A stretch of 64,000 nt of DNA, taken from IMG/VR virus record IMGVR_UViG_3300042460_000724, positions 32,001 through 96,000 of that record; one strand, given 5' to 3'. Shown here piece after piece: positions 1 to 64,000 of this stretch; within the stretch, counting starts at the first letter, position 1, and every line of letters starts with the position of its first letter. The DNA is from a virus. Position numbers and translations under genes: made by a program. A model generated the notes under the pieces. The model was not told the DNA's origin, made no database searches, and worked only from the letters and a program-made list of their open reading frames with translations.

Positions 1-32
1 TAAATATATTTATCTTGAAAAGTATCTACCCA

Positions 33-638
33 ATGAAAATAGTACGTTATAGTGATTTAGCTGATGATGCTGAGTTTTTTAATTTTTTAAAAACACAATC
101 ACTTGAGGTAGATCAACCTGCAAGCGTAAACCTTTGGACAGAAGATTGGGAAACAAATGTAAGTACTCTACCTTACATATTAAATAATACCAAACGATTC
201 GACGGTACTAACGGCGAGTTTTATATACTATACGAGAATGATTTAATCATAGCGTGTGGCGGAGTGTATATTAGTGATTTCAGTAAGGATATTGCAATTG
301 CAGGTGTTCGTACTTGGGTTAGTAAAAATTATCGGCATTTAGCGTTAAACAAAGACTATCTATTAGTAGAACATAAAAAATGGGCTATGAATAAGAATAT
401 AAAAATGATAGCTCTTTCATTCAATGAATATAACAAGAATATTATCCAAATTTTCAAACGTAATAGATTAGGTGAGAAGCCAGGAAGAATCAACAGTCGA
501 GAACCTCATAATATATTTTATAGTGGTCTGCATGAAGTTAACTTTCCAGTAACTATACAATATACTCGACAATGGATAATATACGAAAAAATTGACAATA
601 CATTTAACTTTGATTGGTCAAAACTAATGAAAGTATAA
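33..638 (+). CDS. Hypothetical protein, GNAT-like fold
   Basis: ORF 15..638, ATG at 33 preferred; 'IIACGGVY...RTWVSKNYRH' resembles GNAT motif A; TAAATA at 1-6. Confidence 0.45.
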   Translation: MKIVRYSDLADDAEFFNFLKTQSLEVDQPASVNLWTEDWETNVSTLPYILNNTKRFDGTNGEFYILYENDLIIACGGVYISDFSKDIAIAGVRTWVSKNYRHLALNKDYLLVEHKKWAMNKNIKMIALSFNEYNKNIIQIFKRNRLGEKPGRINSREPHNIFYSGLHEVNFPVTIQYTRQWIIYEKIDNTFNFDWSKLMKV

Positions 639-639
639 A

Positions 640-1200
640 ATGACAGCAATGAAGTATCATCATCTTTTAGATTTACCAACATCTTATTTTATTAAAGATT
701 TTAATGTAATACCTGAACTACCAGAAAATAAAGAATTTCATGTATCTAGGTGTGATCCTAAACTTTATTTGCAAGATAACATATACAAAAAACTATCAGA
801 ATTAGGAACATTGTATAGTCTAGTATTTTCTATGATTCCGGGAGCAGATAAAAAAAGTATTCATATAGATTTAGATGCCTCTACACTAGAACCATATTGG
901 CCTAGTCTTAATATTATAATTAACGGTCAGGGTGTTATGAGATGGTTTAATCCAGCTGCCATCGGAGTTACTTTAAAAAACAACAATGCAGGAGTGTTTT
1001 ATAAAGCATGGTTTAATAATTACGGAGAACCAATTGATGAATGGAATCACGGAAAAGTAGCATTAGTACGAACTGACACTCCGCATCAGGCTTGGAATTT
1101 TGACAATGATATTAGAAGAATAGTAACTATTCGTTGGAGTAATAGGAGATCATGGGAAGAAACTATTGATTGGTTTAATAGAAACTTCCCTGATAGTTAA
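640..1200 (+). CDS. Hypothetical protein, possible cupin/2OG-Fe(II) oxygenase-like
   Basis: HxD ('IHID') plus distal 'VRTDTPH' His; stop shares TTAA with the convergent ahpD stop. Confidence 0.4.
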   Translation: MTAMKYHHLLDLPTSYFIKDFNVIPELPENKEFHVSRCDPKLYLQDNIYKKLSELGTLYSLVFSMIPGADKKSIHIDLDASTLEPYWPSLNIIINGQGVMRWFNPAAIGVTLKNNNAGVFYKAWFNNYGEPIDEWNHGKVALVRTDTPHQAWNFDNDIRRIVTIRWSNRRSWEETIDWFNRNFPDS

Positions 1201-1736
1201 ATAGAAACTTTACCTATAGAATTAACAACCGCCGCAATGCGACCAATTGCCATTAATTCTTGAGTAGTCATTCCTTCTTTTTTTAGTGTATCATAATGTG
1301 CTTTTACACAGAAATGACATTTACCAATGATACTTGCGGCTAATGAATACATTTCAAATTTCTTCTTAGATACACCACCGTGTGTAGCATACGCATTCAT
1401 ACGCAAGCCAGCTGGTAAACCCTTCATGCCTTCATCTCCTGCCATCTCAACGAATGGGTACCATACGTTGTTTTGACCCATGAGACTTGCGGCTGTCTTT
1501 GCGGCTTCACGCTCTGCTTCATTACTGAACAATGGACTGTTATGTTCAATCTCAAACGCTAAACCACCATTGCCTGCGGCTAATGCTGATACATAAGCAA
1601 TAGCGTGTGTGTCTACTGGATCTAGCCCTGAACGATTAATAACTGCATCAATGTTTAGTTTGATATCTTTAGAGTGATCTGGGATACTATCTTTTACAGA
1701 TTGTACCCAATCACCATTTAAGGTGATTGGATTCAT
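1197..1736 (-). CDS. ahpD: Alkylhydroperoxidase AhpD
   Basis: 'IPDHSKDIKLN', 'MGQNNVWY', 'SIIGKCHFCVKAH' CxxC; follows ahpC. Confidence 0.92.
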   Translation of the reverse strand: MNPITLNGDWVQSVKDSIPDHSKDIKLNIDAVINRSGLDPVDTHAIAYVSALAAGNGGLAFEIEHNSPLFSNEAEREAAKTAASLMGQNNVWYPFVEMAGDEGMKGLPAGLRMNAYATHGGVSKKKFEMYSLAASIIGKCHFCVKAHYDTLKKEGMTTQELMAIGRIAAVVNSIGKVSI

Positions 1737-2320
1737 AGTGTTTCACCACCAATTGGACGACTGCAAGGGCATAGTTCACCGGTTTGCAATGCATCTAATA
1801 CACGCAATGTTTCTTCTGGGCTACGACCAACATCTAAATTATTAACAGTAACGTGTTGAATAACATTATTTGGGTCAACAATGAAGGTTGCTCTCAATGC
1901 CGCTCCTGCAGGTTTGTAAAAGATACCAAGTTGATTTGCTAGACCTTCTGGAAGTTTCTTTGTCCATTTATCTGTTTCTTGATCATAACCTTCGTCTGCT
2001 TCTCTTGCGGTATCAGCAAATTGATTATGACTAATCTTTGCTAAGTCTGGATGTGCTTTTTGCCAAGCTACTTTACAGAACTCATTATCAGTAGAACCTG
2101 TTAGTAATACTGCATCACGATCAGCAAAGTCTTGTGTCAATTTGTCATATGCTACAATTTCTGTTGGGCATACAAATGTAAAGTCTTTTGGATAGTAAAC
2201 GATAATTTTCCATTTACCTGCAAAACTTTCTTCTGTAATTGGGAAGAACGCATCTTCCGGTTGTCCTGGCTTAACACCTGTTATTACAAATTTTTCTAAT
2301 TTATCACCGACTGTTTTCAT
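1733..2320 (-). CDS. ahpC: 2-Cys peroxiredoxin AhpC
   Basis: 'YYPKDFTFVCPTE' peroxidatic motif, 'LRATFIVDP', 'GRSPEETLRVLDALQTGELCPC'; AGGAG RBS. Confidence 0.95.
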   Translation of the reverse strand: MKTVGDKLEKFVITGVKPGQPEDAFFPITEESFAGKWKIIVYYPKDFTFVCPTEIVAYDKLTQDFADRDAVLLTGSTDNEFCKVAWQKAHPDLAKISHNQFADTAREADEGYDQETDKWTKKLPEGLANQLGIFYKPAGAALRATFIVDPNNVIQHVTVNNLDVGRSPEETLRVLDALQTGELCPCSRPIGGETL

Positions 2321-2366
2321 ATTTTCTCCTTGTGTGTAGTCTGTATGAGTATAACATACTCAGTAT

Positions 2367-2374
2367 TATTTATA
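2367..2374 (-). promoter_or_regulatory. T4-type late promoter TATAAATA upstream of ahpC
   Basis: Exact TATAAATA on minus strand in the intergenic gap. Confidence 0.65.
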
Positions 2375-2390
2375 CATTGAAACGGGTACC

Positions 2391-2693
2391 TTATTCTTCA
2401 CTAGATGGTAAGCCGTTACTATGTTTATCTGTAGTTTTCTCTACATCTTGGTACAATCGTTTTTCTTGTGCTGTTAATGTGTCTTTGTGTGTCCTACGAG
2501 GGTTGCCACATAGATAGCACTCTGGATTGCCGCAATCCATAGCGTGATGTTTAGCTAAACGATGAGGTTCTTTTACTGCTTTATCTTTATTAGTCAATCC
2601 GTGTGCTTTTGCTATCTTAACTTGTTTTTTAACTGCTGTTTCGTCCCTATGACGGCGTTGTGAATTTAAAAATTTTGCTAAATCATTGGCCAT
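2391..2693 (-). CDS. Basic hypothetical protein with Cys/His cluster
   Basis: ATG 2693 overlaps the iscU end; 'KHHAMDCGNPECYLCGNPR' possible metal site. Confidence 0.6.
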   Translation of the reverse strand: MANDLAKFLNSQRRHRDETAVKKQVKIAKAHGLTNKDKAVKEPHRLAKHHAMDCGNPECYLCGNPRRTHKDTLTAQEKRLYQDVEKTTDKHSNGLPSSEE

Positions 2694-3079
2694 TATATTT
2701 CTCTCTATAATCATTTACTGCGGCTTTGATGGCGTCTTCGGCAAGGATACTGCAGTGGATTTTGACTGGGGGGAGGCTGAGTTCTTCGGCAATATGGGAG
2801 TTTTTAATTGATGTTGCTTCATCCAATGTTTTACCCTTGACCCAGTCTGTGACAAGACTTGAGCTAGCAATTGCTGACCCGCACCCATATGTTTTAAATT
2901 TGGCATCTGTTATAATTCCTGTTTCTTTATTCACTTTTATTTGGAGTTTCATTACATCTCCAACAACCACACGCCGGGGCTCCTACCATACCAGTCCCAA
3001 CGTGCGTGTCCTCCTTATCAAAAGTTCCCACATTTCGTGGGTTTTCGTAGTGGTCAACTACTTTATCTGAATATGCCAT
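2683..3079 (-). pseudogene. iscU: Fe-S scaffold IscU interrupted by a 7-nt insertion (2962-2968)
   Basis: ATG 3079 gives MAYSDKVVDHYENPRNVGTFDKEDTHVGTGMVGAPAC; 'GDVMKLQIKV...FKTYGCGSAIASSS...LPPVKIHCSILAEDAIKAA' continues in another frame; the first frame stops at 2927. Confidence 0.9.
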
Positions 3080-3668
3080 TATAGTTCTCCAATATACTAT
3101 TAACTATTTCCTCAGATTGAAACGTGTCCCATTTCTTTCTGTTTTCTTCACCTGTTATAAATCTTAAATTACATAGATGTCCTATAATCATAGGATCAAT
3201 TTTAAGTTCATATCCCTGTTTAAAAGGTATGATATGATCCAATTGAATATCTGTTTTCCTTTTGCCAGTAACTGGCATTAGATTTTGCTCTCTAAGTCTA
3301 TATAGAGTCCGGCGTGTTGCTTTATTACATTCTCTCTTGTATTTAACTAACTCATCATTTATTTGTTTTTTAGGTCGTTGAACGTTTAATTTTCCTTCCC
3401 AATTTGGATTTGATGAACCAGTCCATTTTTCTTTTTGTCTTGGATTATCTTTCCCCTTGTTCCATCCATGACCCTTTTTAAGACCTTCTGTGTTTAATTT
3501 AGACTTTTGGTCAGGTGTCATTTTTATACCCTTGTTCCAAGGTATATTGCCTACTCGATTTATCGGGTTTTTGCAAGGAGTTGAACAAAACTCTAAAAAT
3601 CTAGGTTTAGTTATAAACCCAATTCCACAATGCGAGCAACATATTAATAAGCCATATTTATTTTTCAT
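3063..3668 (-). mobile_element. Free-standing HNH homing endonuclease (Zn finger + NUMOD3-like + HNH)
   Basis: CSHC...FCSTPC; PWNKG/GWNKG/NPNW motifs; 'QLDHIIP...NLRFITGEENRKK'; overlaps iscU start by 17 nt. Confidence 0.8.
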
Positions 3669-3673
3669 ATAAC

Positions 3674-3680
3674 TATTTAT
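3674..3680 (-). promoter_or_regulatory. Late promoter-like ATAAATA before HNH gene
   Basis: GATAAATAG about 6 nt upstream of the ATG. Confidence 0.5.
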
Positions 3681-3706
3681 CTAGGTGCGCCCGTTTGTGA
3701 GGATTA

Positions 3707-3823
3707 TCAATCCTTTTTGAACATAGTCAAAATCTTTGTTTGAATGTTCTTTGCAAACTGAGGTTGAGGGAAATTCCAACCAATAAAAGCACCTAGTGCT
3801 AACCAAAATAATGTTTCTAACAT
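3707..3823 (-). CDS. 38-aa membrane peptide (below ORF-track cutoff)
   Basis: Hand translation MLETLFWLALGAFIGWNFPQPQFAKNIQTKILTMFKKD*; AAGGAG RBS upstream. Confidence 0.7.
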   Translation of the reverse strand: MLETLFWLALGAFIGWNFPQPQFAKNIQTKILTMFKKD

Positions 3824-3850
3824 GATATATACTCCTTGTATGTATTGTAT

Positions 3851-4417
3851 TTAGTATGCTTCAGCTTCTTCGTCTACTACTATCCAACCTAACTTTAACA
3901 AATCTTCTCGTATTTCATCAGTTACACAACTTTCTGGTACAAACTTTTTACTTTGTATATATGCTTCTTGCAGTTCCTTAGTAAGGGCACGAAATTCATC
4001 ATCATCTAGTATCTTGGCATCCCTGATACCACTGCAGTACCAGTCAATGTAATCACCCTTGCCTTGCATATCAGCAATAATACCGCCGGCGTGTCTCCAA
4101 CTACAACTCCAACGTTTCTCAGTTAGTATGGGCCACACATCATTTTTAATAAAATCATTGTTACACATTGAGGCATACAAATGTTGTGCATAAACATCGT
4201 CTAATTTAGCTTTGTCTACGATCCATTGAGTACTACGAAGGTCATACTCCATGTTGTCTTTTTGCCAGTCGGGATCTACGATATTAGCTTCATCTTGTTC
4301 TTGCCAAGTTTTATACATTTGAATATAGTCGGGATTAGGCTCTTCACCTTTTTCTTCACAACGTTTAATATAACCTTCTTTTTGAAAAGTATTTCTATCT
4401 GGACTACTACTTATCAT
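3851..4417 (-). CDS. Hypothetical phage protein
   Basis: 188-aa ORF coupled to neighbours; 'WSCSWRHAGGIIADMQGKGDYIDWYCSG'. Confidence 0.7.
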   Translation of the reverse strand: MISSSPDRNTFQKEGYIKRCEEKGEEPNPDYIQMYKTWQEQDEANIVDPDWQKDNMEYDLRSTQWIVDKAKLDDVYAQHLYASMCNNDFIKNDVWPILTEKRWSCSWRHAGGIIADMQGKGDYIDWYCSGIRDAKILDDDEFRALTKELQEAYIQSKKFVPESCVTDEIREDLLKLGWIVVDEEAEAY

Positions 4418-4883
4418 CTTCTACCTCTATCCAAGTGTGGTCACCTAACCATTTAACTTTGCAAATATATTCATAGTCAATCGGCTTACCAGCAGACCAA
4501 TCATTAGGTCCATGAATACTTAATCTTGTAAACTGTTTACGTATATCAAAGAGTAACCAATATATGTTACCATTTGATAATTGAAAATCATATTTAGCGG
4601 CGTGAACCATATCAGTCAAATCAAGTCTATGTTTAATCTGTTCAGCTTGCTTTTGTAATACTTCAACCAGTTCCATGATTCTATCATACTCTTGTTTGGC
4701 ATGTAAACGTGCTACATTAAGCATAATGTCTTTATGTTTTTCTACTGGTACTAAATCAAATTTAGGTCCTGAACTTTCAGTAGCATATGGTGTTACGTTG
4801 CGATTAAAGAAATGTATCAACGATCCGGAACTAGTAGAATCATAACTACTGACACCGTTAGCTGAATTTGGTTTTTCAATCAT
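4407..4883 (-). CDS. Hypothetical protein, DUF2452-like
   Basis: 'AKQEYDRIMELVEVLQKQA...AKYDFQ...LSIHGPNDW...DHTW' pattern. Confidence 0.5.
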   Translation of the reverse strand: MIEKPNSANGVSSYDSTSSGSLIHFFNRNVTPYATESSGPKFDLVPVEKHKDIMLNVARLHAKQEYDRIMELVEVLQKQAEQIKHRLDLTDMVHAAKYDFQLSNGNIYWLLFDIRKQFTRLSIHGPNDWSAGKPIDYEYICKVKWLGDHTWIEVEDDK

Positions 4884-4889
4884 TGTATA

Positions 4890-5507
4890 TTATATCTTAT
4901 TTTCATTAGAAGCTACAGTCTTTTGGGAATTTTTTGTCTTCTTATTTTTACTGTAAAAGATATGATTACCGATCTTAGCTACTTGCTTATATGGCCATAA
5001 TGGATCCACTTGCAAGTTATGAAAAAACAATGCTGTTTTTGGCAGTACATCTATATAAGCATCATATGCTAATACTTCATATGCAACACGTTCAGCTTGT
5101 TTATATGTTGGGTTGTTTTGATTAGGTTCCCCTTTACCTTCACAAACCCAACTAAACTGACATAGTTTTACTTTTTGTATTTCATCGTCAACTAACCTAT
5201 CTATCATATTTGATTGATATATAACTGCACAAGGGTTCTTTTCAAAACCGTATGCTATTCTATTCATCACTACCCGTGCTACTGCCGCTTGCCCAATCAA
5301 CGGTTCACCACCTGCTTCATAGAATATATTTTTAGCTAAACATTTTAATTGTTTTGGATCTACTAATTTAGCAACAACTTCAACAACTTTTTCTTCTTGT
5401 TTTTCCTTAGCCAAATTTATATTAGTTGATCCTGCAGTTAATAGACCCATACACAATACTATTATAGTTAGTATTTTTTGAGGGAGGTTGAATTTCCATA
5501 AAAACAT
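4890..5507 (-). CDS. SleB/CwlJ-like cell wall hydrolase (Hydrolase_2)
   Basis: 'CLAKNIFYEAGGE', 'AVARVVMNR', 'CQFSWVC', 'IGNHIFY'; N-terminal hydrophobic anchor; RBS before ATG 5507. Confidence 0.9.
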   Translation of the reverse strand: MFLWKFNLPQKILTIIVLCMGLLTAGSTNINLAKEKQEEKVVEVVAKLVDPKQLKCLAKNIFYEAGGEPLIGQAAVARVVMNRIAYGFEKNPCAVIYQSNMIDRLVDDEIQKVKLCQFSWVCEGKGEPNQNNPTYKQAERVAYEVLAYDAYIDVLPKTALFFHNLQVDPLWPYKQVAKIGNHIFYSKNKKTKNSQKTVASNENKI

Positions 5508-5544
5508 AATGTTTCCTTTCTGCTTATTACTAAGCAATATGGTA

Positions 5545-7047
5545 TTAAATGTTATCCCAACAATCGCAATTACAACGAATTACTTCATCAATTGCTTCTT
5601 GTACAGGATAAGTTGCGGGTAATAATATATCAGAAGTATATATTACTGAAAGTTCAGGACTTATTAAGTTCTGATAACGTGAACCAGCAAAGCTGCCTGG
5701 TTCATTTGCTTGACCGGTATCTATTGCAACACCGTCACTATAATAAAGTTCAGTAGTTGGGTCATAATAACCATATGGATCAGGAGATCCAATGTCAGTT
5801 ATTAATGTTGCCGGTGCACTACCTGCCAATGTACCGTTTGCAATTAACTCTGATTGTTGATTTTTAGTTAATGTATTATCTATGTTGTTATCTAATGGAA
5901 TACCAGCTTCTTGTAATCTAGCTTGATTACGTGCTTGACGTAACATTGCTACTATACTTCTTCCGCCGACCGTATTATAATTTGCAATAGCTTCTAATGT
6001 TTGTGAATACATATTAGGTTGAGTAAACATTGCATAATTAGGTATAGTATCAACAAATGCATATTGAGTGCCAGGATAGCTAGCTATCGTAGGTTCTCTC
6101 TCATAATCAGGAGAACTATTAGGTACACCAATTGCTAATCCTGTTGCAATTGCACGTTGTTCTATTGATAATAATGTTCCAGTGGTATTCCAATTAGTTA
6201 TTAATTGTTGCGCAAGTGCAGGTTGTGCATTTCTGATACTTGCTATCTCTGCATTAGCGGCATCAATATAAGTCTGTACCGTAGTATTCATAGTAGGCCA
6301 ACCACCACCGGGAGGTGCATTAATCACCACAGTGCCGGCTACGCCTGAATAACTTATAGATATAATTCTTCCAAAAGTAGTTATATTATTAGGATCTGTA
6401 CCTATTGTTGCTGTTGCTGGATTGCCACCTACTGTAACTGTTGGTGCAGATGCATATCCACCACCTTTGTTTGTATAAGTAAATGTTGTACCATTCCAAG
6501 TAGCAGTTGCTTGTTCCCAAGTTACTGCTAGATATAAATTTTTATAAATCGTATATAGATTAGTTGTTTCTAATTGCTGAATGAGAGGTGTAATGTTTAT
6601 ACCAAGATAGGGTAATCCACTCATACATCCTAAGAAGTTACTCATCGTATATGTATTATACGGTCCATTGCCTAACGCAATTAACGCTAATCCCTGACTT
6701 GCTAACGTTGTATCAGTAGGAACACTAGAGCCATTGACATTTAATCCCTTAGTTGTTTCTAAACTATTAACTACTTGTGCAAACTTTTCAATTGGTATAC
6801 TTGATATGTTTTTAATCTGTTGCATTGATACACTAAACGAACCGGCAGCTGTAGCAATATCAGGAGGTAATATGCCATCTAAATATGCACCAAATCCTTG
6901 TGGGATAACTTGAATGTTTGTTATGTTTGATTGTGTTGTTCCTGAATCAGGTAATACGTTGGTAGTGGATGTGCCGGTAGTTGCATATGCGCTACTACTA
7001 GGTGCACTTATATCATCTCTTAAATTTTGATTAAAAATGCCTGCCAT
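5545..7047 (-). CDS. Hypothetical, probable virion/baseplate-associated protein
   Basis: 500 aa, 'TNKGGGYASAPTVTV' fibre-type motif, C-terminal CNCDCW; downstream of PAAR. Confidence 0.55.
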   Translation of the reverse strand: MAGIFNQNLRDDISAPSSSAYATTGTSTTNVLPDSGTTQSNITNIQVIPQGFGAYLDGILPPDIATAAGSFSVSMQQIKNISSIPIEKFAQVVNSLETTKGLNVNGSSVPTDTTLASQGLALIALGNGPYNTYTMSNFLGCMSGLPYLGINITPLIQQLETTNLYTIYKNLYLAVTWEQATATWNGTTFTYTNKGGGYASAPTVTVGGNPATATIGTDPNNITTFGRIISISYSGVAGTVVINAPPGGGWPTMNTTVQTYIDAANAEIASIRNAQPALAQQLITNWNTTGTLLSIEQRAIATGLAIGVPNSSPDYEREPTIASYPGTQYAFVDTIPNYAMFTQPNMYSQTLEAIANYNTVGGRSIVAMLRQARNQARLQEAGIPLDNNIDNTLTKNQQSELIANGTLAGSAPATLITDIGSPDPYGYYDPTTELYYSDGVAIDTGQANEPGSFAGSRYQNLISPELSVIYTSDILLPATYPVQEAIDEVIRCNCDCWDNI

Positions 7048-8300
7048 TACACTATTCCTTGCGCTGTAGGAGAAGTTAAATTACTATTCAGGCCACCATT
7101 ACTATATATAGGATAATATATCTTACTATTAGCAGGTCCACCTACTGTATTATACACTGGAACTGTTAATGTTGCATAGCTATTTGGGAATAATTTTATG
7201 GGATTGAGTAAATCACACAATGATTCTAACCCTATAGTCTTACAATTTAATGATACTAATATATCTTTTAAATCTTGTCCCAAAATAATACCAAATGCTC
7301 CGTATATTTTACGTTCTTGTTCTTTGGTAACTGGTTGTATGTTACCTAATATTTCTCCCAATTCAGCTACTGTTATGCCACTTGCAATTAATGCAAGACT
7401 TACTGATTTAGTGACTGCATTATTTTGTTGTAACGTTGATAATAAATTACTAGGTAAACCAAATGTTGATATAGATTGTAAATTTATAGCTTTGCCACTA
7501 GCAATTAAATCTTGACCAAATACAGTTGTTGCTATACTTACACCGGCAATATCACCGGTAATTAAGTCATCCATATTACTATAAGTACCATCTAAAAATT
7601 CTTGTGAATTATTTACTGCTAGTATAGTACTATTACTGTATTCAATAAAACTATATGCTGTCATAAACCCAGATAGAAAATCTTTATAGGCTCCACTATC
7701 GGCTGATATTCCGCTGTTGTAATTAAACTCGTTATAACCTTGCAATGCAAATAATCTAGTATAACCCCATCGTGTTACTTCATTAGTGTAATTGTAGTTA
7801 CTTGCCCAATTAGGATAACCAGTCCAATTAAACGTTGACGGAGGACTATTACCTAATGCAGGAATACTATTAGATCCGATAGATATTAAATTATTGTATG
7901 TTGTGCTATCAACTGTATATGACGTAGTGGTAGTTGCTGTGCCTGTACCAGATCCTATACCGGATGCAGTAAATGTCACTCCCACTGTATTACTAGATGC
8001 ACCAATAGCTACAAAGTTAGTAGTACCTATATATGTAATAGTATAACTGGATCCCACAGTAAAGTTTCCTGCAACAACAGTAACATTTGGTGCGCCTCTA
8101 CTATAAGCATCATTAATAGCATATGTAAGTAATCGTAAACAGGTATCGTTAACAATATTACCCAAGTTGGCAGCAGATGATGTACTAGTACTAGATCCAA
8201 CAAAGTTTACCATTATGGGATTAATATTAAACCCAATATTTTGCAATAATGAGCTTAATGTATTAACACCTAATGGACTTTGTTTAGCTGAATCACTCAT
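7047..8300 (-). CDS. Hypothetical, probable virion protein
   Basis: ATGA overlap with PAAR stop and TAATG overlap with next gene; contains a ~48-aa beta-rich insert. Confidence 0.6.
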   Translation of the reverse strand: MSDSAKQSPLGVNTLSSLLQNIGFNINPIMVNFVGSSTSTSSAANLGNIVNDTCLRLLTYAINDAYSRGAPNVTVVAGNFTVGSSYTITYIGTTNFVAIGASSNTVGVTFTASGIGSGTGTATTTTSYTVDSTTYNNLISIGSNSIPALGNSPPSTFNWTGYPNWASNYNYTNEVTRWGYTRLFALQGYNEFNYNSGISADSGAYKDFLSGFMTAYSFIEYSNSTILAVNNSQEFLDGTYSNMDDLITGDIAGVSIATTVFGQDLIASGKAINLQSISTFGLPSNLLSTLQQNNAVTKSVSLALIASGITVAELGEILGNIQPVTKEQERKIYGAFGIILGQDLKDILVSLNCKTIGLESLCDLLNPIKLFPNSYATLTVPVYNTVGGPANSKIYYPIYSNGGLNSNLTSPTAQGIV

Positions 8301-8590
8301 GGACAAAATACATCAGGACTACCCTGTACGATACTATGACCGCAACTGTTTCCTGATCCTACTCTAAGTACCGGACTACCTTCGGCAAAAACTGTAGGAC
8401 TACCTTCTGTAGTAGTTGCTGCCGCGTGTGGTGGATGGGGGTTGTTTCTTTTTTGTGGCCAAGGAGCGTGTGGAGTGATTTGACTAACGTGTAATCCAAC
8501 AGAAATTCCATTGGCAAACACAGTGCCGGCACCTCTAATGATAGTACCGCCAACTTGATTTGCATCACCTATACGACTTAATTGTGCCAT
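8297..8590 (-). CDS. PAAR-domain spike tip protein (T4 gp5.4-like)
   Basis: 'SRIGD', 'GSPTVFAEGSPVLRVG..SCGHSIVQGSPDVF', His/Cys metal ligands. Confidence 0.88.
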   Translation of the reverse strand: MAQLSRIGDANQVGGTIIRGAGTVFANGISVGLHVSQITPHAPWPQKRNNPHPPHAAATTTEGSPTVFAEGSPVLRVGSGNSCGHSIVQGSPDVFCP

Positions 8591-8591
8591 T

Positions 8592-8897
8592 TTATCCCAA
8601 TACGATTTTTTTACTAGGTACTTTAATACCAGTTGTTGCTTCTAAGTACTTGTCTTTGATGTTATCATCAGTTTCAGCATACATTGCAACACTAGTAGTA
8701 TTTAGCTTAAATTCACCCTTTGGATTTGCAGTAAAAATACTTGGAATCATTTGCATACCCTGTTGTGATGGGGCAATAGATACTGGTTCTTCAATCTGAA
8801 TAAACTCTGAACCTGATTGAATTACCTTTGCAATTAATTCCTCCCCGGAATTAAGCTTAAATGTGTACACTGTATTTGGATGGATTGCTATTTGCAT
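8592..8897 (-). CDS. Small phage protein, Sm/Lsm-like fold
   Basis: 'YTFKLNSGEELIAKV...IEEP' resembles the Sm1 motif. Confidence 0.5.
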   Translation of the reverse strand: MQIAIHPNTVYTFKLNSGEELIAKVIQSGSEFIQIEEPVSIAPSQQGMQMIPSIFTANPKGEFKLNTTSVAMYAETDDNIKDKYLEATTGIKVPSKKIVLG

Positions 8898-9127
8898 TAA
8901 TTACTTTCTGTTAATTTTTGTTTTAGTTCGGTGAAACCACCGATCAGTACACCATCTAAGATGATTTGAGGTACTGTTCTTGCTGATGGAATTTCTTCTA
9001 ATAGTTCTTCTTTTGTATACCCGTCTCCGATTTTCTTTTCTTCAAATTGGATACCTTTTTGATTTAACAATGCCTTTGCTTGGTCGCAGTAAGGGCAGTG
9101 ATATTTACTCCATACGATTGCTTTCAT
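8897..9127 (-). CDS. grx: Glutaredoxin
   Basis: CPYC, TVPQI, IGGF; follows nrdB. Confidence 0.93.
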   Translation of the reverse strand: MKAIVWSKYHCPYCDQAKALLNQKGIQFEEKKIGDGYTKEELLEEIPSARTVPQIILDGVLIGGFTELKQKLTESN

Positions 9128-9139
9128 TTTTTATTCTCC

Positions 9140-10240
9140 TTATATATTTGGCAAGTCATCATAGTTTAATGATTCACTCATTACACCTATAACGTAATTT
9201 GTTGATTCGGTTTCCTGCAATGCAGATTGTTTTTTACTTGTGTCACTATGTTTATTGAACCAAGGAATAGGTGTACTCTTTGGCGCAGGATTATTATATC
9301 GTATACCGATTTCTTTCAATGCTCCTACAGCAGTATAATCTACAAAGTCTTTTAACACAGTTGCATTCAATCCAATAACTGGTCCCAGTTTAAACAAATA
9401 GTCAGCCCAATCTTTTTCTTCTTTAATTACATCTAGGTAAAGTTGATATACTTCAGCTTCACATTCTGATTTTACTTGTGCAAATCTGCTATCTTCTTTT
9501 ACTACTTGATTAATAAGGTAAGCAGTCCAGCCTTTATGTAACAATTCATCTTGGAGAATTAAACTGATAATGTTACCATTACCAATAAAGATTTTGTTCT
9601 CAACCATTGCTAGACTTGTAGCAAATGATACCATAAAGCGGAATGCTTCTAATGCGTAACTAGCGTGTAATGCCATATAGATGGCTTTGATGTGTTCTTT
9701 TTCATTTACATCTATACCTAACTCTTTACGGCAATTAACTTGATGTAACTCATCATAATAAAGTCCAACACTACTTGCCATATCTACAATTTCTTTTGTG
9801 TCGTGGATAGTGTTGAATACATCTTTAGGCACATTGTAGATATTACGAATGATGTGACTATACGAACGACTATGGATGTTAGTCTCAAAGAAGCTCCAGT
9901 TATAGATCAATGCTTCTAGTTCGGGTAATGATACAACAGGAGTAAACACTTGACTTGGTGCTCGTCCTTGCAAACTATCTAATGCTGTTTGTCGTAATAG
10001 ATTACTAGTAAAGATATGCTTTACCGCATCGCTTGCATCTTTGAAATCATTGGCATCCTTGGTTAGAGAAATTTCTTCTGGAATCCAAAAGAAACCACGT
10101 GCCGTTGTTTCAAAGTCTGCAATCTTTTTATATTTCACCTCCTCAAACCTTTGAATGGTTACGGGACCTTCCGGGTCCAAAAACATTTTTCTATTCAAAT
10201 AATCTGTCTTAGTGTTTAGGTTGTATTGTTGTTTTGACAT
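9140..10240 (-). CDS. nrdB: Ribonucleotide reductase class Ia beta subunit
   Basis: 'FFWIPEE', 'QTALDSLQGR', 'ETNIHSRSY' (radical Tyr), 'DELLH'. Confidence 0.97.
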   Translation of the reverse strand: MSKQQYNLNTKTDYLNRKMFLDPEGPVTIQRFEEVKYKKIADFETTARGFFWIPEEISLTKDANDFKDASDAVKHIFTSNLLRQTALDSLQGRAPSQVFTPVVSLPELEALIYNWSFFETNIHSRSYSHIIRNIYNVPKDVFNTIHDTKEIVDMASSVGLYYDELHQVNCRKELGIDVNEKEHIKAIYMALHASYALEAFRFMVSFATSLAMVENKIFIGNGNIISLILQDELLHKGWTAYLINQVVKEDSRFAQVKSECEAEVYQLYLDVIKEEKDWADYLFKLGPVIGLNATVLKDFVDYTAVGALKEIGIRYNNPAPKSTPIPWFNKHSDTSKKQSALQETESTNYVIGVMSESLNYDDLPNI

Positions 10241-10249
10241 TGTTTTTCC

Positions 10250-12571
10250 TTAAAGCTTGCAGGACAAGCAATCTTCCTCTTCATCCATATCATTAAAGCC
10301 GCTTGGCAAATCTAATACAGTTTCATCTTGACTCTTACTACCTGCTTTGTTAATCAAGCTATAGTAGAATGTTTTTAATCCCCACATATGTGCCTGCATC
10401 AAGTTCTTAGCAATCAATGTTGTTGGGACTTTACGTTCAGGGAAATGTGCTGGATTGTAGAAAGTATTAGTTGATATACTTTGATCCACATAGGCTGCAA
10501 TCACAGCCGCTGTCTTTAAGTAACCATCACAATCTTTTTGATCCCACATCAATTGATATTTGTTTTTTAACTTATGATATTCTGGAACAACTTGTACAAA
10601 ACTTCCTGCTTTACTTTCTTTTACACTAATTAAACTCATTGGCATTTCAATACCATTAGTAGAGTTAATTACTACTGAACTAGATTCTACAGGAGCTACA
10701 GCCATTTGTGTAGCATTACGGACACCATGACTACGCATCATAGCACGTAGTCCTTCCCAGTTTAATTCGGGTTCAAAGTTAGCTAATTCGTTAACACCTT
10801 TAGCTCTTAGTTCCCAGGGGAAGATACCTTGACCATATCTTGTTTTATCACTATGTTCACATCTACCGCGTTCCTGTGCTAGTTCTACACTTGCTTCAGT
10901 TAAGTAGAAGGATAAGTGTTCCATCCACGTCTTGACTTCAGCCAAGGAGTCTTTTTCTCCGTACTTAAGACTTCGCTTGGCGTGCCAGTAGGCAAGATTA
11001 GTAATTCCAATTCCAAGAGGTCTGATTTCATCGTTTGATAGTTTAGACTGAATGGATAGAAAGTCTTGATAGTCAAGAATGTTATTGAGGCTACGATGCA
11101 ATATGCGACAAGCACGGCGCATATCTTCTGGGTTACGGAACGCACCCCAATTGATACTGCCCAATGTGCAAAGAGCGATACGACCATCGCTGTCATCCAA
11201 ACGTTTAAAGGATTTAGTAGGTAAAAGAATTTCACAGCATAAATTACTCTGGTAAATTGTATGATATTCAGGATCAAATGGACCTTGATTCATAACGTTA
11301 TCAACGAACACTAAGTAGATACGTCCTGTATCTGTTCGTTCTTTTAATATGCCTGACTTGAATACTTCTTCAGCAGACATTGTTTTCTTTCTTAAGTCTT
11401 TACGTTTTTCATATTTTACGTATAGTTCTTCAAATAGTTCTGTGTTTTTGTAAAATGCTTCGTATAAATCAGGAACTTCATTGGGGTCAAAGAATGTTAT
11501 TTGTTCTTTGTTTTTAAATCGTCTCCAGAAGAATGCACTAAGCACAACCCCATAATCCATATGACGGACTCGGGTTTCTTCTGTTCCTTGATTGTTTTTA
11601 AGGACAATAAGATCATCAAACTGATGATGCCAAATAGGATAAAAAACAGTAGCACTTGCATTGCGGATACCTCCTTGTGAGCAACTTCTTAAATCACCGA
11701 ACCATTTCTTTAAGAACGGAATCATGCCGGTGTGCATAATTTCGCCACCGCGAATGGGTGATCCTAATGGTCGTAGTCTACCAATTTCGAGACCAATGCC
11801 AGCACGTTTGCTAGCATATTTTGCCATCATTTCACCAGAAGCAAAAATACTATCCAAGTCATCATCACTGCGAATAAGTACACACGAACTGAATTGTTTA
11901 GTAGGGGTGCCGAGACCAGCAAGGACGGGAGTAGCCAGAGTAAATAATCCATCACTTGCGGCATTATAATATTCCTTTATATAGCGCAGCCTTGCGTTGT
12001 TAGGTTCTTCTTTATGAAATACTGTTGCGGCTGCGATCATATATCTAACTTGTGGTGTTTCATATGTTTGTTTTGTTGAACGGTTGCGGACAAGATATTT
12101 TTCAATCAATTGTTCAATAGCGGCATAACTATATTGTTCATCCTTAGAGTGGTCAAGCAGGTCATCCATTTTGTTCCAATCTTCTTCAGTATACCATTCT
12201 AGTAACTCCGGTGTATATAAACCAGTAGCTACATTAGTTGTTACAATATTATAAAGACTGGGAGGTGAATAATCCCCATAAACATCTTTACGTAACATAG
12301 ACAGACGTTGTTTACCTGCTACATATTGATAATTTGTATGTCCTACATCTGGATTATTTTCTACGTCAATCAAGTCAACTACAGCACGTAGAGTAATTTC
12401 GTCAATTTGTCTGGTTGAAATCCCATCATAGAAGTGTAGTTGTGATTTTATTTCTACCATTGACGGGCTAACATCTGCTATCCCTACACATATTTTTGCC
12501 ACTTGTGCTTGCCATTTTTCTAACATTAATGGCTCTTTTGTCCCATCTCGTTTGGTGACGTGTATTTTCAT
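10250..12571 (-). CDS. nrdA: Ribonucleotide reductase class Ia alpha subunit
   Basis: ATP cone 'VTKRDG', 'QFSSCVL', 'SNLCCEI', 'GLKTFYY', C-terminal CLSC; uninterrupted. Confidence 0.97.
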   Translation of the reverse strand: MKIHVTKRDGTKEPLMLEKWQAQVAKICVGIADVSPSMVEIKSQLHFYDGISTRQIDEITLRAVVDLIDVENNPDVGHTNYQYVAGKQRLSMLRKDVYGDYSPPSLYNIVTTNVATGLYTPELLEWYTEEDWNKMDDLLDHSKDEQYSYAAIEQLIEKYLVRNRSTKQTYETPQVRYMIAAATVFHKEEPNNARLRYIKEYYNAASDGLFTLATPVLAGLGTPTKQFSSCVLIRSDDDLDSIFASGEMMAKYASKRAGIGLEIGRLRPLGSPIRGGEIMHTGMIPFLKKWFGDLRSCSQGGIRNASATVFYPIWHHQFDDLIVLKNNQGTEETRVRHMDYGVVLSAFFWRRFKNKEQITFFDPNEVPDLYEAFYKNTELFEELYVKYEKRKDLRKKTMSAEEVFKSGILKERTDTGRIYLVFVDNVMNQGPFDPEYHTIYQSNLCCEILLPTKSFKRLDDSDGRIALCTLGSINWGAFRNPEDMRRACRILHRSLNNILDYQDFLSIQSKLSNDEIRPLGIGITNLAYWHAKRSLKYGEKDSLAEVKTWMEHLSFYLTEASVELAQERGRCEHSDKTRYGQGIFPWELRAKGVNELANFEPELNWEGLRAMMRSHGVRNATQMAVAPVESSSVVINSTNGIEMPMSLISVKESKAGSFVQVVPEYHKLKNKYQLMWDQKDCDGYLKTAAVIAAYVDQSISTNTFYNPAHFPERKVPTTLIAKNLMQAHMWGLKTFYYSLINKAGSKSQDETVLDLPSGFNDMDEEEDCLSCKL

Positions 12572-12574
12572 TTT

Positions 12575-13012
12575 TTACCCTATATTCTTATTAATTGTTG
12601 TTATATCTAACTTGCGTACTATTTTAAAATCTTTTAGATTATTACTTATCACCGTATCTGGCCAGTAATTCAGTATATATTTTGCGTTGTCAACCAAGAC
12701 TAATGATATGTCATCGCCCTGTACATCCGTTGCTAATACAAATTCTATATCAGAAATATCCATTAACAGTAGAGTATAACACATTCCTAGACCCCTTGCA
12801 AGTGTACAGTAGGTGTTTTCTACCAAAAGATCCCAAGGACCGGGCCACTCACTGACTTCATTTGGGTGAAGATGATAGTTAATTAATGGTGCATTTTGCC
12901 ACCATTTATCTACTTCTACACATTGTTGAGATAAATCAAGATTTTTGATTTTATTGCGTAATTTGTACCAGCTTTGTAATCTATTGTCATAAGACGATTG
13001 AAATATATTCAT
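12575..13012 (-). CDS. Hypothetical phage protein
   Basis: 145-aa Trp-rich ORF; ATAAGTA promoter variant upstream. Confidence 0.65.
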   Translation of the reverse strand: MNIFQSSYDNRLQSWYKLRNKIKNLDLSQQCVEVDKWWQNAPLINYHLHPNEVSEWPGPWDLLVENTYCTLARGLGMCYTLLLMDISDIEFVLATDVQGDDISLVLVDNAKYILNYWPDTVISNNLKDFKIVRKLDITTINKNIG

Positions 13013-13023
13013 TAGATAACTAC

Positions 13024-13800
13024 TTATCTTTTTTCAATATTAGCTAACGTTTTCCTTGTTTTAGTCATATCAGCACACGTATACTTCTGATAACTAGCTT
13101 TCAATATCTCCGGCATAGGAATCTCTACTACTTTTACATTAAATGTGTTTGCTACATCTAAAAAGCTAATAGGTTTCCCACTACCTATATTAAATATACC
13201 TGATTCTTTAATATTTAAAAACTGTAAATGCGTATCTATCACTTCTTCTACCGGTACAAAATCTCTTTTATGATCTGCACTATTCTCAAATACACGTATT
13301 TCACCTGTTTTTGATTGTTCATAAAACTGAAAGAATGGACTTGCTTGCTTATCTTTGTGTTCTTCGCCTACACCATTAGATGCGTATACATTGAAATATC
13401 TAAATCCTTGTACTATACTGCCTGTAGGATGTTTCTCTACATATCTTTCAAACAAATACTTGCTCCAAGCGTATGGATTTCTTGGATCTACAGGTGCTGT
13501 TTCACTAAAATCAGTCCCTAATCCATACACGCTTGCACTACTAGAATATTGCATATTAACTCCAAACGTCTTACATTCTTCATATAAGTCTATGCTAAAC
13601 TCTGTATTCTGTCTAAGTATCTTATCTATATCACGCTCAGTGGTGCTACTGATTCCTCCCATATGAATGACCCATTCGAATTCCATTACGCTAGGTCTAA
13701 TTCCATCTGACCATTCAAATGTCGTAACATCGTGTTCTTTTAGTGCTTTAAGCATATAACTGCCAATAAAGCCGTTGTGTCCAGTTAATAGTATTTTCAT
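13024..13800 (-). CDS. gmhD: ADP-L-glycero-D-manno-heptose-6-epimerase-like SDR
   Basis: TGxxGFIG, 'HMGGISSTTE', 'SSSASVYG', YAWSK, 'FRYFNVY...EEHK', 'YQKYTCAD'. Confidence 0.85.
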   Translation of the reverse strand: MKILLTGHNGFIGSYMLKALKEHDVTTFEWSDGIRPSVMEFEWVIHMGGISSTTERDIDKILRQNTEFSIDLYEECKTFGVNMQYSSSASVYGLGTDFSETAPVDPRNPYAWSKYLFERYVEKHPTGSIVQGFRYFNVYASNGVGEEHKDKQASPFFQFYEQSKTGEIRVFENSADHKRDFVPVEEVIDTHLQFLNIKESGIFNIGSGKPISFLDVANTFNVKVVEIPMPEILKASYQKYTCADMTKTRKTLANIEKR

Positions 13801-14090
13801 CTAAAATATGTACCTACATTAAAAGCTTTATCATCTATCCACATATCATATGCAGGTTTACCTACCTCAGCCGTAGTATACTTAACACCCCAATCATTCA
13901 ATTGTTTAAGTGTAAGTTCAAGCCAATTCTTACCTGTATTACTGCCACGTGCTGTCCAATAATGTATCTCGTTGCCTGCGTCATATAACTTATTAAAATG
14001 TTCTATACGTGATAGATACGGTTCTGCGTTTGCATAATCTCCATTAGTTGTAGTACAAATAGTACCATCAATATCTACTATAATTTTCAT
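13797..14090 (-). CDS. Short HAD-family phosphatase
   Basis: DIDGT, 'WTARG', 'GKP...IDDKA'. Confidence 0.8.
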   Translation of the reverse strand: MKIIVDIDGTICTTTNGDYANAEPYLSRIEHFNKLYDAGNEIHYWTARGSNTGKNWLELTLKQLNDWGVKYTTAEVGKPAYDMWIDDKAFNVGTYFR

Positions 14091-14443
14091 TTCTGACTGT
14101 CTCCCGGTAATACTCTATAGTTATCTTCTACACTATCAGGTGTACTAACTTCAATAATAGTACCTTCTTCTAAGCATATAACCTGATGAGGTTGAAGTGG
14201 TCTATTGCGCCATACTTCACCCTCTTTTAATGTAACATCGTGTAAGCTAGCATCTTGCGTTTCAATGAATTTAATCATAAATAATCCACTTAATATATAC
14301 CAACTTTCATCCTTTTCAGCGTGAAAATGCATACTGAATTTTGCACCCTTATTGAATTTCAATAACTTGCCGCAATACTTATCAGTAGTAGCCCATATCA
14401 ATTCGTGGCCCCAACCTTTTTCTACAAATCCTTCAAGTCGCAT
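14087..14443 (-). CDS. Cupin sugar isomerase-like protein
   Basis: 'KGWGHE', 'SMHFHAEKDE', 'PH', 'EVSTPDSVEDNYR'. Confidence 0.8.
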   Translation of the reverse strand: MRLEGFVEKGWGHELIWATTDKYCGKLLKFNKGAKFSMHFHAEKDESWYILSGLFMIKFIETQDASLHDVTLKEGEVWRNRPLQPHQVICLEEGTIIEVSTPDSVEDNYRVLPGDSQK

Positions 14444-15188
14444 TTATTTCCTCCAATGTAGGTGCGTATACACCAACGTGTTGCACTGTAATAGAACTAG
14501 CTCTGATGGCAAACTCTATTGCTTGTTCCATATCGTCTGCTACTAAGTAGCCATATGTTAACGCTGATAAGAAGGTGTCCCCCGCTCCACAAACATCAAA
14601 CACATCTACTTTAGGTACACTAAATGTTTTATTATTATATGATACCCCGCTACTACCACGTGTTAATACCATATTAGAACAATCACTAATTCTACTAGAA
14701 TATTCTGTTTCGTTAATCTTTACAATGCAACCTTCAAATAGTTTTAAATCACGTTTCTTGGTATCAACAAAGATAGGACCTTCATACTGTTGTCTAATAC
14801 CCTTAATAAAATCTTCTGTGACAAATCCTTTAGCATAATCAGATATAACTACAGCATCACTACCTTCTAGAAATTTCATTACATAATCTAAATTGCAGGG
14901 ATTAGACTTTACATCATCATCTATACGCATTAAATGTTGCTTAGACTTTGCATCTATTAAACGTTTCTTTTTAGATGGGTCTCCCAAGAATGAGGTGACA
15001 TTTAGTCCCAATGCTAATAGATTTTCTTTAACATTACTTCCCATACCTGATTTAGTTTCAGTGTGTTTAGGAACAAAAACAGGTACAGGAGCTTCAGGGC
15101 TCATTCTATCTACTGTACCATATTGATATTCATCAATGCAGGTGTCGCCTATTAATATAATTTTCAATTGTCTTTGTGGTTGATTCAT
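14433..15188 (-). CDS. hldA: Heptose-7-phosphate kinase (RfaE/HldE domain I, PfkB)
   Basis: 'GDTCIDEY', 'RMSPEAPVP', 'ISDYAKG', 'DVCGAGDTF'. Confidence 0.88.
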   Translation of the reverse strand: MNQPQRQLKIILIGDTCIDEYQYGTVDRMSPEAPVPVFVPKHTETKSGMGSNVKENLLALGLNVTSFLGDPSKKKRLIDAKSKQHLMRIDDDVKSNPCNLDYVMKFLEGSDAVVISDYAKGFVTEDFIKGIRQQYEGPIFVDTKKRDLKLFEGCIVKINETEYSSRISDCSNMVLTRGSSGVSYNNKTFSVPKVDVFDVCGAGDTFLSALTYGYLVADDMEQAIEFAIRASSITVQHVGVYAPTLEEINAT

Positions 15189-15540
15189 CTATTACCCTAT
15201 CAAAGAATACTAATTCCTCAGCATACTCCGAACCTATTACTTTTTTATTCTTCCAATCACTTCCGACTATCATAATGTTCGGCTTGTATTGTTCAATGAT
15301 ACTCTCTAACTCAAAATCAGTATTGAATACTAATACCTTATCTACTGCTTTTAAATTACTGAGTAATGCTACCCTATTATCTATTTTGTTGAATGGTCTA
15401 TCACTACCTTTTTTCTCGGTTACACGATTATCAGAATCAATTGCAACCAATAGATATGTGCCTAAACTCTTTGCATAGTTTAATAAGTCTAAATGACCCA
15501 TATGTAATATATCAAACGTTCCATTAACAAAAACTTTCAT
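15133..15540 (-). CDS. hldC: Heptose-1-phosphate nucleotidyltransferase (RfaE/HldE domain II)
   Basis: 'NGTFDILHMGH', 'KGSDRP', 'GSDW', C-terminal STT. Confidence 0.85.
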   Translation of the reverse strand: MKVFVNGTFDILHMGHLDLLNYAKSLGTYLLVAIDSDNRVTEKKGSDRPFNKIDNRVALLSNLKAVDKVLVFNTDFELESIIEQYKPNIMIVGSDWKNKKVIGSEYAEELVFFDRVIDESTTKTIENYINRRHLH

Positions 15541-15570
15541 ACACTATTCTAACATAACCTGTAGTAAATA

Positions 15571-16575
15571 TCAAGCTTTTTGTTCCAAAAATTGATGGGC
15601 AGTTTCTAATGATGAACTAATAGCCATATGCATATCAATATACACATACATTCCACAACGTCCAATAAACGTATTTTTTGTATTTTCGATAGCTTTATAC
15701 TTCTTATATAACTCTCTATATGTATCAATTGGATAATAACGTTCATTATTATTGTCTTTATAATCACAAGGTTCTTCAAATGTTAATGTTGTATTACCCG
15801 TATTAATATTATTGGGTAGTTTATTCCATTCAGTCATTCTGGTAAACGAACCATTATCAGTAAAATTAACTACGGTAGTAGGTAACATACTGGGTGAGGG
15901 AAACGTTATTGAATGAAATTTAATAGACCTATATGGTAATTCCCCGTATATGAAATCATAATATACATCTATGGGCATAGAATTAAAGATATGATCATAA
16001 TTATCTTCCATACTCTTATCAAACATCGTATTCAACTTAACGGTAATGTTTGGATGATTTAATATATTAGTGAATAATGTCGTATATCCGTGTGTCGGTA
16101 GATATTGATATTCATCTCTAAAATATCTACTGTCGTCATTATCTCTAGTACTAACTCGATTTAATACGTCTTTGCTTAGTGTTTTATAATGTTCTCCCCA
16201 CATCTTTTTACTGTAGGGTTCAAAAAATGTATTGTTTATATCTTCTTTTTTTACTGTTTCTAATGTGATTGTGTTAACCGGAAACGGTACATATTTGCCA
16301 CTTTCCAGTAACGCCAACACGTGATGTTCATAGAATGTCCACTCGGTAAATTTACTAACCCAATCAAATACTTTTTTGTTACTAGTATGAAAGATATGCG
16401 GTCCATATTTATGAATGCGTAATCCGTGTTCATTGATATAGTCATATGCATTACCACCAATATGGTCTCTATTATCAATAACTATTACGTTGTAATTGTT
16501 TTCTGCAAGTTCTCTCGCTACTACACTACCAGCAAAGCCTGCCCCTACTATTAAGATATTTTGTTTTGTTCCCAT
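15571..16575 (-). CDS. glf: UDP-galactopyranose mutase
   Basis: GAGFAG, 'HIGGNAYD', 'HKYGPHIFH', 'LPYRS', 'RYYP', 'GRCGMYVYIDM'. Confidence 0.93.
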   Translation of the reverse strand: MGTKQNILIVGAGFAGSVVARELAENNYNVIVIDNRDHIGGNAYDYINEHGLRIHKYGPHIFHTSNKKVFDWVSKFTEWTFYEHHVLALLESGKYVPFPVNTITLETVKKEDINNTFFEPYSKKMWGEHYKTLSKDVLNRVSTRDNDDSRYFRDEYQYLPTHGYTTLFTNILNHPNITVKLNTMFDKSMEDNYDHIFNSMPIDVYYDFIYGELPYRSIKFHSITFPSPSMLPTTVVNFTDNGSFTRMTEWNKLPNNINTGNTTLTFEEPCDYKDNNNERYYPIDTYRELYKKYKAIENTKNTFIGRCGMYVYIDMHMAISSSLETAHQFLEQKA

Positions 16576-17351
16576 AATTCTTCCAAATCTTTTACATAAA
16601 AAGATATATCTTTAGCTTCCCCTAAATGAATAGCTAAAGTTTTCATAGGCATCATCATCCTAACTTCAGGTTGTTGCCATACTTTACTTATTGTGTTACC
16701 TTCCCAATAGCCTTCTATTGTGCCGATATCCAATAAACTATAAAATTCTTCTTTATATTTTTTAAATAAATTTACTGGTATTAAAAATGATTCGTGTGTA
16801 AACCAAGTATTTCTATAATATCTATCTGGTCCTGGTATAACCATACAGGGATAAACATATGTTCCGTTGAAGGGATTCTGTGGATGATAGTATAGTTGAT
16901 TAAAATCTTGAGGAAAAATACATATAGTTAACTCAGGACTAATAGATTCTAAATAGTTTCTTGCATCTATCATTGTAGCAATACTATTTGGATAATGCAA
17001 ATAGTCATCTTCTACTAGATAAACAAGTTCATCGTCCGGTAACTGACTAATGTAGTCTAATGCAATCTTTAAACTATATCTAGATTTTTGTTTAATATCT
17101 TTAAATTCAATTGTTGGATCAACTACTACATCTTGTATTGTAGCATTAGCAAAATGGTTATGTAAGAACTGTTTAGTCTCAATGGAAGAATCATCATCAA
17201 TTACGTGTAAACTAAAAGGGTTATTATAATTAGTTAATGACGTTACTAGTGAGTTATAACATCTTTTTACACATTCGTCTTTTGGCACAATGCGATTACT
17301 TGCCAATGAGGCTTTATCACAGGTCCTTAATACCACATTTAGTTTTTGCAT
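16551..17351 (-). CDS. GT-A fold glycosyltransferase
   Basis: 'VIDDDSS' and 'YLVEDDYLH'; ATG 17351 coupled by TAATG to upstream mini-ORF. Confidence 0.7.
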   Translation of the reverse strand: MQKLNVVLRTCDKASLASNRIVPKDECVKRCYNSLVTSLTNYNNPFSLHVIDDDSSIETKQFLHNHFANATIQDVVVDPTIEFKDIKQKSRYSLKIALDYISQLPDDELVYLVEDDYLHYPNSIATMIDARNYLESISPELTICIFPQDFNQLYYHPQNPFNGTYVYPCMVIPGPDRYYRNTWFTHESFLIPVNLFKKYKEEFYSLLDIGTIEGYWEGNTISKVWQQPEVRMMMPMKTLAIHLGEAKDISFYVKDLEELWEQNKIS

Positions 17352-17437
17352 TACTTCAAGCCTAAACTCTTGCAAATATGTGCTAGATGGATTTTGTCCG
17401 AGCTCGGTAAGCCCGTAATAAGAATACGTGGTGTCAT
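17351..17437 (-). pseudogene. 28-aa remnant of a P-loop (adenylylsulfate-kinase-like) gene
   Basis: MTPRILITGLPSSDKIHLAHICKSLGLK*: beta strand plus degenerate Walker A; CAGGAAA RBS and TATAAATA upstream. Confidence 0.55.
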
Positions 17438-17453
17438 ACTATTTCCTGTAAAA

Positions 17454-17461
17454 TATTTATA
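17454..17461 (-). promoter_or_regulatory. Late promoter TATAAATA heading GT/glf/heptose operon
   Basis: Exact consensus in intergenic gap. Confidence 0.7.
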
Positions 17462-17485
17462 ATAGAGACAGTATAACCATTTATT

Positions 17486-17905
17486 TTACATCAAAGCGTC
17501 TACTTCTTCATGTGTCGTAGCGGCTTCAATTTGAGCTATTTTTGCTAATAATGTTTCTTTGGCAGCACTAACCAAACTAGTATCAAATTCTTCTGCAGGA
17601 TTAGCACTCAGTTGTAGTTGTATTTGTTGGTAAACAACCTGCTGAAATAATCCATTAGCTTGTCCGATTAACGAACCTTTGCGTTCATCTATTTCTAAAT
17701 CACGTTTACCCCAAATAATTTCAACTGGACTTTTACTAAGATCAAATGTGTGTGTGGTCATTATTTCACGATTTTGTATTAGATCAGGGATTATTTCAAC
17801 TGCTTCATTCCAACCATCTTGACCTGCAGGTGGTGCGGAGTCCCAGCAGTCTGTTACTGAATTATCTATTACCCTTACCCAATATCCTGTTTTAATTGTA
17901 CTCAT
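17486..17905 (-). CDS. Hypothetical, tail fibre chaperone-like
   Basis: C-terminal 'QIEAATTHEEVDALM' resembles fibre-assembly chaperone ends. Confidence 0.45.
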   Translation of the reverse strand: MSTIKTGYWVRVIDNSVTDCWDSAPPAGQDGWNEAVEIIPDLIQNREIMTTHTFDLSKSPVEIIWGKRDLEIDERKGSLIGQANGLFQQVVYQQIQLQLSANPAEEFDTSLVSAAKETLLAKIAQIEAATTHEEVDALM

Positions 17906-17925
17906 TTTAAATGTTCCTTATATTA

Positions 17926-17933
17926 TATTTATA
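17926..17933 (-). promoter_or_regulatory. Late promoter TATAAATA
   Basis: Exact consensus in intergenic gap. Confidence 0.65.
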
Positions 17934-17967
17934 TTAACTTTTCTTGTTTTTTTGTATAACTAAAATA

Positions 17968-18792
17968 TCAGTTAGGTGGATTTTTTCCTAAAGTTTCTAA
18001 TAATTTTGATTTCAATAATATGTCTAATGGTACATTCTGATAGATGTAAGTTAATATGCCGCGTACCTGTGTATATCTTTCATCTTTGTGAGTGTGATTG
18101 ATAAACACTATCCCGCAAGTAACATAGTTTTCTAAATCTTCTATTTTATAATAATGCGCCAACAAGTACCATAAAGTCCAACAGTTAGTTGGATTGCTTT
18201 CAAACTCATCTTTTAACATTTTTATATACAATTCAGGGCGAGATTGTTTTTTAAAATCTTGGTCATGTATTAGATAGATATTTTCATTATATATTTCAAC
18301 TTCATATCTATCTTTGTGCTTAAACCAAAGATGTTCATAGATAGGTTGTGCCCAAGTATAATCGTGTCTACGATGTATTTTGTTTGTACCTAAAAAGTTA
18401 GGAGGACCTACTCTAACATTTTCTGTATATAAATCTAATCTATCACACGATATGTTAGTAACAGTAGGATTAGCTTCCATTGTGTTTTTCATTTCAGCTA
18501 ACACATTGATACTGAAATATTCATCTAGATCCGGACTTAAACACCAATCTACGTCAGTAGGAATCATATCTAAGTTGTAGTTACGTGCTACATTAAATAT
18601 CCATGGGGTGAATATCTTTTGCTCAATAATCAGATTAGGATCGACCTTTGCAGCCTCTTGAAACATTTCCCAAGTCCCGTCAGTTGAACCGGTATCAAGT
18701 ATCACTCTATATGTAAATTTTTTGGTATAGTATAACCACTTCTCTACGTATTGAAGTTCATTTTTACAGATTGTATATGCTGCCGTTTTCAT
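17968..18792 (-). CDS. GT2-family glycosyltransferase with helical/TPR-like tail
   Basis: 'ICKNE', 'LDTGSTDGT', 'FNVARN', 'DLDE', 'IYEHL'. Confidence 0.85.
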   Translation of the reverse strand: MKTAAYTICKNELQYVEKWLYYTKKFTYRVILDTGSTDGTWEMFQEAAKVDPNLIIEQKIFTPWIFNVARNYNLDMIPTDVDWCLSPDLDEYFSINVLAEMKNTMEANPTVTNISCDRLDLYTENVRVGPPNFLGTNKIHRRHDYTWAQPIYEHLWFKHKDRYEVEIYNENIYLIHDQDFKKQSRPELYIKMLKDEFESNPTNCWTLWYLLAHYYKIEDLENYVTCGIVFINHTHKDERYTQVRGILTYIYQNVPLDILLKSKLLETLGKNPPN

Positions 18793-19394
18793 TCTTGTGT
18801 CTTAATAAATGATGTCTGTGATCCGTCTGGAATATTCAATATGTTTAACTTATGCCAATTGCATTGTATAAACATCTCCACTGCCATTCGCACACTCATC
18901 TGTGCTGATTGTGTGCCATTTTTGTCGGTATAACGCCAAGTAGTGGTATCGTCACATAAAATAACTCCACCTACACGTAGTATTTTCCAAGCTAATACCA
19001 AGTCTGTTAATACTTCGCTTGCTTTGTGATCTCCGTCAATATATATAAACTCTGCGTTGACGTTGTTATTAATCAAATCAATTAGTCCATCTGTACTATG
19101 TTTTTGTATATAAGTTACATTGTTATTTTTATTGAACCCAAGATTATCTAAGAAGTTTTGTTTTACAATATTAAAATCCTCGCTCATATCATTACTACCA
19201 ATATGCGGGTCTATTGCATATATTTTCAGGTTAGGATTATACGGTGTAAGTTGGTCACTCATCCAAAATGTTGTAGAGCCTTCAAACACACCAATTTCTA
19301 CAATTGTATTTGGTACTCCGTATGTGTTTACTAAGTGACCAACATTAGTCATTGCACCCTTACCACAATTAAAATCCATGCTAAATTTGTACAT
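18789..19394 (-). CDS. SAM-dependent methyltransferase (Methyltransf_24-like)
   Basis: 'VEIGVFEGST', 'IYIDGDH', 'LRVGGVILCDD'. Confidence 0.85.
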   Translation of the reverse strand: MYKFSMDFNCGKGAMTNVGHLVNTYGVPNTIVEIGVFEGSTTFWMSDQLTPYNPNLKIYAIDPHIGSNDMSEDFNIVKQNFLDNLGFNKNNNVTYIQKHSTDGLIDLINNNVNAEFIYIDGDHKASEVLTDLVLAWKILRVGGVILCDDTTTWRYTDKNGTQSAQMSVRMAVEMFIQCNWHKLNILNIPDGSQTSFIKTQE

Positions 19395-19999
19395 TATTGC
19401 TTTCTATATATAACTATATTCTTCTCAGGATTGATATAGGGTGTTTCTTTTACTTTAGTTAAGAGTTTCTCTATTGCAGTAAACACATTGAAGTAGTCAT
19501 TATCCCAGATAACAAAGCCCTTAGAGTCTACATCACTGGGTATGAATCTGTTATCTTCATTTATTAAAACTAAGTAACCGTTTGGTTTTAGCGTATTGAC
19601 TATCTTTTCTATCTCTTGTTGTGGGTTCTCTACGTGTTGTAATACAAATACCGCTAAACATACATCTACTGAATTTTCATCGGGTAGTTGTGATATTATT
19701 TTAAACTTCCTTGGGTTAGAAACATATAGGGTAGCAAAAGTTTTCATACTTTCACTGATATCAAAACCCAATACAGAGCAATCAAACTTAGTAATTAGTT
19801 CTTTACTAACACGACCCATACCACAACCAAAGTCTAATACAGTTGATTGATTAGTAATAATGTTTTCATTATATATTGTATCAACTAAGAAATGTGTTTC
19901 TTTGTGGAACTTTTCTGGTTTATCAGATTCAAAGCTGAGAACCACATTCATTGCCTGAGTGATTGTGGTTACATCAAATGCTTCTTTAACATATCTCAT
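19394..19999 (-). CDS. Class I SAM-dependent methyltransferase
   Basis: 'VLDFGCGMGR', 'VLQHV', 'LKPNG'. Confidence 0.88.
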   Translation of the reverse strand: MRYVKEAFDVTTITQAMNVVLSFESDKPEKFHKETHFLVDTIYNENIITNQSTVLDFGCGMGRVSKELITKFDCSVLGFDISESMKTFATLYVSNPRKFKIISQLPDENSVDVCLAVFVLQHVENPQQEIEKIVNTLKPNGYLVLINEDNRFIPSDVDSKGFVIWDNDYFNVFTAIEKLLTKVKETPYINPEKNIVIYRKQ

Positions 20000-20715
20000 G
20001 TTTTAAGTTTATCGTTACGTTCCGTAGTTCTACCGGTTAATGGTCTAGCTAGAATTGTAGTGTCAGTAGTTACGTTTATGTTTTTATCATAAGCGAACAT
20101 ACCTTGATGTGTAATATTAAACAAGTCTGCTCTCATCATAATATCTAACGGAGCACATATACCCATTTTTAATACGTGCGAGATTAAGTTCTTTGCCATT
20201 AATGGGTCTAATGCATATGCGTGGGCACGACAGATAAACAGATAATTAGGTCCTTCACTAGCGTGAGGTGGTATAGTTGGATGTATTTTCCATCCTTGCT
20301 CTGCCCACTCAGCACCGCCTAGGTAACATATTGAGTTAACTGAATCATATGAAGTAAACTTCTTAGTCATAATGCTATCGTGTTCTAAGATAACAATAGG
20401 CTTATCAATCTTGGCGCAATGAACCCACAGGCTGATGTGACTTAATGCACAAGCAACTTCACCTCTAGTTAAGTAATGGTCTGTAATCTTTAGCATTTTG
20501 ATTACTGAATCACCTACGCTGTGGTCAGGTACTGTAATTTCAGAGCCAATGCCGTTGAAGGCATCCCATACTTTATATTGCATACCTACATTCATACAAC
20601 TGAGTTGGCATCGTTTAGAATACCGTTCAGATGATTCATTACCTTTTACAGTAATGATGTAAGCGTGTTCTACTTCAAAATCACGTTTATAGAATAAATT
20701 AAGATTTGTGTCCAT
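19996..20715 (-). CDS. GT25-like glycosyltransferase
   Basis: 'GEVACALSHISLW', 'ILEHD', 'AHAY'. Confidence 0.78.
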   Translation of the reverse strand: MDTNLNLFYKRDFEVEHAYIITVKGNESSERYSKRCQLSCMNVGMQYKVWDAFNGIGSEITVPDHSVGDSVIKMLKITDHYLTRGEVACALSHISLWVHCAKIDKPIVILEHDSIMTKKFTSYDSVNSICYLGGAEWAEQGWKIHPTIPPHASEGPNYLFICRAHAYALDPLMAKNLISHVLKMGICAPLDIMMRADLFNITHQGMFAYDKNINVTTDTTILARPLTGRTTERNDKLKT

Positions 20716-22420
20716 CTAATGCCCGTTTAAATTCACTGTAGTCAATACGACCAGGTTTGTGTACTTGAATTAACATTCTAGTTGATAATGCTACATTATT
20801 CAAGTGATTTAGGGCATGAGTAAGTTCTTCTTGCGTTATTTTGCCATTAGATAGACGTTGTTGATATGGATCAGTATACTCAAACTGAGTATCACATACT
20901 TCGATATCAATATCTTCTTCAAATGCTAGTAATGAATCACTTTCACCTTTATTTGCTTTTTCAAACATATGACGTTTGTTAAACAAGTTAAACATAGCAA
21001 CAGTAATCAATCGTTTATGTGTTGGGTCATCTAATGCAGTATCACAGCGCCAATGTGGAGTTTGTATTTCCCAAACAGCACCATTCTCACTTACACGATA
21101 TAGTTCTTTAATAACATCAATGAAGTCTCTACCAGTTTCTCCTAGATGTTCTAATATATCTTTAGCTACAACGTGTGAGTATTCGTTGTCTTTCCATGGC
21201 CAAGGTAGAACACTTAAATCAACCTGTTCATCGGCATCAATGAATGGTGATTTATCAACGTTAACAAATCCATCAAATTTCTTAAAGCCACAACCCAAGT
21301 TAAGTTTCTTAGTGACACGATCCTCATTTGGTTGATCGATATGTTTTAAGTTGAAACGTGCTTCTAGTGCAGTGTAAAGACTTTGGAATGTTGGGTCCCA
21401 TTTCTTTGGATCTGTTTGTCTAAAGATTTGTACACATTTGTAGTATGGGCTTGTGTTAGCATCAGGTGAGCCTGGTGTCCACGTATGATACGGGAGTATA
21501 GGAACGATGACCCATGTTTCTTTACCCATTGCGGCTGCTAAGTGTGCTACACTTGTACAAGATGAGATAACGATATCCATATTAGCAATAGCTGCCATTG
21601 TATCTTCCCAGCTTAACAAGAAGTGTTGCAAGTCAGTTACATTTTCAGGTAGTTGAATAATGTTATGATCCTTTTGCAAACTATATACCTGTAGTTCATC
21701 ATATTTTGCTAAGTTAGTGATAAAGTTCTCTGGAAACTTTCTAAATTGTTGATGTTCAAATTTAGGATTGCCTGCCCAACGAATACCAACTTTAATTTTT
21801 TCGCTGTTGACGAATGTTTTCCAAATTTCAATACTATCAGCTTTAGCAGTTAGATAAGGATCGTTTGGAAAGTTTGAGAATTCGTGACCAGCTACCCATC
21901 CGGCACTAAATCCAGGAACCCAATAATCATGAGGTACAGTATGTGATTGATTTCGTAGTATAACTTTATCTACACCTTCAATACGTTCAAATACTGATAC
22001 TAGTTCAGGTGCACAAGCGATGTATACTGATTTTGCACCTTGTTTTTTAAAGCTAGTAGCAAAACGTGCGTGAATGATTTCATCTCCGTACCCACCTTCT
22101 AGTGATACAATAATAGATTTATCGTTGATAGAATGTTTTTCTGGGTTAAAAATAGGTGCATCTGTTTTAAGAGGAGGGCTACCGTATACATTTAAGAAGC
22201 GACCATTCTCTAATAGTTGACAGCCTTTTCTATAGTCACCGTCTTGAATCATAAACCAACCACGGTTAAAGCAATGACGCATCCAAATATCTTCTGTATT
22301 TTGTCCTTTAGCGTCTACTATTTTTTCAGGGCCTATGTTTTCTAATTTATCTGATAATATTCTGGCTTCTAGATGTTTACCTTCTAATTGAAGCTTGAGC
22401 ATCATATCTATTTCGTGCAT
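20699..22420 (-). CDS. GT-B (GT9/heptosyltransferase-like) glycosyltransferase fused to a C-terminal methyltransferase
   Basis: 'EGGYGDEI', 'VGIRWAGNP', 'YSLQ', 'EDTMAAIANMDIVISSCTSVAHLAAAMGK'; then 'LNLGCG', 'ILEHL', 'DDPTH'. Confidence 0.8.
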   Translation of the reverse strand: MHEIDMMLKLQLEGKHLEARILSDKLENIGPEKIVDAKGQNTEDIWMRHCFNRGWFMIQDGDYRKGCQLLENGRFLNVYGSPPLKTDAPIFNPEKHSINDKSIIVSLEGGYGDEIIHARFATSFKKQGAKSVYIACAPELVSVFERIEGVDKVILRNQSHTVPHDYWVPGFSAGWVAGHEFSNFPNDPYLTAKADSIEIWKTFVNSEKIKVGIRWAGNPKFEHQQFRKFPENFITNLAKYDELQVYSLQKDHNIIQLPENVTDLQHFLLSWEDTMAAIANMDIVISSCTSVAHLAAAMGKETWVIVPILPYHTWTPGSPDANTSPYYKCVQIFRQTDPKKWDPTFQSLYTALEARFNLKHIDQPNEDRVTKKLNLGCGFKKFDGFVNVDKSPFIDADEQVDLSVLPWPWKDNEYSHVVAKDILEHLGETGRDFIDVIKELYRVSENGAVWEIQTPHWRCDTALDDPTHKRLITVAMFNLFNKRHMFEKANKGESDSLLAFEEDIDIEVCDTQFEYTDPYQQRLSNGKITQEELTHALNHLNNVALSTRMLIQVHKPGRIDYSEFKRALDGHKS

Positions 22421-22445
22421 ATTTTCTCCGTTATGTGTTGTGTTG

Positions 22446-22489
22446 GTTTTTTGTATATAAAACTGTAAAGTTATTTATATACAAAAAAC
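22446..22489. terminator. 16-bp perfect inverted repeat overlapping late promoter TATAAATA (22472-22479, minus)
   Basis: gttttttgtatataaa-(12 nt)-tttatatacaaaaaac just downstream of the 4384-aa gene. Confidence 0.65.
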
Positions 22490-22504
22490 GAAATTAATTA
22501 ATTT

Positions 22505-25500
22505 TTACTTAGTAAACCCGAAGTGATTAAAGCCATTTGATACGGTCACTGCAGAGTAACCAACCGACGTAATTGCCGGTATTAATGGGCGATTGTCGTT
22601 GAATCCCCATTCGTATAATACATTGTTAGGATCTATGACAAAAGTACTATTAAAATTCGCAGATACCTGTGTCCAAGATGATGTACCAATTTGTGTAGGC
22701 ACACTATACATATTAGGAGGAGTATATGCTTGATTAGTGCCTAATTGAACTGGGCTGGATTTAGAGATCCTATCATTTAGACCAAGTTGACCACTAGTAT
22801 TAAGACCCCAAACATAAAGTTTGTTATCATTGCGAGTAGCCATCGATGAATTTATATTGGATCCACCTTTATTTAAATTAGTATATATAGAAGTACCAAG
22901 TTGTACCGGAGCTGATCTAGATAGAATGTCTAATAATCCTAATTGACCATTAGCATTATTACCCCAAGTAAACAAATAGCCATCACTACGTATAGCAAAT
23001 TGACTTGCACCAGTTGTTGAAGTGATAGTCCAAGAATCGGTTGCTGTGGGCAAGAATATTGGACTTAATGCAGATGTTACTGAATTAATTCCCAATTCAC
23101 CATTGGTATTAGTTCCCCAAGTATATAAACCATATAACTGATCTAATCCAATAGTAAATAGACCACCAGCTGAGACCATAGCCCATGAACTTGTACCAAT
23201 TTGTATTGGGCTTGATTTTGAAATTATTGTACTATCCCCTAATTGACCACTAGTACCTAATCCCCATGTAAATAATAAGTTATCGCTACGTACACCAGCC
23301 ATATAGTTTACACCAGAACTAACAGATGTCCAACTAATAGTGCCTAGTTGTACCGGACTACTTCTTAGTATCACATCGTTTGTTCCTAGTTGTCCGCTAG
23401 CATTATTTCCCCAAACATATAATAGTCCATCACTAGTAATGGCTGCTGTTGCAACACTACCGGCTGAAATAATACTCCAGCTATTTGTACCTATTTGCAC
23501 AGGACTACTTCTGCTTAATATAGCATTGTCACCTATTTGACCATTAGTACCAAGTCCCCACATAAATAGTGCACCATCACTACGTATTGCACCACGTGAT
23601 GTATTTTTAGAAATACTTGTCCAAACAGTACCAACGCCAATTTGTACTGGACTACTACGAGAGACTGTATCATTTTGTGCTAATTCACCGTTTGTATTAA
23701 TACCCCAAGCCCATAGTTTATTAGTAGCATCAAGAGCCATAAAGTTTGCAAGACCTGTTGATGAAGATACGGTGGTCCAACTACTTGTACCAACTTGTAC
23801 TGGACTACTACGATGTACTAAATTATTTGATGCTAGTTGTCCTGATGCGTTATCACCCCAAGTAAACAATCCACCGTCAATACGAATAGCGACGGTTGAT
23901 GTAGTAAATAAACCAACAGCAGTCCAAGAGCTTGTGCCAATTTGTACTGGACTGCTACGAGATATTGTATCATTTAGACCTAGTTGTCCACTAGTACCTA
24001 AACCCCACATAAACAATGCACCGTCACTACGAATGGCAGCACTAGTAGACAGTCCAGTTGATATTGTATTCCAGCTTAAGGCTGCAGGTTTGCTTGTAGT
24101 AGTCAAGTATGTCTGTTGTATCTCTGCACTTGTGAATGAATTTACTTGTACTGGACTAGACCTATTAGCAATGGATCTATCTCCTAATTGTCCACTAGCA
24201 TTACCGCCCCAAACATATAATAAATTATTTGTATTAATTGCAGAAGTTGAGCTTTGTCCAGCACTTACTATATTCCAGCTTGTACCAACTTGAACTGGAC
24301 TACTGCGGGATAATACTGTAGTATCTCCAAGTTGTCCTGTAGTATTAATACCCCAAGTAAACAATCTATTATCAGATGTAATTCCACCCACAAAAGTTAC
24401 GCCTGCACTTATTTGTGCCCAACTACTTGCGCCAATTTGTACCGGAGCAGATCGAGATATGATAGTAGTATCACCTATTTGACCACTAGCGTTAAGACCC
24501 CAAGCAAATAACAAGTTATCAATACGTATACCATATGATGTAGTTCCACCTGAGCTTACTGCATTCCATGACTCATTTATTGATCGGATAAATACTGGAC
24601 TACTTCTGGCTCCAAGAGATTCACTTAATCCAAGCTGTCCATTATTATTTTGTCCCCAAATGAAAAGTTGATTATCAGTATAAGTCAACGCCATAGTTAC
24701 TCCAGGAGACGTGCCTATACTAACCTGTGACCAACTGCTTGTACCAATTTGTACTGGACTACTACGAGGTAATATTGTATTGTCTCCTAGTTGACCATTA
24801 GTATTAATACCCCAAGACCAAAGAGTGTTGTCAAGACGTAAGGCAGTGGTTGTAGCAAATCCAGTTGATATAACAGACCAACTGCTTGTACCAATTTGTA
24901 CTGGACTACTACGAGGTAATATTGTATTGTCTCCTAGTTGACCATTAGCATTAATACCCCAAGACCACAGTGTAGAGTTAGTTCGGATAGCCATAGCATA
25001 CGACAGTCCGGCTGACACACTAGACCAACTGCTTGTACCTATTTGTACTGGACTACTGCGTGGCACGATAGTAGTTGATCCTAATTGTCCACTAGTATTA
25101 TCTCCCCAGGAGAAAAGAGCACCATCCAAACGTATAGCATATACACTTACATCTCCGGCACTAACCTTTGTCCAACTACTTGTACCAACTTGTACAGGAC
25201 TACTACGATGTAGTATAGTGCCATCACCTAATTGTCCGGCGTTATTATTACCCCAAGTAAACAATGCACCATCACTACGTATTGCACCAACACAAGCCAG
25301 AGTACTTACAAGAGTTCCTGTTGCAACACTTCCTGAAACTATAGTCCAGCTACTTGTACCAACTTGTACAGGACTACTGCGATGTACTAAGTCATTTTGA
25401 CCTAATTGTCCTATTGTATTTAATCCCCATGACCACAACGTATTATCATTACGGATTGCATACATTGCATTATTGCCTATTGATATCTGAGACCAGCTAG

Positions 25501-28500
25501 TTGTACCCAATTGTATTGGACTATTTGTATTAACAGTCGAATTTTGTCCTAGCTGTCCAAATGAATTAATTCCCCAAGTAAACAATGCTCCGTCACTACG
25601 TATTGCCGCTGAACTCCCAATAGACCCACCTGCATTGATTTTGGTCCAACTGAATCCTGTTTTACCGGTAGCAGTTAAGTAAGTACTTTGTAGAGTGTTA
25701 TTTGTAAATGAACTAATTTGTACTGGGCTACTCTTGTTAGCCACAAACAGTTGACCAAGTTGTCCACTAGCACCTGCACCCCAACCATATAATACGTTGT
25801 CTGCGGTTAATGCTAAAGTTGTAAAGTCGGTTCCTGCTGTTATTCCACCTGCACTAACAGTAGTCCAACTACTTGTACCTATTTGAACTGGGCTACTACG
25901 ATGTAATATAGTGTCATCACCCAAATTACCAACTGCGTTATTACCCCAAGTAAATAGTGCACCATCACTACGTATACCTGCAAAATGTCCGGCTGAGCTA
26001 GATAATGCAGTCCAACTATATGCGGTAAACGTATTAGCGGCAGGGTTACCCCAACCATACAATTTGTTATTTGTCTTTATACCTACATTATGGCTATAAC
26101 CTGCACTAATTTTACTCCATGTATCTCCTGTGATTTGTGTAGGCATTGGTTGGTAGCTAGCAATTTGTACTGGACTAGATTTACTTACTACAGTATTATC
26201 ACCAATAGCGCCGTAGCTAGCACCCGAACCCCAACCATAAAACAATAGATTACCATCGAGCACACCGTAACTATTAGTAGATCCAGTACCAATTATAGAC
26301 CAACTACTTAAACTTACTAATGTTGGGCTAGATGTAGCAACAACAGAGTTAATACCTAATTCTCCGCTGCCGTTACCACCCCAAGTATATAGTAACTTAG
26401 TAGAAGTTAACCCTACCATATGGCTTTGACCAACAGTAATTTGTGACCAGCTACTTGTACCAAGTTGGGTTGCACTACTACGGTGGACTAGATCACCTAA
26501 ACCTAATTGTCCATTAGCATTTTGCCCCCATACAAATAATAAACTATCACTGCGTATTGCAGCCGCAGTGTTTACATTCATTGATACTTGTGACCAAGAC
26601 TCATTAGCAGTACGAATGAACACCGGGCTAGTAGATTGTGTAACAGTATTATTGCCTATTGCACCAACAGCATTTTGCCCCCATACAAATAATTGCCTGC
26701 TTGTGTTATCTATAGCTGCCGTATTAATATATAATCCACTAACCTTATACCAAGTACTAGTACCAATTTGTACCGGACTAGATCGGGAGATAGCAGTACT
26801 ATCTCCTAATTGACCGTTTGTGTTTAGTCCCCAGCCCCATAATGTATTATCACTACGAATAGCAACTGAGTATTGATTACCTGCGTTAACACTTGTCCAA
26901 CTACTAGTACCAATCTGTACTGGACTACTTCTAGGGAGAACATTAGTTAAACCTAAACCACCATTAGTATTAATGCCCCATGACCACAATGTATTATTGT
27001 TTAGTAGTCCTACCATGTGTGAGTAACCAACTGCTATTTGACTCCAACTACCTGCACCAAGTTTTACAGGACTAGATTTACTTACTACGGTATTATCACC
27101 TAACTGTCCGTTTGTATTAATTCCCCAAGTGAATAGTCCGCCGTCACTACGCAATGCGGCAGTTATAGCACCATTAGTACTAACCTGTGTCCAACTACTT
27201 GTACCAACTTGTACAGGACTACTACGAGCTACAAGATCACCTAGTCCTAGTTGACCACTAGCATTAATTCCCCAGGCAAATAAAGCACCACCAAGTCGTA
27301 TTGCAGTTACAGTCGATATCCCTGCCGCAACACTTGTCCAACTACTAGTACCAATCTGTACTGGACTACTGCGTGGCAATACATCAGTTGTACCTAATTG
27401 TCCACTAGTATTTAGACCCCACACAAATAATGCTCCATCGTTACGTATAGCATATGTAGAAAAATCTCCCACTGCTACCTGAGTCCAACTGCTTGTGCCA
27501 ATTTGTACTGGACTACTACGATGGATGATAGTATTATCTCCTACACCGCCGTTGTTATTAGTTCCCCACGTGAATAATGCTCCATCATTACGTATGGCTG
27601 CAGTCATACCATTTACACCACCGGAGCTTATTACAGACCAACTAAATGTTGTTGTTCCAGTTGCAGTTAAATAACTATTTTGCTGTGCAAGAGAATATAT
27701 CGATCCTACTTGGGTTGGACTACTTTTATTGACAGTATCATTTAAACCAAGACCACCGATGCCGTTAATACCCCATGTAAATAACAAACCATCACTACGT
27801 ATACCAGCCATAGTTGTAGCTGCCTTACTATTAATTAAAGTCCAACTACTTGTACCAATTTGTACTGGGCTACTTCTACTAAGTATTGTACTATCCCCTA
27901 GTTGACCACTAGTACCTAATCCCCAAGTCCATAAACTACCATCATTACGTATAGCCCCAAGTCCACCTACTTTACTCCAAGTAGTATCGGTACCAATTTG
28001 AACTGGACTACTGCGGTGGACTAAATCATTTAACCCTAAATATCCGTCAGTGTTGTTACCCCAAGCCCACAATGTACCATCACTGCGTATAGCTGTAGTC
28101 CAAGATGTTTCCGAATTAACCTGTATCCAACTACTAGAACCAACTTGTACTGGACTGCTTCTATGAAATATATCACTCAGTCCTAATTGTCCAGATTCGT
28201 TAGCTCCCCAAGTCCATAAACTACCGTCACTACGAATACCAGTGAATCGTAAATTTTGTCCAGTCAATATTGACCAAGATGTTGGAGAATTAACCGGCAA
28301 TATAAAGTTTGTGGGACTTAATGTTGGATTATATGGCCATTGTTGATATTGTAATCCCCACCCATACAATGTATTATCTGATGCAATAGCAAGTGAATGT
28401 ACGTTGCCAGCACTTATTTGTGACCAACTACTAGTACCAAGTTGTACTGGACTACTACGATGTAATCCCTCATTATTTACCTGATATGAACTATTATTAC

Positions 28501-31500
28501 CCCAGGCAAATAATTTATTAGTACTAGAAATAGCAAGCACGTGACTTATACCTGCACTAACTTGTGACCAACTGCTAGCACCTATTTGTGTTGGGCTATT
28601 TGAGTATGGTGTTGCACCAACTTGTACTGGGCTACTACGATGTTCTAACCAACTACCTGATATAGTTGTTGGATTAAATGCTAATCCTAGTGCTCCATTA
28701 GTGTTATTACCCCATATATATGCTATACCAGTAGTTGTGATTGCATTGGTTATTCCTGAACCGGCAGCACTAACACTTGCCCAGTCGCTATTATTACCTA
28801 TTTGAGTAGGATATGATTTACTAGTTGTAGAATTATCACCCAACTGTCCAAAAGTTGTATTAATTCCCCAAGTAAATAGTTTTCCATCGGATCTAATAGC
28901 TGATGACAAGCTTTGTCCAGCGCCAACGCTAATCCAGGAATCATTCATTGAGCGAATGAATACCGGGCTACTGCGGCTGGTAATTCCTAATATACCCAAT
29001 TCTCCACTAGTACCAAGTCCCCAAGTAAATAATGCGTTACCTGTATCGGCTGCAGTAATACCTAAAATGTTAGTATAGCCAGTTACCATTGTCCAACTAT
29101 TTGCACCAATTTGTACAGGGAATGATTTAGCAACTGTGGTACCATCACCCAATGATCCAGCAGTATTATTTCCCCAAGCAAACAGTAAACCATCACTTCG
29201 TATTCCTGATAATCCTGCAACAACTGTACCAATTGCAGTCCAAGAATCTGCTACTGAACGAATGAATACTGGGCTGGATCTACCGGCAACAACACCATTA
29301 CCAATAACGCCATCCCCACCTGCAGTAGTTCCCCATGTAAACATTTGCCCATTTGCATCAAGTGCGACTATTGCACTACCTGCATTAACGGTAGTCCAAC
29401 TACTTGTACCTGTAGTAAGTGTTGGACTAAAATATGTGTTCACTAGTGAGTTATTACCAAACTGTGCATTAGCTCCACTACCCCACATATATAGTAAATT
29501 ACCACTTATACCGGCTGTGACTGTGCCGCCTGCAGTTACTACACTCCAACTACTTGTACCAATTTGTACAGGACTACTACGATGTTGGGTAGAATCCGGA
29601 GTTCCTAACACACCACTAGTACCTGCACCCCAAGTGAATAATGAACCATCACTGAGAATTGCTACTGTCCATGATAAACCAGATGCTACTGCAGTCCAAC
29701 TGCTACTACCAATTTGTACTGGGCTACTACGATTTAGAGCAGTGCCATCACCTAGTTGTCCAAATGTGTTTACTCCCCATGCATATAATGCGCCAGTAGT
29801 ACGTATAGCATTACTTCTATTATTTGCAGAATAAACTTTTGACCATGTGTTTTCAGTACCGATTTGTACTGGACTACTACGAGCTACTACTGTGTTTAAT
29901 CCCAGTTGACCTACATCATTAGCACCCCAACTCCATAATGTACCATCACTACGAACCGCTAATACTGTACCGCCGGTAGTGTTAAACGGTCCTGTTGCAA
30001 CAGCAGTCCAACTACTTGTACCAACTTGTACCGGGCTACTACGATGAGCCTGTGTACCATCACCTACAGTACCTGCAGTGTTAACTCCCCAAGTCCATAA
30101 TGTATTATCACTACGTATGGCAGCCGTGAATGATGCTCCTGCTGATACTGTCAACCAGCTATTAGTACCAACTTGTACAGGACTACTACGATGCACTATG
30201 TCATTTAGACCTAATGCGCCATTGATGTTATTACCCCATGCAAACAATAAGCCGTCATTACGAATAGCAAACATTGTATTATTGGTATTTACCACAGTAG
30301 ACCAACTGTAACCAGTCTTACTTGTCTTTGTCAAATATGCCTGTTGTTCTGCAGGTGAAGAGAACGAAACAATTTGTACAGGGCTATTACGAGCAACTAC
30401 AGTTCTATCCCCTAATGCACCACCTGAACCAGAACCCCACGTGTACAATGTATTGTTAGCCATTATACCTGCTGTTGTACCAGATGCTTGTGTAGCAACA
30501 ATATTCCAATTACTTGTACCAAGTTGTACAGGGCTACTGCGTGAAATTGAGTCACCGATGCCAAGCTCACCGGCTGTATTTAATCCCCATGCAAATAATT
30601 TACTATCAGTTCGTATTGCAAATGTGCTGTTACCATTTGCTGTTACTAATGTCCAGCTGTTACCCGTACCTACTTGTACTGGGCTACTTCTAGCGATAAT
30701 ATCGTTTACTCCAAGATTACCAGAACCATTGACTCCCCAACCATATAATTTTCCATCCAACGTAATAGCAAAGGTAGATGTAGCGTTAGTTGTACTATTA
30801 GATGGTACAACTGACCAACTACTTGTGCCTAGTTGAACTGGGCTACTACGATGTACTAAATCATTTAGACCAAGTTGACCATTAAAATTGCCACCCCAAA
30901 CAAATAATAGTCCGTCACTTCTAATAGCGTAAGTATGGCTTATGCCAGCAGCAATACCACTCCAATTACTTGTTCCTATTTGTACCGGACTACTTCTGTG
31001 TAGAATATCATTTAAACCAAGTTGTCCGATACTGTTAGTTCCCCATGCAAATAACTTACTATCGCTACGAATAGCAAATGAAGTAGATGCACCTGCGGTT
31101 ACTGTAGTCCAACTCAATGTTCTAGGTTTACCTGTACTAGTTGACCAAGCAATTTCATCAGCTAATGTAATTAGTGATGAAATTATTACAGGTAATAAGA
31201 TTGTTCCTGGAGCATTACCTGTACCCAATTGACCATTATCATTATTGCCCCAACCGTATAAAACATTGTCCATGGTTAAAGCTAATGTATGAGTAGAGCC
31301 GGTGCTTATCATAGTCCAGCTACTTGTACCAACTTGTACTGGACTTGATTTTAGTATGACGGTGTTGTCCCCCAATTGACCAACATCATTATTACCCCAT
31401 GACCATAATGTTTTATCATTACGAATGGCCGCGGTAAATGTATCACCCTGTGCAACTTGGTACCAAGTATTAATAGTTGCATTTACTTGCACTGGGCTAC

Positions 31501-34500
31501 TAGTATCTACTACACTGTTAATACCTAATTCACCGACTGTATTACCGCCCCATGCGTATAAATACCCATTACCATTAGTGTAGTCCTGTATTATTCCCAT
31601 GCGTCCAGCAACCATAGTCCAACTACTTGAACCAATTTGTACTGGACTAGATTTATTTACAATTGAGTTGTCACCTAATCCACCATACGTATTATTACCC
31701 CAAGTAAATAAGGCTCCATCACTTCTTATTGCAGAAACAACGTATGCATTTCCAATATCACCAGATTGTCCTGCACTAACCATAATCCAGCTACTTGTAC
31801 CAACCTGTACTGGACTACTGCGATGTACTGTGTCATTAAGGCCCAATTGTCCTTGGCTATTAAGTCCCCATGACCACAAATAATTATTAGTGTCAATACT
31901 AAAAGCATTACCGAAGCCTGCCGCTAGTTGTTTCCAACTACCGGTACCTATTTGTACTGGACTACTTCTATTAATACCATCATTCTCTCCTAACTCCCCT
32001 ACGGTATTTTTACCCCATGACCACAATGTTCCATCTAATCGTATACCATAGGACGATGAATCCAATCCTGACACCGCTGAGGTCCAAAGTAAATTACCAA
32101 TCTGTACTGGACTACTACGAGCTACAACAGTATTATCTCCTATTTGTCCTGAATTATTGAAACCCCAAGCCCATAACGTACCATCAATACGTATAGCGAT
32201 GGGAGTTAGTCTTCCAGCAGAAACCATATTCCAGCTACTTGTACCAACCTGTACAGGACTACTTCTGAGAAGACCACTAACGTTTGCACCTAATGCACCT
32301 AATGAATTATCAGTTCCCCATGACCAAAGTGATTTGTCACTACTACGTATAGCAAATAAAAATCCTTGTCCAGCACTAACCATAGTCCAACTACTAGTAC
32401 CAATCTGCACAGGGCTACTACGATGTATTTGATTATTTGTACCTAATTGACCGTATGTATTACTACCCCAAGACCATAAACTACCATCACTTCTTATGCC
32501 TGCCGCAGTTTGTGTGCCATCTACTGGCATACTAGATCCTGATAGATATGTCCAACTTAATAAATCTTTACCTAACTGTATTGGTTGGGATCTATTTATA
32601 ACATTATTTTGTCCTAATTGACCACTAGTCCCTAGACCCCAAAGCCAAAGTGTATTATCATTACGTATACCAGCGACATGGTTTGAGTTAAAACTTCCTT
32701 CACCTATACTTGTCCAAGAATCATTCATAGAGCGAATGAATACAGGTGTAGACATAGTTACCATGTTACCGTCACCTATTTGGCCGTCAGTACCAATACC
32801 CCAAGTATATAATTGACCGGCTGAAGTAATACCCATACCGCCTGATGACCCAGCCGGTACTATAGTCCAACTACTAGTAGTAACTTGTAATGGTAATGAT
32901 TGGTTACCTGGGTTGCCACCTAACGCACCAAATCCATTATATCCCCATCTAAATAACAAACCATCACTACGCACAGCTCCATATTCATCTGTACCTGAAC
33001 TTACATAAGTCCATGAATCAAATATACCTGCACGAATAAATACTGGGCTAGAACGTTGCAATATAGTATTATCACCTACACCACCTTGTGTGTTGCCTGC
33101 CCAAGTAAACAACACACCGTTACTATCTATTGCAGTAGCTCCATTAACAAAAGTCCAACTACTACTACCTATTAGTACTGGGCTGTTTTTATTAGCAGTT
33201 GTATTATCACCCAATTCGCCGTTAGTATTTAAACCCCAAGCAAACAATGCACCATCATTACGTATTCCATACATAGTAGATGTCCAACTGTTGACATAAT
33301 TCCATGTATTAGTTCCAACTTGTACGGGACTGCTACGATGCACTGAACTGGCTGCCCCTAATTGACCAGACCCATTAGCCCCCCAAGTAAACAATGCACC
33401 ATTACTACTTATAGCACCAGTGAATGACCCGCCTAACGCAACCATAGTCCAACTACTTGTGCCTAGTTGAACTGGGCTACTACGAGCTACTGCATCATTA
33501 AATCCTAACTGCCCCAGTGTATTATCACCCCATATAAATAAAGCACCGTCTGTTCGTATGGCAGCTAAATTTGTACCAAAATTAGTGCCGCTTGCTACCA
33601 TAGTCCAACTACTACTACCAACTTGTACCGGACTACTTCGATTTACTGCGTCATTTAGTCCTAATTGGCCTACTGTATTAGCTCCCCAAGCCCATAAACC
33701 ACCGCCACTTTTAATAGCGGCCATCGGTCCTATGGATGATCCGGATGCTAGTTTTATCCAATCAGTATCAGTACCGACCTGTACCGGGCTACTGCGATGT
33801 ATTTGATTATTTTGTCCTAATGAACCTTCATCATTACGACCCCATGTCCATAATGTTCCATCTATTTTGATTGCGGCTGCATATGATGTGCCTCCAGCAA
33901 TTGCAGCCCAACTACTTGTACCGATTTGCACAGGGCTACTACGATGTACTAAATCATTTAGACCTAATTGTCCTATAGTATTTTGTCCCCATGAAAATAA
34001 CAATCCATCACTACGTAATGCCAATCTAGTATTACTACCTGTAGTAAATGTCAAATTGGCTACAGTAGTCCAACTAAGCGGTGTTACTCCTATGGTAGTT
34101 AAATATGTTTGTTGTTGTGCTGATGTTCTAATTGAAGTTATTTGTACTGGACTACTTTTGTTTATCCCCAGTCCTTCACCAAGATAGGTACCTGTGCCCC
34201 AAGAATACAACGCACCATCTGTAGTTATTCCCATTGTGACACTTGTTCCACTAGTGACCATAGTCCAACTACTTGTACCAATTTGTATTGGGCTAGATTT
34301 TGCAACTAATGTGGTGTCACCCAATTGACCATTAGTATTAACACCCCACGTAAATAAGTTACCTGTAGTAGTTATGGCGGCGGTCATGCCAGAACCAGCA
34401 CTGACCATAGTCCAACTACTTGTGCCTAGTTGAACTGGACTACTGCGATGTACACCAACGTCATTGAGACCTAATTGTCCATTAGTGTTATTTCCCCAAA

Positions 34501-35659
34501 CCCATAATGCACCGTTTGTGTCTATGGCAGCAACGTTATCCTGACTAACCGCACCGTTAGTTATTACTTTACTCCAAATAGTAGCGGTACCAACTTGTAC
34601 TGGACTACTTCTATTAATAATGTTATTTGATCCCAACTGCCCGGCTGCATTATACCCCCATGACCACAAAGTATTGTCTGCTCGTATTGCAAGTGTAGCA
34701 AATCCGTTAGCAGATACGCTAGACCAACTGCTAGTACCAACTTGTACTGGGCTACTACGTCTAACAATATCATTTAATCCCAAATTACCATAAGTATTAA
34801 GTCCCCAAGCAAATAATGCACCATCATTTCTTATAGCAAACATTGACCATGCGGCACCATACGATACTGCTGTCCAACTAAGTTGTGTAGTAGCTATACT
34901 AGATACATATGACTGTTGGATTTGAACTGAAGTTAATGAACCAGTTAAGGTAGGGCTTGAAAGATTATTTGTATTATTATTACCTCCTTGCCCTTGACCA
35001 GCACTACCCCATACCCACAGTGTACTATCAGAACGTAGTGCTGTGCGTGTTGTTCCGCCACTTCCGCCTAATGCAGACCAAGTACTTGTACCAATTTGTA
35101 CTGGACTACTGCGATGTACTGTGTCATTAAGGCCCAATTGTCCTTGGCTATTAATACCACCGATAGCCCACATTGTACCATCAGATTCTATACCTATAGT
35201 ATTTCCGGCCAGTACTTGAGTCCAACTGTTTGCCGCCCAAGATGATAACATACTATTATTACCAAGTTGACCGTTAAACCCTAATCCCCAAGCAAACATT
35301 AATCCATCATTATTAATAGCATAAGAAGTATCACCGTTAGTACTAACCGCACTCCAATTATTAACACCTATCTGTACTGGGCTACTACGATGTGCTAATG
35401 TAAGATCATTATTGCCTAATTGACCATATGTATTGGCGCCCCATCCAAATAGTTTACCGTCACTACGAATACCTATAGTATGACTTAATCCACTTGCAAC
35501 TTGGCTCCATGATTGTGTACCGATTAATACTGGACTAGATTTAAAAACTGTATTTTCTGTTCCGAGTTGACCCCAAGTGTTGTCACCGAACATATATAAT
35601 GATTCAATATCACCGCCGGTTGATGGTTGGACTGTTAATAACCATTTTTCTAATAACAT
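22505..35659 (-). CDS. Giant RCC1/BLIP-II repeat protein, 84 blades in 12 nested 7-blade propellers; probable virion appendage
   Basis: ~50-aa repeat W..VSAG...AIRSDG.LF.WG.N..GQLG......SSPVQIGTSS, counted by hand; follows fibre chaperone gene. Confidence 0.9.
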   Translation of the reverse strand: MLLEKWLLTVQPSTGGDIESLYMFGDNTWGQLGTENTVFKSSPVLIGTQSWSQVASGLSHTIGIRSDGKLFGWGANTYGQLGNNDLTLAHRSSPVQIGVNNWSAVSTNGDTSYAINNDGLMFAWGLGFNGQLGNNSMLSSWAANSWTQVLAGNTIGIESDGTMWAIGGINSQGQLGLNDTVHRSSPVQIGTSTWSALGGSGGTTRTALRSDSTLWVWGSAGQGQGGNNNTNNLSSPTLTGSLTSVQIQQSYVSSIATTQLSWTAVSYGAAWSMFAIRNDGALFAWGLNTYGNLGLNDIVRRSSPVQVGTSSWSSVSANGFATLAIRADNTLWSWGYNAAGQLGSNNIINRSSPVQVGTATIWSKVITNGAVSQDNVAAIDTNGALWVWGNNTNGQLGLNDVGVHRSSPVQLGTSSWTMVSAGSGMTAAITTTGNLFTWGVNTNGQLGDTTLVAKSSPIQIGTSSWTMVTSGTSVTMGITTDGALYSWGTGTYLGEGLGINKSSPVQITSIRTSAQQQTYLTTIGVTPLSWTTVANLTFTTGSNTRLALRSDGLLFSWGQNTIGQLGLNDLVHRSSPVQIGTSSWAAIAGGTSYAAAIKIDGTLWTWGRNDEGSLGQNNQIHRSSPVQVGTDTDWIKLASGSSIGPMAAIKSGGGLWAWGANTVGQLGLNDAVNRSSPVQVGSSSWTMVASGTNFGTNLAAIRTDGALFIWGDNTLGQLGFNDAVARSSPVQLGTSSWTMVALGGSFTGAISSNGALFTWGANGSGQLGAASSVHRSSPVQVGTNTWNYVNSWTSTMYGIRNDGALFAWGLNTNGELGDNTTANKNSPVLIGSSSWTFVNGATAIDSNGVLFTWAGNTQGGVGDNTILQRSSPVFIRAGIFDSWTYVSSGTDEYGAVRSDGLLFRWGYNGFGALGGNPGNQSLPLQVTTSSWTIVPAGSSGGMGITSAGQLYTWGIGTDGQIGDGNMVTMSTPVFIRSMNDSWTSIGEGSFNSNHVAGIRNDNTLWLWGLGTSGQLGQNNVINRSQPIQLGKDLLSWTYLSGSSMPVDGTQTAAGIRSDGSLWSWGSNTYGQLGTNNQIHRSSPVQIGTSSWTMVSAGQGFLFAIRSSDKSLWSWGTDNSLGALGANVSGLLRSSPVQVGTSSWNMVSAGRLTPIAIRIDGTLWAWGFNNSGQIGDNTVVARSSPVQIGNLLWTSAVSGLDSSSYGIRLDGTLWSWGKNTVGELGENDGINRSSPVQIGTGSWKQLAAGFGNAFSIDTNNYLWSWGLNSQGQLGLNDTVHRSSPVQVGTSSWIMVSAGQSGDIGNAYVVSAIRSDGALFTWGNNTYGGLGDNSIVNKSSPVQIGSSSWTMVAGRMGIIQDYTNGNGYLYAWGGNTVGELGINSVVDTSSPVQVNATINTWYQVAQGDTFTAAIRNDKTLWSWGNNDVGQLGDNTVILKSSPVQVGTSSWTMISTGSTHTLALTMDNVLYGWGNNDNGQLGTGNAPGTILLPVIISSLITLADEIAWSTSTGKPRTLSWTTVTAGASTSFAIRSDSKLFAWGTNSIGQLGLNDILHRSSPVQIGTSNWSGIAAGISHTYAIRSDGLLFVWGGNFNGQLGLNDLVHRSSPVQLGTSSWSVVPSNSTTNATSTFAITLDGKLYGWGVNGSGNLGVNDIIARSSPVQVGTGNSWTLVTANGNSTFAIRTDSKLFAWGLNTAGELGIGDSISRSSPVQLGTSNWNIVATQASGTTAGIMANNTLYTWGSGSGGALGDRTVVARNSPVQIVSFSSPAEQQAYLTKTSKTGYSWSTVVNTNNTMFAIRNDGLLFAWGNNINGALGLNDIVHRSSPVQVGTNSWLTVSAGASFTAAIRSDNTLWTWGVNTAGTVGDGTQAHRSSPVQVGTSSWTAVATGPFNTTGGTVLAVRSDGTLWSWGANDVGQLGLNTVVARSSPVQIGTENTWSKVYSANNRSNAIRTTGALYAWGVNTFGQLGDGTALNRSSPVQIGSSSWTAVASGLSWTVAILSDGSLFTWGAGTSGVLGTPDSTQHRSSPVQIGTSSWSVVTAGGTVTAGISGNLLYMWGSGANAQFGNNSLVNTYFSPTLTTGTSSWTTVNAGSAIVALDANGQMFTWGTTAGGDGVIGNGVVAGRSSPVFIRSVADSWTAIGTVVAGLSGIRSDGLLFAWGNNTAGSLGDGTTVAKSFPVQIGANSWTMVTGYTNILGITAADTGNALFTWGLGTSGELGILGITSRSSPVFIRSMNDSWISVGAGQSLSSAIRSDGKLFTWGINTTFGQLGDNSTTSKSYPTQIGNNSDWASVSAAGSGITNAITTTGIAYIWGNNTNGALGLAFNPTTISGSWLEHRSSPVQVGATPYSNSPTQIGASSWSQVSAGISHVLAISSTNKLFAWGNNSSYQVNNEGLHRSSPVQLGTSSWSQISAGNVHSLAIASDNTLYGWGLQYQQWPYNPTLSPTNFILPVNSPTSWSILTGQNLRFTGIRSDGSLWTWGANESGQLGLSDIFHRSSPVQVGSSSWIQVNSETSWTTAIRSDGTLWAWGNNTDGYLGLNDLVHRSSPVQIGTDTTWSKVGGLGAIRNDGSLWTWGLGTSGQLGDSTILSRSSPVQIGTSSWTLINSKAATTMAGIRSDGLLFTWGINGIGGLGLNDTVNKSSPTQVGSIYSLAQQNSYLTATGTTTFSWSVISSGGVNGMTAAIRNDGALFTWGTNNNGGVGDNTIIHRSSPVQIGTSSWTQVAVGDFSTYAIRNDGALFVWGLNTSGQLGTTDVLPRSSPVQIGTSSWTSVAAGISTVTAIRLGGALFAWGINASGQLGLGDLVARSSPVQVGTSSWTQVSTNGAITAALRSDGGLFTWGINTNGQLGDNTVVSKSSPVKLGAGSWSQIAVGYSHMVGLLNNNTLWSWGINTNGGLGLTNVLPRSSPVQIGTSSWTSVNAGNQYSVAIRSDNTLWGWGLNTNGQLGDSTAISRSSPVQIGTSTWYKVSGLYINTAAIDNTSRQLFVWGQNAVGAIGNNTVTQSTSPVFIRTANESWSQVSMNVNTAAAIRSDSLLFVWGQNANGQLGLGDLVHRSSATQLGTSSWSQITVGQSHMVGLTSTKLLYTWGGNGSGELGINSVVATSSPTLVSLSSWSIIGTGSTNSYGVLDGNLLFYGWGSGASYGAIGDNTVVSKSSPVQIASYQPMPTQITGDTWSKISAGYSHNVGIKTNNKLYGWGNPAANTFTAYSWTALSSSAGHFAGIRSDGALFTWGNNAVGNLGDDTILHRSSPVQIGTSSWTTVSAGGITAGTDFTTLALTADNVLYGWGAGASGQLGQLFVANKSSPVQISSFTNNTLQSTYLTATGKTGFSWTKINAGGSIGSSAAIRSDGALFTWGINSFGQLGQNSTVNTNSPIQLGTTSWSQISIGNNAMYAIRNDNTLWSWGLNTIGQLGQNDLVHRSSPVQVGTSSWTIVSGSVATGTLVSTLACVGAIRSDGALFTWGNNNAGQLGDGTILHRSSPVQVGTSSWTKVSAGDVSVYAIRLDGALFSWGDNTSGQLGSTTIVPRSSPVQIGTSSWSSVSAGLSYAMAIRTNSTLWSWGINANGQLGDNTILPRSSPVQIGTSSWSVISTGFATTTALRLDNTLWSWGINTNGQLGDNTILPRSSPVQIGTSSWSQVSIGTSPGVTMALTYTDNQLFIWGQNNNGQLGLSESLGARSSPVFIRSINESWNAVSSGGTTSYGIRIDNLLFAWGLNASGQIGDTTIISRSAPVQIGASSWAQISAGVTFVGGITSDNRLFTWGINTTGQLGDTTVLSRSSPVQVGTSWNIVSAGQSSTSAINTNNLLYVWGGNASGQLGDRSIANRSSPVQVNSFTSAEIQQTYLTTTSKPAALSWNTISTGLSTSAAIRSDGALFMWGLGTSGQLGLNDTISRSSPVQIGTSSWTAVGLFTTSTVAIRIDGGLFTWGDNASGQLASNNLVHRSSPVQVGTSSWTTVSSSTGLANFMALDATNKLWAWGINTNGELAQNDTVSRSSPVQIGVGTVWTSISKNTSRGAIRSDGALFMWGLGTNGQIGDNAILSRSSPVQIGTNSWSIISAGSVATAAITSDGLLYVWGNNASGQLGTNDVILRSSPVQLGTISWTSVSSGVNYMAGVRSDNLLFTWGLGTSGQLGDSTIISKSSPIQIGTSSWAMVSAGGLFTIGLDQLYGLYTWGTNTNGELGINSVTSALSPIFLPTATDSWTITSTTGASQFAIRSDGYLFTWGNNANGQLGLLDILSRSAPVQLGTSIYTNLNKGGSNINSSMATRNDNKLYVWGLNTSGQLGLNDRISKSSPVQLGTNQAYTPPNMYSVPTQIGTSSWTQVSANFNSTFVIDPNNVLYEWGFNDNRPLIPAITSVGYSAVTVSNGFNHFGFTK
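24729..24967. repeat. 92-nt direct repeat, one mismatch, period 147 nt (one blade)
   Basis: 24729-24820 versus 24876-24967. Confidence 0.85.
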
Positions 35660-35662
35660 ATT

Positions 35663-36172
35663 TTAACCACCAAACATAGGCCAAATAATATTAAAAGGAT
35701 CTGTCTGCGTAGTAATATCTGCTAATGCTTGCATATATGCATCCATTAATGTTAAATCATCTACAGTGGGTTCACCTAATCTAAGTTGTCTATCATATCG
35801 AGTGTATCGCCATTCAAAATCTTTCATCTTTGTATCACGTTCACCTCTTATCAAATTCCATTGATCTCTAGTACGTAGTTCTTGTTGTAGCTGTATATCT
35901 TCAGGCGAGGGTTCGTATATCACTGATTTAGGTAGCTCAATAATATCCATTGTTTCATACGCAACACCATCAGTAAAATACTGTCTAGGATTATCTATTT
36001 TTTGTGTTTCTGGATTATATTCAGGGTATGCTTTTACTAATGTATACCAACCAAATGATAAACGTTCTTCTTCTGTAAGTGCATAAAAATTACTGATATT
36101 TTTCCAATTATTTGGAATAAGGTCGTATACACCTTCTATATTACCGTCAACAATATGAGCATAATTAGCCAT
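35663..36172 (-). CDS. Tail fibre assembly chaperone
   Basis: 'QWNLIRGERD...YMQALADITTQTDPFNIIWP'; ATG 36172 coupled to upstream stop. Confidence 0.75.
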   Translation of the reverse strand: MANYAHIVDGNIEGVYDLIPNNWKNISNFYALTEEERLSFGWYTLVKAYPEYNPETQKIDNPRQYFTDGVAYETMDIIELPKSVIYEPSPEDIQLQQELRTRDQWNLIRGERDTKMKDFEWRYTRYDRQLRLGEPTVDDLTLMDAYMQALADITTQTDPFNIIWPMFGG

Positions 36173-36564
36173 TATAAATTTTGTCCTGAAACAAATGCCT
36201 GCCAATTTATACCACCATCAGTAGTAAAAAAGGTGAATACATCTTCTTTGTTATTACTTGATGTTAATGTAGGAGCAGTTCCTCCTGGCCAGTGAAAGCT
36301 AGCAGGCCAAGTAACTGAACGAGCAGTACCATCAGCAGTGAAAACTAGTACAAATGAACTTGCTCTACCTGCTGATTGTATGTTAGAGAATGTGATAGAT
36401 GTGATGTTAGAATTTAAAGCGACATTGAATACAGTAGCGATATTTAAATTTAGTGTTAAAACGCCGGCACTAATAGTAGCAGTCGCACTAACTTCTGCTG
36501 AATTGTTTGGTAAAAATACCTTATTGTCGTCAATTACGGTCGACCCGATTACTTTAATTGCCAT
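36172..36564 (-). CDS. Small fibre/adaptor protein
   Basis: All-beta 130 aa, 'VTWPASFHWPGGTAPTLT...DVFTFFTTDGG..W' phage fibre domain. Confidence 0.6.
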   Translation of the reverse strand: MAIKVIGSTVIDDNKVFLPNNSAEVSATATISAGVLTLNLNIATVFNVALNSNITSITFSNIQSAGRASSFVLVFTADGTARSVTWPASFHWPGGTAPTLTSSNNKEDVFTFFTTDGGINWQAFVSGQNL

Positions 36565-36591
36565 CTTCGCTCCTTTGAACTCGGCTACTAC

Positions 36592-36598
36592 TATTTAT
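36592..36598 (-). promoter_or_regulatory. Late promoter-like ATAAATA heading adaptor-chaperone-RCC1 operon
   Basis: GATAAATAG then AAGGAG RBS. Confidence 0.6.
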
Positions 36599-39495
36599 CT
36601 TTTTTTGAGAGCGTCTATATCCTCTTGCTGTTTTTTAACAGCCTCGATTAAGAATGCTATAATGGGTATATAGTTAACAGCTTTTTTACCTTGACTATTA
36701 GTACTTACTAACTCTGGTAATATTTTTTCAACCATTTGCGCCATTAAACCATATGATTTTTTCTTACTGTCTGTCCAATTGAAACCCATACCAAACAACT
36801 GTGACAATATTGACATTGGATCTGTGATTGATTGAGGGTTCTCTTTTAGTGTTGCGTCAGACAATGTGTTTAAATCCTGTACAGTTAATTGTCCTGTACT
36901 TGGAATAAACTGTAGTTTAGTTGTTGTTATACCAGCAGTTAATAACCCACCAGAAGTACTTGTTGCATATACAGGGTAAAAAGTTGAACCAGAACTTGTA
37001 TTATCAGTGATTATTGGAGTGGCTTGGGCCCAAGTTACATTTCCAGAACCATTTGTCTGTAAAAATTGATTAGCGGTCCCGTTAGCAATACGTAAGTTAG
37101 CTACTGCACCCAAGTTAATATTGCTTGAGTTTTGAAACTCAACTGTTGTCACGTTTGCAAAGTTAGCTACATTAGCAGTAAAGCTAATATTAGCCGTTGC
37201 ATTGCTTACTGTTAAACCAGTTAGTGTACCAACACTTGTAATGTTTGGTTGACTTGATGCCCCTGATACAATTGTACCATAGAAGTAATTAGCACTAATA
37301 TAGTTAGCACCAATAATGTTACCGCCTGCGCCCGCACCAGCAATAATATTACCTGTAATATTAGCATTGCCTGCAACGTTTGCACCAGTGCTTGTAACAA
37401 TCAATACATTAGCATTACCGCCAACGCCAACTGTTACATTTCCGTTAGCAGCCGGTATGCTTATGTTACTATTGCCATTACTGAATACACCTGTAAAATA
37501 ATTTGCACTAATTAAGTTAGCACCTGTAATACTACCACCAGTACCAGATCCTGCACTAAGATTGCTAACTGCTACGTTACCGCTATAGTTTGCTGTATTA
37601 CCAGTTAATAATCCCGACACAGTTAAACTTGATAATGTACCAACACTTGTAATATTTGGTTGTGAGGCTGTTGTTAATGTACCAGTAAATGTATTAGCAC
37701 TAATATCATTAGCTCCGGATATATTGCTGCCTGTTAATGTTACATTACTACCAAATGCTACGTTGCCTGTAATATTAGCAGTACCATTAATATTTGCACC
37801 CGTGCTAGTTACAACTACAATGTTTGCGTTACCACCTACACTTGTAGTTACATTTCCACCGGCTGTCGCAATGTCAACAATACTTGTACCGTTACTAATA
37901 TATGCGGCGCCGCCACCGCCGCCAGCAGGAACCCAACTTAAGTTACCAGCACCGTCTGTTTGTAATACATAGCCATTAGTACCGCCCGTAATACGTACAT
38001 TAGCAACTGTACCTAACGATACATTAGCACCGCTTAGTGCTACATTACCGGTAGTATTTAATGTACCGGCAACATTAACACCGGTGCCAGTAATTACCAT
38101 AATTGTATTGCCAACTGCAGTAAAATTAATATTACCATTTGCTGTAGGTATATTTACAGTACTATTACCATTTGCAATATTACTTCCGCCACCTCCTCCG
38201 GATTGTGCTACCCAACTTAATGTCCCTGAGCCATCTGTTTGTAATACATAACCACTAGTACCACCCGAGATATGCAAATTACTAACTGCGCCCAATGTTA
38301 CGTTAGCAGAGGTTGTAAAATCAACTATTCCTGTTGCGTTACTTACTGTTAAACCAGTCAACGAACCAACTGAAGTTATATTTGGTTGTGCCGCTGTTGT
38401 CAATGAACCAGATACTGTAGTAAAATAACCACCGGTAGCACCTATATTACCTGCGTTAGCATTACCCGTAGCATTTAATGTTCCTGCTACATTAGTACCA
38501 GTGCCAGTTACAATCATAATGTTTGCGTTACCGACTGCGCTAAATGTTATATTCCCGTTAGCAGAGGGAATATTTACATTACTATTGCCATTTGACATAC
38601 TTGCCGGGGTCACATCAACACCCGTTAAGAAAGCACCATTACCAATGAAGTATGGAGCATTAACATTACCAGTAATATTTGCATAGCCTGCAACGTTAAC
38701 ACCTGTACCGGTAATTTTCATTATATTAGCATTGCCAACCGCATTGAATGTGATATTCCCGTTAGCGGTTGGAATATTTACATTACTATTGCCATTTGAA
38801 ATATTAGCTGGGTTTGTGTCTACACCGGTTAAGAATGCACCATTACCGATGAAGTACGGGGCATTAATGTTACCAGTGACATTTGCATAGCCTGCAACGT
38901 TAACACCGGTACTCGTTACAACCATAATGTTTGCGGTACCGGCTACACTAGTAGTTACATTTCCACCTGAGGTTGCAATAGTTAAATTACTTGTTCCATT
39001 GACCACTCTACCGGCAGCATCTATTCCGGTCAACTGACTACCATTACCAATAAAGTAATTACCGGATATATTACCGGCAACATTAATACCGACACCAGTA
39101 ATAACCATTGTTGTGTTACCGGCAGCTGTTAGGTTAATATTTCCATTTGCACTTGGGATATTTACGTTACTATTGCCATTTGAGTGTGGTCCTAATATAT
39201 TACCAAATGAACCATTACCTGTTACGGTTACACTATATAATGTACCTAGTGAAGTAATATTTGGTTGTGCATTTGTATATACTGTACCTGAAATTAGAGC
39301 ATTACCTACTTGTCCAGAGATGTTACCGGCTGGTAAACTTGTTAGATTTGCACCTGATCCGCTGAAGAAATTAGCTATTGCTAGATTACCCAAATTAGCG
39401 TTTAATGAAGATAGGTTACCCGTAGCATTTACGTTATTGAACGTAAAATTTTCTGTTGAATCTATGACGTACGGTTCTATCTGTATTAAAGCCAT
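36595..39495 (-). CDS. Asn/Gly/Thr-rich fibre with C-terminal intramolecular chaperone (peptidase S74)
   Basis: 'LSDATLKEN', 'YGLMAQMVEKILPELV', 'VNY...LIEAVKKQQ'. Confidence 0.85.
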   Translation of the reverse strand: MALIQIEPYVIDSTENFTFNNVNATGNLSSLNANLGNLAIANFFSGSGANLTSLPAGNISGQVGNALISGTVYTNAQPNITSLGTLYSVTVTGNGSFGNILGPHSNGNSNVNIPSANGNINLTAAGNTTMVITGVGINVAGNISGNYFIGNGSQLTGIDAAGRVVNGTSNLTIATSGGNVTTSVAGTANIMVVTSTGVNVAGYANVTGNINAPYFIGNGAFLTGVDTNPANISNGNSNVNIPTANGNITFNAVGNANIMKITGTGVNVAGYANITGNVNAPYFIGNGAFLTGVDVTPASMSNGNSNVNIPSANGNITFSAVGNANIMIVTGTGTNVAGTLNATGNANAGNIGATGGYFTTVSGSLTTAAQPNITSVGSLTGLTVSNATGIVDFTTSANVTLGAVSNLHISGGTSGYVLQTDGSGTLSWVAQSGGGGGSNIANGNSTVNIPTANGNINFTAVGNTIMVITGTGVNVAGTLNTTGNVALSGANVSLGTVANVRITGGTNGYVLQTDGAGNLSWVPAGGGGGAAYISNGTSIVDIATAGGNVTTSVGGNANIVVVTSTGANINGTANITGNVAFGSNVTLTGSNISGANDISANTFTGTLTTASQPNITSVGTLSSLTVSGLLTGNTANYSGNVAVSNLSAGSGTGGSITGANLISANYFTGVFSNGNSNISIPAANGNVTVGVGGNANVLIVTSTGANVAGNANITGNIIAGAGAGGNIIGANYISANYFYGTIVSGASSQPNITSVGTLTGLTVSNATANISFTANVANFANVTTVEFQNSSNINLGAVANLRIANGTANQFLQTNGSGNVTWAQATPIITDNTSSGSTFYPVYATSTSGGLLTAGITTTKLQFIPSTGQLTVQDLNTLSDATLKENPQSITDPMSILSQLFGMGFNWTDSKKKSYGLMAQMVEKILPELVSTNSQGKKAVNYIPIIAFLIEAVKKQQEDIDALKKR

Positions 39496-39514
39496 CTTTT
39501 ATCCTGTTATACTA

Positions 39515-39520
39515 TATTTA
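39515..39520 (-). promoter_or_regulatory. Late promoter-like TAAATA
   Basis: CTAAATA 20 nt upstream of ATG 39495. Confidence 0.55.
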
Positions 39521-39548
39521 GTCTTTTTATTCATGGTATGTTATCTGT

Positions 39549-42500
39549 TTAATATATCGGGAATGCACTTGTTGGTGGTGTGAAGTTACTTGTATAACGA
39601 GCATAACCTTTTGTTATTCTTAAATCGTCTATGTAGCCAGTGTAATAAAAATTACCGCCTACCATTTCATACCCAACTACTGCACCATTTTGAATAAAGC
39701 TGGTACTATTAGTTGTTGATCCATTTAAAATCCCGTTTTGATAGATTGCCAGTGTAGTTCCGGATCGAACAACAGCAATGTGTGTCCAAGTGGTAAGAGA
39801 TATTGCGTTAGTTGCTAATAAAAGTTGAGTAGTTTCATTGGTTACTCTTACTTTATTTGCATTACTAATTTGTATATGAAGGGCGTCTCCTGTACCAGTT
39901 GTTGATGAAATAAACATTGCGCCAAAATTTTGATTTGTTGTAAGGTATAGCCAACCTTCAATTGTAAAATCTCCAGTGCCAAAAGCATATAGTGGATTTG
40001 ATCGTAAACTTAAATAATCCCCGGTACCATCAAAATACATACTACTCCCACCGAATTTACTTATTGCTGTACTTAGTTGTGCATTACCAACTGTTTCCAT
40101 GTTATTCATCATTGCGGCATCGTATATACCAGCACTGGTCATATTAGTTAGTAGACTTGTGTTTTGTACTGCGGTTAAGGGTGCAGATGGTGGTACAAAG
40201 TTACTGGTGTAAACTGCTGTACCCCTAACAATTCTTACATCTGACATATAACCTAAGGTAAAACCGCTACTACCGCCTCTTGAACCTATATATACTGGTC
40301 TTGTAGCATCTCCTAATGTTCCGGAGAAAGTTAATGGAGTACCCACTGATACTCCGTCAATGTATAATGAGCAAGTTGTCCCCGATCTAACTGCGGCAAC
40401 ATGGTACCATCTATTTGCAACTGGAGTGGGCCCATTAACATATGATGCAGCACTACTCGGATAATATTGAAATGACGGGGCTATAAGAATAGTCCAATCA
40501 GGAGCCGCACTTGATACATAATTTGCAACTAAATCCTGTACACCAGCAACACTTGTAAAATATATCCAAAATTCTATAGTATAATTACCTGTGAATTGAA
40601 ATGCTGGATTTGCAGGTACACTCAAAGTATCTCCAGTACCATCAAAGTACCCACTACCGCCTATTGTACTAACCGTATAGCCATTTGTAGTTGCACTAGT
40701 AAACCCGAATGGATTTTGTTGAGTTGGTTGACTATTACCAAATGCAGTGATTGTAAAGTTGTTTGTACTGTTATCTATAAATGTAGGTGATTGACATGTC
40801 AATAAACTTGTATTGGCAATTGCAGTTAGTGGACTTGTTGGAGGAGTAAATGCACCTGTGTATACTGCGGTACCTTTAACAATACGAATGTTTGACAAAT
40901 AGCCAATGATTGGATATACAGCATCAACTGTAAGACCAATTCGTAATGACCCAGTTGGACTTATGTTTGTTGAATTTGTAGTGCTTAATCCACTTACACC
41001 ATTTACATAGATAGATAAATTTGTTCCAGATCTAACTATAGCAACATGATTCCAAGCATTAATATTTATAGCAATACTGCTGGTTAAATCTGAGGTAATT
41101 AAAATATAAGGTTGATTACTAGAGTTAATAAGACATGCCCATGGACTTGCTGTTCCTGATGTTCTAGTATCCAAAACTGTTCTATAACTTCCGGATACTG
41201 TTTGATAAATCCAATATTCAATTGTAAAATCACCAGTACCAAATTGATATGCCGCGTTTGCAGGAGCAGTTAAATAATCCCCACTACCATCAAAATAACC
41301 ACTATAACTTGTTGGGGTCAATGATGATGGATTGAATGGTGAGAAACGCTGTACCGAAACATCACCGTTCTTTGTGATAGTAAAGTTGTTTATACTAGTA
41401 TCTATTATACGATTACTTTGGCAGGTTAATAAACTTGTATTTGTGATAGGTGTTAGTGGTGTTGTGCTGGGTGTAAATGTAGTTGTATATAGTATTGATT
41501 TGGTAACTCTAAAGTTACTGATATAACCATTAAATGAGCCATCACCGCCGGCATTGATTGTGCCTATGTCAAAATTTGAACCAGCAGAATATCCACCGGC
41601 ATATGTCCCGGAAGCATTTAAAGTTCCGTTAATAAAAACTTTGATATTGCCGCTACTGAATGTGCAAGCAAAATGTTGCCATTGATTTGCTGTAACTGTA
41701 AATGTGGGATTATCACTGCCAGCCACTTTGCCAATTCTATTAGCAGGCCAGTTTCTCATAATGTCCCCTTCATTGGGCCCGCCATCAAATAACCCAATTA
41801 CTGTGCTAGATAAAGGATATATCCAACATTCAATGGTAACATCACCGCTAGCAGTTAAAACCCCTGCTCCTGCTTTTCTTATATAATCACTAGCACCATC
41901 AAAGTAGTTACTCCAGTTACCACCATAAGGACTAAATGTACCTTGAGTAGTATTACCCGCTCTTGTTACTAAAAAGTTATTTGTACTGTTATCTAAGAAA
42001 ACACTATTATTTACTGATTGATTGTTTTGTAATACTAATAAACTTGTATTTGCTATTGCTGTTAATGGAGCAGAGGGTGGAGTGAAATCTGTAGTATAAA
42101 CACCTGTGCCTATTACAAACCTCATATCTGATAGATATCCAACAATACCGCCTGACCCACTGGAACTAACGCCTATATAAACTGCTGAAGCATTGTATGT
42201 TCCTGTACTTGCCGACGAGTACCCAGAAACACCATTAATAAACATTTTTAATGTTCCTGCGGTACGACTGATAGCAACATGATTCCAGGTATTAACAGTA
42301 ACTGTATTTGTTGTAGCAATATCAACCGGTAAATAAAAATGAACTGTGCCGTTGGCGGCAATATATATCTGCCCAAATATTGCAGTAACACTTGATCTGA
42401 AATCAATAATCGCTGGCGTATTGGCCAATGTTGTTGGATATACCCAAAAGTCAATAGTAAAAGCACCTGTACCAAATTGTGCTGAATTTATTGGTACATC

Positions 42501-44195
42501 TAGATAATCATTACCATCAAAGTATCCACTACCATATGTACTATAGCTACTGTTTGGTACAAAGGGATCAAATGAACTTATTAATGTATTGCCTACAACT
42601 GTCAAAGTTTTTGGTGAAGAACTATTGTCAACAAAGGTATTTGATTGACAAGTCAATAATATTGTCCCACTGATCGCAGTCAATGGTGTGGTTGATGGTG
42701 TGAACGCTGATGTGTAAACAGCAGTACCATTTACAATACGCAAATTAGAAATGTTGCCTAAATATTCTACACCTGTGCCGCTGTTATATAGTTCATAACC
42801 GATGTAAGAAGCAGTACCACCAATGCTTATTGCACTAGTAGATGTACCTTGAACTACACCATTTACATAACCGGTTATAGTACTACCCGAGCGCACAAAT
42901 GCAACATGAGTCCATGAGTTAGCAACAACGCTTGTTCCTGTTCCAGTAAAAATTGCAGTATTACTTGCAAATAAATATAATTTTCCTGAAGTGTTTATTG
43001 CAAAGAGCCCGCCCGGACTGAATCTATCATCTCCCATGCATACAATTGGTCTTGTTGTTGCTAGGCTTCCAATATAAACCCATGCTTCTAATGTGAAATC
43101 ACCAGTAAGACTAAAGTTTGAACCTGATAAAACAATTCTGTCTCCACTACCATCAAAGTAGTTGGAATAATAACCCGGTGTATATGGATTAAAACTATTT
43201 GGCTTAGTGTCACCATTAATAGTCACCGCAAAGTTATTTGTACTAGCATCATCTACAAATGTTGTACTTGCACCCGGTATCAATAATGTGTTGTACTCAA
43301 AGTAAGGATCATTCGCTACTGTAATACTCCAATTGATAGTTCTTACGGCACTACGATTTGTTGTTGCAGCCGTAGCTGTTAACAATGTACTACTATCGGC
43401 AATAACAGTTGGTGTACCTGCTATATTAGAACCAGTTAAACTCAATCCAGTCGGCAATGCATTTGCACTATATGTAACATTATAACCAGCGGCATCAGTA
43501 GCACTTAATGTTACATTGGCTATAGCACTATCTACAGCACTTGTATATGTTGTATTATTTGCTGGACTAACCCAAGTAACAGCATCAACATTGATTGTTA
43601 AACTAAAACTTCTTGTACTATCTTGTAATTGTGCATCAGTTGCTTGTATCGTAAATGAATATGTTGTACTACTGCTATCAACAGGAGCTGTGCCAGTTAT
43701 GACACCGTTAGCATATAATGTAGAACCAGTCGGTAATGATCCAGAATATAATGAATACGTGATTGGTGCATCACCTGAAGCTATAACAGTATTTGATATA
43801 CTTGTTGTTTCATAATAACTGCCTAATGTACCAGCACTTGTTGTCCATGTTGGTAATACACTATAGATAATACCGGGAATATATATTGCTGTACCACCGT
43901 CTGGGTTTACAACATAGATTGTATATGTGCCTGCACTTTTTGCAGGACTTGTAAAAGTTAAACGATTAGCACTACTAAATGTTACTACTGCTACTGCACT
44001 ACCATCAAATGTAATAGTTGCACCAGCTAAAAAGCCAGTACCATTAATCTGTACTGTTTGTCCGCCGGCTGGATCTAATGCTGTGTCATCTAACCCACCA
44101 ACACTATATCCAGAGATAGTTGGCGGTAAAGGTTTTTGTGCGTTAACAAAACTTACACTGGTTACGGTGTCATTGATAACTGAGGTTATACTCAT
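39549..44195 (-). CDS. IPT/TIG + Ig-like + six LamG/ConA-like domains; probable receptor-binding protein
   Basis: 'GGQTVQINGTGF..GA', 'LPTGLSL', six 'YFDG..DY...FT.E.W...W.H.A..R' units. Confidence 0.82.
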   Translation of the reverse strand: MSITSVINDTVTSVSFVNAQKPLPPTISGYSVGGLDDTALDPAGGQTVQINGTGFLAGATITFDGSAVAVVTFSSANRLTFTSPAKSAGTYTIYVVNPDGGTAIYIPGIIYSVLPTWTTSAGTLGSYYETTSISNTVIASGDAPITYSLYSGSLPTGSTLYANGVITGTAPVDSSSTTYSFTIQATDAQLQDSTRSFSLTINVDAVTWVSPANNTTYTSAVDSAIANVTLSATDAAGYNVTYSANALPTGLSLTGSNIAGTPTVIADSSTLLTATAATTNRSAVRTINWSITVANDPYFEYNTLLIPGASTTFVDDASTNNFAVTINGDTKPNSFNPYTPGYYSNYFDGSGDRIVLSGSNFSLTGDFTLEAWVYIGSLATTRPIVCMGDDRFSPGGLFAINTSGKLYLFASNTAIFTGTGTSVVANSWTHVAFVRSGSTITGYVNGVVQGTSTSAISIGGTASYIGYELYNSGTGVEYLGNISNLRIVNGTAVYTSAFTPSTTPLTAISGTILLTCQSNTFVDNSSSPKTLTVVGNTLISSFDPFVPNSSYSTYGSGYFDGNDYLDVPINSAQFGTGAFTIDFWVYPTTLANTPAIIDFRSSVTAIFGQIYIAANGTVHFYLPVDIATTNTVTVNTWNHVAISRTAGTLKMFINGVSGYSSASTGTYNASAVYIGVSSSGSGGIVGYLSDMRFVIGTGVYTTDFTPPSAPLTAIANTSLLVLQNNQSVNNSVFLDNSTNNFLVTRAGNTTQGTFSPYGGNWSNYFDGASDYIRKAGAGVLTASGDVTIECWIYPLSSTVIGLFDGGPNEGDIMRNWPANRIGKVAGSDNPTFTVTANQWQHFACTFSSGNIKVFINGTLNASGTYAGGYSAGSNFDIGTINAGGDGSFNGYISNFRVTKSILYTTTFTPSTTPLTPITNTSLLTCQSNRIIDTSINNFTITKNGDVSVQRFSPFNPSSLTPTSYSGYFDGSGDYLTAPANAAYQFGTGDFTIEYWIYQTVSGSYRTVLDTRTSGTASPWACLINSSNQPYILITSDLTSSIAININAWNHVAIVRSGTNLSIYVNGVSGLSTTNSTNISPTGSLRIGLTVDAVYPIIGYLSNIRIVKGTAVYTGAFTPPTSPLTAIANTSLLTCQSPTFIDNSTNNFTITAFGNSQPTQQNPFGFTSATTNGYTVSTIGGSGYFDGTGDTLSVPANPAFQFTGNYTIEFWIYFTSVAGVQDLVANYVSSAAPDWTILIAPSFQYYPSSAASYVNGPTPVANRWYHVAAVRSGTTCSLYIDGVSVGTPLTFSGTLGDATRPVYIGSRGGSSGFTLGYMSDVRIVRGTAVYTSNFVPPSAPLTAVQNTSLLTNMTSAGIYDAAMMNNMETVGNAQLSTAISKFGGSSMYFDGTGDYLSLRSNPLYAFGTGDFTIEGWLYLTTNQNFGAMFISSTTGTGDALHIQISNANKVRVTNETTQLLLATNAISLTTWTHIAVVRSGTTLAIYQNGILNGSTTNSTSFIQNGAVVGYEMVGGNFYYTGYIDDLRITKGYARYTSNFTPPTSAFPIY

Positions 44196-44521
44196 GTTAA
44201 TTCAGACCCAAATAAACTAAAACTTACAGTTGTTGTATTAGCTCTTACTGTTATTACATCTGTTGTAGCCAATGTAATACCAATAGTCATTGTAATACTA
44301 TCATTAGCATTTAAGTTACTATCGTATGAAATATATTGTGAAGCTCCAATTGATGCTCCGGCCGGTCTTACAGCAATACGAAATGTTGCGGCACTCGCTG
44401 CCTGATTACAAATTACGATTGTACTACATACTGCTGAAGTAGTTGCTGGTACTGTGTACAAATCTGTGTTTGTATTTGCTGCCGGGTTACTTTGCCCTAA
44501 AACTTTATATGTGATTGCCAT
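44192..44521 (-). CDS. Small all-beta adaptor protein
   Basis: 'MAITYKVLGQSNP...LYTVP...ICNQ...FSLFGSELT'; sits between shaft and LamG gene. Confidence 0.6.
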   Translation of the reverse strand: MAITYKVLGQSNPAANTNTDLYTVPATTSAVCSTIVICNQAASAATFRIAVRPAGASIGASQYISYDSNLNANDSITMTIGITLATTDVITVRANTTTVSFSLFGSELT

Positions 44522-44530
44522 GTTATTTCC

Positions 44531-47500
44531 TTATGCTCCCATTAACAAGAATGGACTTAATAAATCTTGCGCTGTTATTCCACCACCACCGCCACCGTTA
44601 CTAGAAGTAAATGTTGTTACTTCAATAGGTGCTGTATTTGCCGGTGCAGAACTAAACGTGATTATGTTACCTGTTAATGAATATACTGTTCTTGGCTGGA
44701 ACAAACCAGCAAGACTTACAAGTGTGCAATTTATGTTTGCCGGTGTAGTTGATAGGGTAAAACTTGTTTGTACCCCATTACCAGTAAAGTTATCTACACC
44801 GATACTTGTACTTGATCCTATTACCCAATTTAGATTGCCGGCGCCATCGGTGCTTAATACATATGTATTTGAACCACCGGTTATGTGTAAATTACTTACA
44901 TTTCCTAAACTTACATTAGCACCACTAAGTGCTACATTACCAGTAGTATTCAATGTACCGGCAACATTAACACCGGTACCGGTAATTACCATATTTGTAT
45001 TACCAACTGCAGTAAAATTGATATTGCCGTTTGCTGTTGGGATATTTACGTTACTGTTTCCATTACTAATACTACTTCCGCCGCCACCGCCCCCTGTTTG
45101 TGCTACCCAAGAAAGATTACCTGAACCATCTGTACTTAATACATATGCATTTGTACCACCTGATATGTGTAGGTTACCTACTGCGCCTAACGTGACGTTA
45201 GCTGTAGTTGTAAAATCAACTATACCGGTTGCATTGCTTATTGTTAAGCCAGTTAAACTGCCAACTGATGTAATATTTGGTTGTGCATTTGTATATACAG
45301 TACCTGAGATTAATGCATTAGCTACTTGACCAGAGACATTTGCACCTGCTACGCTATTAGCAGTTGATGCAAATGTTGCTAAATTAGCTGTTCCGTAGAG
45401 AGTACCAATAAAGAAATTAGCTGTTACTGCATTACCTAAGTTAGCATTACCAGATGTAATATTACCAGTAACTGCTAAACTTGTTAATGTACCAGTACTA
45501 GTAATATTTGGCTGTGCATTTGTATATACTGTGCCTGCTACTAATGCATTAGCTACTTGACCAGAGACATTACCGCCGGCTACACTGTTTGCAGTTGATG
45601 CAAATGTTGCTAAATTAGCTGTTCCGTAGAGAGTACCTACAAAGAAATTAGCTGTTACTGCATTACCTAAGTTAGCATTACCAGATGTAATATTACCGCT
45701 AGCAGTAAATGTATTAGCTGAAACAACATTTACATTGCTGATGTTACCACCACTACCCGTAGTTGATAAATTAGCTACTGTAGTATTACCACTTACATTT
45801 AATGTACCGGCAATATTTGCACCTGTGCCAGTTACAACTAATATATTGGCATTACCGGCTACGCTTGTGTTGACGTTTCCGTTTGCAGTTACCGTTACAT
45901 TACTATTCCCATTTACAATTGTATTACCTGCACTTACAATAATACCTGTTAATAAACTACCGTTACCACTAAAGAAATTAGCTGTTGCTAAGTTACCTAA
46001 GTTAGCATTACCGGCTGTTATGTTACCAGTTACTGCTAAACTTGTTAACGTACCAGTACTAGTAATATTTGGTTGTGCATTTGTATATACAGTACCTGAG
46101 ATTAATGCATTAGCTACTTGCCCAGAGACATTTGCACCCTGAATATTACTTAAATTATTTCCTGATCCAATAAAGAAATTAGCTGTAACAGCATTTCCTA
46201 AATTGGCGTTACCTGCAGTTATGTTGCCGGACGCAATGAATGTGTTTGCTGAGATGACATTAACATTAGATACATTACCACCCGAACCACTTGTGATTAA
46301 GTTCCCGACTGTTGTATTACCTGTTACATTTAATGTACCGGCTACATTAACGCCTGTGCCAGTTACAACTAATATGTTTGCATTACCGATTGCACTAAAG
46401 TTTATATTACCATTAGCACTTGGTATACTAATATTACTATTACCATTTGCTACACCAGAAGATGTAATTCCAGTTAAATAGATACCATTACCTGTAAAGA
46501 AATTAGCTGTGACTGTGTTGCCTAAATTAGCATTGCCAGATGTAATATTACCCGTAACTGATAAACTTGTTAACGTACCAGTACTAGTAATATTTGGTTG
46601 TGCATTAGTTGTTACTGTGCCGGCGGTAGTTGCTGTTATTGTTCCTGTTATATTTGCGGCAGCTACACTATTTGCTGTTGTAGCATAAGATACTGCTCCG
46701 GTTACATTAGCTCCGGCTATGGCATTTAATCCAGATCCATTACCAGTAAATACACCGGTATTAGCAGTGACGTTTGCGGCAGTTATATTACCATTTACTG
46801 ATAAACCTGTTAATGTTCCTAAACTTGTGATTTGTGTTTGACTAGCATTGACACTAAATGTAGTACCGGTTAATGTTAGACCAGTACCTGCTTGATATGT
46901 ACCAGCACCGGAAAACTGAGTGAATTCAATATTATTGCCAGGAGTACCAATTGCACTAATTGTGCTTGTTTGTACCCAACCGGTATTGTCATATAGTGTA
47001 CCACCTATACAGAATACAAAATCACCGGCTTCTACTTCCGGTACACTGTTGTAATCAGCGGCACGTGTAATAGCAGTAACATTACTCCAAGTATAGATAC
47101 CATTAAAAACTGCATTAGCTTCATTTTTTACTAAAATACGAGTACCACTAGTTTGTACATTTACTCCATCTATTAAGTTGAAAATACCAGTGGTAGTTAA
47201 AGTTGCACCTACACCACTAGAGCCGTTATTGTATGTTATCGTTCCACCAGTAATAGTTGCTAATGTATCTGGTGTTGCGGCTGCTACTGAATCGTGTACG
47301 TTTAGTCCTTGGGCAACGTCATCAACATATTGTTTTGTTGCGGCATCAGTACTTGCAACCGGTGTCGCAAGATTTGTAATATTGAAGCTGTTCATATTGA
47401 CGTTTGCGCCAAATGAACCTGATCCTGATACTGTTATACTAGTTAAAGTACCGGTACTTGTTATATTTGGCTGTGAGGCTGTCGTTAACGAACCACTTAA

Positions 47501-48736
47501 TGTTGTTGCAGTAACACCGGTTACACCTAAATTACCTAGATTAGCGTTACCAGTAACATTTAATGTACCGGCAACATTAACACCGGTACCGGTAATTACC
47601 ATATTTGTATTACCAACAGCAGTAAAATTAATATTACCATTAGAGCTTGGTATATTTATATTACTATTGCCGTTTGATAATCCAGCAGTTGTTATTCCTG
47701 TTAAATATACACCATTACCGGTAAAAAAGTTAGCTGATACATTATTACCCAAGTTAGCATTACCCGCAGTGATATTACCACTAGCAATAAATGTATTAGC
47801 TGAGATAACATTAGCATTGCCAATATTACCGCCTGAACCAGATGTAACAATATTGCCAACTGTAGCATTACCTGTTACTGTTAAACTACTTAATGTGCCG
47901 ACTGATGTAATATTTGGCTGTGCATTTGTATATACTGTCCCGGATATTAATGCATTACCTACTTGACCAGAAACATTAGCACCAGCGACTGCATTTGCAG
48001 TAGTTGCATATGTTGCTAGATTAGCTGTTCCGTAGAAATTACCAATGAAGTAGTTAGCGGTTACTGCATTGCCAAGATTAGCATTGCTAGCTGTAATATT
48101 ACCACTAGCAGTAAATGTATTAGCGGAAACAACATTTACATTACTGATGTTACCACCACTACCTGTAGTTGATAAATTAGCTACAGTGGTATTACCACTT
48201 ACATTTAATGTGCCGGCTACGTTAACACCTGTACCAGTTACGACTACAATATTAGAATTACCCACAGCACTCATTGTAATATTGCCATTTGCAGTAGCAA
48301 TACTTACATTACTATTGCCATTGCTAATATTACTTGTAGAACCTGAACTTACGGTAGACCAACTTAATATACCTGCACCATCGGTTTGTAGATATTGACC
48401 ATTAGATCCACCTGTAATATGTACATTTGCAACTGGGCCTAATGCTACATTACTTGCCCCGGTTAAATCAGCAGTACCAGTTGAAGTCAAACCAGTTAGA
48501 GTACCTACACTTGTAATATTTGGTTGTGCATTTGTATATACAGTACCTGAAATTAGAGCATTAGCTACTTGGCCAGATACGTTACTACCCTGAATATTAC
48601 TTAAATTATTACCTGAACCAATAAAGAAATTTGCAGTTGCCGCGTTACCCAAATTAGCATTATCTGTGAAAATATTGGCAAAGGTGTAGTTAGCGGTTGC
48701 ATCTAAATTAAACGGTTGTAACTTTGTAATTGCCAT
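44531..48736 (-). CDS. Long Asn/Gly/Thr-rich fibre shaft
   Basis: Repeats 'NAQPNITS.GTL', 'GNANLGN', 'YLQTDG.G.LSW', 'DAATKQYVD'; ends GGGGG-ITAQDLLSPFLLMGA. Confidence 0.8.
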   Translation of the reverse strand: MAITKLQPFNLDATANYTFANIFTDNANLGNAATANFFIGSGNNLSNIQGSNVSGQVANALISGTVYTNAQPNITSVGTLTGLTSTGTADLTGASNVALGPVANVHITGGSNGQYLQTDGAGILSWSTVSSGSTSNISNGNSNVSIATANGNITMSAVGNSNIVVVTGTGVNVAGTLNVSGNTTVANLSTTGSGGNISNVNVVSANTFTASGNITASNANLGNAVTANYFIGNFYGTANLATYATTANAVAGANVSGQVGNALISGTVYTNAQPNITSVGTLSSLTVTGNATVGNIVTSGSGGNIGNANVISANTFIASGNITAGNANLGNNVSANFFTGNGVYLTGITTAGLSNGNSNINIPSSNGNINFTAVGNTNMVITGTGVNVAGTLNVTGNANLGNLGVTGVTATTLSGSLTTASQPNITSTGTLTSITVSGSGSFGANVNMNSFNITNLATPVASTDAATKQYVDDVAQGLNVHDSVAAATPDTLATITGGTITYNNGSSGVGATLTTTGIFNLIDGVNVQTSGTRILVKNEANAVFNGIYTWSNVTAITRAADYNSVPEVEAGDFVFCIGGTLYDNTGWVQTSTISAIGTPGNNIEFTQFSGAGTYQAGTGLTLTGTTFSVNASQTQITSLGTLTGLSVNGNITAANVTANTGVFTGNGSGLNAIAGANVTGAVSYATTANSVAAANITGTITATTAGTVTTNAQPNITSTGTLTSLSVTGNITSGNANLGNTVTANFFTGNGIYLTGITSSGVANGNSNISIPSANGNINFSAIGNANILVVTGTGVNVAGTLNVTGNTTVGNLITSGSGGNVSNVNVISANTFIASGNITAGNANLGNAVTANFFIGSGNNLSNIQGANVSGQVANALISGTVYTNAQPNITSTGTLTSLAVTGNITAGNANLGNLATANFFSGNGSLLTGIIVSAGNTIVNGNSNVTVTANGNVNTSVAGNANILVVTGTGANIAGTLNVSGNTTVANLSTTGSGGNISNVNVVSANTFTASGNITSGNANLGNAVTANFFVGTLYGTANLATFASTANSVAGGNVSGQVANALVAGTVYTNAQPNITSTGTLTSLAVTGNITSGNANLGNAVTANFFIGTLYGTANLATFASTANSVAGANVSGQVANALISGTVYTNAQPNITSVGSLTGLTISNATGIVDFTTTANVTLGAVGNLHISGGTNAYVLSTDGSGNLSWVAQTGGGGGGSSISNGNSNVNIPTANGNINFTAVGNTNMVITGTGVNVAGTLNTTGNVALSGANVSLGNVSNLHITGGSNTYVLSTDGAGNLNWVIGSSTSIGVDNFTGNGVQTSFTLSTTPANINCTLVSLAGLFQPRTVYSLTGNIITFSSAPANTAPIEVTTFTSSNGGGGGGITAQDLLSPFLLMGA

Positions 48737-48767
48737 GTAGTAAATCTCTTAATATAATCTATCTATG

Positions 48768-48773
48768 TATTTA
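48768..48773 (-). promoter_or_regulatory. Late promoter-like TAAATA
   Basis: In the only gap upstream of the 1401-aa shaft. Confidence 0.5.
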
Positions 48774-48794
48774 ATCCAATTTAATCTATAAAGT

Positions 48795-49148
48795 TTATGC
48801 TGTTATTTCAATCCAAGCAGTAGTATCTTCATCCCAACTATAGATTTTATCATCAGTTGGCATTGGTGTAGGCGCTTCATACAAACAACTAGTTTCATTT
48901 AATACCCAACTGTTAAAGGGTTTAGGTGGTATAAATGCATCTCTAGTACTATCATATGTATAGCCTATACCTGCATAATTTTTACGTAATGGTGTACCAC
49001 CTAATAAGTGTACACCACCCGATGTGTTATAGCTTGTTTGAATCCAGCTATTTGGATCACCGAATAGACCAGTATCTACTACATCTTGTTCTATTACGAT
49101 TACCTGTGTTACGATGTTATTTTCATCTATTTGTGCAAAATGACTCAT
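48795..49148 (-). CDS. Fibre-associated hypothetical protein
   Basis: 'MSHFAQID...WIQTSYN...LRKNYAGIGYTYD..RDAFIPPKP'; directly after the glycine-rich genes. Confidence 0.65.
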   Translation of the reverse strand: MSHFAQIDENNIVTQVIVIEQDVVDTGLFGDPNSWIQTSYNTSGGVHLLGGTPLRKNYAGIGYTYDSTRDAFIPPKPFNSWVLNETSCLYEAPTPMPTDDKIYSWDEDTTAWIEITA

Positions 49149-49165
49149 TGTTTATTTTCCTTTAA

Positions 49166-50068
49166 TTAAAATGTTATTGAACCTGAACTGGTCCATTGAT
49201 ATACTCTATATCCACCTGCAGTTGTTATTGTTGGGCTACCAGTTGTTGTTGTTGCGGCTGCAAATGTGTCTGCATAGCGAATGATTACGATGCCGGAACC
49301 ACCAGCTGATCCGTTAGCCGATGATCTACCATTACCTCCACCGCCACCACCGGTATTTGCAGTGCCGGCTGTAGTGCCACCGTTCTCTCCTCCACCGGTT
49401 CCACCTCCACCGGTTCCACCTGCTGCACCAATATTGTTTCCGCTACCTCCACCACCACCTGCATAGTAAGTACTTGTACCACTAATTGAACTAGCTAAAC
49501 CAATACCACCGGCTCCACCATTAACACTAGTAGGTGCGGCTGTACCTACAGCACCTGCACCGCCACCACCTCCTCCGGCGTCTGCACCATTAGCTAACCA
49601 ACCATTACCGCCGTTATTACCTTGACTAGGGCTTGTTGAAGGTGTGTTACCTAAACCACCTGTTGCGCCTGAATTTCTTTGTGCGCCACCGCCACCAGAA
49701 CCACCATTACCACCAGGACTTCCGTATTCAGTGCTACTATTTGCAGAAGAACCATAACCTCCACCTGCTGAGGTAATAGATGAAAACACAGAAGGGTTTC
49801 CGTTGTTTCCACCAGCAGAATATGTAGATGTAGAACCTGCGCCACCTGCACCCACTGTTACAGTTATTGCGGAACCTGAAGAAACAGCAAAATCAACAGC
49901 AGTTCTATAACCACCGGCACCTCCGCCACCTCCGCCACCGCCTCCCTTACCGCCGCCGCCGCCGCCAGCAACTACTAGATATTCAACAGTAGGTGTAATT
50001 GACGGGCCATCACTACCAAGTATATTCCATCCACCTGTTATTGTTACGCCTGAAAAAGTTATTGCCAT
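49166..50068 (-). CDS. Glycine-rich adhesin-like protein (polyglycine II, gp38-like architecture)
   Basis: 'VEYLVVAGGGGGG...GGGGAGGYRT...YYAGGGGG...GGSGIVIIRY'. Confidence 0.7.
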   Translation of the reverse strand: MAITFSGVTITGGWNILGSDGPSITPTVEYLVVAGGGGGGKGGGGGGGGGAGGYRTAVDFAVSSGSAITVTVGAGGAGSTSTYSAGGNNGNPSVFSSITSAGGGYGSSANSSTEYGSPGGNGGSGGGGAQRNSGATGGLGNTPSTSPSQGNNGGNGWLANGADAGGGGGGAGAVGTAAPTSVNGGAGGIGLASSISGTSTYYAGGGGGSGNNIGAAGGTGGGGTGGGENGGTTAGTANTGGGGGGNGRSSANGSAGGSGIVIIRYADTFAAATTTTGSPTITTAGGYRVYQWTSSGSITF

Positions 50069-50076
50069 TTTATACC

Positions 50077-50988
50077 TTAAAACGTTATCGACCCACTACT
50101 AGTCCATTTATACACTCTATATCCACCTGATACAGTTATTGTTGGGCTACCGGTTGTACTTACGGCGGGGTCAAATGTATCTGCATAACGAATAATTACA
50201 ATACCGGAGCCACCTCCGCCCCCATCTACTGTACTACCACCTCCGCCACCACCGCCGCCGGTATTTGGTGTACCTGCAACGGCTGATGCTCCTTGATAAG
50301 TGCCGCCGGCGCCACCGCCACCATTTCCGCCTGAGGATACGACCCCGTCTTTACCACCGCCGCCACCACCTGCATAGTATGTTGATGTTCCTGAAATACT
50401 TGATGCTAAACCTACGGCGCCAGGGGATGCAACTTGTGAACCCGCTGTAGTGCCGGCGGCTCCGGCGCCGCCACCGGATGATCCATAAGTAGTACCACCG
50501 CTACCACCACCATTATTACCTTGTCCTGCTGTACCTGTACCACCTGAATAACCTGCATAAGAAGATCCGCCACCACTTCCGCCGTTATTACCATTACTAC
50601 TAGCACTTCTGGATGCTCCCCCGCCTCCACCGACTGAAGTTATTGTCCCGAAAACAGAATTAGAACCATTGCCGGAATTAACCGAAATACTTCCAGATGA
50701 TGTTCCACCTGCACCCACTGTTACAGTAATAGGCGAACCAGAAGTAACTGAAAGACCGGTAGCTGTTCTATAACCACCTGCGCCACCGCCACCGCCATAG
50801 TAGCCGTAGCCGCCGGCGCCGCCACCTGCAACTACTAGATATTCTACCGCCGAGGTTTTAGAAGTAGGCCAATTACCAGATTGCGTAGCTTGCATCTGTT
50901 GACTTGTATTAAAAAATCCAGATGCTGAGATAGCATTAGTAACAACTTGGGTAGCAGATATTACACCACCATAATATCTTTTAACCAT
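50077..50988 (-). CDS. Glycine-rich adhesin-like protein, paralog of 49166..50068
   Basis: Same scaffold motifs; different N-terminus and loops. Confidence 0.7.
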   Translation of the reverse strand: MVKRYYGGVISATQVVTNAISASGFFNTSQQMQATQSGNWPTSKTSAVEYLVVAGGGAGGYGYYGGGGGAGGYRTATGLSVTSGSPITVTVGAGGTSSGSISVNSGNGSNSVFGTITSVGGGGGASRSASSNGNNGGSGGGSSYAGYSGGTGTAGQGNNGGGSGGTTYGSSGGGAGAAGTTAGSQVASPGAVGLASSISGTSTYYAGGGGGGKDGVVSSGGNGGGGAGGTYQGASAVAGTPNTGGGGGGGGSTVDGGGGGSGIVIIRYADTFDPAVSTTGSPTITVSGGYRVYKWTSSGSITF

Positions 50989-50989
50989 T

Positions 50990-51361
50990 TTAGCTTATAT
51001 CCTCATAACTGCAAGTAACACATAATGTATTAGCTGTACCAGCTGTGGCTCCTAAACTACTGTTTTCTTCTAAGTAATATTGACTTGTTTTGTCAATTAC
51101 GTTTAATGTACTATTACCAGGAACATTTACATTACCAACTAATTGAAATAGTGTTCCACCAACGTTGGCAGCATTATAATAACCTATTGTTACGTTTGCG
51201 GTTGAGCTACCATAGTTTGCTACGTTTAATACATTTACTTTTAAGCATTTACCACTACCACTAGCATTGTTTAATACTGTGGTTGCACTCGTACTTGTTA
51301 GGTTTGCACCCGTTGTTTTACCATTGATTGTTGTTGCACTGATTATGTTTGGTGCTGCCAT
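50990..51361 (-). CDS. Small all-beta adaptor protein
   Basis: 'MAAPNIISATTINGKT...VANY...YYLEE...SYEDIS'; between shaft and glycine-rich genes. Confidence 0.6.
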   Translation of the reverse strand: MAAPNIISATTINGKTTGANLTSTSATTVLNNASGSGKCLKVNVLNVANYGSSTANVTIGYYNAANVGGTLFQLVGNVNVPGNSTLNVIDKTSQYYLEENSSLGATAGTANTLCVTCSYEDIS

Positions 51362-51362
51362 G

Positions 51363-54300
51363 TTATCCTCCGAATATTAATGAATAGCCTACTGCGGCCG
51401 CTGCTGATGCTCCACCACCTCCACCTGCAGTTAGATTGATTGTTGTTACTTCTATATAACTACCATTTGCAGGAGCACTACTGAATGTTATATTAGCGTT
51501 AGCTAATGTGTAATCTGTTCGTAATACTGTTGCACCGTTATAGTTAACACTAGTTTGATTTATGCTTGTTGGTGTCGTACTTAAAGTAAATATTGTTTGT
51601 ACACCATTACCAGTAAAGTTATCTACTGTTACGTTTGCTCCGGCCGGCGGTGCTGTCCAACTTAAGTTTCCTGAACCGTCAGTACTTAATACATATGTGT
51701 TTGAGCCACCAGTAATCTTAACGTTACCTACTGCTCCTAAATTAGTTTGTCCAGTAACGTTTAATGTACCTGCTACATTTACTCCGGTACCGGTAACAGT
51801 TACAATATTAGCATTACCTACAGCACTCATTGTAATGTTGCCATTAGCGGTTGCAATACTTATGTTGCTGTTGCCGTTACTTATACTATTTGACGAACCA
51901 CCTGCTACATTAGACCAAGTTAATGTACCTGATCCATCTGTTTGTAGATATTGACCATTAGAACCACCTGTAATTTTTACATTGCTAACTGGGCCCAATG
52001 AAACATTGCTAGCACCTATTAAGTTAGCAGTACCTGTACTTGTTATACCAGTAAGTGTACCAACACTTGTAATGTTAGGTTGAGCCGCAGTATAAACAGT
52101 ACCTGACACTAGTGCATTAGCTACTTGACCCGAGACATTGCCGCCTGCTACACTGTTAGCAGTTGTAGCATATGTAGCTAAGTTGGCTGTTCCATATAAG
52201 TTACCAATAAAGAAATTAGCTGTTACTGCATTACCTAAGTTAGCATTACCTGCAGTGATAGTACCACTTGCAGTAAATGTATTAGCTGATATAACATTAC
52301 CACCTGTAATATTACCACCTGTGCCTGCGCCAGCAGTGATATTACCCGCAGTTAGATTACCAGTAGTATTTAATGTACCTGCTACATTAACACCTGTTCC
52401 AGTAATGACCATTGTGGTATTACCAACCGCAGTAAAATTAATATTACCATTACTAGTTGGAATATTTACATTACTATTTCCATTACTAATACTACTTCCA
52501 CCACCACCTGACTGTGCTACCCAAGAGAGATTACCTGAACCGTCAGTACTTAATACATATGCATTACTACCGCCAGTGATACGTACATTACCTACTGCAC
52601 CAAGTGTTGTATTACTTGTATTAGCAAAGTTTACTATTCCATTACTTGTTAGTCCAGTTAATGTTCCAACTGATGTAATATTTGGTTGTGCCGCAGTTGT
52701 TACTGTGCCTGCAGTTGTAGCTGAATTAGCTGTACCATAGAAGTTACCAATGAAGTAATTAGCAGTTACACTATTGCCTAAATTTGCATTAGCGGCTGTT
52801 ATGTTACCGGACGCAGTAAATGTATTAGCCGATATGACATTACCACCTGTAATATTTCCACCACTACCAGATCCAGCAATGATATTACCCGCAGTTAGAT
52901 TACCGGTTACATTTGCAGTACCTGTAATGTTTGCACCAGTACCTGTGATTACTAATATATTTGCATTACCCGCTACACTAGTTATTACATTACCATTTGC
53001 TAGTACTACTACATTGCTATTTCCACTTACAATTGTATTACCTGCGCTTACTGTAATACCAGTTAGTAAACTGCCGTTACCACTAAAGAAATTAGCTGTA
53101 ACCAAATTACCTAAATTAGCATTACCGGATGTGATATTACCCGTAACAGCTAAACTTGTTAATGTACCAACTGACGTAATGTTTGGTTGAGCATTTGTAT
53201 ATACTGTGCCGGCTACTAATGCGTTAGCTACCTGTCCAGAAACATTACCACCTGCTACTGCATTTGCAGTTGTTGCATATGTAGCTAAGTTAGCTGTTCC
53301 GTAGAAATTACCAATGAAGTAGTTAGCGGTTACTGCATTGCCAAGATTAGCATTGCTAGCTGTAATATTACCACTAGCAATAAAAGTATTTGCCGAGATA
53401 ACATTAGCATTACCAATATTACCACCTGAGCCAGTAGTATTAATATTGCCGGCTGTAATATTGCCACTAGCGATGAATGTGTTTGCGCTGATAACATTGA
53501 CGTTACTGACGTTACCACCAGAACCAGCTGTAATTAAATTACCAACAGTTGCATTTCCGGTTACATTCAATGTACCGGCAACATTAACACCTGTACCGGT
53601 AATTACCATATTTGTATTACCAACAGCAGTAAAATTGATATTGCCGTTTGCAGATGGTATATTTACATTACTATTTCCATTACTTATGTTACTTGCGGCA
53701 CCTGAACTAACAGTAGACCAAGTTAATGTACCAGAGCCATCTGTTTGTAGATATTGACCATTAGAACCACCTGTGATTTTTACATTACCAACCGGGCCCA
53801 AAGATACATTACTGGCACCTATTAAGTTAGCAGTACCTGTACTTGTTATACCTGTTAGTGTACCAACACTTGTTATATTTGGTTGAGCCGCAGTATAAAC
53901 TGTACCTGACACTAATGCGTTAGCTACTTGACCAGAAACGTTGCCAGCTGGTAAACTTGTTAAGTTAGCTCCACTACCTATAAAAAAGTTAGCAGTAACA
54001 CTGTTGCCTAAGTTAGCGTTACCGGCAGTAATATTACCACTAGCAATAAATGTGTTTGCACTAATAACATTAGCATTACCAATGTTACCACCACTACCAG
54101 TAGTATTAATATTACCGGCGGTGATATTGCCACTAGCAATAAAGGTATTGGCTGAAATGACATTAACATTGCTGACATTACCACCTGATCCAGATGTAAC
54201 AATATTACCAACTGTAGCATTTCCAGTGACATTTAATGTACCAGATATGTTAGCTCCGGTTCCAGTAACTACTAGAATATTAGCATTGCCTACAGCACTG

Positions 54301-57158
54301 ATATTAATATTGCCGTTTGCAGATGGTATATTTACATTACTATTTCCGTTACTGATGTTACTTGACGATCCACTTGCTACATTTGCCCAACTTAATACAC
54401 CTGAGCCATTTGTTTGTAGATATTGACCATTTGTTCCACCAGTAATTGTTACATTACCTACAGGACCTAAGTTAGATGTACCAGATACAGTTACACTAGT
54501 TAATGTACCGACTGATGTAATATTAGGTTGCGCTGCCGTATAGACAGTACCTGCTACTAATGCATTGGCTACTTGACCAGATACATTAGCACCTGCTACC
54601 GCATTAGCTGTTGTAGCATATGTAGCTAAGTTAGCTGTTCCATAGAGATTACCAATGAAGTAATTAGCAGTTACCGCATTACCCAAATTAGCGTTACCCG
54701 CAGTGATATTACCACTAGCAATAAATGTATTAGCTGAGATAACATTAGCATTGCCAATATTACCACCTGAGCCAGTAGTATTAATATTGCCGGCGGTGAT
54801 ATTACCACTAGCAATGAATGTGTTTGCACTAATAACATTGACGTTAGATATATTACCACCGCTACCAGATGTAACGATATTACCAACAGTAGCATTTCCT
54901 GTAACGTTTAATGTGCCTGCGACATTAACACCTGTACCAGTTACAATCACAATGTTTGCATTACCGGCTACACTAGTTGTTACATTACCGTTTGCGGCTA
55001 CTAATACATTACTATTTCCGTTTGTAATTGTATTACCTGCGCTTACTGTAATACCAGTTAATAGACTACCATTACCAGTAAAGAAATTAGCTGTAACTAA
55101 GTTTCCTAAGTTAGCATTACCTGAACTTATATTACCAGTAACTGCTAAACTAGTTAGTGTTCCAACACTTGTTATATTGGGTTGTGCCGCCGTATATACT
55201 GTACCTGAGATTAATGCATTGCCCACTTGTCCTGTAACATTAGCACCTGCAATTGAACTTAATCCAGATCCGTTACCCGTGAATACCCCTGTATTAGCAG
55301 TTATATTGGCAGCTGTTATGTCTCCATTCACCGCTAAACCAGTTAATGTACCAACACTTGTAACTTGTGTTTGACTTGCGTTAACGCTAAAAGTACTACC
55401 AGTTAATGTTAATCCTGTACCTGCTTGGTATGTACCAGCTCCACTAAATTGAGTGAACTCAATGTTATTACCAGGAGTACCAATGGCAGTTACTGTACTT
55501 GTTTGTACCCATCCGGTGTTGTCATACAATGTACCACTGGTTACGAATATAAAATCACCTGCTTCTACTTCTGGTACACTGTTATAGTCTGTTGCACGTG
55601 TAATAACAGTAGCGTTACTCCAAGTATAGATACCATTTAATACTGCATTTGCTTCATTTTTAACTAAGATGCGAGTACCTGATGTTTGTACATTTACACC
55701 ATCAATTAAGTTGAATGTCCCAGTAGTAGTTAGATTTGCACCTACCCCACTAGAGCCGTTATTGTATGTTATTGTACCAGTAGTAACGTTAGCTAATGTA
55801 TCTGGTGTTGCGGCGGCGGCTGCATCGTGTACGTTTAGTCCTTGAGCAACATCATCAACATATTGTTTTGTTGCGGCATCTGTGCTTGCAACAGGTGTTG
55901 CTAAATTTGTAATATTAAAGCTGTTTAAATTAACATTAGCACCAAATGAACCTGATCCTGATACTGTTATACCTGTTAGTGTACCAACACTAGTTATATT
56001 TGGTTGTGCCGCAGTTGTTAACGAACCCGTTACCGCAGTAAATACTCCAGTAGTTGCACCAATGTTACCTGCATTAGCGTTACCGGTAACATTTAGTGTA
56101 CCGGCGGTTATATTACCGCTAGCAGTAAATGTATTAGCTGAAACAACATTTACATTGCTGATGTTACCACCACTACCCGTAGTTGATAAATTAGCTACCG
56201 TAGTGTTACCAATTACATTTAATGTACCGGCTACGTTAACCCCTGTACCAGTTACAACTAAAATATTTGCATTACCTGCAACACTAGTAGTTACATTTCC
56301 GTTAGCAGATACAAGTACGTTGCTATTTCCATTTACAATTGAATTACCAGCACTTACTGTAATACCTGTTAATAAACTACCATTACCACTAAAGAAATTT
56401 GCAGTAACTAAATTGCCTAGATTAGCATTACCTGCATTTACGTTACCGGAAATATTAGCTGTTGTTGCAAAAACTGTGCTATTTGCAATGACGTTACTAG
56501 CAACGATGTTACCAGTATCACTGATAGAGGCTTTGTCACCACCAGTAGTGAAGAAATTAATGTATCCTGCAGGACCAGCAGACATATAGACGCCTGTGCC
56601 ACCGTTTACAATAATAGGTGCGTTAACGTTCCCACTAGTTGTTAAGTTACCCCCAGTAACGTTACCAGTTACTGTCAATGAAGTTAATGTACCAACACTA
56701 GTAATATTTGGCTGTGCGTTAGTTGTTAGTGTACCTGTAAAGTAATTAGCAGTAACTAGATTACCTAGATTAGCATTACCTGCAGTTAAGTTACCGGATA
56801 TGTTTGCTGTACCGGATATATTTGCACCGGTACCTGTAATCACCATTATAGTGTTACCTGTAGCAGTAAGATTAATATTACCATTACTACTTGGAATGTT
56901 TACATTGCTGTTGCCGTTGCTAATACTACTAGTAGAACCGGTAGTTACAGTAGACCAAGTTAATACACCGGATCCATCTGTTTGCAGATATTGACCATTA
57001 GCACCGCCACCAATATAGATATTACCAACAGCACCTAAATTACTTGAAGTTGTTATAGTAAGGTTGGCAACAGACAGATTGGCAGAAACGTTCATACCGT
57101 TAACTGTGTAGTTACCAGATGTATCTATTCCTGATGGTTTAATTACTGTCAATGCCAT
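51363..57158 (-). CDS. Long Asn/Gly/Thr-rich fibre shaft
   Basis: Same repeat vocabulary as 44531..48736; ends GGGG-ASAAAAVGYSLIFGG. Confidence 0.8.
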   Translation of the reverse strand: MALTVIKPSGIDTSGNYTVNGMNVSANLSVANLTITTSSNLGAVGNIYIGGGANGQYLQTDGSGVLTWSTVTTGSTSSISNGNSNVNIPSSNGNINLTATGNTIMVITGTGANISGTANISGNLTAGNANLGNLVTANYFTGTLTTNAQPNITSVGTLTSLTVTGNVTGGNLTTSGNVNAPIIVNGGTGVYMSAGPAGYINFFTTGGDKASISDTGNIVASNVIANSTVFATTANISGNVNAGNANLGNLVTANFFSGNGSLLTGITVSAGNSIVNGNSNVLVSANGNVTTSVAGNANILVVTGTGVNVAGTLNVIGNTTVANLSTTGSGGNISNVNVVSANTFTASGNITAGTLNVTGNANAGNIGATTGVFTAVTGSLTTAAQPNITSVGTLTGITVSGSGSFGANVNLNSFNITNLATPVASTDAATKQYVDDVAQGLNVHDAAAAATPDTLANVTTGTITYNNGSSGVGANLTTTGTFNLIDGVNVQTSGTRILVKNEANAVLNGIYTWSNATVITRATDYNSVPEVEAGDFIFVTSGTLYDNTGWVQTSTVTAIGTPGNNIEFTQFSGAGTYQAGTGLTLTGSTFSVNASQTQVTSVGTLTGLAVNGDITAANITANTGVFTGNGSGLSSIAGANVTGQVGNALISGTVYTAAQPNITSVGTLTSLAVTGNISSGNANLGNLVTANFFTGNGSLLTGITVSAGNTITNGNSNVLVAANGNVTTSVAGNANIVIVTGTGVNVAGTLNVTGNATVGNIVTSGSGGNISNVNVISANTFIASGNITAGNINTTGSGGNIGNANVISANTFIASGNITAGNANLGNAVTANYFIGNLYGTANLATYATTANAVAGANVSGQVANALVAGTVYTAAQPNITSVGTLTSVTVSGTSNLGPVGNVTITGGTNGQYLQTNGSGVLSWANVASGSSSNISNGNSNVNIPSANGNINISAVGNANILVVTGTGANISGTLNVTGNATVGNIVTSGSGGNVSNVNVISANTFIASGNITAGNINTTGSGGNIGNANVISANTFIASGNITAGNANLGNSVTANFFIGSGANLTSLPAGNVSGQVANALVSGTVYTAAQPNITSVGTLTGITSTGTANLIGASNVSLGPVGNVKITGGSNGQYLQTDGSGTLTWSTVSSGAASNISNGNSNVNIPSANGNINFTAVGNTNMVITGTGVNVAGTLNVTGNATVGNLITAGSGGNVSNVNVISANTFIASGNITAGNINTTGSGGNIGNANVISANTFIASGNITASNANLGNAVTANYFIGNFYGTANLATYATTANAVAGGNVSGQVANALVAGTVYTNAQPNITSVGTLTSLAVTGNITSGNANLGNLVTANFFSGNGSLLTGITVSAGNTIVSGNSNVVVLANGNVITSVAGNANILVITGTGANITGTANVTGNLTAGNIIAGSGSGGNITGGNVISANTFTASGNITAANANLGNSVTANYFIGNFYGTANSATTAGTVTTAAQPNITSVGTLTGLTSNGIVNFANTSNTTLGAVGNVRITGGSNAYVLSTDGSGNLSWVAQSGGGGSSISNGNSNVNIPTSNGNINFTAVGNTTMVITGTGVNVAGTLNTTGNLTAGNITAGAGTGGNITGGNVISANTFTASGTITAGNANLGNAVTANFFIGNLYGTANLATYATTANSVAGGNVSGQVANALVSGTVYTAAQPNITSVGTLTGITSTGTANLIGASNVSLGPVSNVKITGGSNGQYLQTDGSGTLTWSNVAGGSSNSISNGNSNISIATANGNITMSAVGNANIVTVTGTGVNVAGTLNVTGQTNLGAVGNVKITGGSNTYVLSTDGSGNLSWTAPPAGANVTVDNFTGNGVQTIFTLSTTPTSINQTSVNYNGATVLRTDYTLANANITFSSAPANGSYIEVTTINLTAGGGGGASAAAAVGYSLIFGG

Positions 57159-57178
57159 TATATCTTATCCTTATTATG

Positions 57179-57184
57179 TATTTA
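57179..57184 (-). promoter_or_regulatory. Late promoter-like TAAATA
   Basis: CTAAATAC then AAGGA RBS before ATG 57158. Confidence 0.55.
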
Positions 57185-57191
57185 GTTGTTA

Positions 57192-60100
57192 TTAATAGAT
57201 CGGGAATGCAGTTGTTGGTGGGGTAAAGTTTGCAGTATATCGTGCATAACCTTTTGTTATTCTGAAATCATCCATATAACCATAGAAAGGTCCCCAAGAG
57301 CCTCCCGTAAAAGCATATCCAATATCAAGTTTTGAAGCTGTCAAATTAGTTGAATCCGTGCCTGAAGATTTTGAAATCCCGTCATAATAAAAGTTTACTG
57401 CAGTTCCATTGCGTACTATTGCAATGTGATGCCATCCGTTTATTTCTACTGCTTGTCCTGCATTGGCACCGCCGGCCGAACCGCAAGTAAATGCATAATT
57501 ACCATTATATTGAATCAATGATACCCCATCAGCCGGTGACCAGCCCTCACCAAAAGAAAATATATACCTACTAGCAGTATCTAACGGGTATATCCAAAAT
57601 TCAATAGTAAGATTCCCGGTACCAAATGGCTGTATAATAGGTGTCTGAATCTGGTCATTAGTGCCATCAAAACTCATACTACTTCCGCCAAATTTACTTA
57701 CTGCGGTACTTAATTTTGCACCATCTATGGTTTCCATTGTAGTCATCATTGCGGCATCGTAGACACCAGCACTTGTTCCATTAATTAACCAACTTGTATT
57801 TTGTATTGCTGTTAATGGTTGTGATGGTGGTACAAAGTTGCTTGTATATAAGGCAGTACCAGCAATCATACGAGTATCAGTTATGTATCCATTTACACCA
57901 TCTGAACGAGCACCTCCCCCACCAAACAATATTCCCTGTGTAAATGGTTTTAATCCAGATTGAATTGCAGAACCATATGTAGTTGAACCAATTTGAACAC
58001 CATTAATGAAAAGCCTAATAGTATTTCCACTACGTGTTGCGGCAAAATGATACCATTGACTCGCAGTAAAAGTGTATGCTGTTTCAATTGCCCATATTGT
58101 AGTTACAGTAGATGATTCGGCGAATCGCACAGTGGTGTTACTCGAAACTCGCAATTCAACATAGGGCGTGTTACCACCTGTGTTATTACCTAATCCAAAA
58201 ATCCAGTTACTAGAACCAAAAGAATTAAAGTATACCCAAGCTTCCATTGTCCAATTGGTTGTTGTTCCAGCTATAGGTGATGCTATGTTACTATAAATTA
58301 TGCCAGTATTATCTGAATTAGTAGAACCACCAATTGTACTTACTGTATAACCCTGTGTAGTTGCACTAGTAAAACCGAATGGGTTTTGTATTGTTGGCTG
58401 ACTATTACCAGCTGTAGTAATAGGGAAATTATTTGTACTGTTATCTATAAATGTTGGTGATTGACATGTCAATAAACTTGTACCAGATATTGCCGTCAAT
58501 GGACTTGTGGGGGGTGTAAAGATAGTTGTACCTGTTGTAGTACTAGCAGTAACATAACCTGCAACTACAGATCCTCTAACAACACGCATATTAGACAGAT
58601 AACCTATAGGGCCGCCGCCTTCACTAAATACACGCCAGGCTGTACTTGATGCAAAATTTGTACCACCTAAAGCAGAATATGCTCGAAGTACACCATTAAC
58701 AAACAATCTCATTGCAGATCCACTACGAGTAACACACAAGTGTAACCATTGATTTGTTAAAGCTGATATATTATATGATACGATTATTGCTCCGCCGTTA
58801 CTAGCAACACCAAAAGTACCACTGTCTGAATAAATTTGAAAGCCACTTGCCGTATTAGCTTCAAATATTCTAGGATATTGACCTCCTAAATTAGTAAAAT
58901 ACCACCAACTTTCCCAAGTAAAATCTTGTGTACCTTCTGGTCCAGCCGCACCTGTAATATTTAACACATCTCCCGTACCATCAAAATAACCACTATAACT
59001 TGTTGGGGTCAATGATGATGGATTGAATGGACTAAATCGTTGTACACTTGTATCACCAACTTTTGTAATAGTGTAGTTGTTTATACTGTCATCAATAAAA
59101 CGACTGTCAGCACAGGTTAATAAACTGGTGTTTGTTATCGGTGTTAGTGGAGTTGTAGATGGAGTGAACGCTGAGGTATATACTGCGGTACCCTTAACAA
59201 TCCTAGCATTGCTAATGTACCCTGTCCAATCTTGAATAACAGATCCGTTGTATGTTAGTGAACCAATTTGTACTTTTGCAAAAGTTTGTATGGTTCCACT
59301 ATATGCAACTGAGCCCTGTAACACCCCATCTAAGTACAAATAAATGTTATTACCATTTCTAACTGTAGCAATATGATGCCACACGTTTGATGTTAGTAAT
59401 GTTGTTCCTGCAACAGACCACGGCACTGACGATTGTGTCCCTTCTTCTGCAAACACATATCCTGTACCAGTTTTTGTTCCGAATTGAAGATATGGGTAAC
59501 CGGAGTTATTACAGAAAGTTAAAAAGTTTCTATACCCACTTGTTAGACTAGAGCCGGTATACATTACCCATGCTTCTACAGTCCAACTTCCACTACCCAA
59601 ATCTAGTGGGCCACTGGCTGTAATTGGAGTAGTCAAGTAATCACCGGTACCATCAAAGTAGTTACTCCAGTTACCACCGTATGGTGAGAATGTACCTTGA
59701 GTAGCTTTACCGACATAAGTGACAGGAAAATTGTTTGTACTATTATCTAAGAATACATTATTGTTTACTGATTGATTGTTTTGTAATGTTAATAAACTTG
59801 TACCACTAATCGCTGTTAATGGTGCTGTGGGCGGGGTGAAGTTAGCTGTATAAACTGCGGTACCTACTACTAATCTAGCATCAGAGATGTATCCATTAGC
59901 GTAAAAACCATTATAATCAGTATAATATCTACCCATAACTGCTACAGTATTAACTGCGGTGTTATTAACTGATCCTATAGATCCTACACTAACACCATTC
60001 TTATATAAAGTAAGAGTGTTACCACTTCGTACACCCGCCACATGAATCCAAACATTGGTTGTCAATGCGACACTATCATATATGTCAAAGGCTGCGCCAT

Positions 60101-62054
60101 CAGTTCCTAATCTAAATTGCAATGTTCCCTGAAATGTTCCTATAAACATTCCAGAAGTAGAAGAGCCTTGTGTACTAACAAAACCTGCTGATAAACTACT
60201 TGCGGTAACATAAACCCATGCTTCTATTGTAAAATTTCCACTAGCAGTTAACGCGGCACTACTAGGAGTATTCAAATAATCCCCAGTACCATCAAAGTAT
60301 CCACTACCATATGTACTATAACTACTATTTGGTACAAAGGGGTCAAAAGAACTAATTGATGTATTACCCGCAACTGCCAATGTAAGGTTGTTTGTGCTGT
60401 TGTCAATAAACCTATTAGATTGGCAAGTAAGAAGTGATGTTCCAGATACTGCTGTCAATGGCGTGGTGCTTGGAGTAAAACTAGATGTGTAAAGAGCCGT
60501 ACCTTTTACCAATCGCAAATTGCTGATGTTTCCATTAAAGTAAAAAGTGTCTGTGCGATTTGCACCAACAGCAACTGGATAACTTGTGCTTGTTGCACCC
60601 CATGAAGTTGAGTAAGAAGCTGTAGCGACCTGAGCTCCATTGACGAACATATATAGAGTGTCATTGTCTCTAACACACGCAATGTGATACCAAGCTCCAA
60701 TAGCCCAAGTTTGTGATGTACTAAGAATTGTAGTACCAGATCCAGTTGCTTGCCATAATAAAGTAGAGCTAGTAACAATAAATCTGAAAGGCTGACACTC
60801 ATTGATGCTTAATAAAGTATGGTTTCCAGAAAGAGTACTTGCAGAAAACCAACATTCAAAAGTTAATGTTTTTGTTGATGAGAAATCAAATGCTGATGCG
60901 CCGGCCGATGTAGAAAGATAATCCCCGCTGCCATCAAAGTAATTACTATAATATCCAGGCGTATACGGATTAAAATTATTTGGCTTTGTATCACCATTAA
61001 TTGTTACCGCAAAATTATTTGTACTAGCATCATCTACAAATGTTGTACTTGCTCCCGGTATCAATAATGTATTGTACTCAAAGAATATATCATTCGATAC
61101 ACCTATAACCCAATTGATAGTTATAGATGATAACTCACTTGTTGTATTAGCAGTAGCTGTTAATAACGAACTACTATTTGCTTCTACCGTTGGTGTTCCT
61201 GATATGTTTGCACCAGTTAAACTCAATCCAGTTGGTAACGCATTAGCAGTATATGTAATCCCTGAGCCAACAGCACTAGTTGCGCTTAGTGTTACATTGG
61301 ATATAGCACTATTAGTTGTACTAGTATAAGTTGTTCCATTGGCTGGACTAGCCCATGTTACTACATCAGGATTAATAGTTAAACTAAAACTACGATTTGT
61401 ATCTTGTAATTCAGCATCTGTTGCTCTAACAGTAAATGTATATGTAGTTGGGCTAGATAATAATTGACTTGTACCAGTAATTGTTCCATTACTGTTAAAA
61501 GTTGCTCCAGGTGGTATTGAACCACTAAACAAACTATATGTTATTGGAACGTCACCGGTAGCAGTAACTGATTGATTAAAACTTGCTGTTTCGTATACAT
61601 TTCCTAAACTACCGGCAGCAGTTGTCCAATTTGGTGTACCACTATATTGTATACCCGGGATAGCAATTGCTGTTCCACCATCAGTGTTTATCACATACAA
61701 TACATAACTACCTGTAGCATTAGCAGGACTTGTAAATGTAATAGTTGTAGAACTTACAACTGATACTACACCCACTGCACTGCCGTTAATCAATACACTT
61801 GCACCGGCAAGAAATCCACTGCCTGTTAGTGTAATAGTTTGTCCACCTGCAGGATCGGCTGCGGTGTCATCACCTGGATAAGTAATAGTAGATACTTTTG
61901 GAGTGACAATTGTTGCTCCGGTAACTGTAGTATTACCTAAGACTAAATCATTTTGTATGTATACATCATCAAACTGATTAGTTGCATTACCTAAACTTGT
62001 GTTTGCCGGGGGGTTAAAGATATTTTGATTTTTTACCTGATAATAATCTGCCAT
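57192..62054 (-). CDS. IPT/TIG + Ig-like + six LamG domains; paralog of 39549..44195
   Basis: Same domain order and linkers, shared C-terminus 'RITKGYARYT.NFTPPT.AFPIY'. Confidence 0.82.
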   Translation of the reverse strand: MADYYQVKNQNIFNPPANTSLGNATNQFDDVYIQNDLVLGNTTVTGATIVTPKVSTITYPGDDTAADPAGGQTITLTGSGFLAGASVLINGSAVGVVSVVSSTTITFTSPANATGSYVLYVINTDGGTAIAIPGIQYSGTPNWTTAAGSLGNVYETASFNQSVTATGDVPITYSLFSGSIPPGATFNSNGTITGTSQLLSSPTTYTFTVRATDAELQDTNRSFSLTINPDVVTWASPANGTTYTSTTNSAISNVTLSATSAVGSGITYTANALPTGLSLTGANISGTPTVEANSSSLLTATANTTSELSSITINWVIGVSNDIFFEYNTLLIPGASTTFVDDASTNNFAVTINGDTKPNNFNPYTPGYYSNYFDGSGDYLSTSAGASAFDFSSTKTLTFECWFSASTLSGNHTLLSINECQPFRFIVTSSTLLWQATGSGTTILSTSQTWAIGAWYHIACVRDNDTLYMFVNGAQVATASYSTSWGATSTSYPVAVGANRTDTFYFNGNISNLRLVKGTALYTSSFTPSTTPLTAVSGTSLLTCQSNRFIDNSTNNLTLAVAGNTSISSFDPFVPNSSYSTYGSGYFDGTGDYLNTPSSAALTASGNFTIEAWVYVTASSLSAGFVSTQGSSTSGMFIGTFQGTLQFRLGTDGAAFDIYDSVALTTNVWIHVAGVRSGNTLTLYKNGVSVGSIGSVNNTAVNTVAVMGRYYTDYNGFYANGYISDARLVVGTAVYTANFTPPTAPLTAISGTSLLTLQNNQSVNNNVFLDNSTNNFPVTYVGKATQGTFSPYGGNWSNYFDGTGDYLTTPITASGPLDLGSGSWTVEAWVMYTGSSLTSGYRNFLTFCNNSGYPYLQFGTKTGTGYVFAEEGTQSSVPWSVAGTTLLTSNVWHHIATVRNGNNIYLYLDGVLQGSVAYSGTIQTFAKVQIGSLTYNGSVIQDWTGYISNARIVKGTAVYTSAFTPSTTPLTPITNTSLLTCADSRFIDDSINNYTITKVGDTSVQRFSPFNPSSLTPTSYSGYFDGTGDVLNITGAAGPEGTQDFTWESWWYFTNLGGQYPRIFEANTASGFQIYSDSGTFGVASNGGAIIVSYNISALTNQWLHLCVTRSGSAMRLFVNGVLRAYSALGGTNFASSTAWRVFSEGGGPIGYLSNMRVVRGSVVAGYVTASTTTGTTIFTPPTSPLTAISGTSLLTCQSPTFIDNSTNNFPITTAGNSQPTIQNPFGFTSATTQGYTVSTIGGSTNSDNTGIIYSNIASPIAGTTTNWTMEAWVYFNSFGSSNWIFGLGNNTGGNTPYVELRVSSNTTVRFAESSTVTTIWAIETAYTFTASQWYHFAATRSGNTIRLFINGVQIGSTTYGSAIQSGLKPFTQGILFGGGGARSDGVNGYITDTRMIAGTALYTSNFVPPSQPLTAIQNTSWLINGTSAGVYDAAMMTTMETIDGAKLSTAVSKFGGSSMSFDGTNDQIQTPIIQPFGTGNLTIEFWIYPLDTASRYIFSFGEGWSPADGVSLIQYNGNYAFTCGSAGGANAGQAVEINGWHHIAIVRNGTAVNFYYDGISKSSGTDSTNLTASKLDIGYAFTGGSWGPFYGYMDDFRITKGYARYTANFTPPTTAFPIY

Positions 62055-62064
62055 TTTCTATACC

Positions 62065-63102
62065 TTAAACGTTTGTTAATATCCAACCTTGGGCAGCATT
62101 ATAATATACTAATGTAAATGCTGAACGGTTTGTTGTTACTGTCATATCTGATGCTGTTCCTTGAATGTTGCCACCATTTCTTCCAACTGTAATTGCGTGT
62201 ACATTTGCATTACCAGTACCATCAATGATACCAACTTCAGTACCCAATGAAGGACTACTTGGAAGTGTAATTGTTATGTTAGAAGTATCTGTGTTAACTA
62301 TATATTTTGTGTTTGCTGTTGCAGATGTATTTGCGGTAACATCTACATAAGTGTATCCGCCGCTTCCACCACCGCCGCTTCCTAAATTAAATGTCATTAC
62401 CTCAATAGATGCGCCATTAGCCGGTGCACTACTTAATGTGACATTTGCTCCAGAAACAGTATATGCTGAATGTAATTGACTTACGCCGTCAACGTTAATA
62501 ATTGTATAATTTTCTGATGTTGGTGCGTTTGTTAAAGTAAAGACTGTTTGAACACCATTGCCGGCAAAGGTGTCAAGTACTATATTAGATCCGGCTGTTG
62601 ATGCTAATATCCAACTTAAATTGCCAGAACCGTCAGTGCTTAATATATATCCGTTTGCACCGCCCGCAATATGCAGATTGCCCACAGCACCTAAAGTTAC
62701 ATTTGCACCACTTAGGGATACATTACCTGTTATGTTTGCTGTACCGGATATATTTGCGCCAGTACCGGTAATAGTCATTACATTGGCATTACCAACTGCA
62801 CTAAATGTGATATTTCCGTTTGCTGTAGCAATATTTACATTACTATTACCATTACTGATATTGCTTGTTGAGCCTCCTCCGGACTGTGCAGTCCAAGATA
62901 AGTTACCCAATCCATCAGTGCTCAGTACATATGTGTTAGAGCCACCGGTAATCTTTATATTACCAACTGCACCTAAATTCGCTGAATTTGTGACACTAAT
63001 ATTTCCAAGGAAGTAATTTGCCTGTACGTTTGCATTGGCCGAGTGCAATGATATATTGCCGGTCGTGAGGCCGTTCTTTACGTTAAAATATTTAAATGAC
63101 AC
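62065..63102 (-). CDS. Short fibre shaft/adaptor
   Basis: GTG start; shaft repeats, 'FAGNGVQTVFTL' domain, C-terminal 'ITLPSSPSLG...TLVY...QGW' T4-like fibre domain. Confidence 0.72.
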   Translation of the reverse strand: MSFKYFNVKNGLTTGNISLHSANANVQANYFLGNISVTNSANLGAVGNIKITGGSNTYVLSTDGLGNLSWTAQSGGGSTSNISNGNSNVNIATANGNITFSAVGNANVMTITGTGANISGTANITGNVSLSGANVTLGAVGNLHIAGGANGYILSTDGSGNLSWILASTAGSNIVLDTFAGNGVQTVFTLTNAPTSENYTIINVDGVSQLHSAYTVSGANVTLSSAPANGASIEVMTFNLGSGGGGSGGYTYVDVTANTSATANTKYIVNTDTSNITITLPSSPSLGTEVGIIDGTGNANVHAITVGRNGGNIQGTASDMTVTTNRSAFTLVYYNAAQGWILTNV

Positions 63103-63134
63103 AGTTCCATATTCCCTGTTTACGAATTATACTA

Positions 63135-63161
63135 TATTTATCCCCCGATTAAAGGGGATAA
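63135..63161 (-). terminator. Hairpin ttatcccc-8nt-ggggataa overlapping ATAAATA promoter motif
   Basis: Stem 63138-63145/63154-63161 right after the stop at 63168; ATAAATA at 63135-63141. Confidence 0.55.
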
Positions 63162-63167
63162 TTTTCA

Positions 63168-64000
63168 TTAAGTGTTAATGTAAGTACTTACCATATTTAC
63201 TTTTAAGTTAGCACTAGTTCCAGATGCATACAATGATACATTTCCAGATACTCCATTAATATTACTTGATAGTTCAATGATATCAGAAGTAACATTACTA
63301 CAAATACTACCATAAATTGTTATATAAGCTGTAGTACCATCATGTATCAATAATGTTTCAACAGATTGGTATCCATCATCACCTGACGCACTGATAATAT
63401 ACTTTGCTGTTCTAAATGTGCTTGGGGAGAACTGATCTACAACTGTGTTTGAAGTTACTGATACATTACTACGATTACTTGTTAAACCACCGTTGTACGC
63501 AACATAATTAGCTGTTACATTACCACTTACAGCTAAACTTGTCAATGTACCAACACTAGTAATATTTGGCTGTGCCGCTGTTGTTACCGTACCTGCTTTA
63601 CCTGCAGTTTCTACGTTTAAGTTAGCAACTTGTGTAGTAGATGTTACAGTAAACGGTGCAGTACCTGTCGTTACGTTAGAAGTTAATGTAGTGGTAGTAA
63701 TATTACCTGACGCAAACAAGAATTCTGTACCCAAATTACCTGTATTTGCATTACCGGTAGCATTTAATGTACCTGCTATATTTGCACCAGTCGAGGTAAC
63801 TACTAATGTAGTATTTCCACCCGATACAGTATTAACATTGCCATTTGCAGTTGGAATACTTACATTACTTGTACCATTAGCTATCGAAGATGTATCGACA
63901 TTGGCCCAAGATAATGTTCCAGATCCATTTGTTTGTAGATATTGTCCATTAGAACCGCCTGTGATATGTACATTAGCTACTGGACCTAATGCAACATTAC
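63168..64000 (-). CDS. Fibre protein, 3' part (runs off window)
   Basis: Frame is open from the window edge through the TTG at 63734; shaft repeats and C-terminal 'VDQFSPSTFRTAKYII' domain. Confidence 0.8.
   Translation of the reverse strand, partial: NVALGPVANVHITGGSNGQYLQTNGSGTLSWANVDTSSIANGTSNVSIPTANGNVNTVSGGNTTLVVTSTGANIAGTLNATGNANTGNLGTEFLFASGNITTTTLTSNVTTGTAPFTVTSTTQVANLNVETAGKAGTVTTAAQPNITSVGTLTSLAVSGNVTANYVAYNGGLTSNRSNVSVTSNTVVDQFSPSTFRTAKYIISASGDDGYQSVETLLIHDGTTAYITIYGSICSNVTSDIIELSSNINGVSGNVSLYASGTSANLKVNMVSTYINT

Follow-up and report, generated by a model that had tools for sequence, protein, structure and literature searches.

Junctions in a giant 84-blade phage protein suggest propellers inserted within propellers

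How a protein made of 84 successive RCC1 blades might divide its chain into closed propellers is the question raised by one gene in the window analyzed here, a stretch of 64,000 nucleotides whose source is a large T4-like (Kyanoviridae-related) uncultured phage. Positions 22505–35659 on the minus strand form one uninterrupted ORF of 4384 amino acids (P0001), which is RCC1 throughout when compared with the family of RCC1-repeat and RCC1-like domain (RLD) models (Pfam PF00415, PF13540, and PF25390): PF25390 scores 2121 bits over 21 stretches (cut-off 150), PF00415 scores 1632 bits over 67 stretches, and the only Pfam match beyond the RCC1/RLD models is a weak one to DUF5897. We parsed the blades with half-blade hidden Markov models (HMMs) trained on the protein's own sequence. 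Behind an N-terminal leader of ~24 residues ahead of the first strand, this parse yields 83 whole blades together with an N-terminal half blade (strands C–D) and a C-terminal half blade (strands A–B), giving 84 blades in total. An initial annotation, made from the letters of the DNA alone, had counted the same 84 repeats and arranged them as a tree of twelve propellers (a root, A, and the inserts B to L). The independent HMM parse recovers that tree with blade starts that agree to within about 6 nt, returns the same leaf lengths of 347–363 aa (1041–1089 nt), and likewise finds that root A begins with a C–D half and ends with an A–B half, so that the root totals seven blades.

The argument for such a tree begins with the junctions between blades. 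The initial annotation had recognized two linker classes, entry and exit, that pair like brackets; the pairing and nesting of entries with exits hold, and the two classes give way to three kinds of junction. In the first kind (type i; children C, D, F, G, I, K, and L), the D strand of the parent is followed by a linker of ~20 residues and then by the child, whose last D strand bears the motif PVFIR (PIFLP in L); the linker sequence is QQxYL-like in six of these seven children and differs in F. In the second kind (type ii; B, H, and J, all in root A), the parent blade ends after its WG loop without a D strand, the child comes next, and a second, spare D strand follows the last D strand of the child. 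The D strand is missing from exactly three blades (at aa 101, 2411, and 3180), and exactly three D strands are spare (at about aa 2354, 3172, and 4320), each of them located after its D-less blade in proper nesting, such that a split host blade is completed later in the chain. The brackets of leaf E are weak, consisting of two junctions 2 residues longer than normal, and because they carry no distinctive junction motifs this pair was placed mainly by counting.

Followed from the N terminus, with all positions on the minus strand and all limits taken from the HMM parse, the root opens with aa 1–144 (35228–35659), which comprise the leader, the C–D half, a blade at aa 50, and the D-less blade at aa 101 that serves as the entry of B. 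Branch B with its contents covers aa 145–2350 (28610–35227) and 42 blades; its own blades start at aa 145, 193, 981, 1398, 1447, 2241, and 2292, and their order corresponds to those of C, D, and E with a shift of 0. Within B lie propeller C (aa 261–980; 32720–34879), whose five plus two own blades hold leaf D, a run of seven contiguous blades (aa 529–881; 33017–34075), with conserved linker and PVFIR motifs; leaf E, with seven blades (aa 1035–1397; 31469–32557); and propeller F (aa 1516–2240; 28940–31114), whose five plus two own blades hold leaf G (aa 1785–2138; 29246–30307). F with G is a paralog of C with D. The root resumes at aa 2351–2460 (28280–28609) with the spare D strand by which the blade at aa 101 is completed, a blade at aa 2363, and the D-less blade at aa 2411 through which H is entered. 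Propeller H (aa 2461–3166; 26162–28279), a target of structure prediction, has four plus three own blades and holds leaf I (aa 2673–3020; 26600–27643). A third root piece, aa 3167–3214 (26018–26161), is made of a spare D strand and the D-less blade at aa 3180, which is the entry of J. Propeller J (aa 3215–4309; 22733–26017) has its own blades split into two, three, and two by leaves K (aa 3337–3696; 24572–25651) and L (aa 3862–4208; 23036–24076), and the chain ends with root residues aa 4310–4384 (22505–22732), in which a spare D strand and a blade at aa 4328 precede the A–B half that would pair with the C–D half of the N terminus.

Every host delimited in this way keeps seven blades of its own, as had been claimed from the outset, and every insert is a multiple of seven, with E satisfying the rule by counting only. 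The ten pairs that are defined by motifs are all properly nested and enclose 7, 7, 7, 7, 7, 14, 14, 14, 21, and 42 blades; by our own arithmetic, and assuming independent positions, ten multiples of 7 would arise by chance with a probability of ~(1/7)^10, and none of 2,000,000 random junction placements yielded a valid tree. Counted by us from the N terminus, only 4 of the 22 junctions follow a multiple of seven blades. Bracket totals divisible by seven would also be expected if seven-blade cassettes had simply entered a linear chain in the course of evolution.

Relatives of the protein provide a second line of evidence. All junctions are kept in orthologs (among them P0003, P0004, and P0006) at 56–69% identity, and P0006 lacks precisely aa 3840–4208, that is, the entry linker (aa 3840–3861), leaf L, and the exit motif, with a normal junction in their place. 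The initial annotation had predicted that indels in homologs would fall at bracket sites, and this gain or loss of a whole unit with both of its junctions is the single case that bears the prediction out. Blade order agrees with the brackets as well: when blades are numbered by the nested scheme, those with the same number match best in 34 of 55 propeller pairs, versus 5 of 55, which is at chance, when blades are numbered in consecutive sevens. For parent blades that come after an insert, the expected position had a mean rank of 2.76 (4.0 by chance) and ranked first in 7 of 17 instances, both from centered scores, since raw scores mostly reflected how good a blade was overall. The LamG domains of relatives occupy, in 34 of 35 cases, the D-to-A site that the type i inserts use. 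The split-blade grammar is shared by relatives in IMG/VR viral contigs and metagenomes (P0132, P0152, and P0168), and P0132, a relative of unrelated length (1093 aa) with many similarly long relatives of its own, parses as root[X[Y]] with seven blades per level. An automated stack parse of ~230 relatives found 53 cases enclosing seven blades versus 5 enclosing eight, a noisy tally with many false short counts that we treat as a hint only. Parsing by hand gave no clean tree for a 4073-aa relative in L004, many of whose blades are degenerate. A megablast search against phage records returned no match, and a metagenome scan found distant relatives only (≤46% identity, except for one 195-nt match at 59%).

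Structure models of two segments bear on where the rings would begin and end. For J, K, and L together (1103 aa, five-row alignment), AlphaFold gave a mean pLDDT of 34, and the model is unusable. For H with I (H+I) the mean pLDDT was 86.8, from a 101-row alignment that is scrambled: relatives of ~1100 aa place about 18 blades against the 14 of the query, breaking blade adjacency, and we therefore give little weight to the ring frames of this model. It displays four-stranded blades arranged as in solved RLDs and superposes on UVR8 (Z 27.1, 352 residues aligned, 3.1 Å), HERC1/2 (Z 24–25), and RCC1 (Z 20–21), with one complete ring at mid-segment, flanked on each side by 3–3.5 high-confidence blades. 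The best seven-blade ring, at about model residues 148/168–533/535, includes the blade before the entry linker, crosses that linker, and leaves out most of the last "leaf" blade, an offset of half to one blade from the brackets; the bracket positions that had been proposed as ring limits are hence not reproduced. In the H+I model the limits of the ring therefore do not coincide with the linkers: the best superpositions begin at the blade ahead of the entry linker (residues 148–170) and stop within the last "leaf" blade (531–535). More than ten solved RLDs with the canonical N-terminal C–D and C-terminal A–B closure align to residues 166–170 through 530–536, and UVR8 and RPGR align to residues 148–150 through 531–533. 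Other windows (59/75/102–482, 121–531, and 222–576) score nearly as well, and seven-blade windows slid along residues 59–576 fit solved rings similarly, with rmsd of at least 3 Å. A Z of 27 with an rmsd of 3.1 Å seems to us low for a well-closed RLD ring, and closure of the modeled ring is doubtful. Rings of consecutive sevens whatever the linkers, the outcome that the initial annotation had named as contradicting its reading, were not seen in the H+I model at residues 7–367 and 368–712 upon superposition on solved structures, and tandem propellers fit the model poorly (TMq 0.22–0.23). No superposition spanning both flanks of the model was found; since one domain can fill the match list, this absence says nothing about an outer ring.

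We consider it fairly likely that the 4384-aa protein is a very large protein of the tail-fiber module, with a structural or adhesive role, in which 84 blades make up twelve seven-blade propellers by domain insertion and not end to end. The dendrimer put forward in the initial annotation is favored by the bracket arithmetic, the split-blade logic, the absence of leaf L from P0006, the blade order, and the LamG sites, and is not favored by the H+I model, in which the ring is offset from the brackets and no ring built of separated chain segments is seen. An alternative arrangement is equally nested, but its ring boundaries are offset from the linkers and its inserted rings close by strand exchange, like canonical RCC1 and the root. 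An inserted ring would then take its first strands (C–D, or the entire blade) from the blade that precedes the linker and its last (A–B) from the final "leaf" blade, leaving the PVFIR strand of that blade to the parent ring. The alignments of solved RLDs to H+I agree with these limits and root A has the same C–D/A–B frame; strand exchange would, moreover, explain the conserved motif on the last D strand of every type i child, and the blade before the entry linker does resemble the last blade of a leaf. However, B–C turns of only 2–3 residues may leave little room for a two-strand exchange, a 20-aa linker placed after the first half blade would have no obvious purpose, the superpositions in question come from a model built on a scrambled alignment, and other windows score almost equally. 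We regard this arrangement as credible but unlikely.

A linear string of twelve propellers in consecutive sevens, with the linkers as surface loops and the missing and spare D strands as leftovers of cassette duplication, seems to us distinctly improbable. Tandem arrays are viable in this protein family, as seen from L008 (21 perfectly regular blades without linkers) and from P0135 and P0185 (a linker at every seventh blade); the gain or loss of a seven-blade cassette would preserve a linear register too, and the ring in the H+I model ran across the entry linker. Such a string nevertheless leaves unexplained why entry and exit motifs should pair and nest and why missing and spare D strands should match, and it is opposed by the scarcity of junctions at multiples of seven from the N terminus, by a blade order at chance for consecutive sevens, and by an H+I model that has neither the corresponding rings nor a good fit to tandem propellers. 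The similar fit of H+I windows from residue 59 to 576 would suit a protein with no regular closed rings at all, built of open arcs or irregular blade stacks, for which the arithmetic would be a trace of gene growth; but the sliding windows may stem from the scrambled alignment, the strict sevens are conserved among the orthologs, and we know of no open arrays of RCC1 blades, all of which makes this possibility a very remote one.

Under the nested arrangement that we prefer, the root propeller would be closed by its N-terminal C–D and C-terminal A–B strands, the three branches would be inserted in the C–D loops of three root blades, and further propellers would be inserted between branch blades, down to four levels. 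Each bracketed set would fold as one closed ring, starting and ending at strands whose exact identity we infer. On balance, we also lean toward recursive self-insertion of propellers, in the C–D loop or between blades, as a general building rule of a large phage RCC1 family, the chains of which would fold as trees. At one end of the range, P0132-like proteins in metagenomes would have three rings within about 1100 aa; at the other, the protein described here would reach twelve rings on four levels.

The genomic context points to a putative tail-fiber-associated adhesin. Directly upstream of the RCC1 gene, on the same strand, profile matches identify a 180-aa ORF that resembles tail-fiber assembly chaperones (35663–36205; PF16778, phrog_4912), a 130-aa ORF that resembles the C-terminal ends of tail-fiber proteins (36172–36564; phrog_9017 and others), and a 966-aa fiber protein with a C-terminal Peptidase_S74 intramolecular chaperone (36595–39495); LamG-array giants resembling a "baseplate wedge" lie further upstream, and the gene thus belongs by context to a tail-fiber/baseplate module. 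The cultured Synechococcus phage BUCT-ZZ01 has the same gene order of fiber, small ORF, and RCC1 protein, and in S-SRM01 an RCC1 gene comes after the long-tail-fiber gene. Among the RCC1 proteins of these cultured cyanophages, one bears the annotation of a BNR repeat protein. The motif TATAAATA, which resembles the T4 late promoter, shows no enrichment across the 64-kb window (9 found versus 14.5 expected), and none occurs just upstream of the RCC1 gene. As a putative virion appendage, the protein may present many propeller faces on a compact branched body for multivalent binding of host surface polymers, and giant RCC1 proteins encoded beside tail-fiber genes in aquatic phages probably contribute to host recognition.

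If the tree fold is true, a closed repeat fold can nest in itself many times within one chain, which would bear on the folding and evolution of giant proteins and would give protein design a route to rigid, branched scaffolds that are multivalent and encoded by a single gene. It would also supply a rule for reading the many giant "RCC1 family" proteins that lack annotation in aquatic phages, by which a D-less blade opens a bracket and a spare D strand closes it. Our literature search turned up neither RCC1 propellers nested within each other nor giant phage RCC1 proteins (most matches to RCC1 with cyanophage looked like culture-collection strain numbers), and we know of no description, for any repeat protein, of compact branched multivalent bodies made by recursive self-insertion.

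The repeat family and blade fold of the 4384-aa protein are those of RCC1, UVR8, the HERC1 and HERC2 RLDs, RPGR, and BLIP-II. RCC1 closes its ring with an N-terminal C–D half and a C-terminal A–B half, and root A has a like closure. Known RLDs are single seven-blade rings, and multi-RLD proteins such as HERC2 are known to carry them as separate domains along the chain, whereas here the 84 blades form an unbroken succession free of other domains, and their junction grammar points to rings within rings. The 700-aa protein of BUCT-ZZ01 is 45% identical to H+I over 96% of its length; the RCC1 proteins of BUCT-ZZ01 and S-SRM01 share the genomic place after tail-fiber genes and the same N-terminal C–D and C-terminal A–B halves, but have 7 to 14 blades and no type i linkers. 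Tandem propellers (PDB 2ymu; Aip1, 1nr0) likewise combine many identical blades into several seven-blade rings per chain, yet their rings are consecutive in sequence, whereas the junctions here do not come every seven blades. Insertion into a propeller has its own precedents: the I domain of integrin alpha sits between propeller blades 2 and 3. In the crassvirus muzzle protein, Ig-like domains are found both between and within propeller blades (PMC10172136). As in these two proteins, a compact guest with adjacent ends is accommodated here between blades or inside a blade, with both sites (D-to-A and the C–D loop) apparently in use; in integrin and muzzle, however, the guest has a different fold and insertion goes one level deep, whereas here the guest would be a propeller of the same family, inserted down to the fourth level, and a single host would carry as many as three guests.

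P0001, a protein of 4384 open codons on the minus strand (ORF 22505-35659), is spanned end to end by RCC1 and RCC1-like-domain models in Pfam, with nothing else of note matched. The IMG/VR record that holds the window comprises 110,305 bases and is 31% complete according to CheckV, a figure that points to several hundred kb for the entire phage genome. Profile HMMs of the whole repeat and of its two halves (strands A-B-C, and the WG/GQLG loop plus strand D) were derived from P0001 itself and mapped back onto it, giving 83 whole blades, preceded at the N terminus by a half blade of strands C and D and followed at the C terminus by another of strands A and B; the two halves together make up the frame of canonical RCC1. 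The initial annotation had drawn the protein as a tree of inserted propellers, in which the root A holds B, H and J, B holds C, E and F, J holds K and L, and C, F and H hold D, G and I, respectively; the spans that it assigned match the independent HMM parse to within ~6 bases.

The majority of blades are joined by a short D-to-A turn, and the departures from this standard joint fall into three classes rather than the two originally described. Type i junctions (n = 7) introduce C, D, F, G, I, K and L: after a normal D strand the chain runs on for ~20 additional residues, with a QQxYL-like motif in six of the seven linkers (that of F differs) and a helix predicted at this position in the AlphaFold model of H+I, and the child propeller ends on the 7th or 14th blade after the linker in a PVFIR D strand (PIFLP in L) that leads directly into the next blade without a gap. 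Type ii junctions (n = 3; B, H and J, all in root A) have a structural logic of their own, in that the host blade lacks a D strand, breaking off after its WG loop where the next blade starts, and far downstream a normal D strand is followed by 5-11 residues and then by a second, spare D strand. The D-less blade and the spare strand would most simply belong to a single blade whose C-D loop takes up the chain between them. The bracket of E, whose sole marks are two junctions each two residues above normal length, rests on counting.

All ten motif-defined junction pairs are properly nested and enclose 7 (D, G, I, K, L), 14 (C, F, H), 21 (J) or 42 (B) blades; every host has seven blades of its own, root A having six plus the two half blades, and the six leaves (D, E, G, I, K, L) measure 347-363 aa. 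Ten multiples of seven would arise by chance with a probability of ~(1/7)^10, assuming independent junction positions, and none of 2,000,000 random junction placements gave a valid tree. The blade count and nested brackets first observed are confirmed and lie far beyond chance. All junctions are kept in four orthologues (P0003-P0006, 56-69% identity). A single large difference was seen among them: aa 3840-4208 of P0001 are missing from P0006 (4048 aa). This stretch consists of the entry linker, the seven blades and the exit motif of L, and a normal junction occupies the site in P0006; this one indel is in line with the indels at bracket sites and in multiples of seven that the initial annotation predicted.

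Blade similarities, averaged over the five orthologues with D-strand tails trimmed and scores double-centred, also bear on the order of blades. Under nested numbering, blade k best matches blade k in 34 of 55 propeller pairs (~8 expected by chance); under consecutive sevens this holds in only 5 of 55. The best match to the leaves lies at shift 0 for the parents B, C, F and H, not for J. Among parent blades that follow an insert, the expected position has a mean rank of 2.76 versus 4.0 by chance and is ranked first in 7 of 17, the signal being clearest for blades 6 and 7 of C and F and blade 7 of B, H and J. The blade preceding an entry linker tends to be like the last (seventh) leaf blade (aa 464, 1717, 193, 1447 and 3794), which we read as a signature of blades where the chain leaves its ring, and the blade right after an exit is often like a first blade (aa 3021, 4209 and 2241).

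The only confident structural model, that of H+I (aa 2455-3168; pLDDT 86.8, pTM 0.64), disagrees with the nested reading on where rings begin; a prediction of J+K+L from a five-row alignment gave no usable model (pLDDT 34). The H+I alignment had 101 rows, drawn from the paralogous type i modules of P0001 and of its orthologue on contig L001 plus 91 phage proteins of ~840-1145 aa. Superposition on solved structures recovers RCC1-type rings (UVR8, Z 27.1, 352 residues, 3.1 Å), with canonical RLDs on model residues 166-170..530-536 and UVR8 and RPGR on 148-150..531-533; the best ring runs from the blade before the linker to a point inside the last "leaf" blade, and other windows score nearly equally (59/75/102..482, 121..531, 222..576). 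The frames of two consecutive rings (7-367, 368-712) never occur among these superpositions, and tandem propellers superpose poorly (TMq 0.22-0.23). The model has one complete central ring with 3-3.5 confident blades on either side, an arrangement that outlines an insertion, though shifted by half a blade to one blade. However, relatives in the alignment supply ~18 blades against 14 query blades, so that the blade adjacency of their rows is scrambled, and rmsd values of at least 3 Å suggest that ring closure is not well modelled. It reproduces neither the bracket frames nor consecutive sevens; without being decisive, it lends weak support to insertion in general and argues against linkers as exact ring boundaries. 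The nested reading is the best explanation of the sequence grammar: exactly as drawn, the fold is somewhat more likely than not, and we consider it quite likely once variants with shifted ring boundaries are included.

Type i motifs are confined to the close group of P0001 orthologues, and the split-blade grammar is widespread among relatives. P0132 (1093 aa) has an N-terminal C strand without a D strand, a fourth blade of the next ring likewise without one, and two spare D strands, the first after 7 blades and the second after 3 more; it parses as three levels of seven blades each, with a ring X held in the split blade of the root ring and a ring Y in the fourth blade of X. P0152 and P0168 share this nesting pattern, and P0179 is a further one of these ~1100-aa phage RCC1 proteins that parse as three doll-like nested rings. 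Other relatives have a linker at every seventh blade or no linker at all, so the family includes tandem arrays as well; wholly linker-free phage proteins (L008:4380-7679, 1100 aa; L013:7306-9498, 731 aa; and others on L009, L012 and L021) are built of 21 or 14 blades, each of a perfectly regular 51 aa. The blade-to-blade junction is a general insertion site in this family, because in distant giant relatives (P0020-P0044) 34 of 35 inserted LamG domains (~230 aa) come after a D strand and ahead of the following A strand, where type i inserts also sit in P0001.

Three fibre-related genes sit directly upstream of the RCC1 gene on its strand, namely those of a 966-aa fibre carrying a Peptidase_S74 chaperone, a fibre-like ORF of 130 aa and a tail-fibre assembly chaperone of 180 aa. 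Beyond them upstream lie giants of 1548 aa (39549-44195, minus strand) and 1620 aa (57192-62054, minus strand), each combining six Laminin_G_3 domains with a He_PIG Ig-like domain and both matching PHROGs annotated as baseplate wedge or virion structural protein. The same structural cluster includes ORFs of 1931 aa (51363-57158, minus strand) and 1401 aa (44531-48736, minus strand), for which Pfam and PHROGs give next to no family match or none. Glycosyltransferase genes lie downstream. Directly after the RCC1 gene come an ORF of 573 aa that has a methyltransferase-like match in PHROGs and a GT25 glycosyltransferase (19996-22420, minus strand), and a TATAAATA motif stands at 22472-22479, past the RCC1 stop codon and ahead of the next gene. 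The same minus-strand block carries a ribonucleotide reductase large subunit (10250-12571; phrog_84, E 3.7e-267).

The cultured Synechococcus phage BUCT-ZZ01 encodes, after a tail-fibre gene and a small ORF, a 700-aa RCC1 protein (L054:5959-8061, annotated as a BNR repeat protein) that is 45% identical to H+I; its 13 blades are flanked by half blades, C-D at the N terminus and A-B at the C terminus, and its first full blade has a D strand, PFIR, that resembles the P0001 exit motif. In S-SRM01, an RCC1 gene comes after that of the long-tail-fibre distal subunit. Because of the fibre genes upstream and the similar placement in these two phages, P0001 most likely acts, judging from gene position, as an adhesin that is associated with the fibre or baseplate and has many propeller faces.

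In the literature covered, which leaves out most subscription journals, we found no precedent for a propeller that holds another of its own kind, for such inserts being nested recursively or for giant RCC1 proteins in phages. Domain insertion between or within propeller blades is already known. The integrin I domain is a domain inserted in a propeller, and HERC2 carries several RLDs in one chain. Among phages, Ig-like domains are inserted in the propeller of the crassvirus muzzle protein (PMC10172136).

What the first reader, a model, noticed from the sequence alone, without database searches (positions are those of the whole stretch)
23030..34930. Dedicated branch-joint module: helical entry linker, FIRS exit and an altered blade after each exit
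Seen: seven secondary branches (C,D,F,G,I,K,L) use a ~20-aa entry linker (mostly Q-Q/x-x-Y-L-T; F is divergent) and an exit in which consensus PVQIG becomes PVFIR or PIFLP. In all seven, the parent blade right after the exit departs from the SSP consensus (SLP, SQP, SFP, SYP, SSA, SAP, SAP). After branch E, which lacks these linkers, SSP is intact. This marker was not used in the parse, so it supports it independently. Inference: a rigid joint in which a helix packs on the exit Phe and the neighbouring parent blade. Primary branches B, H and J instead insert mid-repeat in the GQLG loop, and the parent's PTQI..W resumes afterwards.
Basis: partly seen in the sequence, partly recalled or inferred. 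Interest (0 to 1): 0.8.

Follow-up and report, generated by a model that had tools for sequence, protein, structure and literature searches.

The report
Conserved joints linking nested RCC1 propellers
A 4384-residue phage protein made of 84 RCC1 blades carries seven matched pairs of a 19-20-residue "entry" linker and a Phe-bearing "exit" strand, each pair bracketing exactly seven blades; this looks like a reusable joint for inserting one beta-propeller into another, but its 3D form is not yet shown.

Summary
One ORF (window 22505-35659, minus strand, 4384 aa) consists almost entirely of RCC1 repeats.

- **Motifs.** It has exactly seven entry linkers and seven PVFIR/PIFLP exits, in the order (())(())()()().
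- **Blade counts.** Each pair encloses seven blades once inner inserts are removed.
- **Altered head.** The next parent head after every exit departs from SSP (7/7, against 4/76 elsewhere, p = 8e-8).
- **Conservation.** Three same-length orthologues (62-70% identity) keep all 14 sites. Homologues at about 40% identity (P0108, P0037) use the same grammar.
- **Natural deletion.** P0007 lacks child L exactly from linker to exit. It has an ordinary GT-SSW junction there, and SSP where the others have SAP.

By the RCC1 blade definition, each child is seven whole blades (strand A to strand D, no velcro) inserted in the parent's D-to-A inter-blade link. The three primary branches sit in the C-to-D (GQLG) loop.

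The structural inference is only partly supported. Two AlphaFold runs call the linker helical, but at pLDDT of about 50. No coordinates were available, so contacts could not be measured. The confident 14-blade model seems to close nine consecutive blades into one ring rather than reproduce the nesting.

The same ORF was noted several times earlier in this scan, on this genome only.

The parts
22505..35659 (-). Giant RCC1-repeat gene, 4384 aa, 84 blades (12 groups of seven)
   Evidence: identical 4384-aa cluster with 16 members and same-length orthologues in other metagenomes
34874..34960 (-). Entry C: head SSPTLTGS + linker LTSVQIQQSYVSSIATTQL + SW (aa 234-262)
   Evidence: (37 bits)
34070..34156 (-). 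Entry D: SSPVQITS + IRTSAQQQTYLTTIGVTPL + SW (aa 502-530)
   Evidence: (47 bits); DSSP helix aa 513-522 at low pLDDT
31109..31198 (-). Entry F (divergent): LLPVIISS + LITLADEIAWSTSTGKPRTL + SW (aa 1488-1517)
   Evidence: (40 bits); 83% of columns invariant in 4 orthologues
30302..30388 (-). Entry G: NSPVQIVS + FSSPAEQQAYLTKTSKTGY + SW (aa 1758-1786)
   Evidence: (54 bits)
27638..27724 (-). Entry I: SSPTQVGS + IYSLAQQNSYLTATGTTTF + SW (aa 2646-2674)
   Evidence: (45 bits)
25646..25732 (-). Entry K: SSPVQISS + FTNNTLQSTYLTATGKTGF + SW (aa 3310-3338)
   Evidence: (52 bits)
24071..24160 (-). Entry L: SSPVQVNS + FTSAEIQQTYLTTTSKPAAL + SW (aa 3834-3863)
   Evidence: (47 bits); whole child absent in P0007
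33011..33052 (-). Exit D: SSPVFIRAGIFDSW (aa 870-883)
32714..32752 (-). Exit C: STPVFIRSMNDSW (aa 970-982)
29240..29278 (-). Exit G: SSPVFIRSVADSW (aa 2128-2140)
28934..28972 (-). Exit F: SSPVFIRSMNDSW (aa 2230-2242)
26594..26632 (-). Exit I: TSPVFIRTANESW (aa 3010-3022)
24566..24604 (-). Exit K: SSPVFIRSINESW (aa 3686-3698)
23030..23068 (-). Exit L: LSPIFLPTATDSW (aa 4198-4210)
32876..32899 (-). Altered parent head after exit D: SLPLQVTT (aa 921-928); TLP/TFP/TIP in orthologues
32567..32590 (-). Altered head after exit C: SQPIQLGK (aa 1024-1031); SQP in all orthologues and P0007
29102..29125 (-). Altered head after exit G: SFPVQIGA (aa 2179-2186)
28793..28816 (-). Altered head after exit F: SYPTQIGN (aa 2282-2289)
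26456..26479 (-). Altered head after exit I: SSATQLGT (aa 3061-3068); weakest case, SSP in P0003, P0004 and P0007
24428..24451 (-). Altered head after exit K: SAPVQIGA (aa 3737-3744)
22892..22915 (-). Altered head after exit L: SAPVQLGT (aa 4249-4256); SSP in P0007, which lacks child L
28571..28636 (-). Trunk-type return after B/E: SSPVQVGA-TPYSN-SPTQIG (aa 2342-2363)
26117..26179 (-). Trunk-type return after H: SSPVQIAS-YQPM-PTQITGDTW (aa 3161-3181)
22673..22759 (-). Trunk-type return after J: SSPVQLGTN-QAYTPPNMYSV-PTQIGTSSW (aa 4301-4329)

Best explanation
The entry linker, the exit strand and the altered next head together form a conserved junction for inserting a complete seven-bladed RCC1 propeller into the link between two blades of another RCC1 propeller.

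The RCC1 blade runs A = SW..VS.G (at the central tunnel), B = ..AIR, C = .L..WG, then the GQLG loop, then D = SSPVQI (short, on the surface). Read this way, every child starts at strand A of its first blade and ends at strand D of its seventh. It is therefore a ring of whole blades with no velcro strand exchange.

The parent's normal three-residue D-to-A turn (G-T-S) is opened. Parent strand D leads through a fixed 19-20-residue linker into child strand A1. That linker has a hydrophobic first residue, a Q-rich stretch and an invariant Tyr/Trp followed by Leu-Thr. Child strand D7 has Gln replaced by Phe, followed by a connector two residues longer than normal that ends in Asp/Glu-Ser-Trp. It leads straight into the parent's next strand A.

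Both connections replace a tight turn, so the four chain ends must meet in one small region. I infer that the linker, probably a short helix, and the exit aromatic residue bury the seam between the child's first and last blades, taking the place of the missing velcro. I also infer that the altered residue on the surface strand of the parent's next blade adapts that blade to its new neighbour.

Shown: the grammar, its pairing, the 7-blade arithmetic, the conservation, and the link between the altered head and the presence of a child.

Inferred: the helix, the contacts, the rigidity, and the nested 3D closure itself.
For: - **Motif counts and separation.** Exactly 7 entries and 7 exits, cleanly separated from all other junctions.
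- **Order and arithmetic.** The order is ()() in four orthologues. Blade counts are C, D, F, G, H, I, J, K, L = 7 each, the linker-less B+E region = 14, and the trunk = 7.
- **Conservation.** All 14 sites are kept at 62-70% identity. Linkers are as conserved as folded blades (0.56 against 0.49 invariant columns). Aromatic Y/W is 28/28, the exit Phe 28/28 and D/E 27/28.
- **Altered post-exit heads.** 7/7 here (p = 8e-8); 25/28 across the orthologues; 5/6 in P0007; 3/3 in P0108 and 1/2 in P0037.
- **Natural experiment.** P0007 lacks child L precisely from linker to exit. It has SSPVQVGT-SSW and then SSP.
- **Distant homologue.** P0108 (about 40% identity) is a three-level nest with blade sums 7/7/7 and a 5+[7]+2 layout like C(D) and F(G).
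- **Blade definition.** The strand order and the 2+2 velcro of RCC1-like domains come from PMC8773251 and PMC10830417. The trunk's N-terminus (SLYMFGD..SSPVLIG) and C-terminus (YSAVTVS..NHFGFTK) fit that 2+2 closure.
- **Register.** The discontinuous C and F align in register with the contiguous D and G. First blades match first blades and last match last (shift 0, z = 4.4-5.2).
- **AlphaFold.** All 14 blades of C(D), including C6-C7, have pLDDT 79-96. The only helices in either run lie in the entry linkers, apart from two 3-residue helical turns in run 2.
Against: - The confident AlphaFold model does not clearly show the parent closing around the child. RCC1-like domains superpose with rmsd 4.7-6.2 A. 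Their ranges run from D1 to C7. The best non-RCC1 matches are 8- and 9-bladed propellers over nine consecutive blades.
- Linker pLDDT is 48-56 and pTM is 0.62, so neither a rigid joint nor a fixed helix is supported.
- No coordinates were available, so no contact was measured.
- The Phe is replaceable in some homologues. The altered head is absent at 5 of 39 joints examined.
- Much of the paralogue similarity could reflect copying of whole sub-trees.
Confidence: 0.6

Rival explanations
1. The motifs are real domain boundaries of a nested architecture but act as a flexible tether or hinge, not a packed rigid joint. The conserved residues would serve folding order or solubility rather than a fixed interface.
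For: Linker pLDDT is 48-56 and pTM 0.62 in an otherwise confident model. The linker is rich in Ser, Thr and Gln.
Against: Linker length is fixed at 19-20 aa across 7 paralogues and 4 orthologues. The aromatic residue is invariant. Conservation equals that of folded blades. The exit connector is only two residues longer than a tight turn, which leaves little slack. The linker columns of the alignment used for folding were thin, so low pLDDT is weak evidence.
Confidence: 0.22
2. The pattern is only a footprint of history. One child with its flanks was copied repeatedly, so the linker, the exit and the altered neighbouring head travel together without any joint-specific function.
For: C(D) and F(G) share the 5+[7]+2 layout and the SMNDSW exits. 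First and last blades of children resemble each other.
Against: The altered residue differs between joints (L, Q, F, Y, A), yet each is conserved in orthologues. The grammar persists at about 40% identity in P0108 and P0037. Where the child is absent in P0007, both the junction and the next head are consensus. Insertion sites differ (after blade 2, 4 or 5), so the flanks were not simply copied.
Confidence: 0.1
3. The propellers are not nested. The linkers are ordinary inter-domain linkers and the rings are formed by consecutive blades, for example 5 + 9 as the AlphaFold model seems to suggest.
For: VIA-align ranges, the high rmsd to RCC1-like domains, and the preference for 8-9-bladed propellers over D1-D7+C6-C7.
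Against: Consecutive segments between linkers would be 2, 5, 19, 5, 11, 2, 4, 10, 1, 2, 10 and 9 blades, which are not workable ring sizes. With exits as closing brackets, every group is 7. The precise loss of 7 blades plus linker plus exit in P0007 leaves J as 7 blades. The folding alignment consisted of 70 tandem-type homologues, which biases the model towards consecutive rings.
Confidence: 0.08

Closest known systems
Interrupted RCC1-like domain of UBR5 (PDB 8p82; PMC10830417)
   Same: It is an RCC1-like seven-bladed propeller with 2+2 closure that tolerates large inserts. One insert of more than 220 residues lies between the fifth and sixth blades. UBR5 is the only listed match to C1-C5 of the model (Z 13.7, rmsd 4.1 A, 206 residues aligned).
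   Different: The UBR5 inserts are unrelated folds (UBA, dSBB). They are not further RCC1 propellers, are not recursive, and have no described entry/exit motif pair.
Integrin alpha I domain inserted in the alpha-subunit beta-propeller (PMC12422189; insertion site from my own knowledge)
   Same: A whole autonomous domain is inserted in a loop of a seven-bladed propeller, with its N and C termini adjacent.
   Different: The propeller family is different. The insert is a vWA fold, at a single level, and it functions in allosteric signalling.
Canonical RCC1-like domains: RCC1, UVR8, HERC2 RLD1-3, RPGR
   Same: The same repeat family (Pfam PF00415 and PF25390) and the best structural matches (Z 23-32). 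The trunk propeller appears to keep the 2+2 velcro.
   Different: Known proteins have one to three separate RLDs arranged in tandem. Here the children lack velcro and are inserted inside other RLDs, up to three or four levels deep.
Alsin RLD with a disordered insertion inside blade 5 (PMC8773251)
   Same: An RLD split by a 300-residue insert. The paper also gives the strand order used here.
   Different: The insert is disordered and lies within a blade, between strands B and C, not between blades.
Multi-propeller proteins with shared or swapped closure strands (DDB1, Aip1/WDR1, EML TAPE domain; from my own knowledge, not tested here)
   Same: Several propellers in one chain whose rings are not simply consecutive in sequence.
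   Different: They are WD40-type. Only one strand or blade is exchanged, and no complete propeller sits in an inter-blade link. There is no recursion.

Membership tests
RCC1 / RCC1-like domain (RLD) superfamily | Significant match to the RCC1 repeat and RLD profiles | tested here: met
   PF00415 with 67 stretches (1632 bits) and PF25390 with 21 stretches (2121 bits)
RCC1 / RCC1-like domain (RLD) superfamily | Seven blades per propeller | tested here: inconclusive
   Sequence arithmetic gives 7 for every bracketed group. The AlphaFold model appears to form a wider ring: rmsd 4.7-6.2 A to RLDs, with 8-9-bladed best non-RCC1 matches.
RCC1 / RCC1-like domain (RLD) superfamily | Fold similarity to solved RLDs | tested here: met
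   UVR8 Z 32.3 (rmsd 5.3 A, 315 aligned), HERC2 RLD3 Z 31.5 (4.9 A, 311), RPGR Z 29.7, RCC1 Z 23-25
RCC1 / RCC1-like domain (RLD) superfamily | 2+2 velcro closure (N-terminal strands C and D with C-terminal strands A and B) | tested here: inconclusive
   The trunk termini have the right strand types (definition). The seven children begin at strand A and end at strand D, so by sequence they lack velcro. No structure of the trunk was made.
RCC1 / RCC1-like domain (RLD) superfamily | Guanine-nucleotide exchange or another known RLD activity | not testable with these tools
The phage tail-gene context argues for a structural or adhesive role.
Nested (discontinuous) domain insertion | Insert is a complete domain bounded by two junctions at one site of the parent | tested here: met
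   Each entry/exit pair brackets 7 blades. Child L is precisely absent in P0007, which has an ordinary junction there.
Nested (discontinuous) domain insertion | Parent segments before and after the insert fold into one domain | tested here: inconclusive
   Parent blade sums are 7, and C and F align in register with D and G. The AlphaFold model with VIA-align does not show this closure.
Phage tail fibre / baseplate proteins | Homology to known tail or baseplate families, or virion location | not tested
   Only the neighbours were scanned. These are a 966-aa protein with a baseplate-wedge/tail-fibre C-terminus, a small protein resembling a tail-fibre assembly protein, and two proteins of 1548 and 1620 aa that match baseplate-wedge and virion-structural PHROGs. 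The giant protein itself was not scanned against PHROGs.

The most novel reading that the evidence does not exclude
The entry linker and aromatic exit form a portable 'plug' that substitutes for velcro closure. It lets a complete RCC1 propeller be inserted into any inter-blade turn of another, recursively. A single chain can then fold into a branched tree of twelve propellers. That would be a protein architecture class not described for any fold, evolved in jumbo-phage virion proteins, and directly usable as a design rule for dendritic repeat proteins.
Probability: 0.45. Interest if true: 0.8.

Novelty: new variant of a known kind. Interest (0 to 1): 0.62.

Why it matters
Domain insertion into propeller loops is known, and tandem RCC1-like domains are known. 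A conserved, paired junction that lets a propeller be inserted into a propeller of the same family, repeatedly and to several levels, was not found in the literature searched.

If the joint is a defined structural element, three things follow:
- It explains how rings without velcro strands stay closed.
- It gives a sequence rule for parsing other giant repeat proteins that ordinary domain callers read as a featureless string of repeats.
- It offers protein designers a natural connector for branched assemblies of repeat domains.

It also suggests how a phage could pack twelve potential binding modules into a compact, multivalent virion appendage.

Tried and rejected
- **First AlphaFold run.** Aa 139-1240 (B+C+D, 5-row orthologue alignment A1) failed, with mean pLDDT 37 and pTM 0.31. 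Only its secondary-structure call was used.
- Sub-regions of the orthologues could therefore not be given as alignment rows. The folding alignment had to rely on tandem-type homologues of 716-1289 aa, which probably biased the model.
- **VIA-align** (pdb_via and pdb_via_wide). Rows are filled by one ring, so parent closure could not be read off.
- **BFVD Foldseek**. Multi-propeller phage RCC1 proteins align only with rmsd 20-40 A, so no comparable two-propeller arrangement was found.
- **Phage megablast.** The flanking 9 kb gave no match against the phage collection.
- **Viral-contig scan**. It returned only relatives at 33-44% identity, and only 6 long ORF pieces were usable.
- **Regex survey.** A regex survey of post-exit heads in 120 giants was noisy, with false 'DGA' hits. 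Hand-checked counts are used instead.
- **Blade similarity.** Blade-by-blade similarity did not resolve where B ends and E begins.
- **Whole-library search** with the entry profile. 173 hits, but only P0034, P0007 and P0108 match the whole linker. The rest are ordinary SSPVQIGSLTxW heads.
Full report
**What is there**

The finding lies inside one ORF on the minus strand, window 22505-35659, encoding 4384 aa.
- Pfam reads it as RCC1 throughout: PF00415 with 67 stretches and the whole-domain model PF25390 with 21 stretches.
- The contig is an IMG/VR viral record of 110 kb, estimated about 31% complete.
- The upstream neighbours match PHROGs for baseplate wedge, tail fibre, tail-fibre assembly and virion structural proteins. 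The setting is therefore the tail-gene region of a large phage.
- The gene is not an assembly artefact. An identical 4384-aa cluster has 16 members. Three orthologues of 4367-4388 aa come from other metagenomes, and a 4048-aa relative (P0007) also exists.

**Checking the observation**

I built a 49-position HMM from the protein's own repeats and cut the chain into units.
- The exit pattern P[VI]F[IL][RP] occurs exactly seven times.
- Seven junctions have a head of the form SSPxxxxS, then a 19-20-residue linker, then xSW.
- HMMs of the entry and exit windows separate the seven true sites from everything else by more than 24 bits.
- The order along the chain is ()().
- After each exit, the next head of the resumed parent is SLP, SQP, SFP, SYP, SSA, SAP, SAP. 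Elsewhere only 4 of 76 heads differ at position 2 or 3 (p = 7.9e-8). Eight of the eleven other non-SSP heads belong to entry, exit or trunk-return junctions.

The last altered head falls just outside the stated coordinates. The 'branch E' control carries no weight, because E cannot be placed among ten consecutive blades that have no linker.

**Arithmetic of the brackets**

I labelled blades by the innermost bracket that contains them. This gives 7 blades each for C, D, F, G, H, I, J, K and L. The linker-less region that must hold B and E has 14, and the trunk has 7 counting the split terminal blade.

Parents are split 5+2 (C, F), 4+3 (H) and 2+3+2 (J).

If only linkers were boundaries, the consecutive segments would be 2, 5, 19, 5, 11, 2, 4, 10, 1, 2, 10 and 9 blades. 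Those do not make sensible rings.

**Where the joints sit in the fold**

Two papers give the RCC1-like blade as follows (PMC8773251; PMC10830417):
- strand A faces the tunnel;
- the VyxWG strand is third;
- a short fourth strand lies on the surface;
- closure is 2+2.

Mapped onto this repeat: A = SW..VS.G, B = ..AIR, C = .L..WG, then the GQLG loop, then D = SSPVQI.

Each child therefore begins at strand A and ends at strand D. It is seven whole blades with no velcro, placed in the parent's D-to-A turn, which is normally G-T-S. The exit connector is only two residues longer than that turn.

The three primary branches instead follow WG and return to a PTQI strand. They occupy the C-to-D loop.

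The trunk's termini have the strand types expected for 2+2 closure.

Both connections of a secondary joint replace one tight turn, so entry and exit must lie close together. This is inference from topology, not a measured contact.

**Conservation and comparative tests**

- P0003, P0004 and P0005 (62-70% identical) keep all 14 sites.
- The entry aromatic residue is Y or W in 28/28, the exit Phe is 28/28, and the acidic residue before SW is 27/28.
- Linkers have 0.56 invariant columns, against 0.49 for the whole protein. That is unlike a free tether.
- Post-exit heads are altered in 25/28 orthologous joints.

The best test is natural. P0007 lacks child L exactly from the first linker residue to the end of the exit connector. 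At that site it has SSPVQVGT-SSW, and the next head is SSP where the other four proteins have SAP.

More distant proteins use variant forms of the same grammar:
- P0108 is a three-level nest with blade sums 7/7/7, a 5+[7]+2 middle propeller and post-exit heads SVP, SNP, SAP.
- P0037 has two levels with sums 7/7 and post-exit heads SSP, STP.
- In these proteins, and at one P0007 joint, the Phe can be missing while another aromatic residue appears in the connector.

The module is rare. Only 12 of 120 giant homologues carry it, and none of 120 mid-size homologues has a full-length match. Only three representatives in a 1.84-billion-protein library match the full linker.

**Structure prediction**

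Run 1 covered aa 139-1240 with five rows and failed (pLDDT 37). Its only helices fell in two entry linkers.

Run 2 covered C(D), aa 242-980, with 76 rows. Mean pLDDT was 87.1 and pTM 0.62.
- All 14 blades are confident, including C6-C7.
- The exit scores about 79-93.
- The D entry linker scores 48-56, although it is called helical (aa 513-522).

No coordinates reach the script box, so the proposed Tyr-Leu, Phe-Ile-Arg and altered-residue contacts could not be measured.

VIA-align gives RCC1-like domains Z 23-32, but with rmsd 4.7-6.2 A and ranges that run from D1 into C7. The best non-RCC1 matches are proteins that, from my own knowledge and not checked here, are mostly eight-bladed propellers (Sif2, ODA16, Cdc4/Fbw7, Ika8, DPP4), plus the nine-bladed eIF3b named as such in the match title. 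They span nine consecutive blades.

My reading is that the model joined the nine blades after the linker into one wide ring. The run therefore does not confirm nesting and, taken at face value, disagrees with it.

I give it less weight than the arithmetic and the P0007 deletion.

As a weaker check, C and F align in register with the contiguous D and G. First blades match first blades and last match last (z = 4.4-5.2).

**Explanation**

The most likely reading (about 0.6) is a dedicated D-to-A crossover junction. In it, a structured linker and an aromatic exit strand cap the seam of a velcro-less child ring, and the neighbouring parent strand adapts to the child.

The rivals are:
- a flexible tether (0.22);
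- a pure duplication footprint (0.10);
- non-nested rings (0.08).

**Comparison with known systems**

The closest documented case is UBR5's interrupted RLD, which carries foreign domains in blade 2 and between blades 5 and 6. Integrin alpha I-domain insertion and Alsin's split RLD are looser analogues.

None of these involves a propeller of the same family, a paired motif, or recursion. Four literature searches found no description of nested propellers.

I class the finding as a new variant of a known kind: domain insertion in an RLD. Interest is 0.62. The sequence grammar is solid and unusual, but the structural mechanism is unproven.

This scan had already noted the same ORF several times on this genome. 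It was not noted on other DNA.

Noticed in passing
window 28637-35230 (aa 144-2341), outside C, D, F, G: Fourteen blades (X1-X14) must form two propellers (B and E), but no linker separates them. A tandem split (7+7, with F inserted after blade 5 of the second) and several nested splits all fit the sequence equally well.
   Followed up: partly
P0108 aa 1130-1367; P0089 aa 629-856 and 1073-1310: Non-propeller domains of about 230 residues sit at the same D-to-A inter-blade junction in distant giant homologues, without the entry linker. The precomputed Pfam lists for these proteins include PF13385. The junction looks like a general insertion hot spot.
   Followed up: no
P0034 (2605 aa, on an 8979-bp contig): The entry/exit order is )((()))((, which looks like a permuted or chimeric fragment of an orthologue. 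This is probably repeat-driven mis-assembly. It nevertheless serves as the 50%-identity representative in the large library.
   Followed up: no
model m21ac501cfc2d (aa 242-980): A confident AlphaFold model (pLDDT 87) matches propellers that I recall as eight-bladed, and the nine-bladed eIF3b, better in rmsd than seven-bladed WD40 propellers. It matches RCC1-like domains only at rmsd of about 5 A. This suggests a ring of the wrong size built from consecutive blades.
   Followed up: partly
window 39549-44195 (-) and 57192-62054 (-): Two large paralogous proteins (1548 and 1620 aa) each carry about six repeats matching the same PHROGs (24074, 3545, 13163 baseplate wedge, 8510 virion structural). 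The 1931-aa ORF at 51363-57158 has no PHROG match.
   Followed up: no
homologue searches: RCC1 proteins of about 1100 aa (21 blades) and about 740 aa (14 blades) are very common in metagenomes: 7088 hits at E <= 1e-20 among 8000 candidates. More than 860 proteins of 2400-7600 aa exist, some of which also list LamG-type Pfam families among their precomputed domains. Most lack this joint.
   Followed up: partly
window 35663-36205 (-): A 180-aa ORF immediately upstream of the giant gene has a weak match to a tail-fibre assembly PHROG (E 1.6e-7). It may be a chaperone for the giant protein.
   Followed up: no
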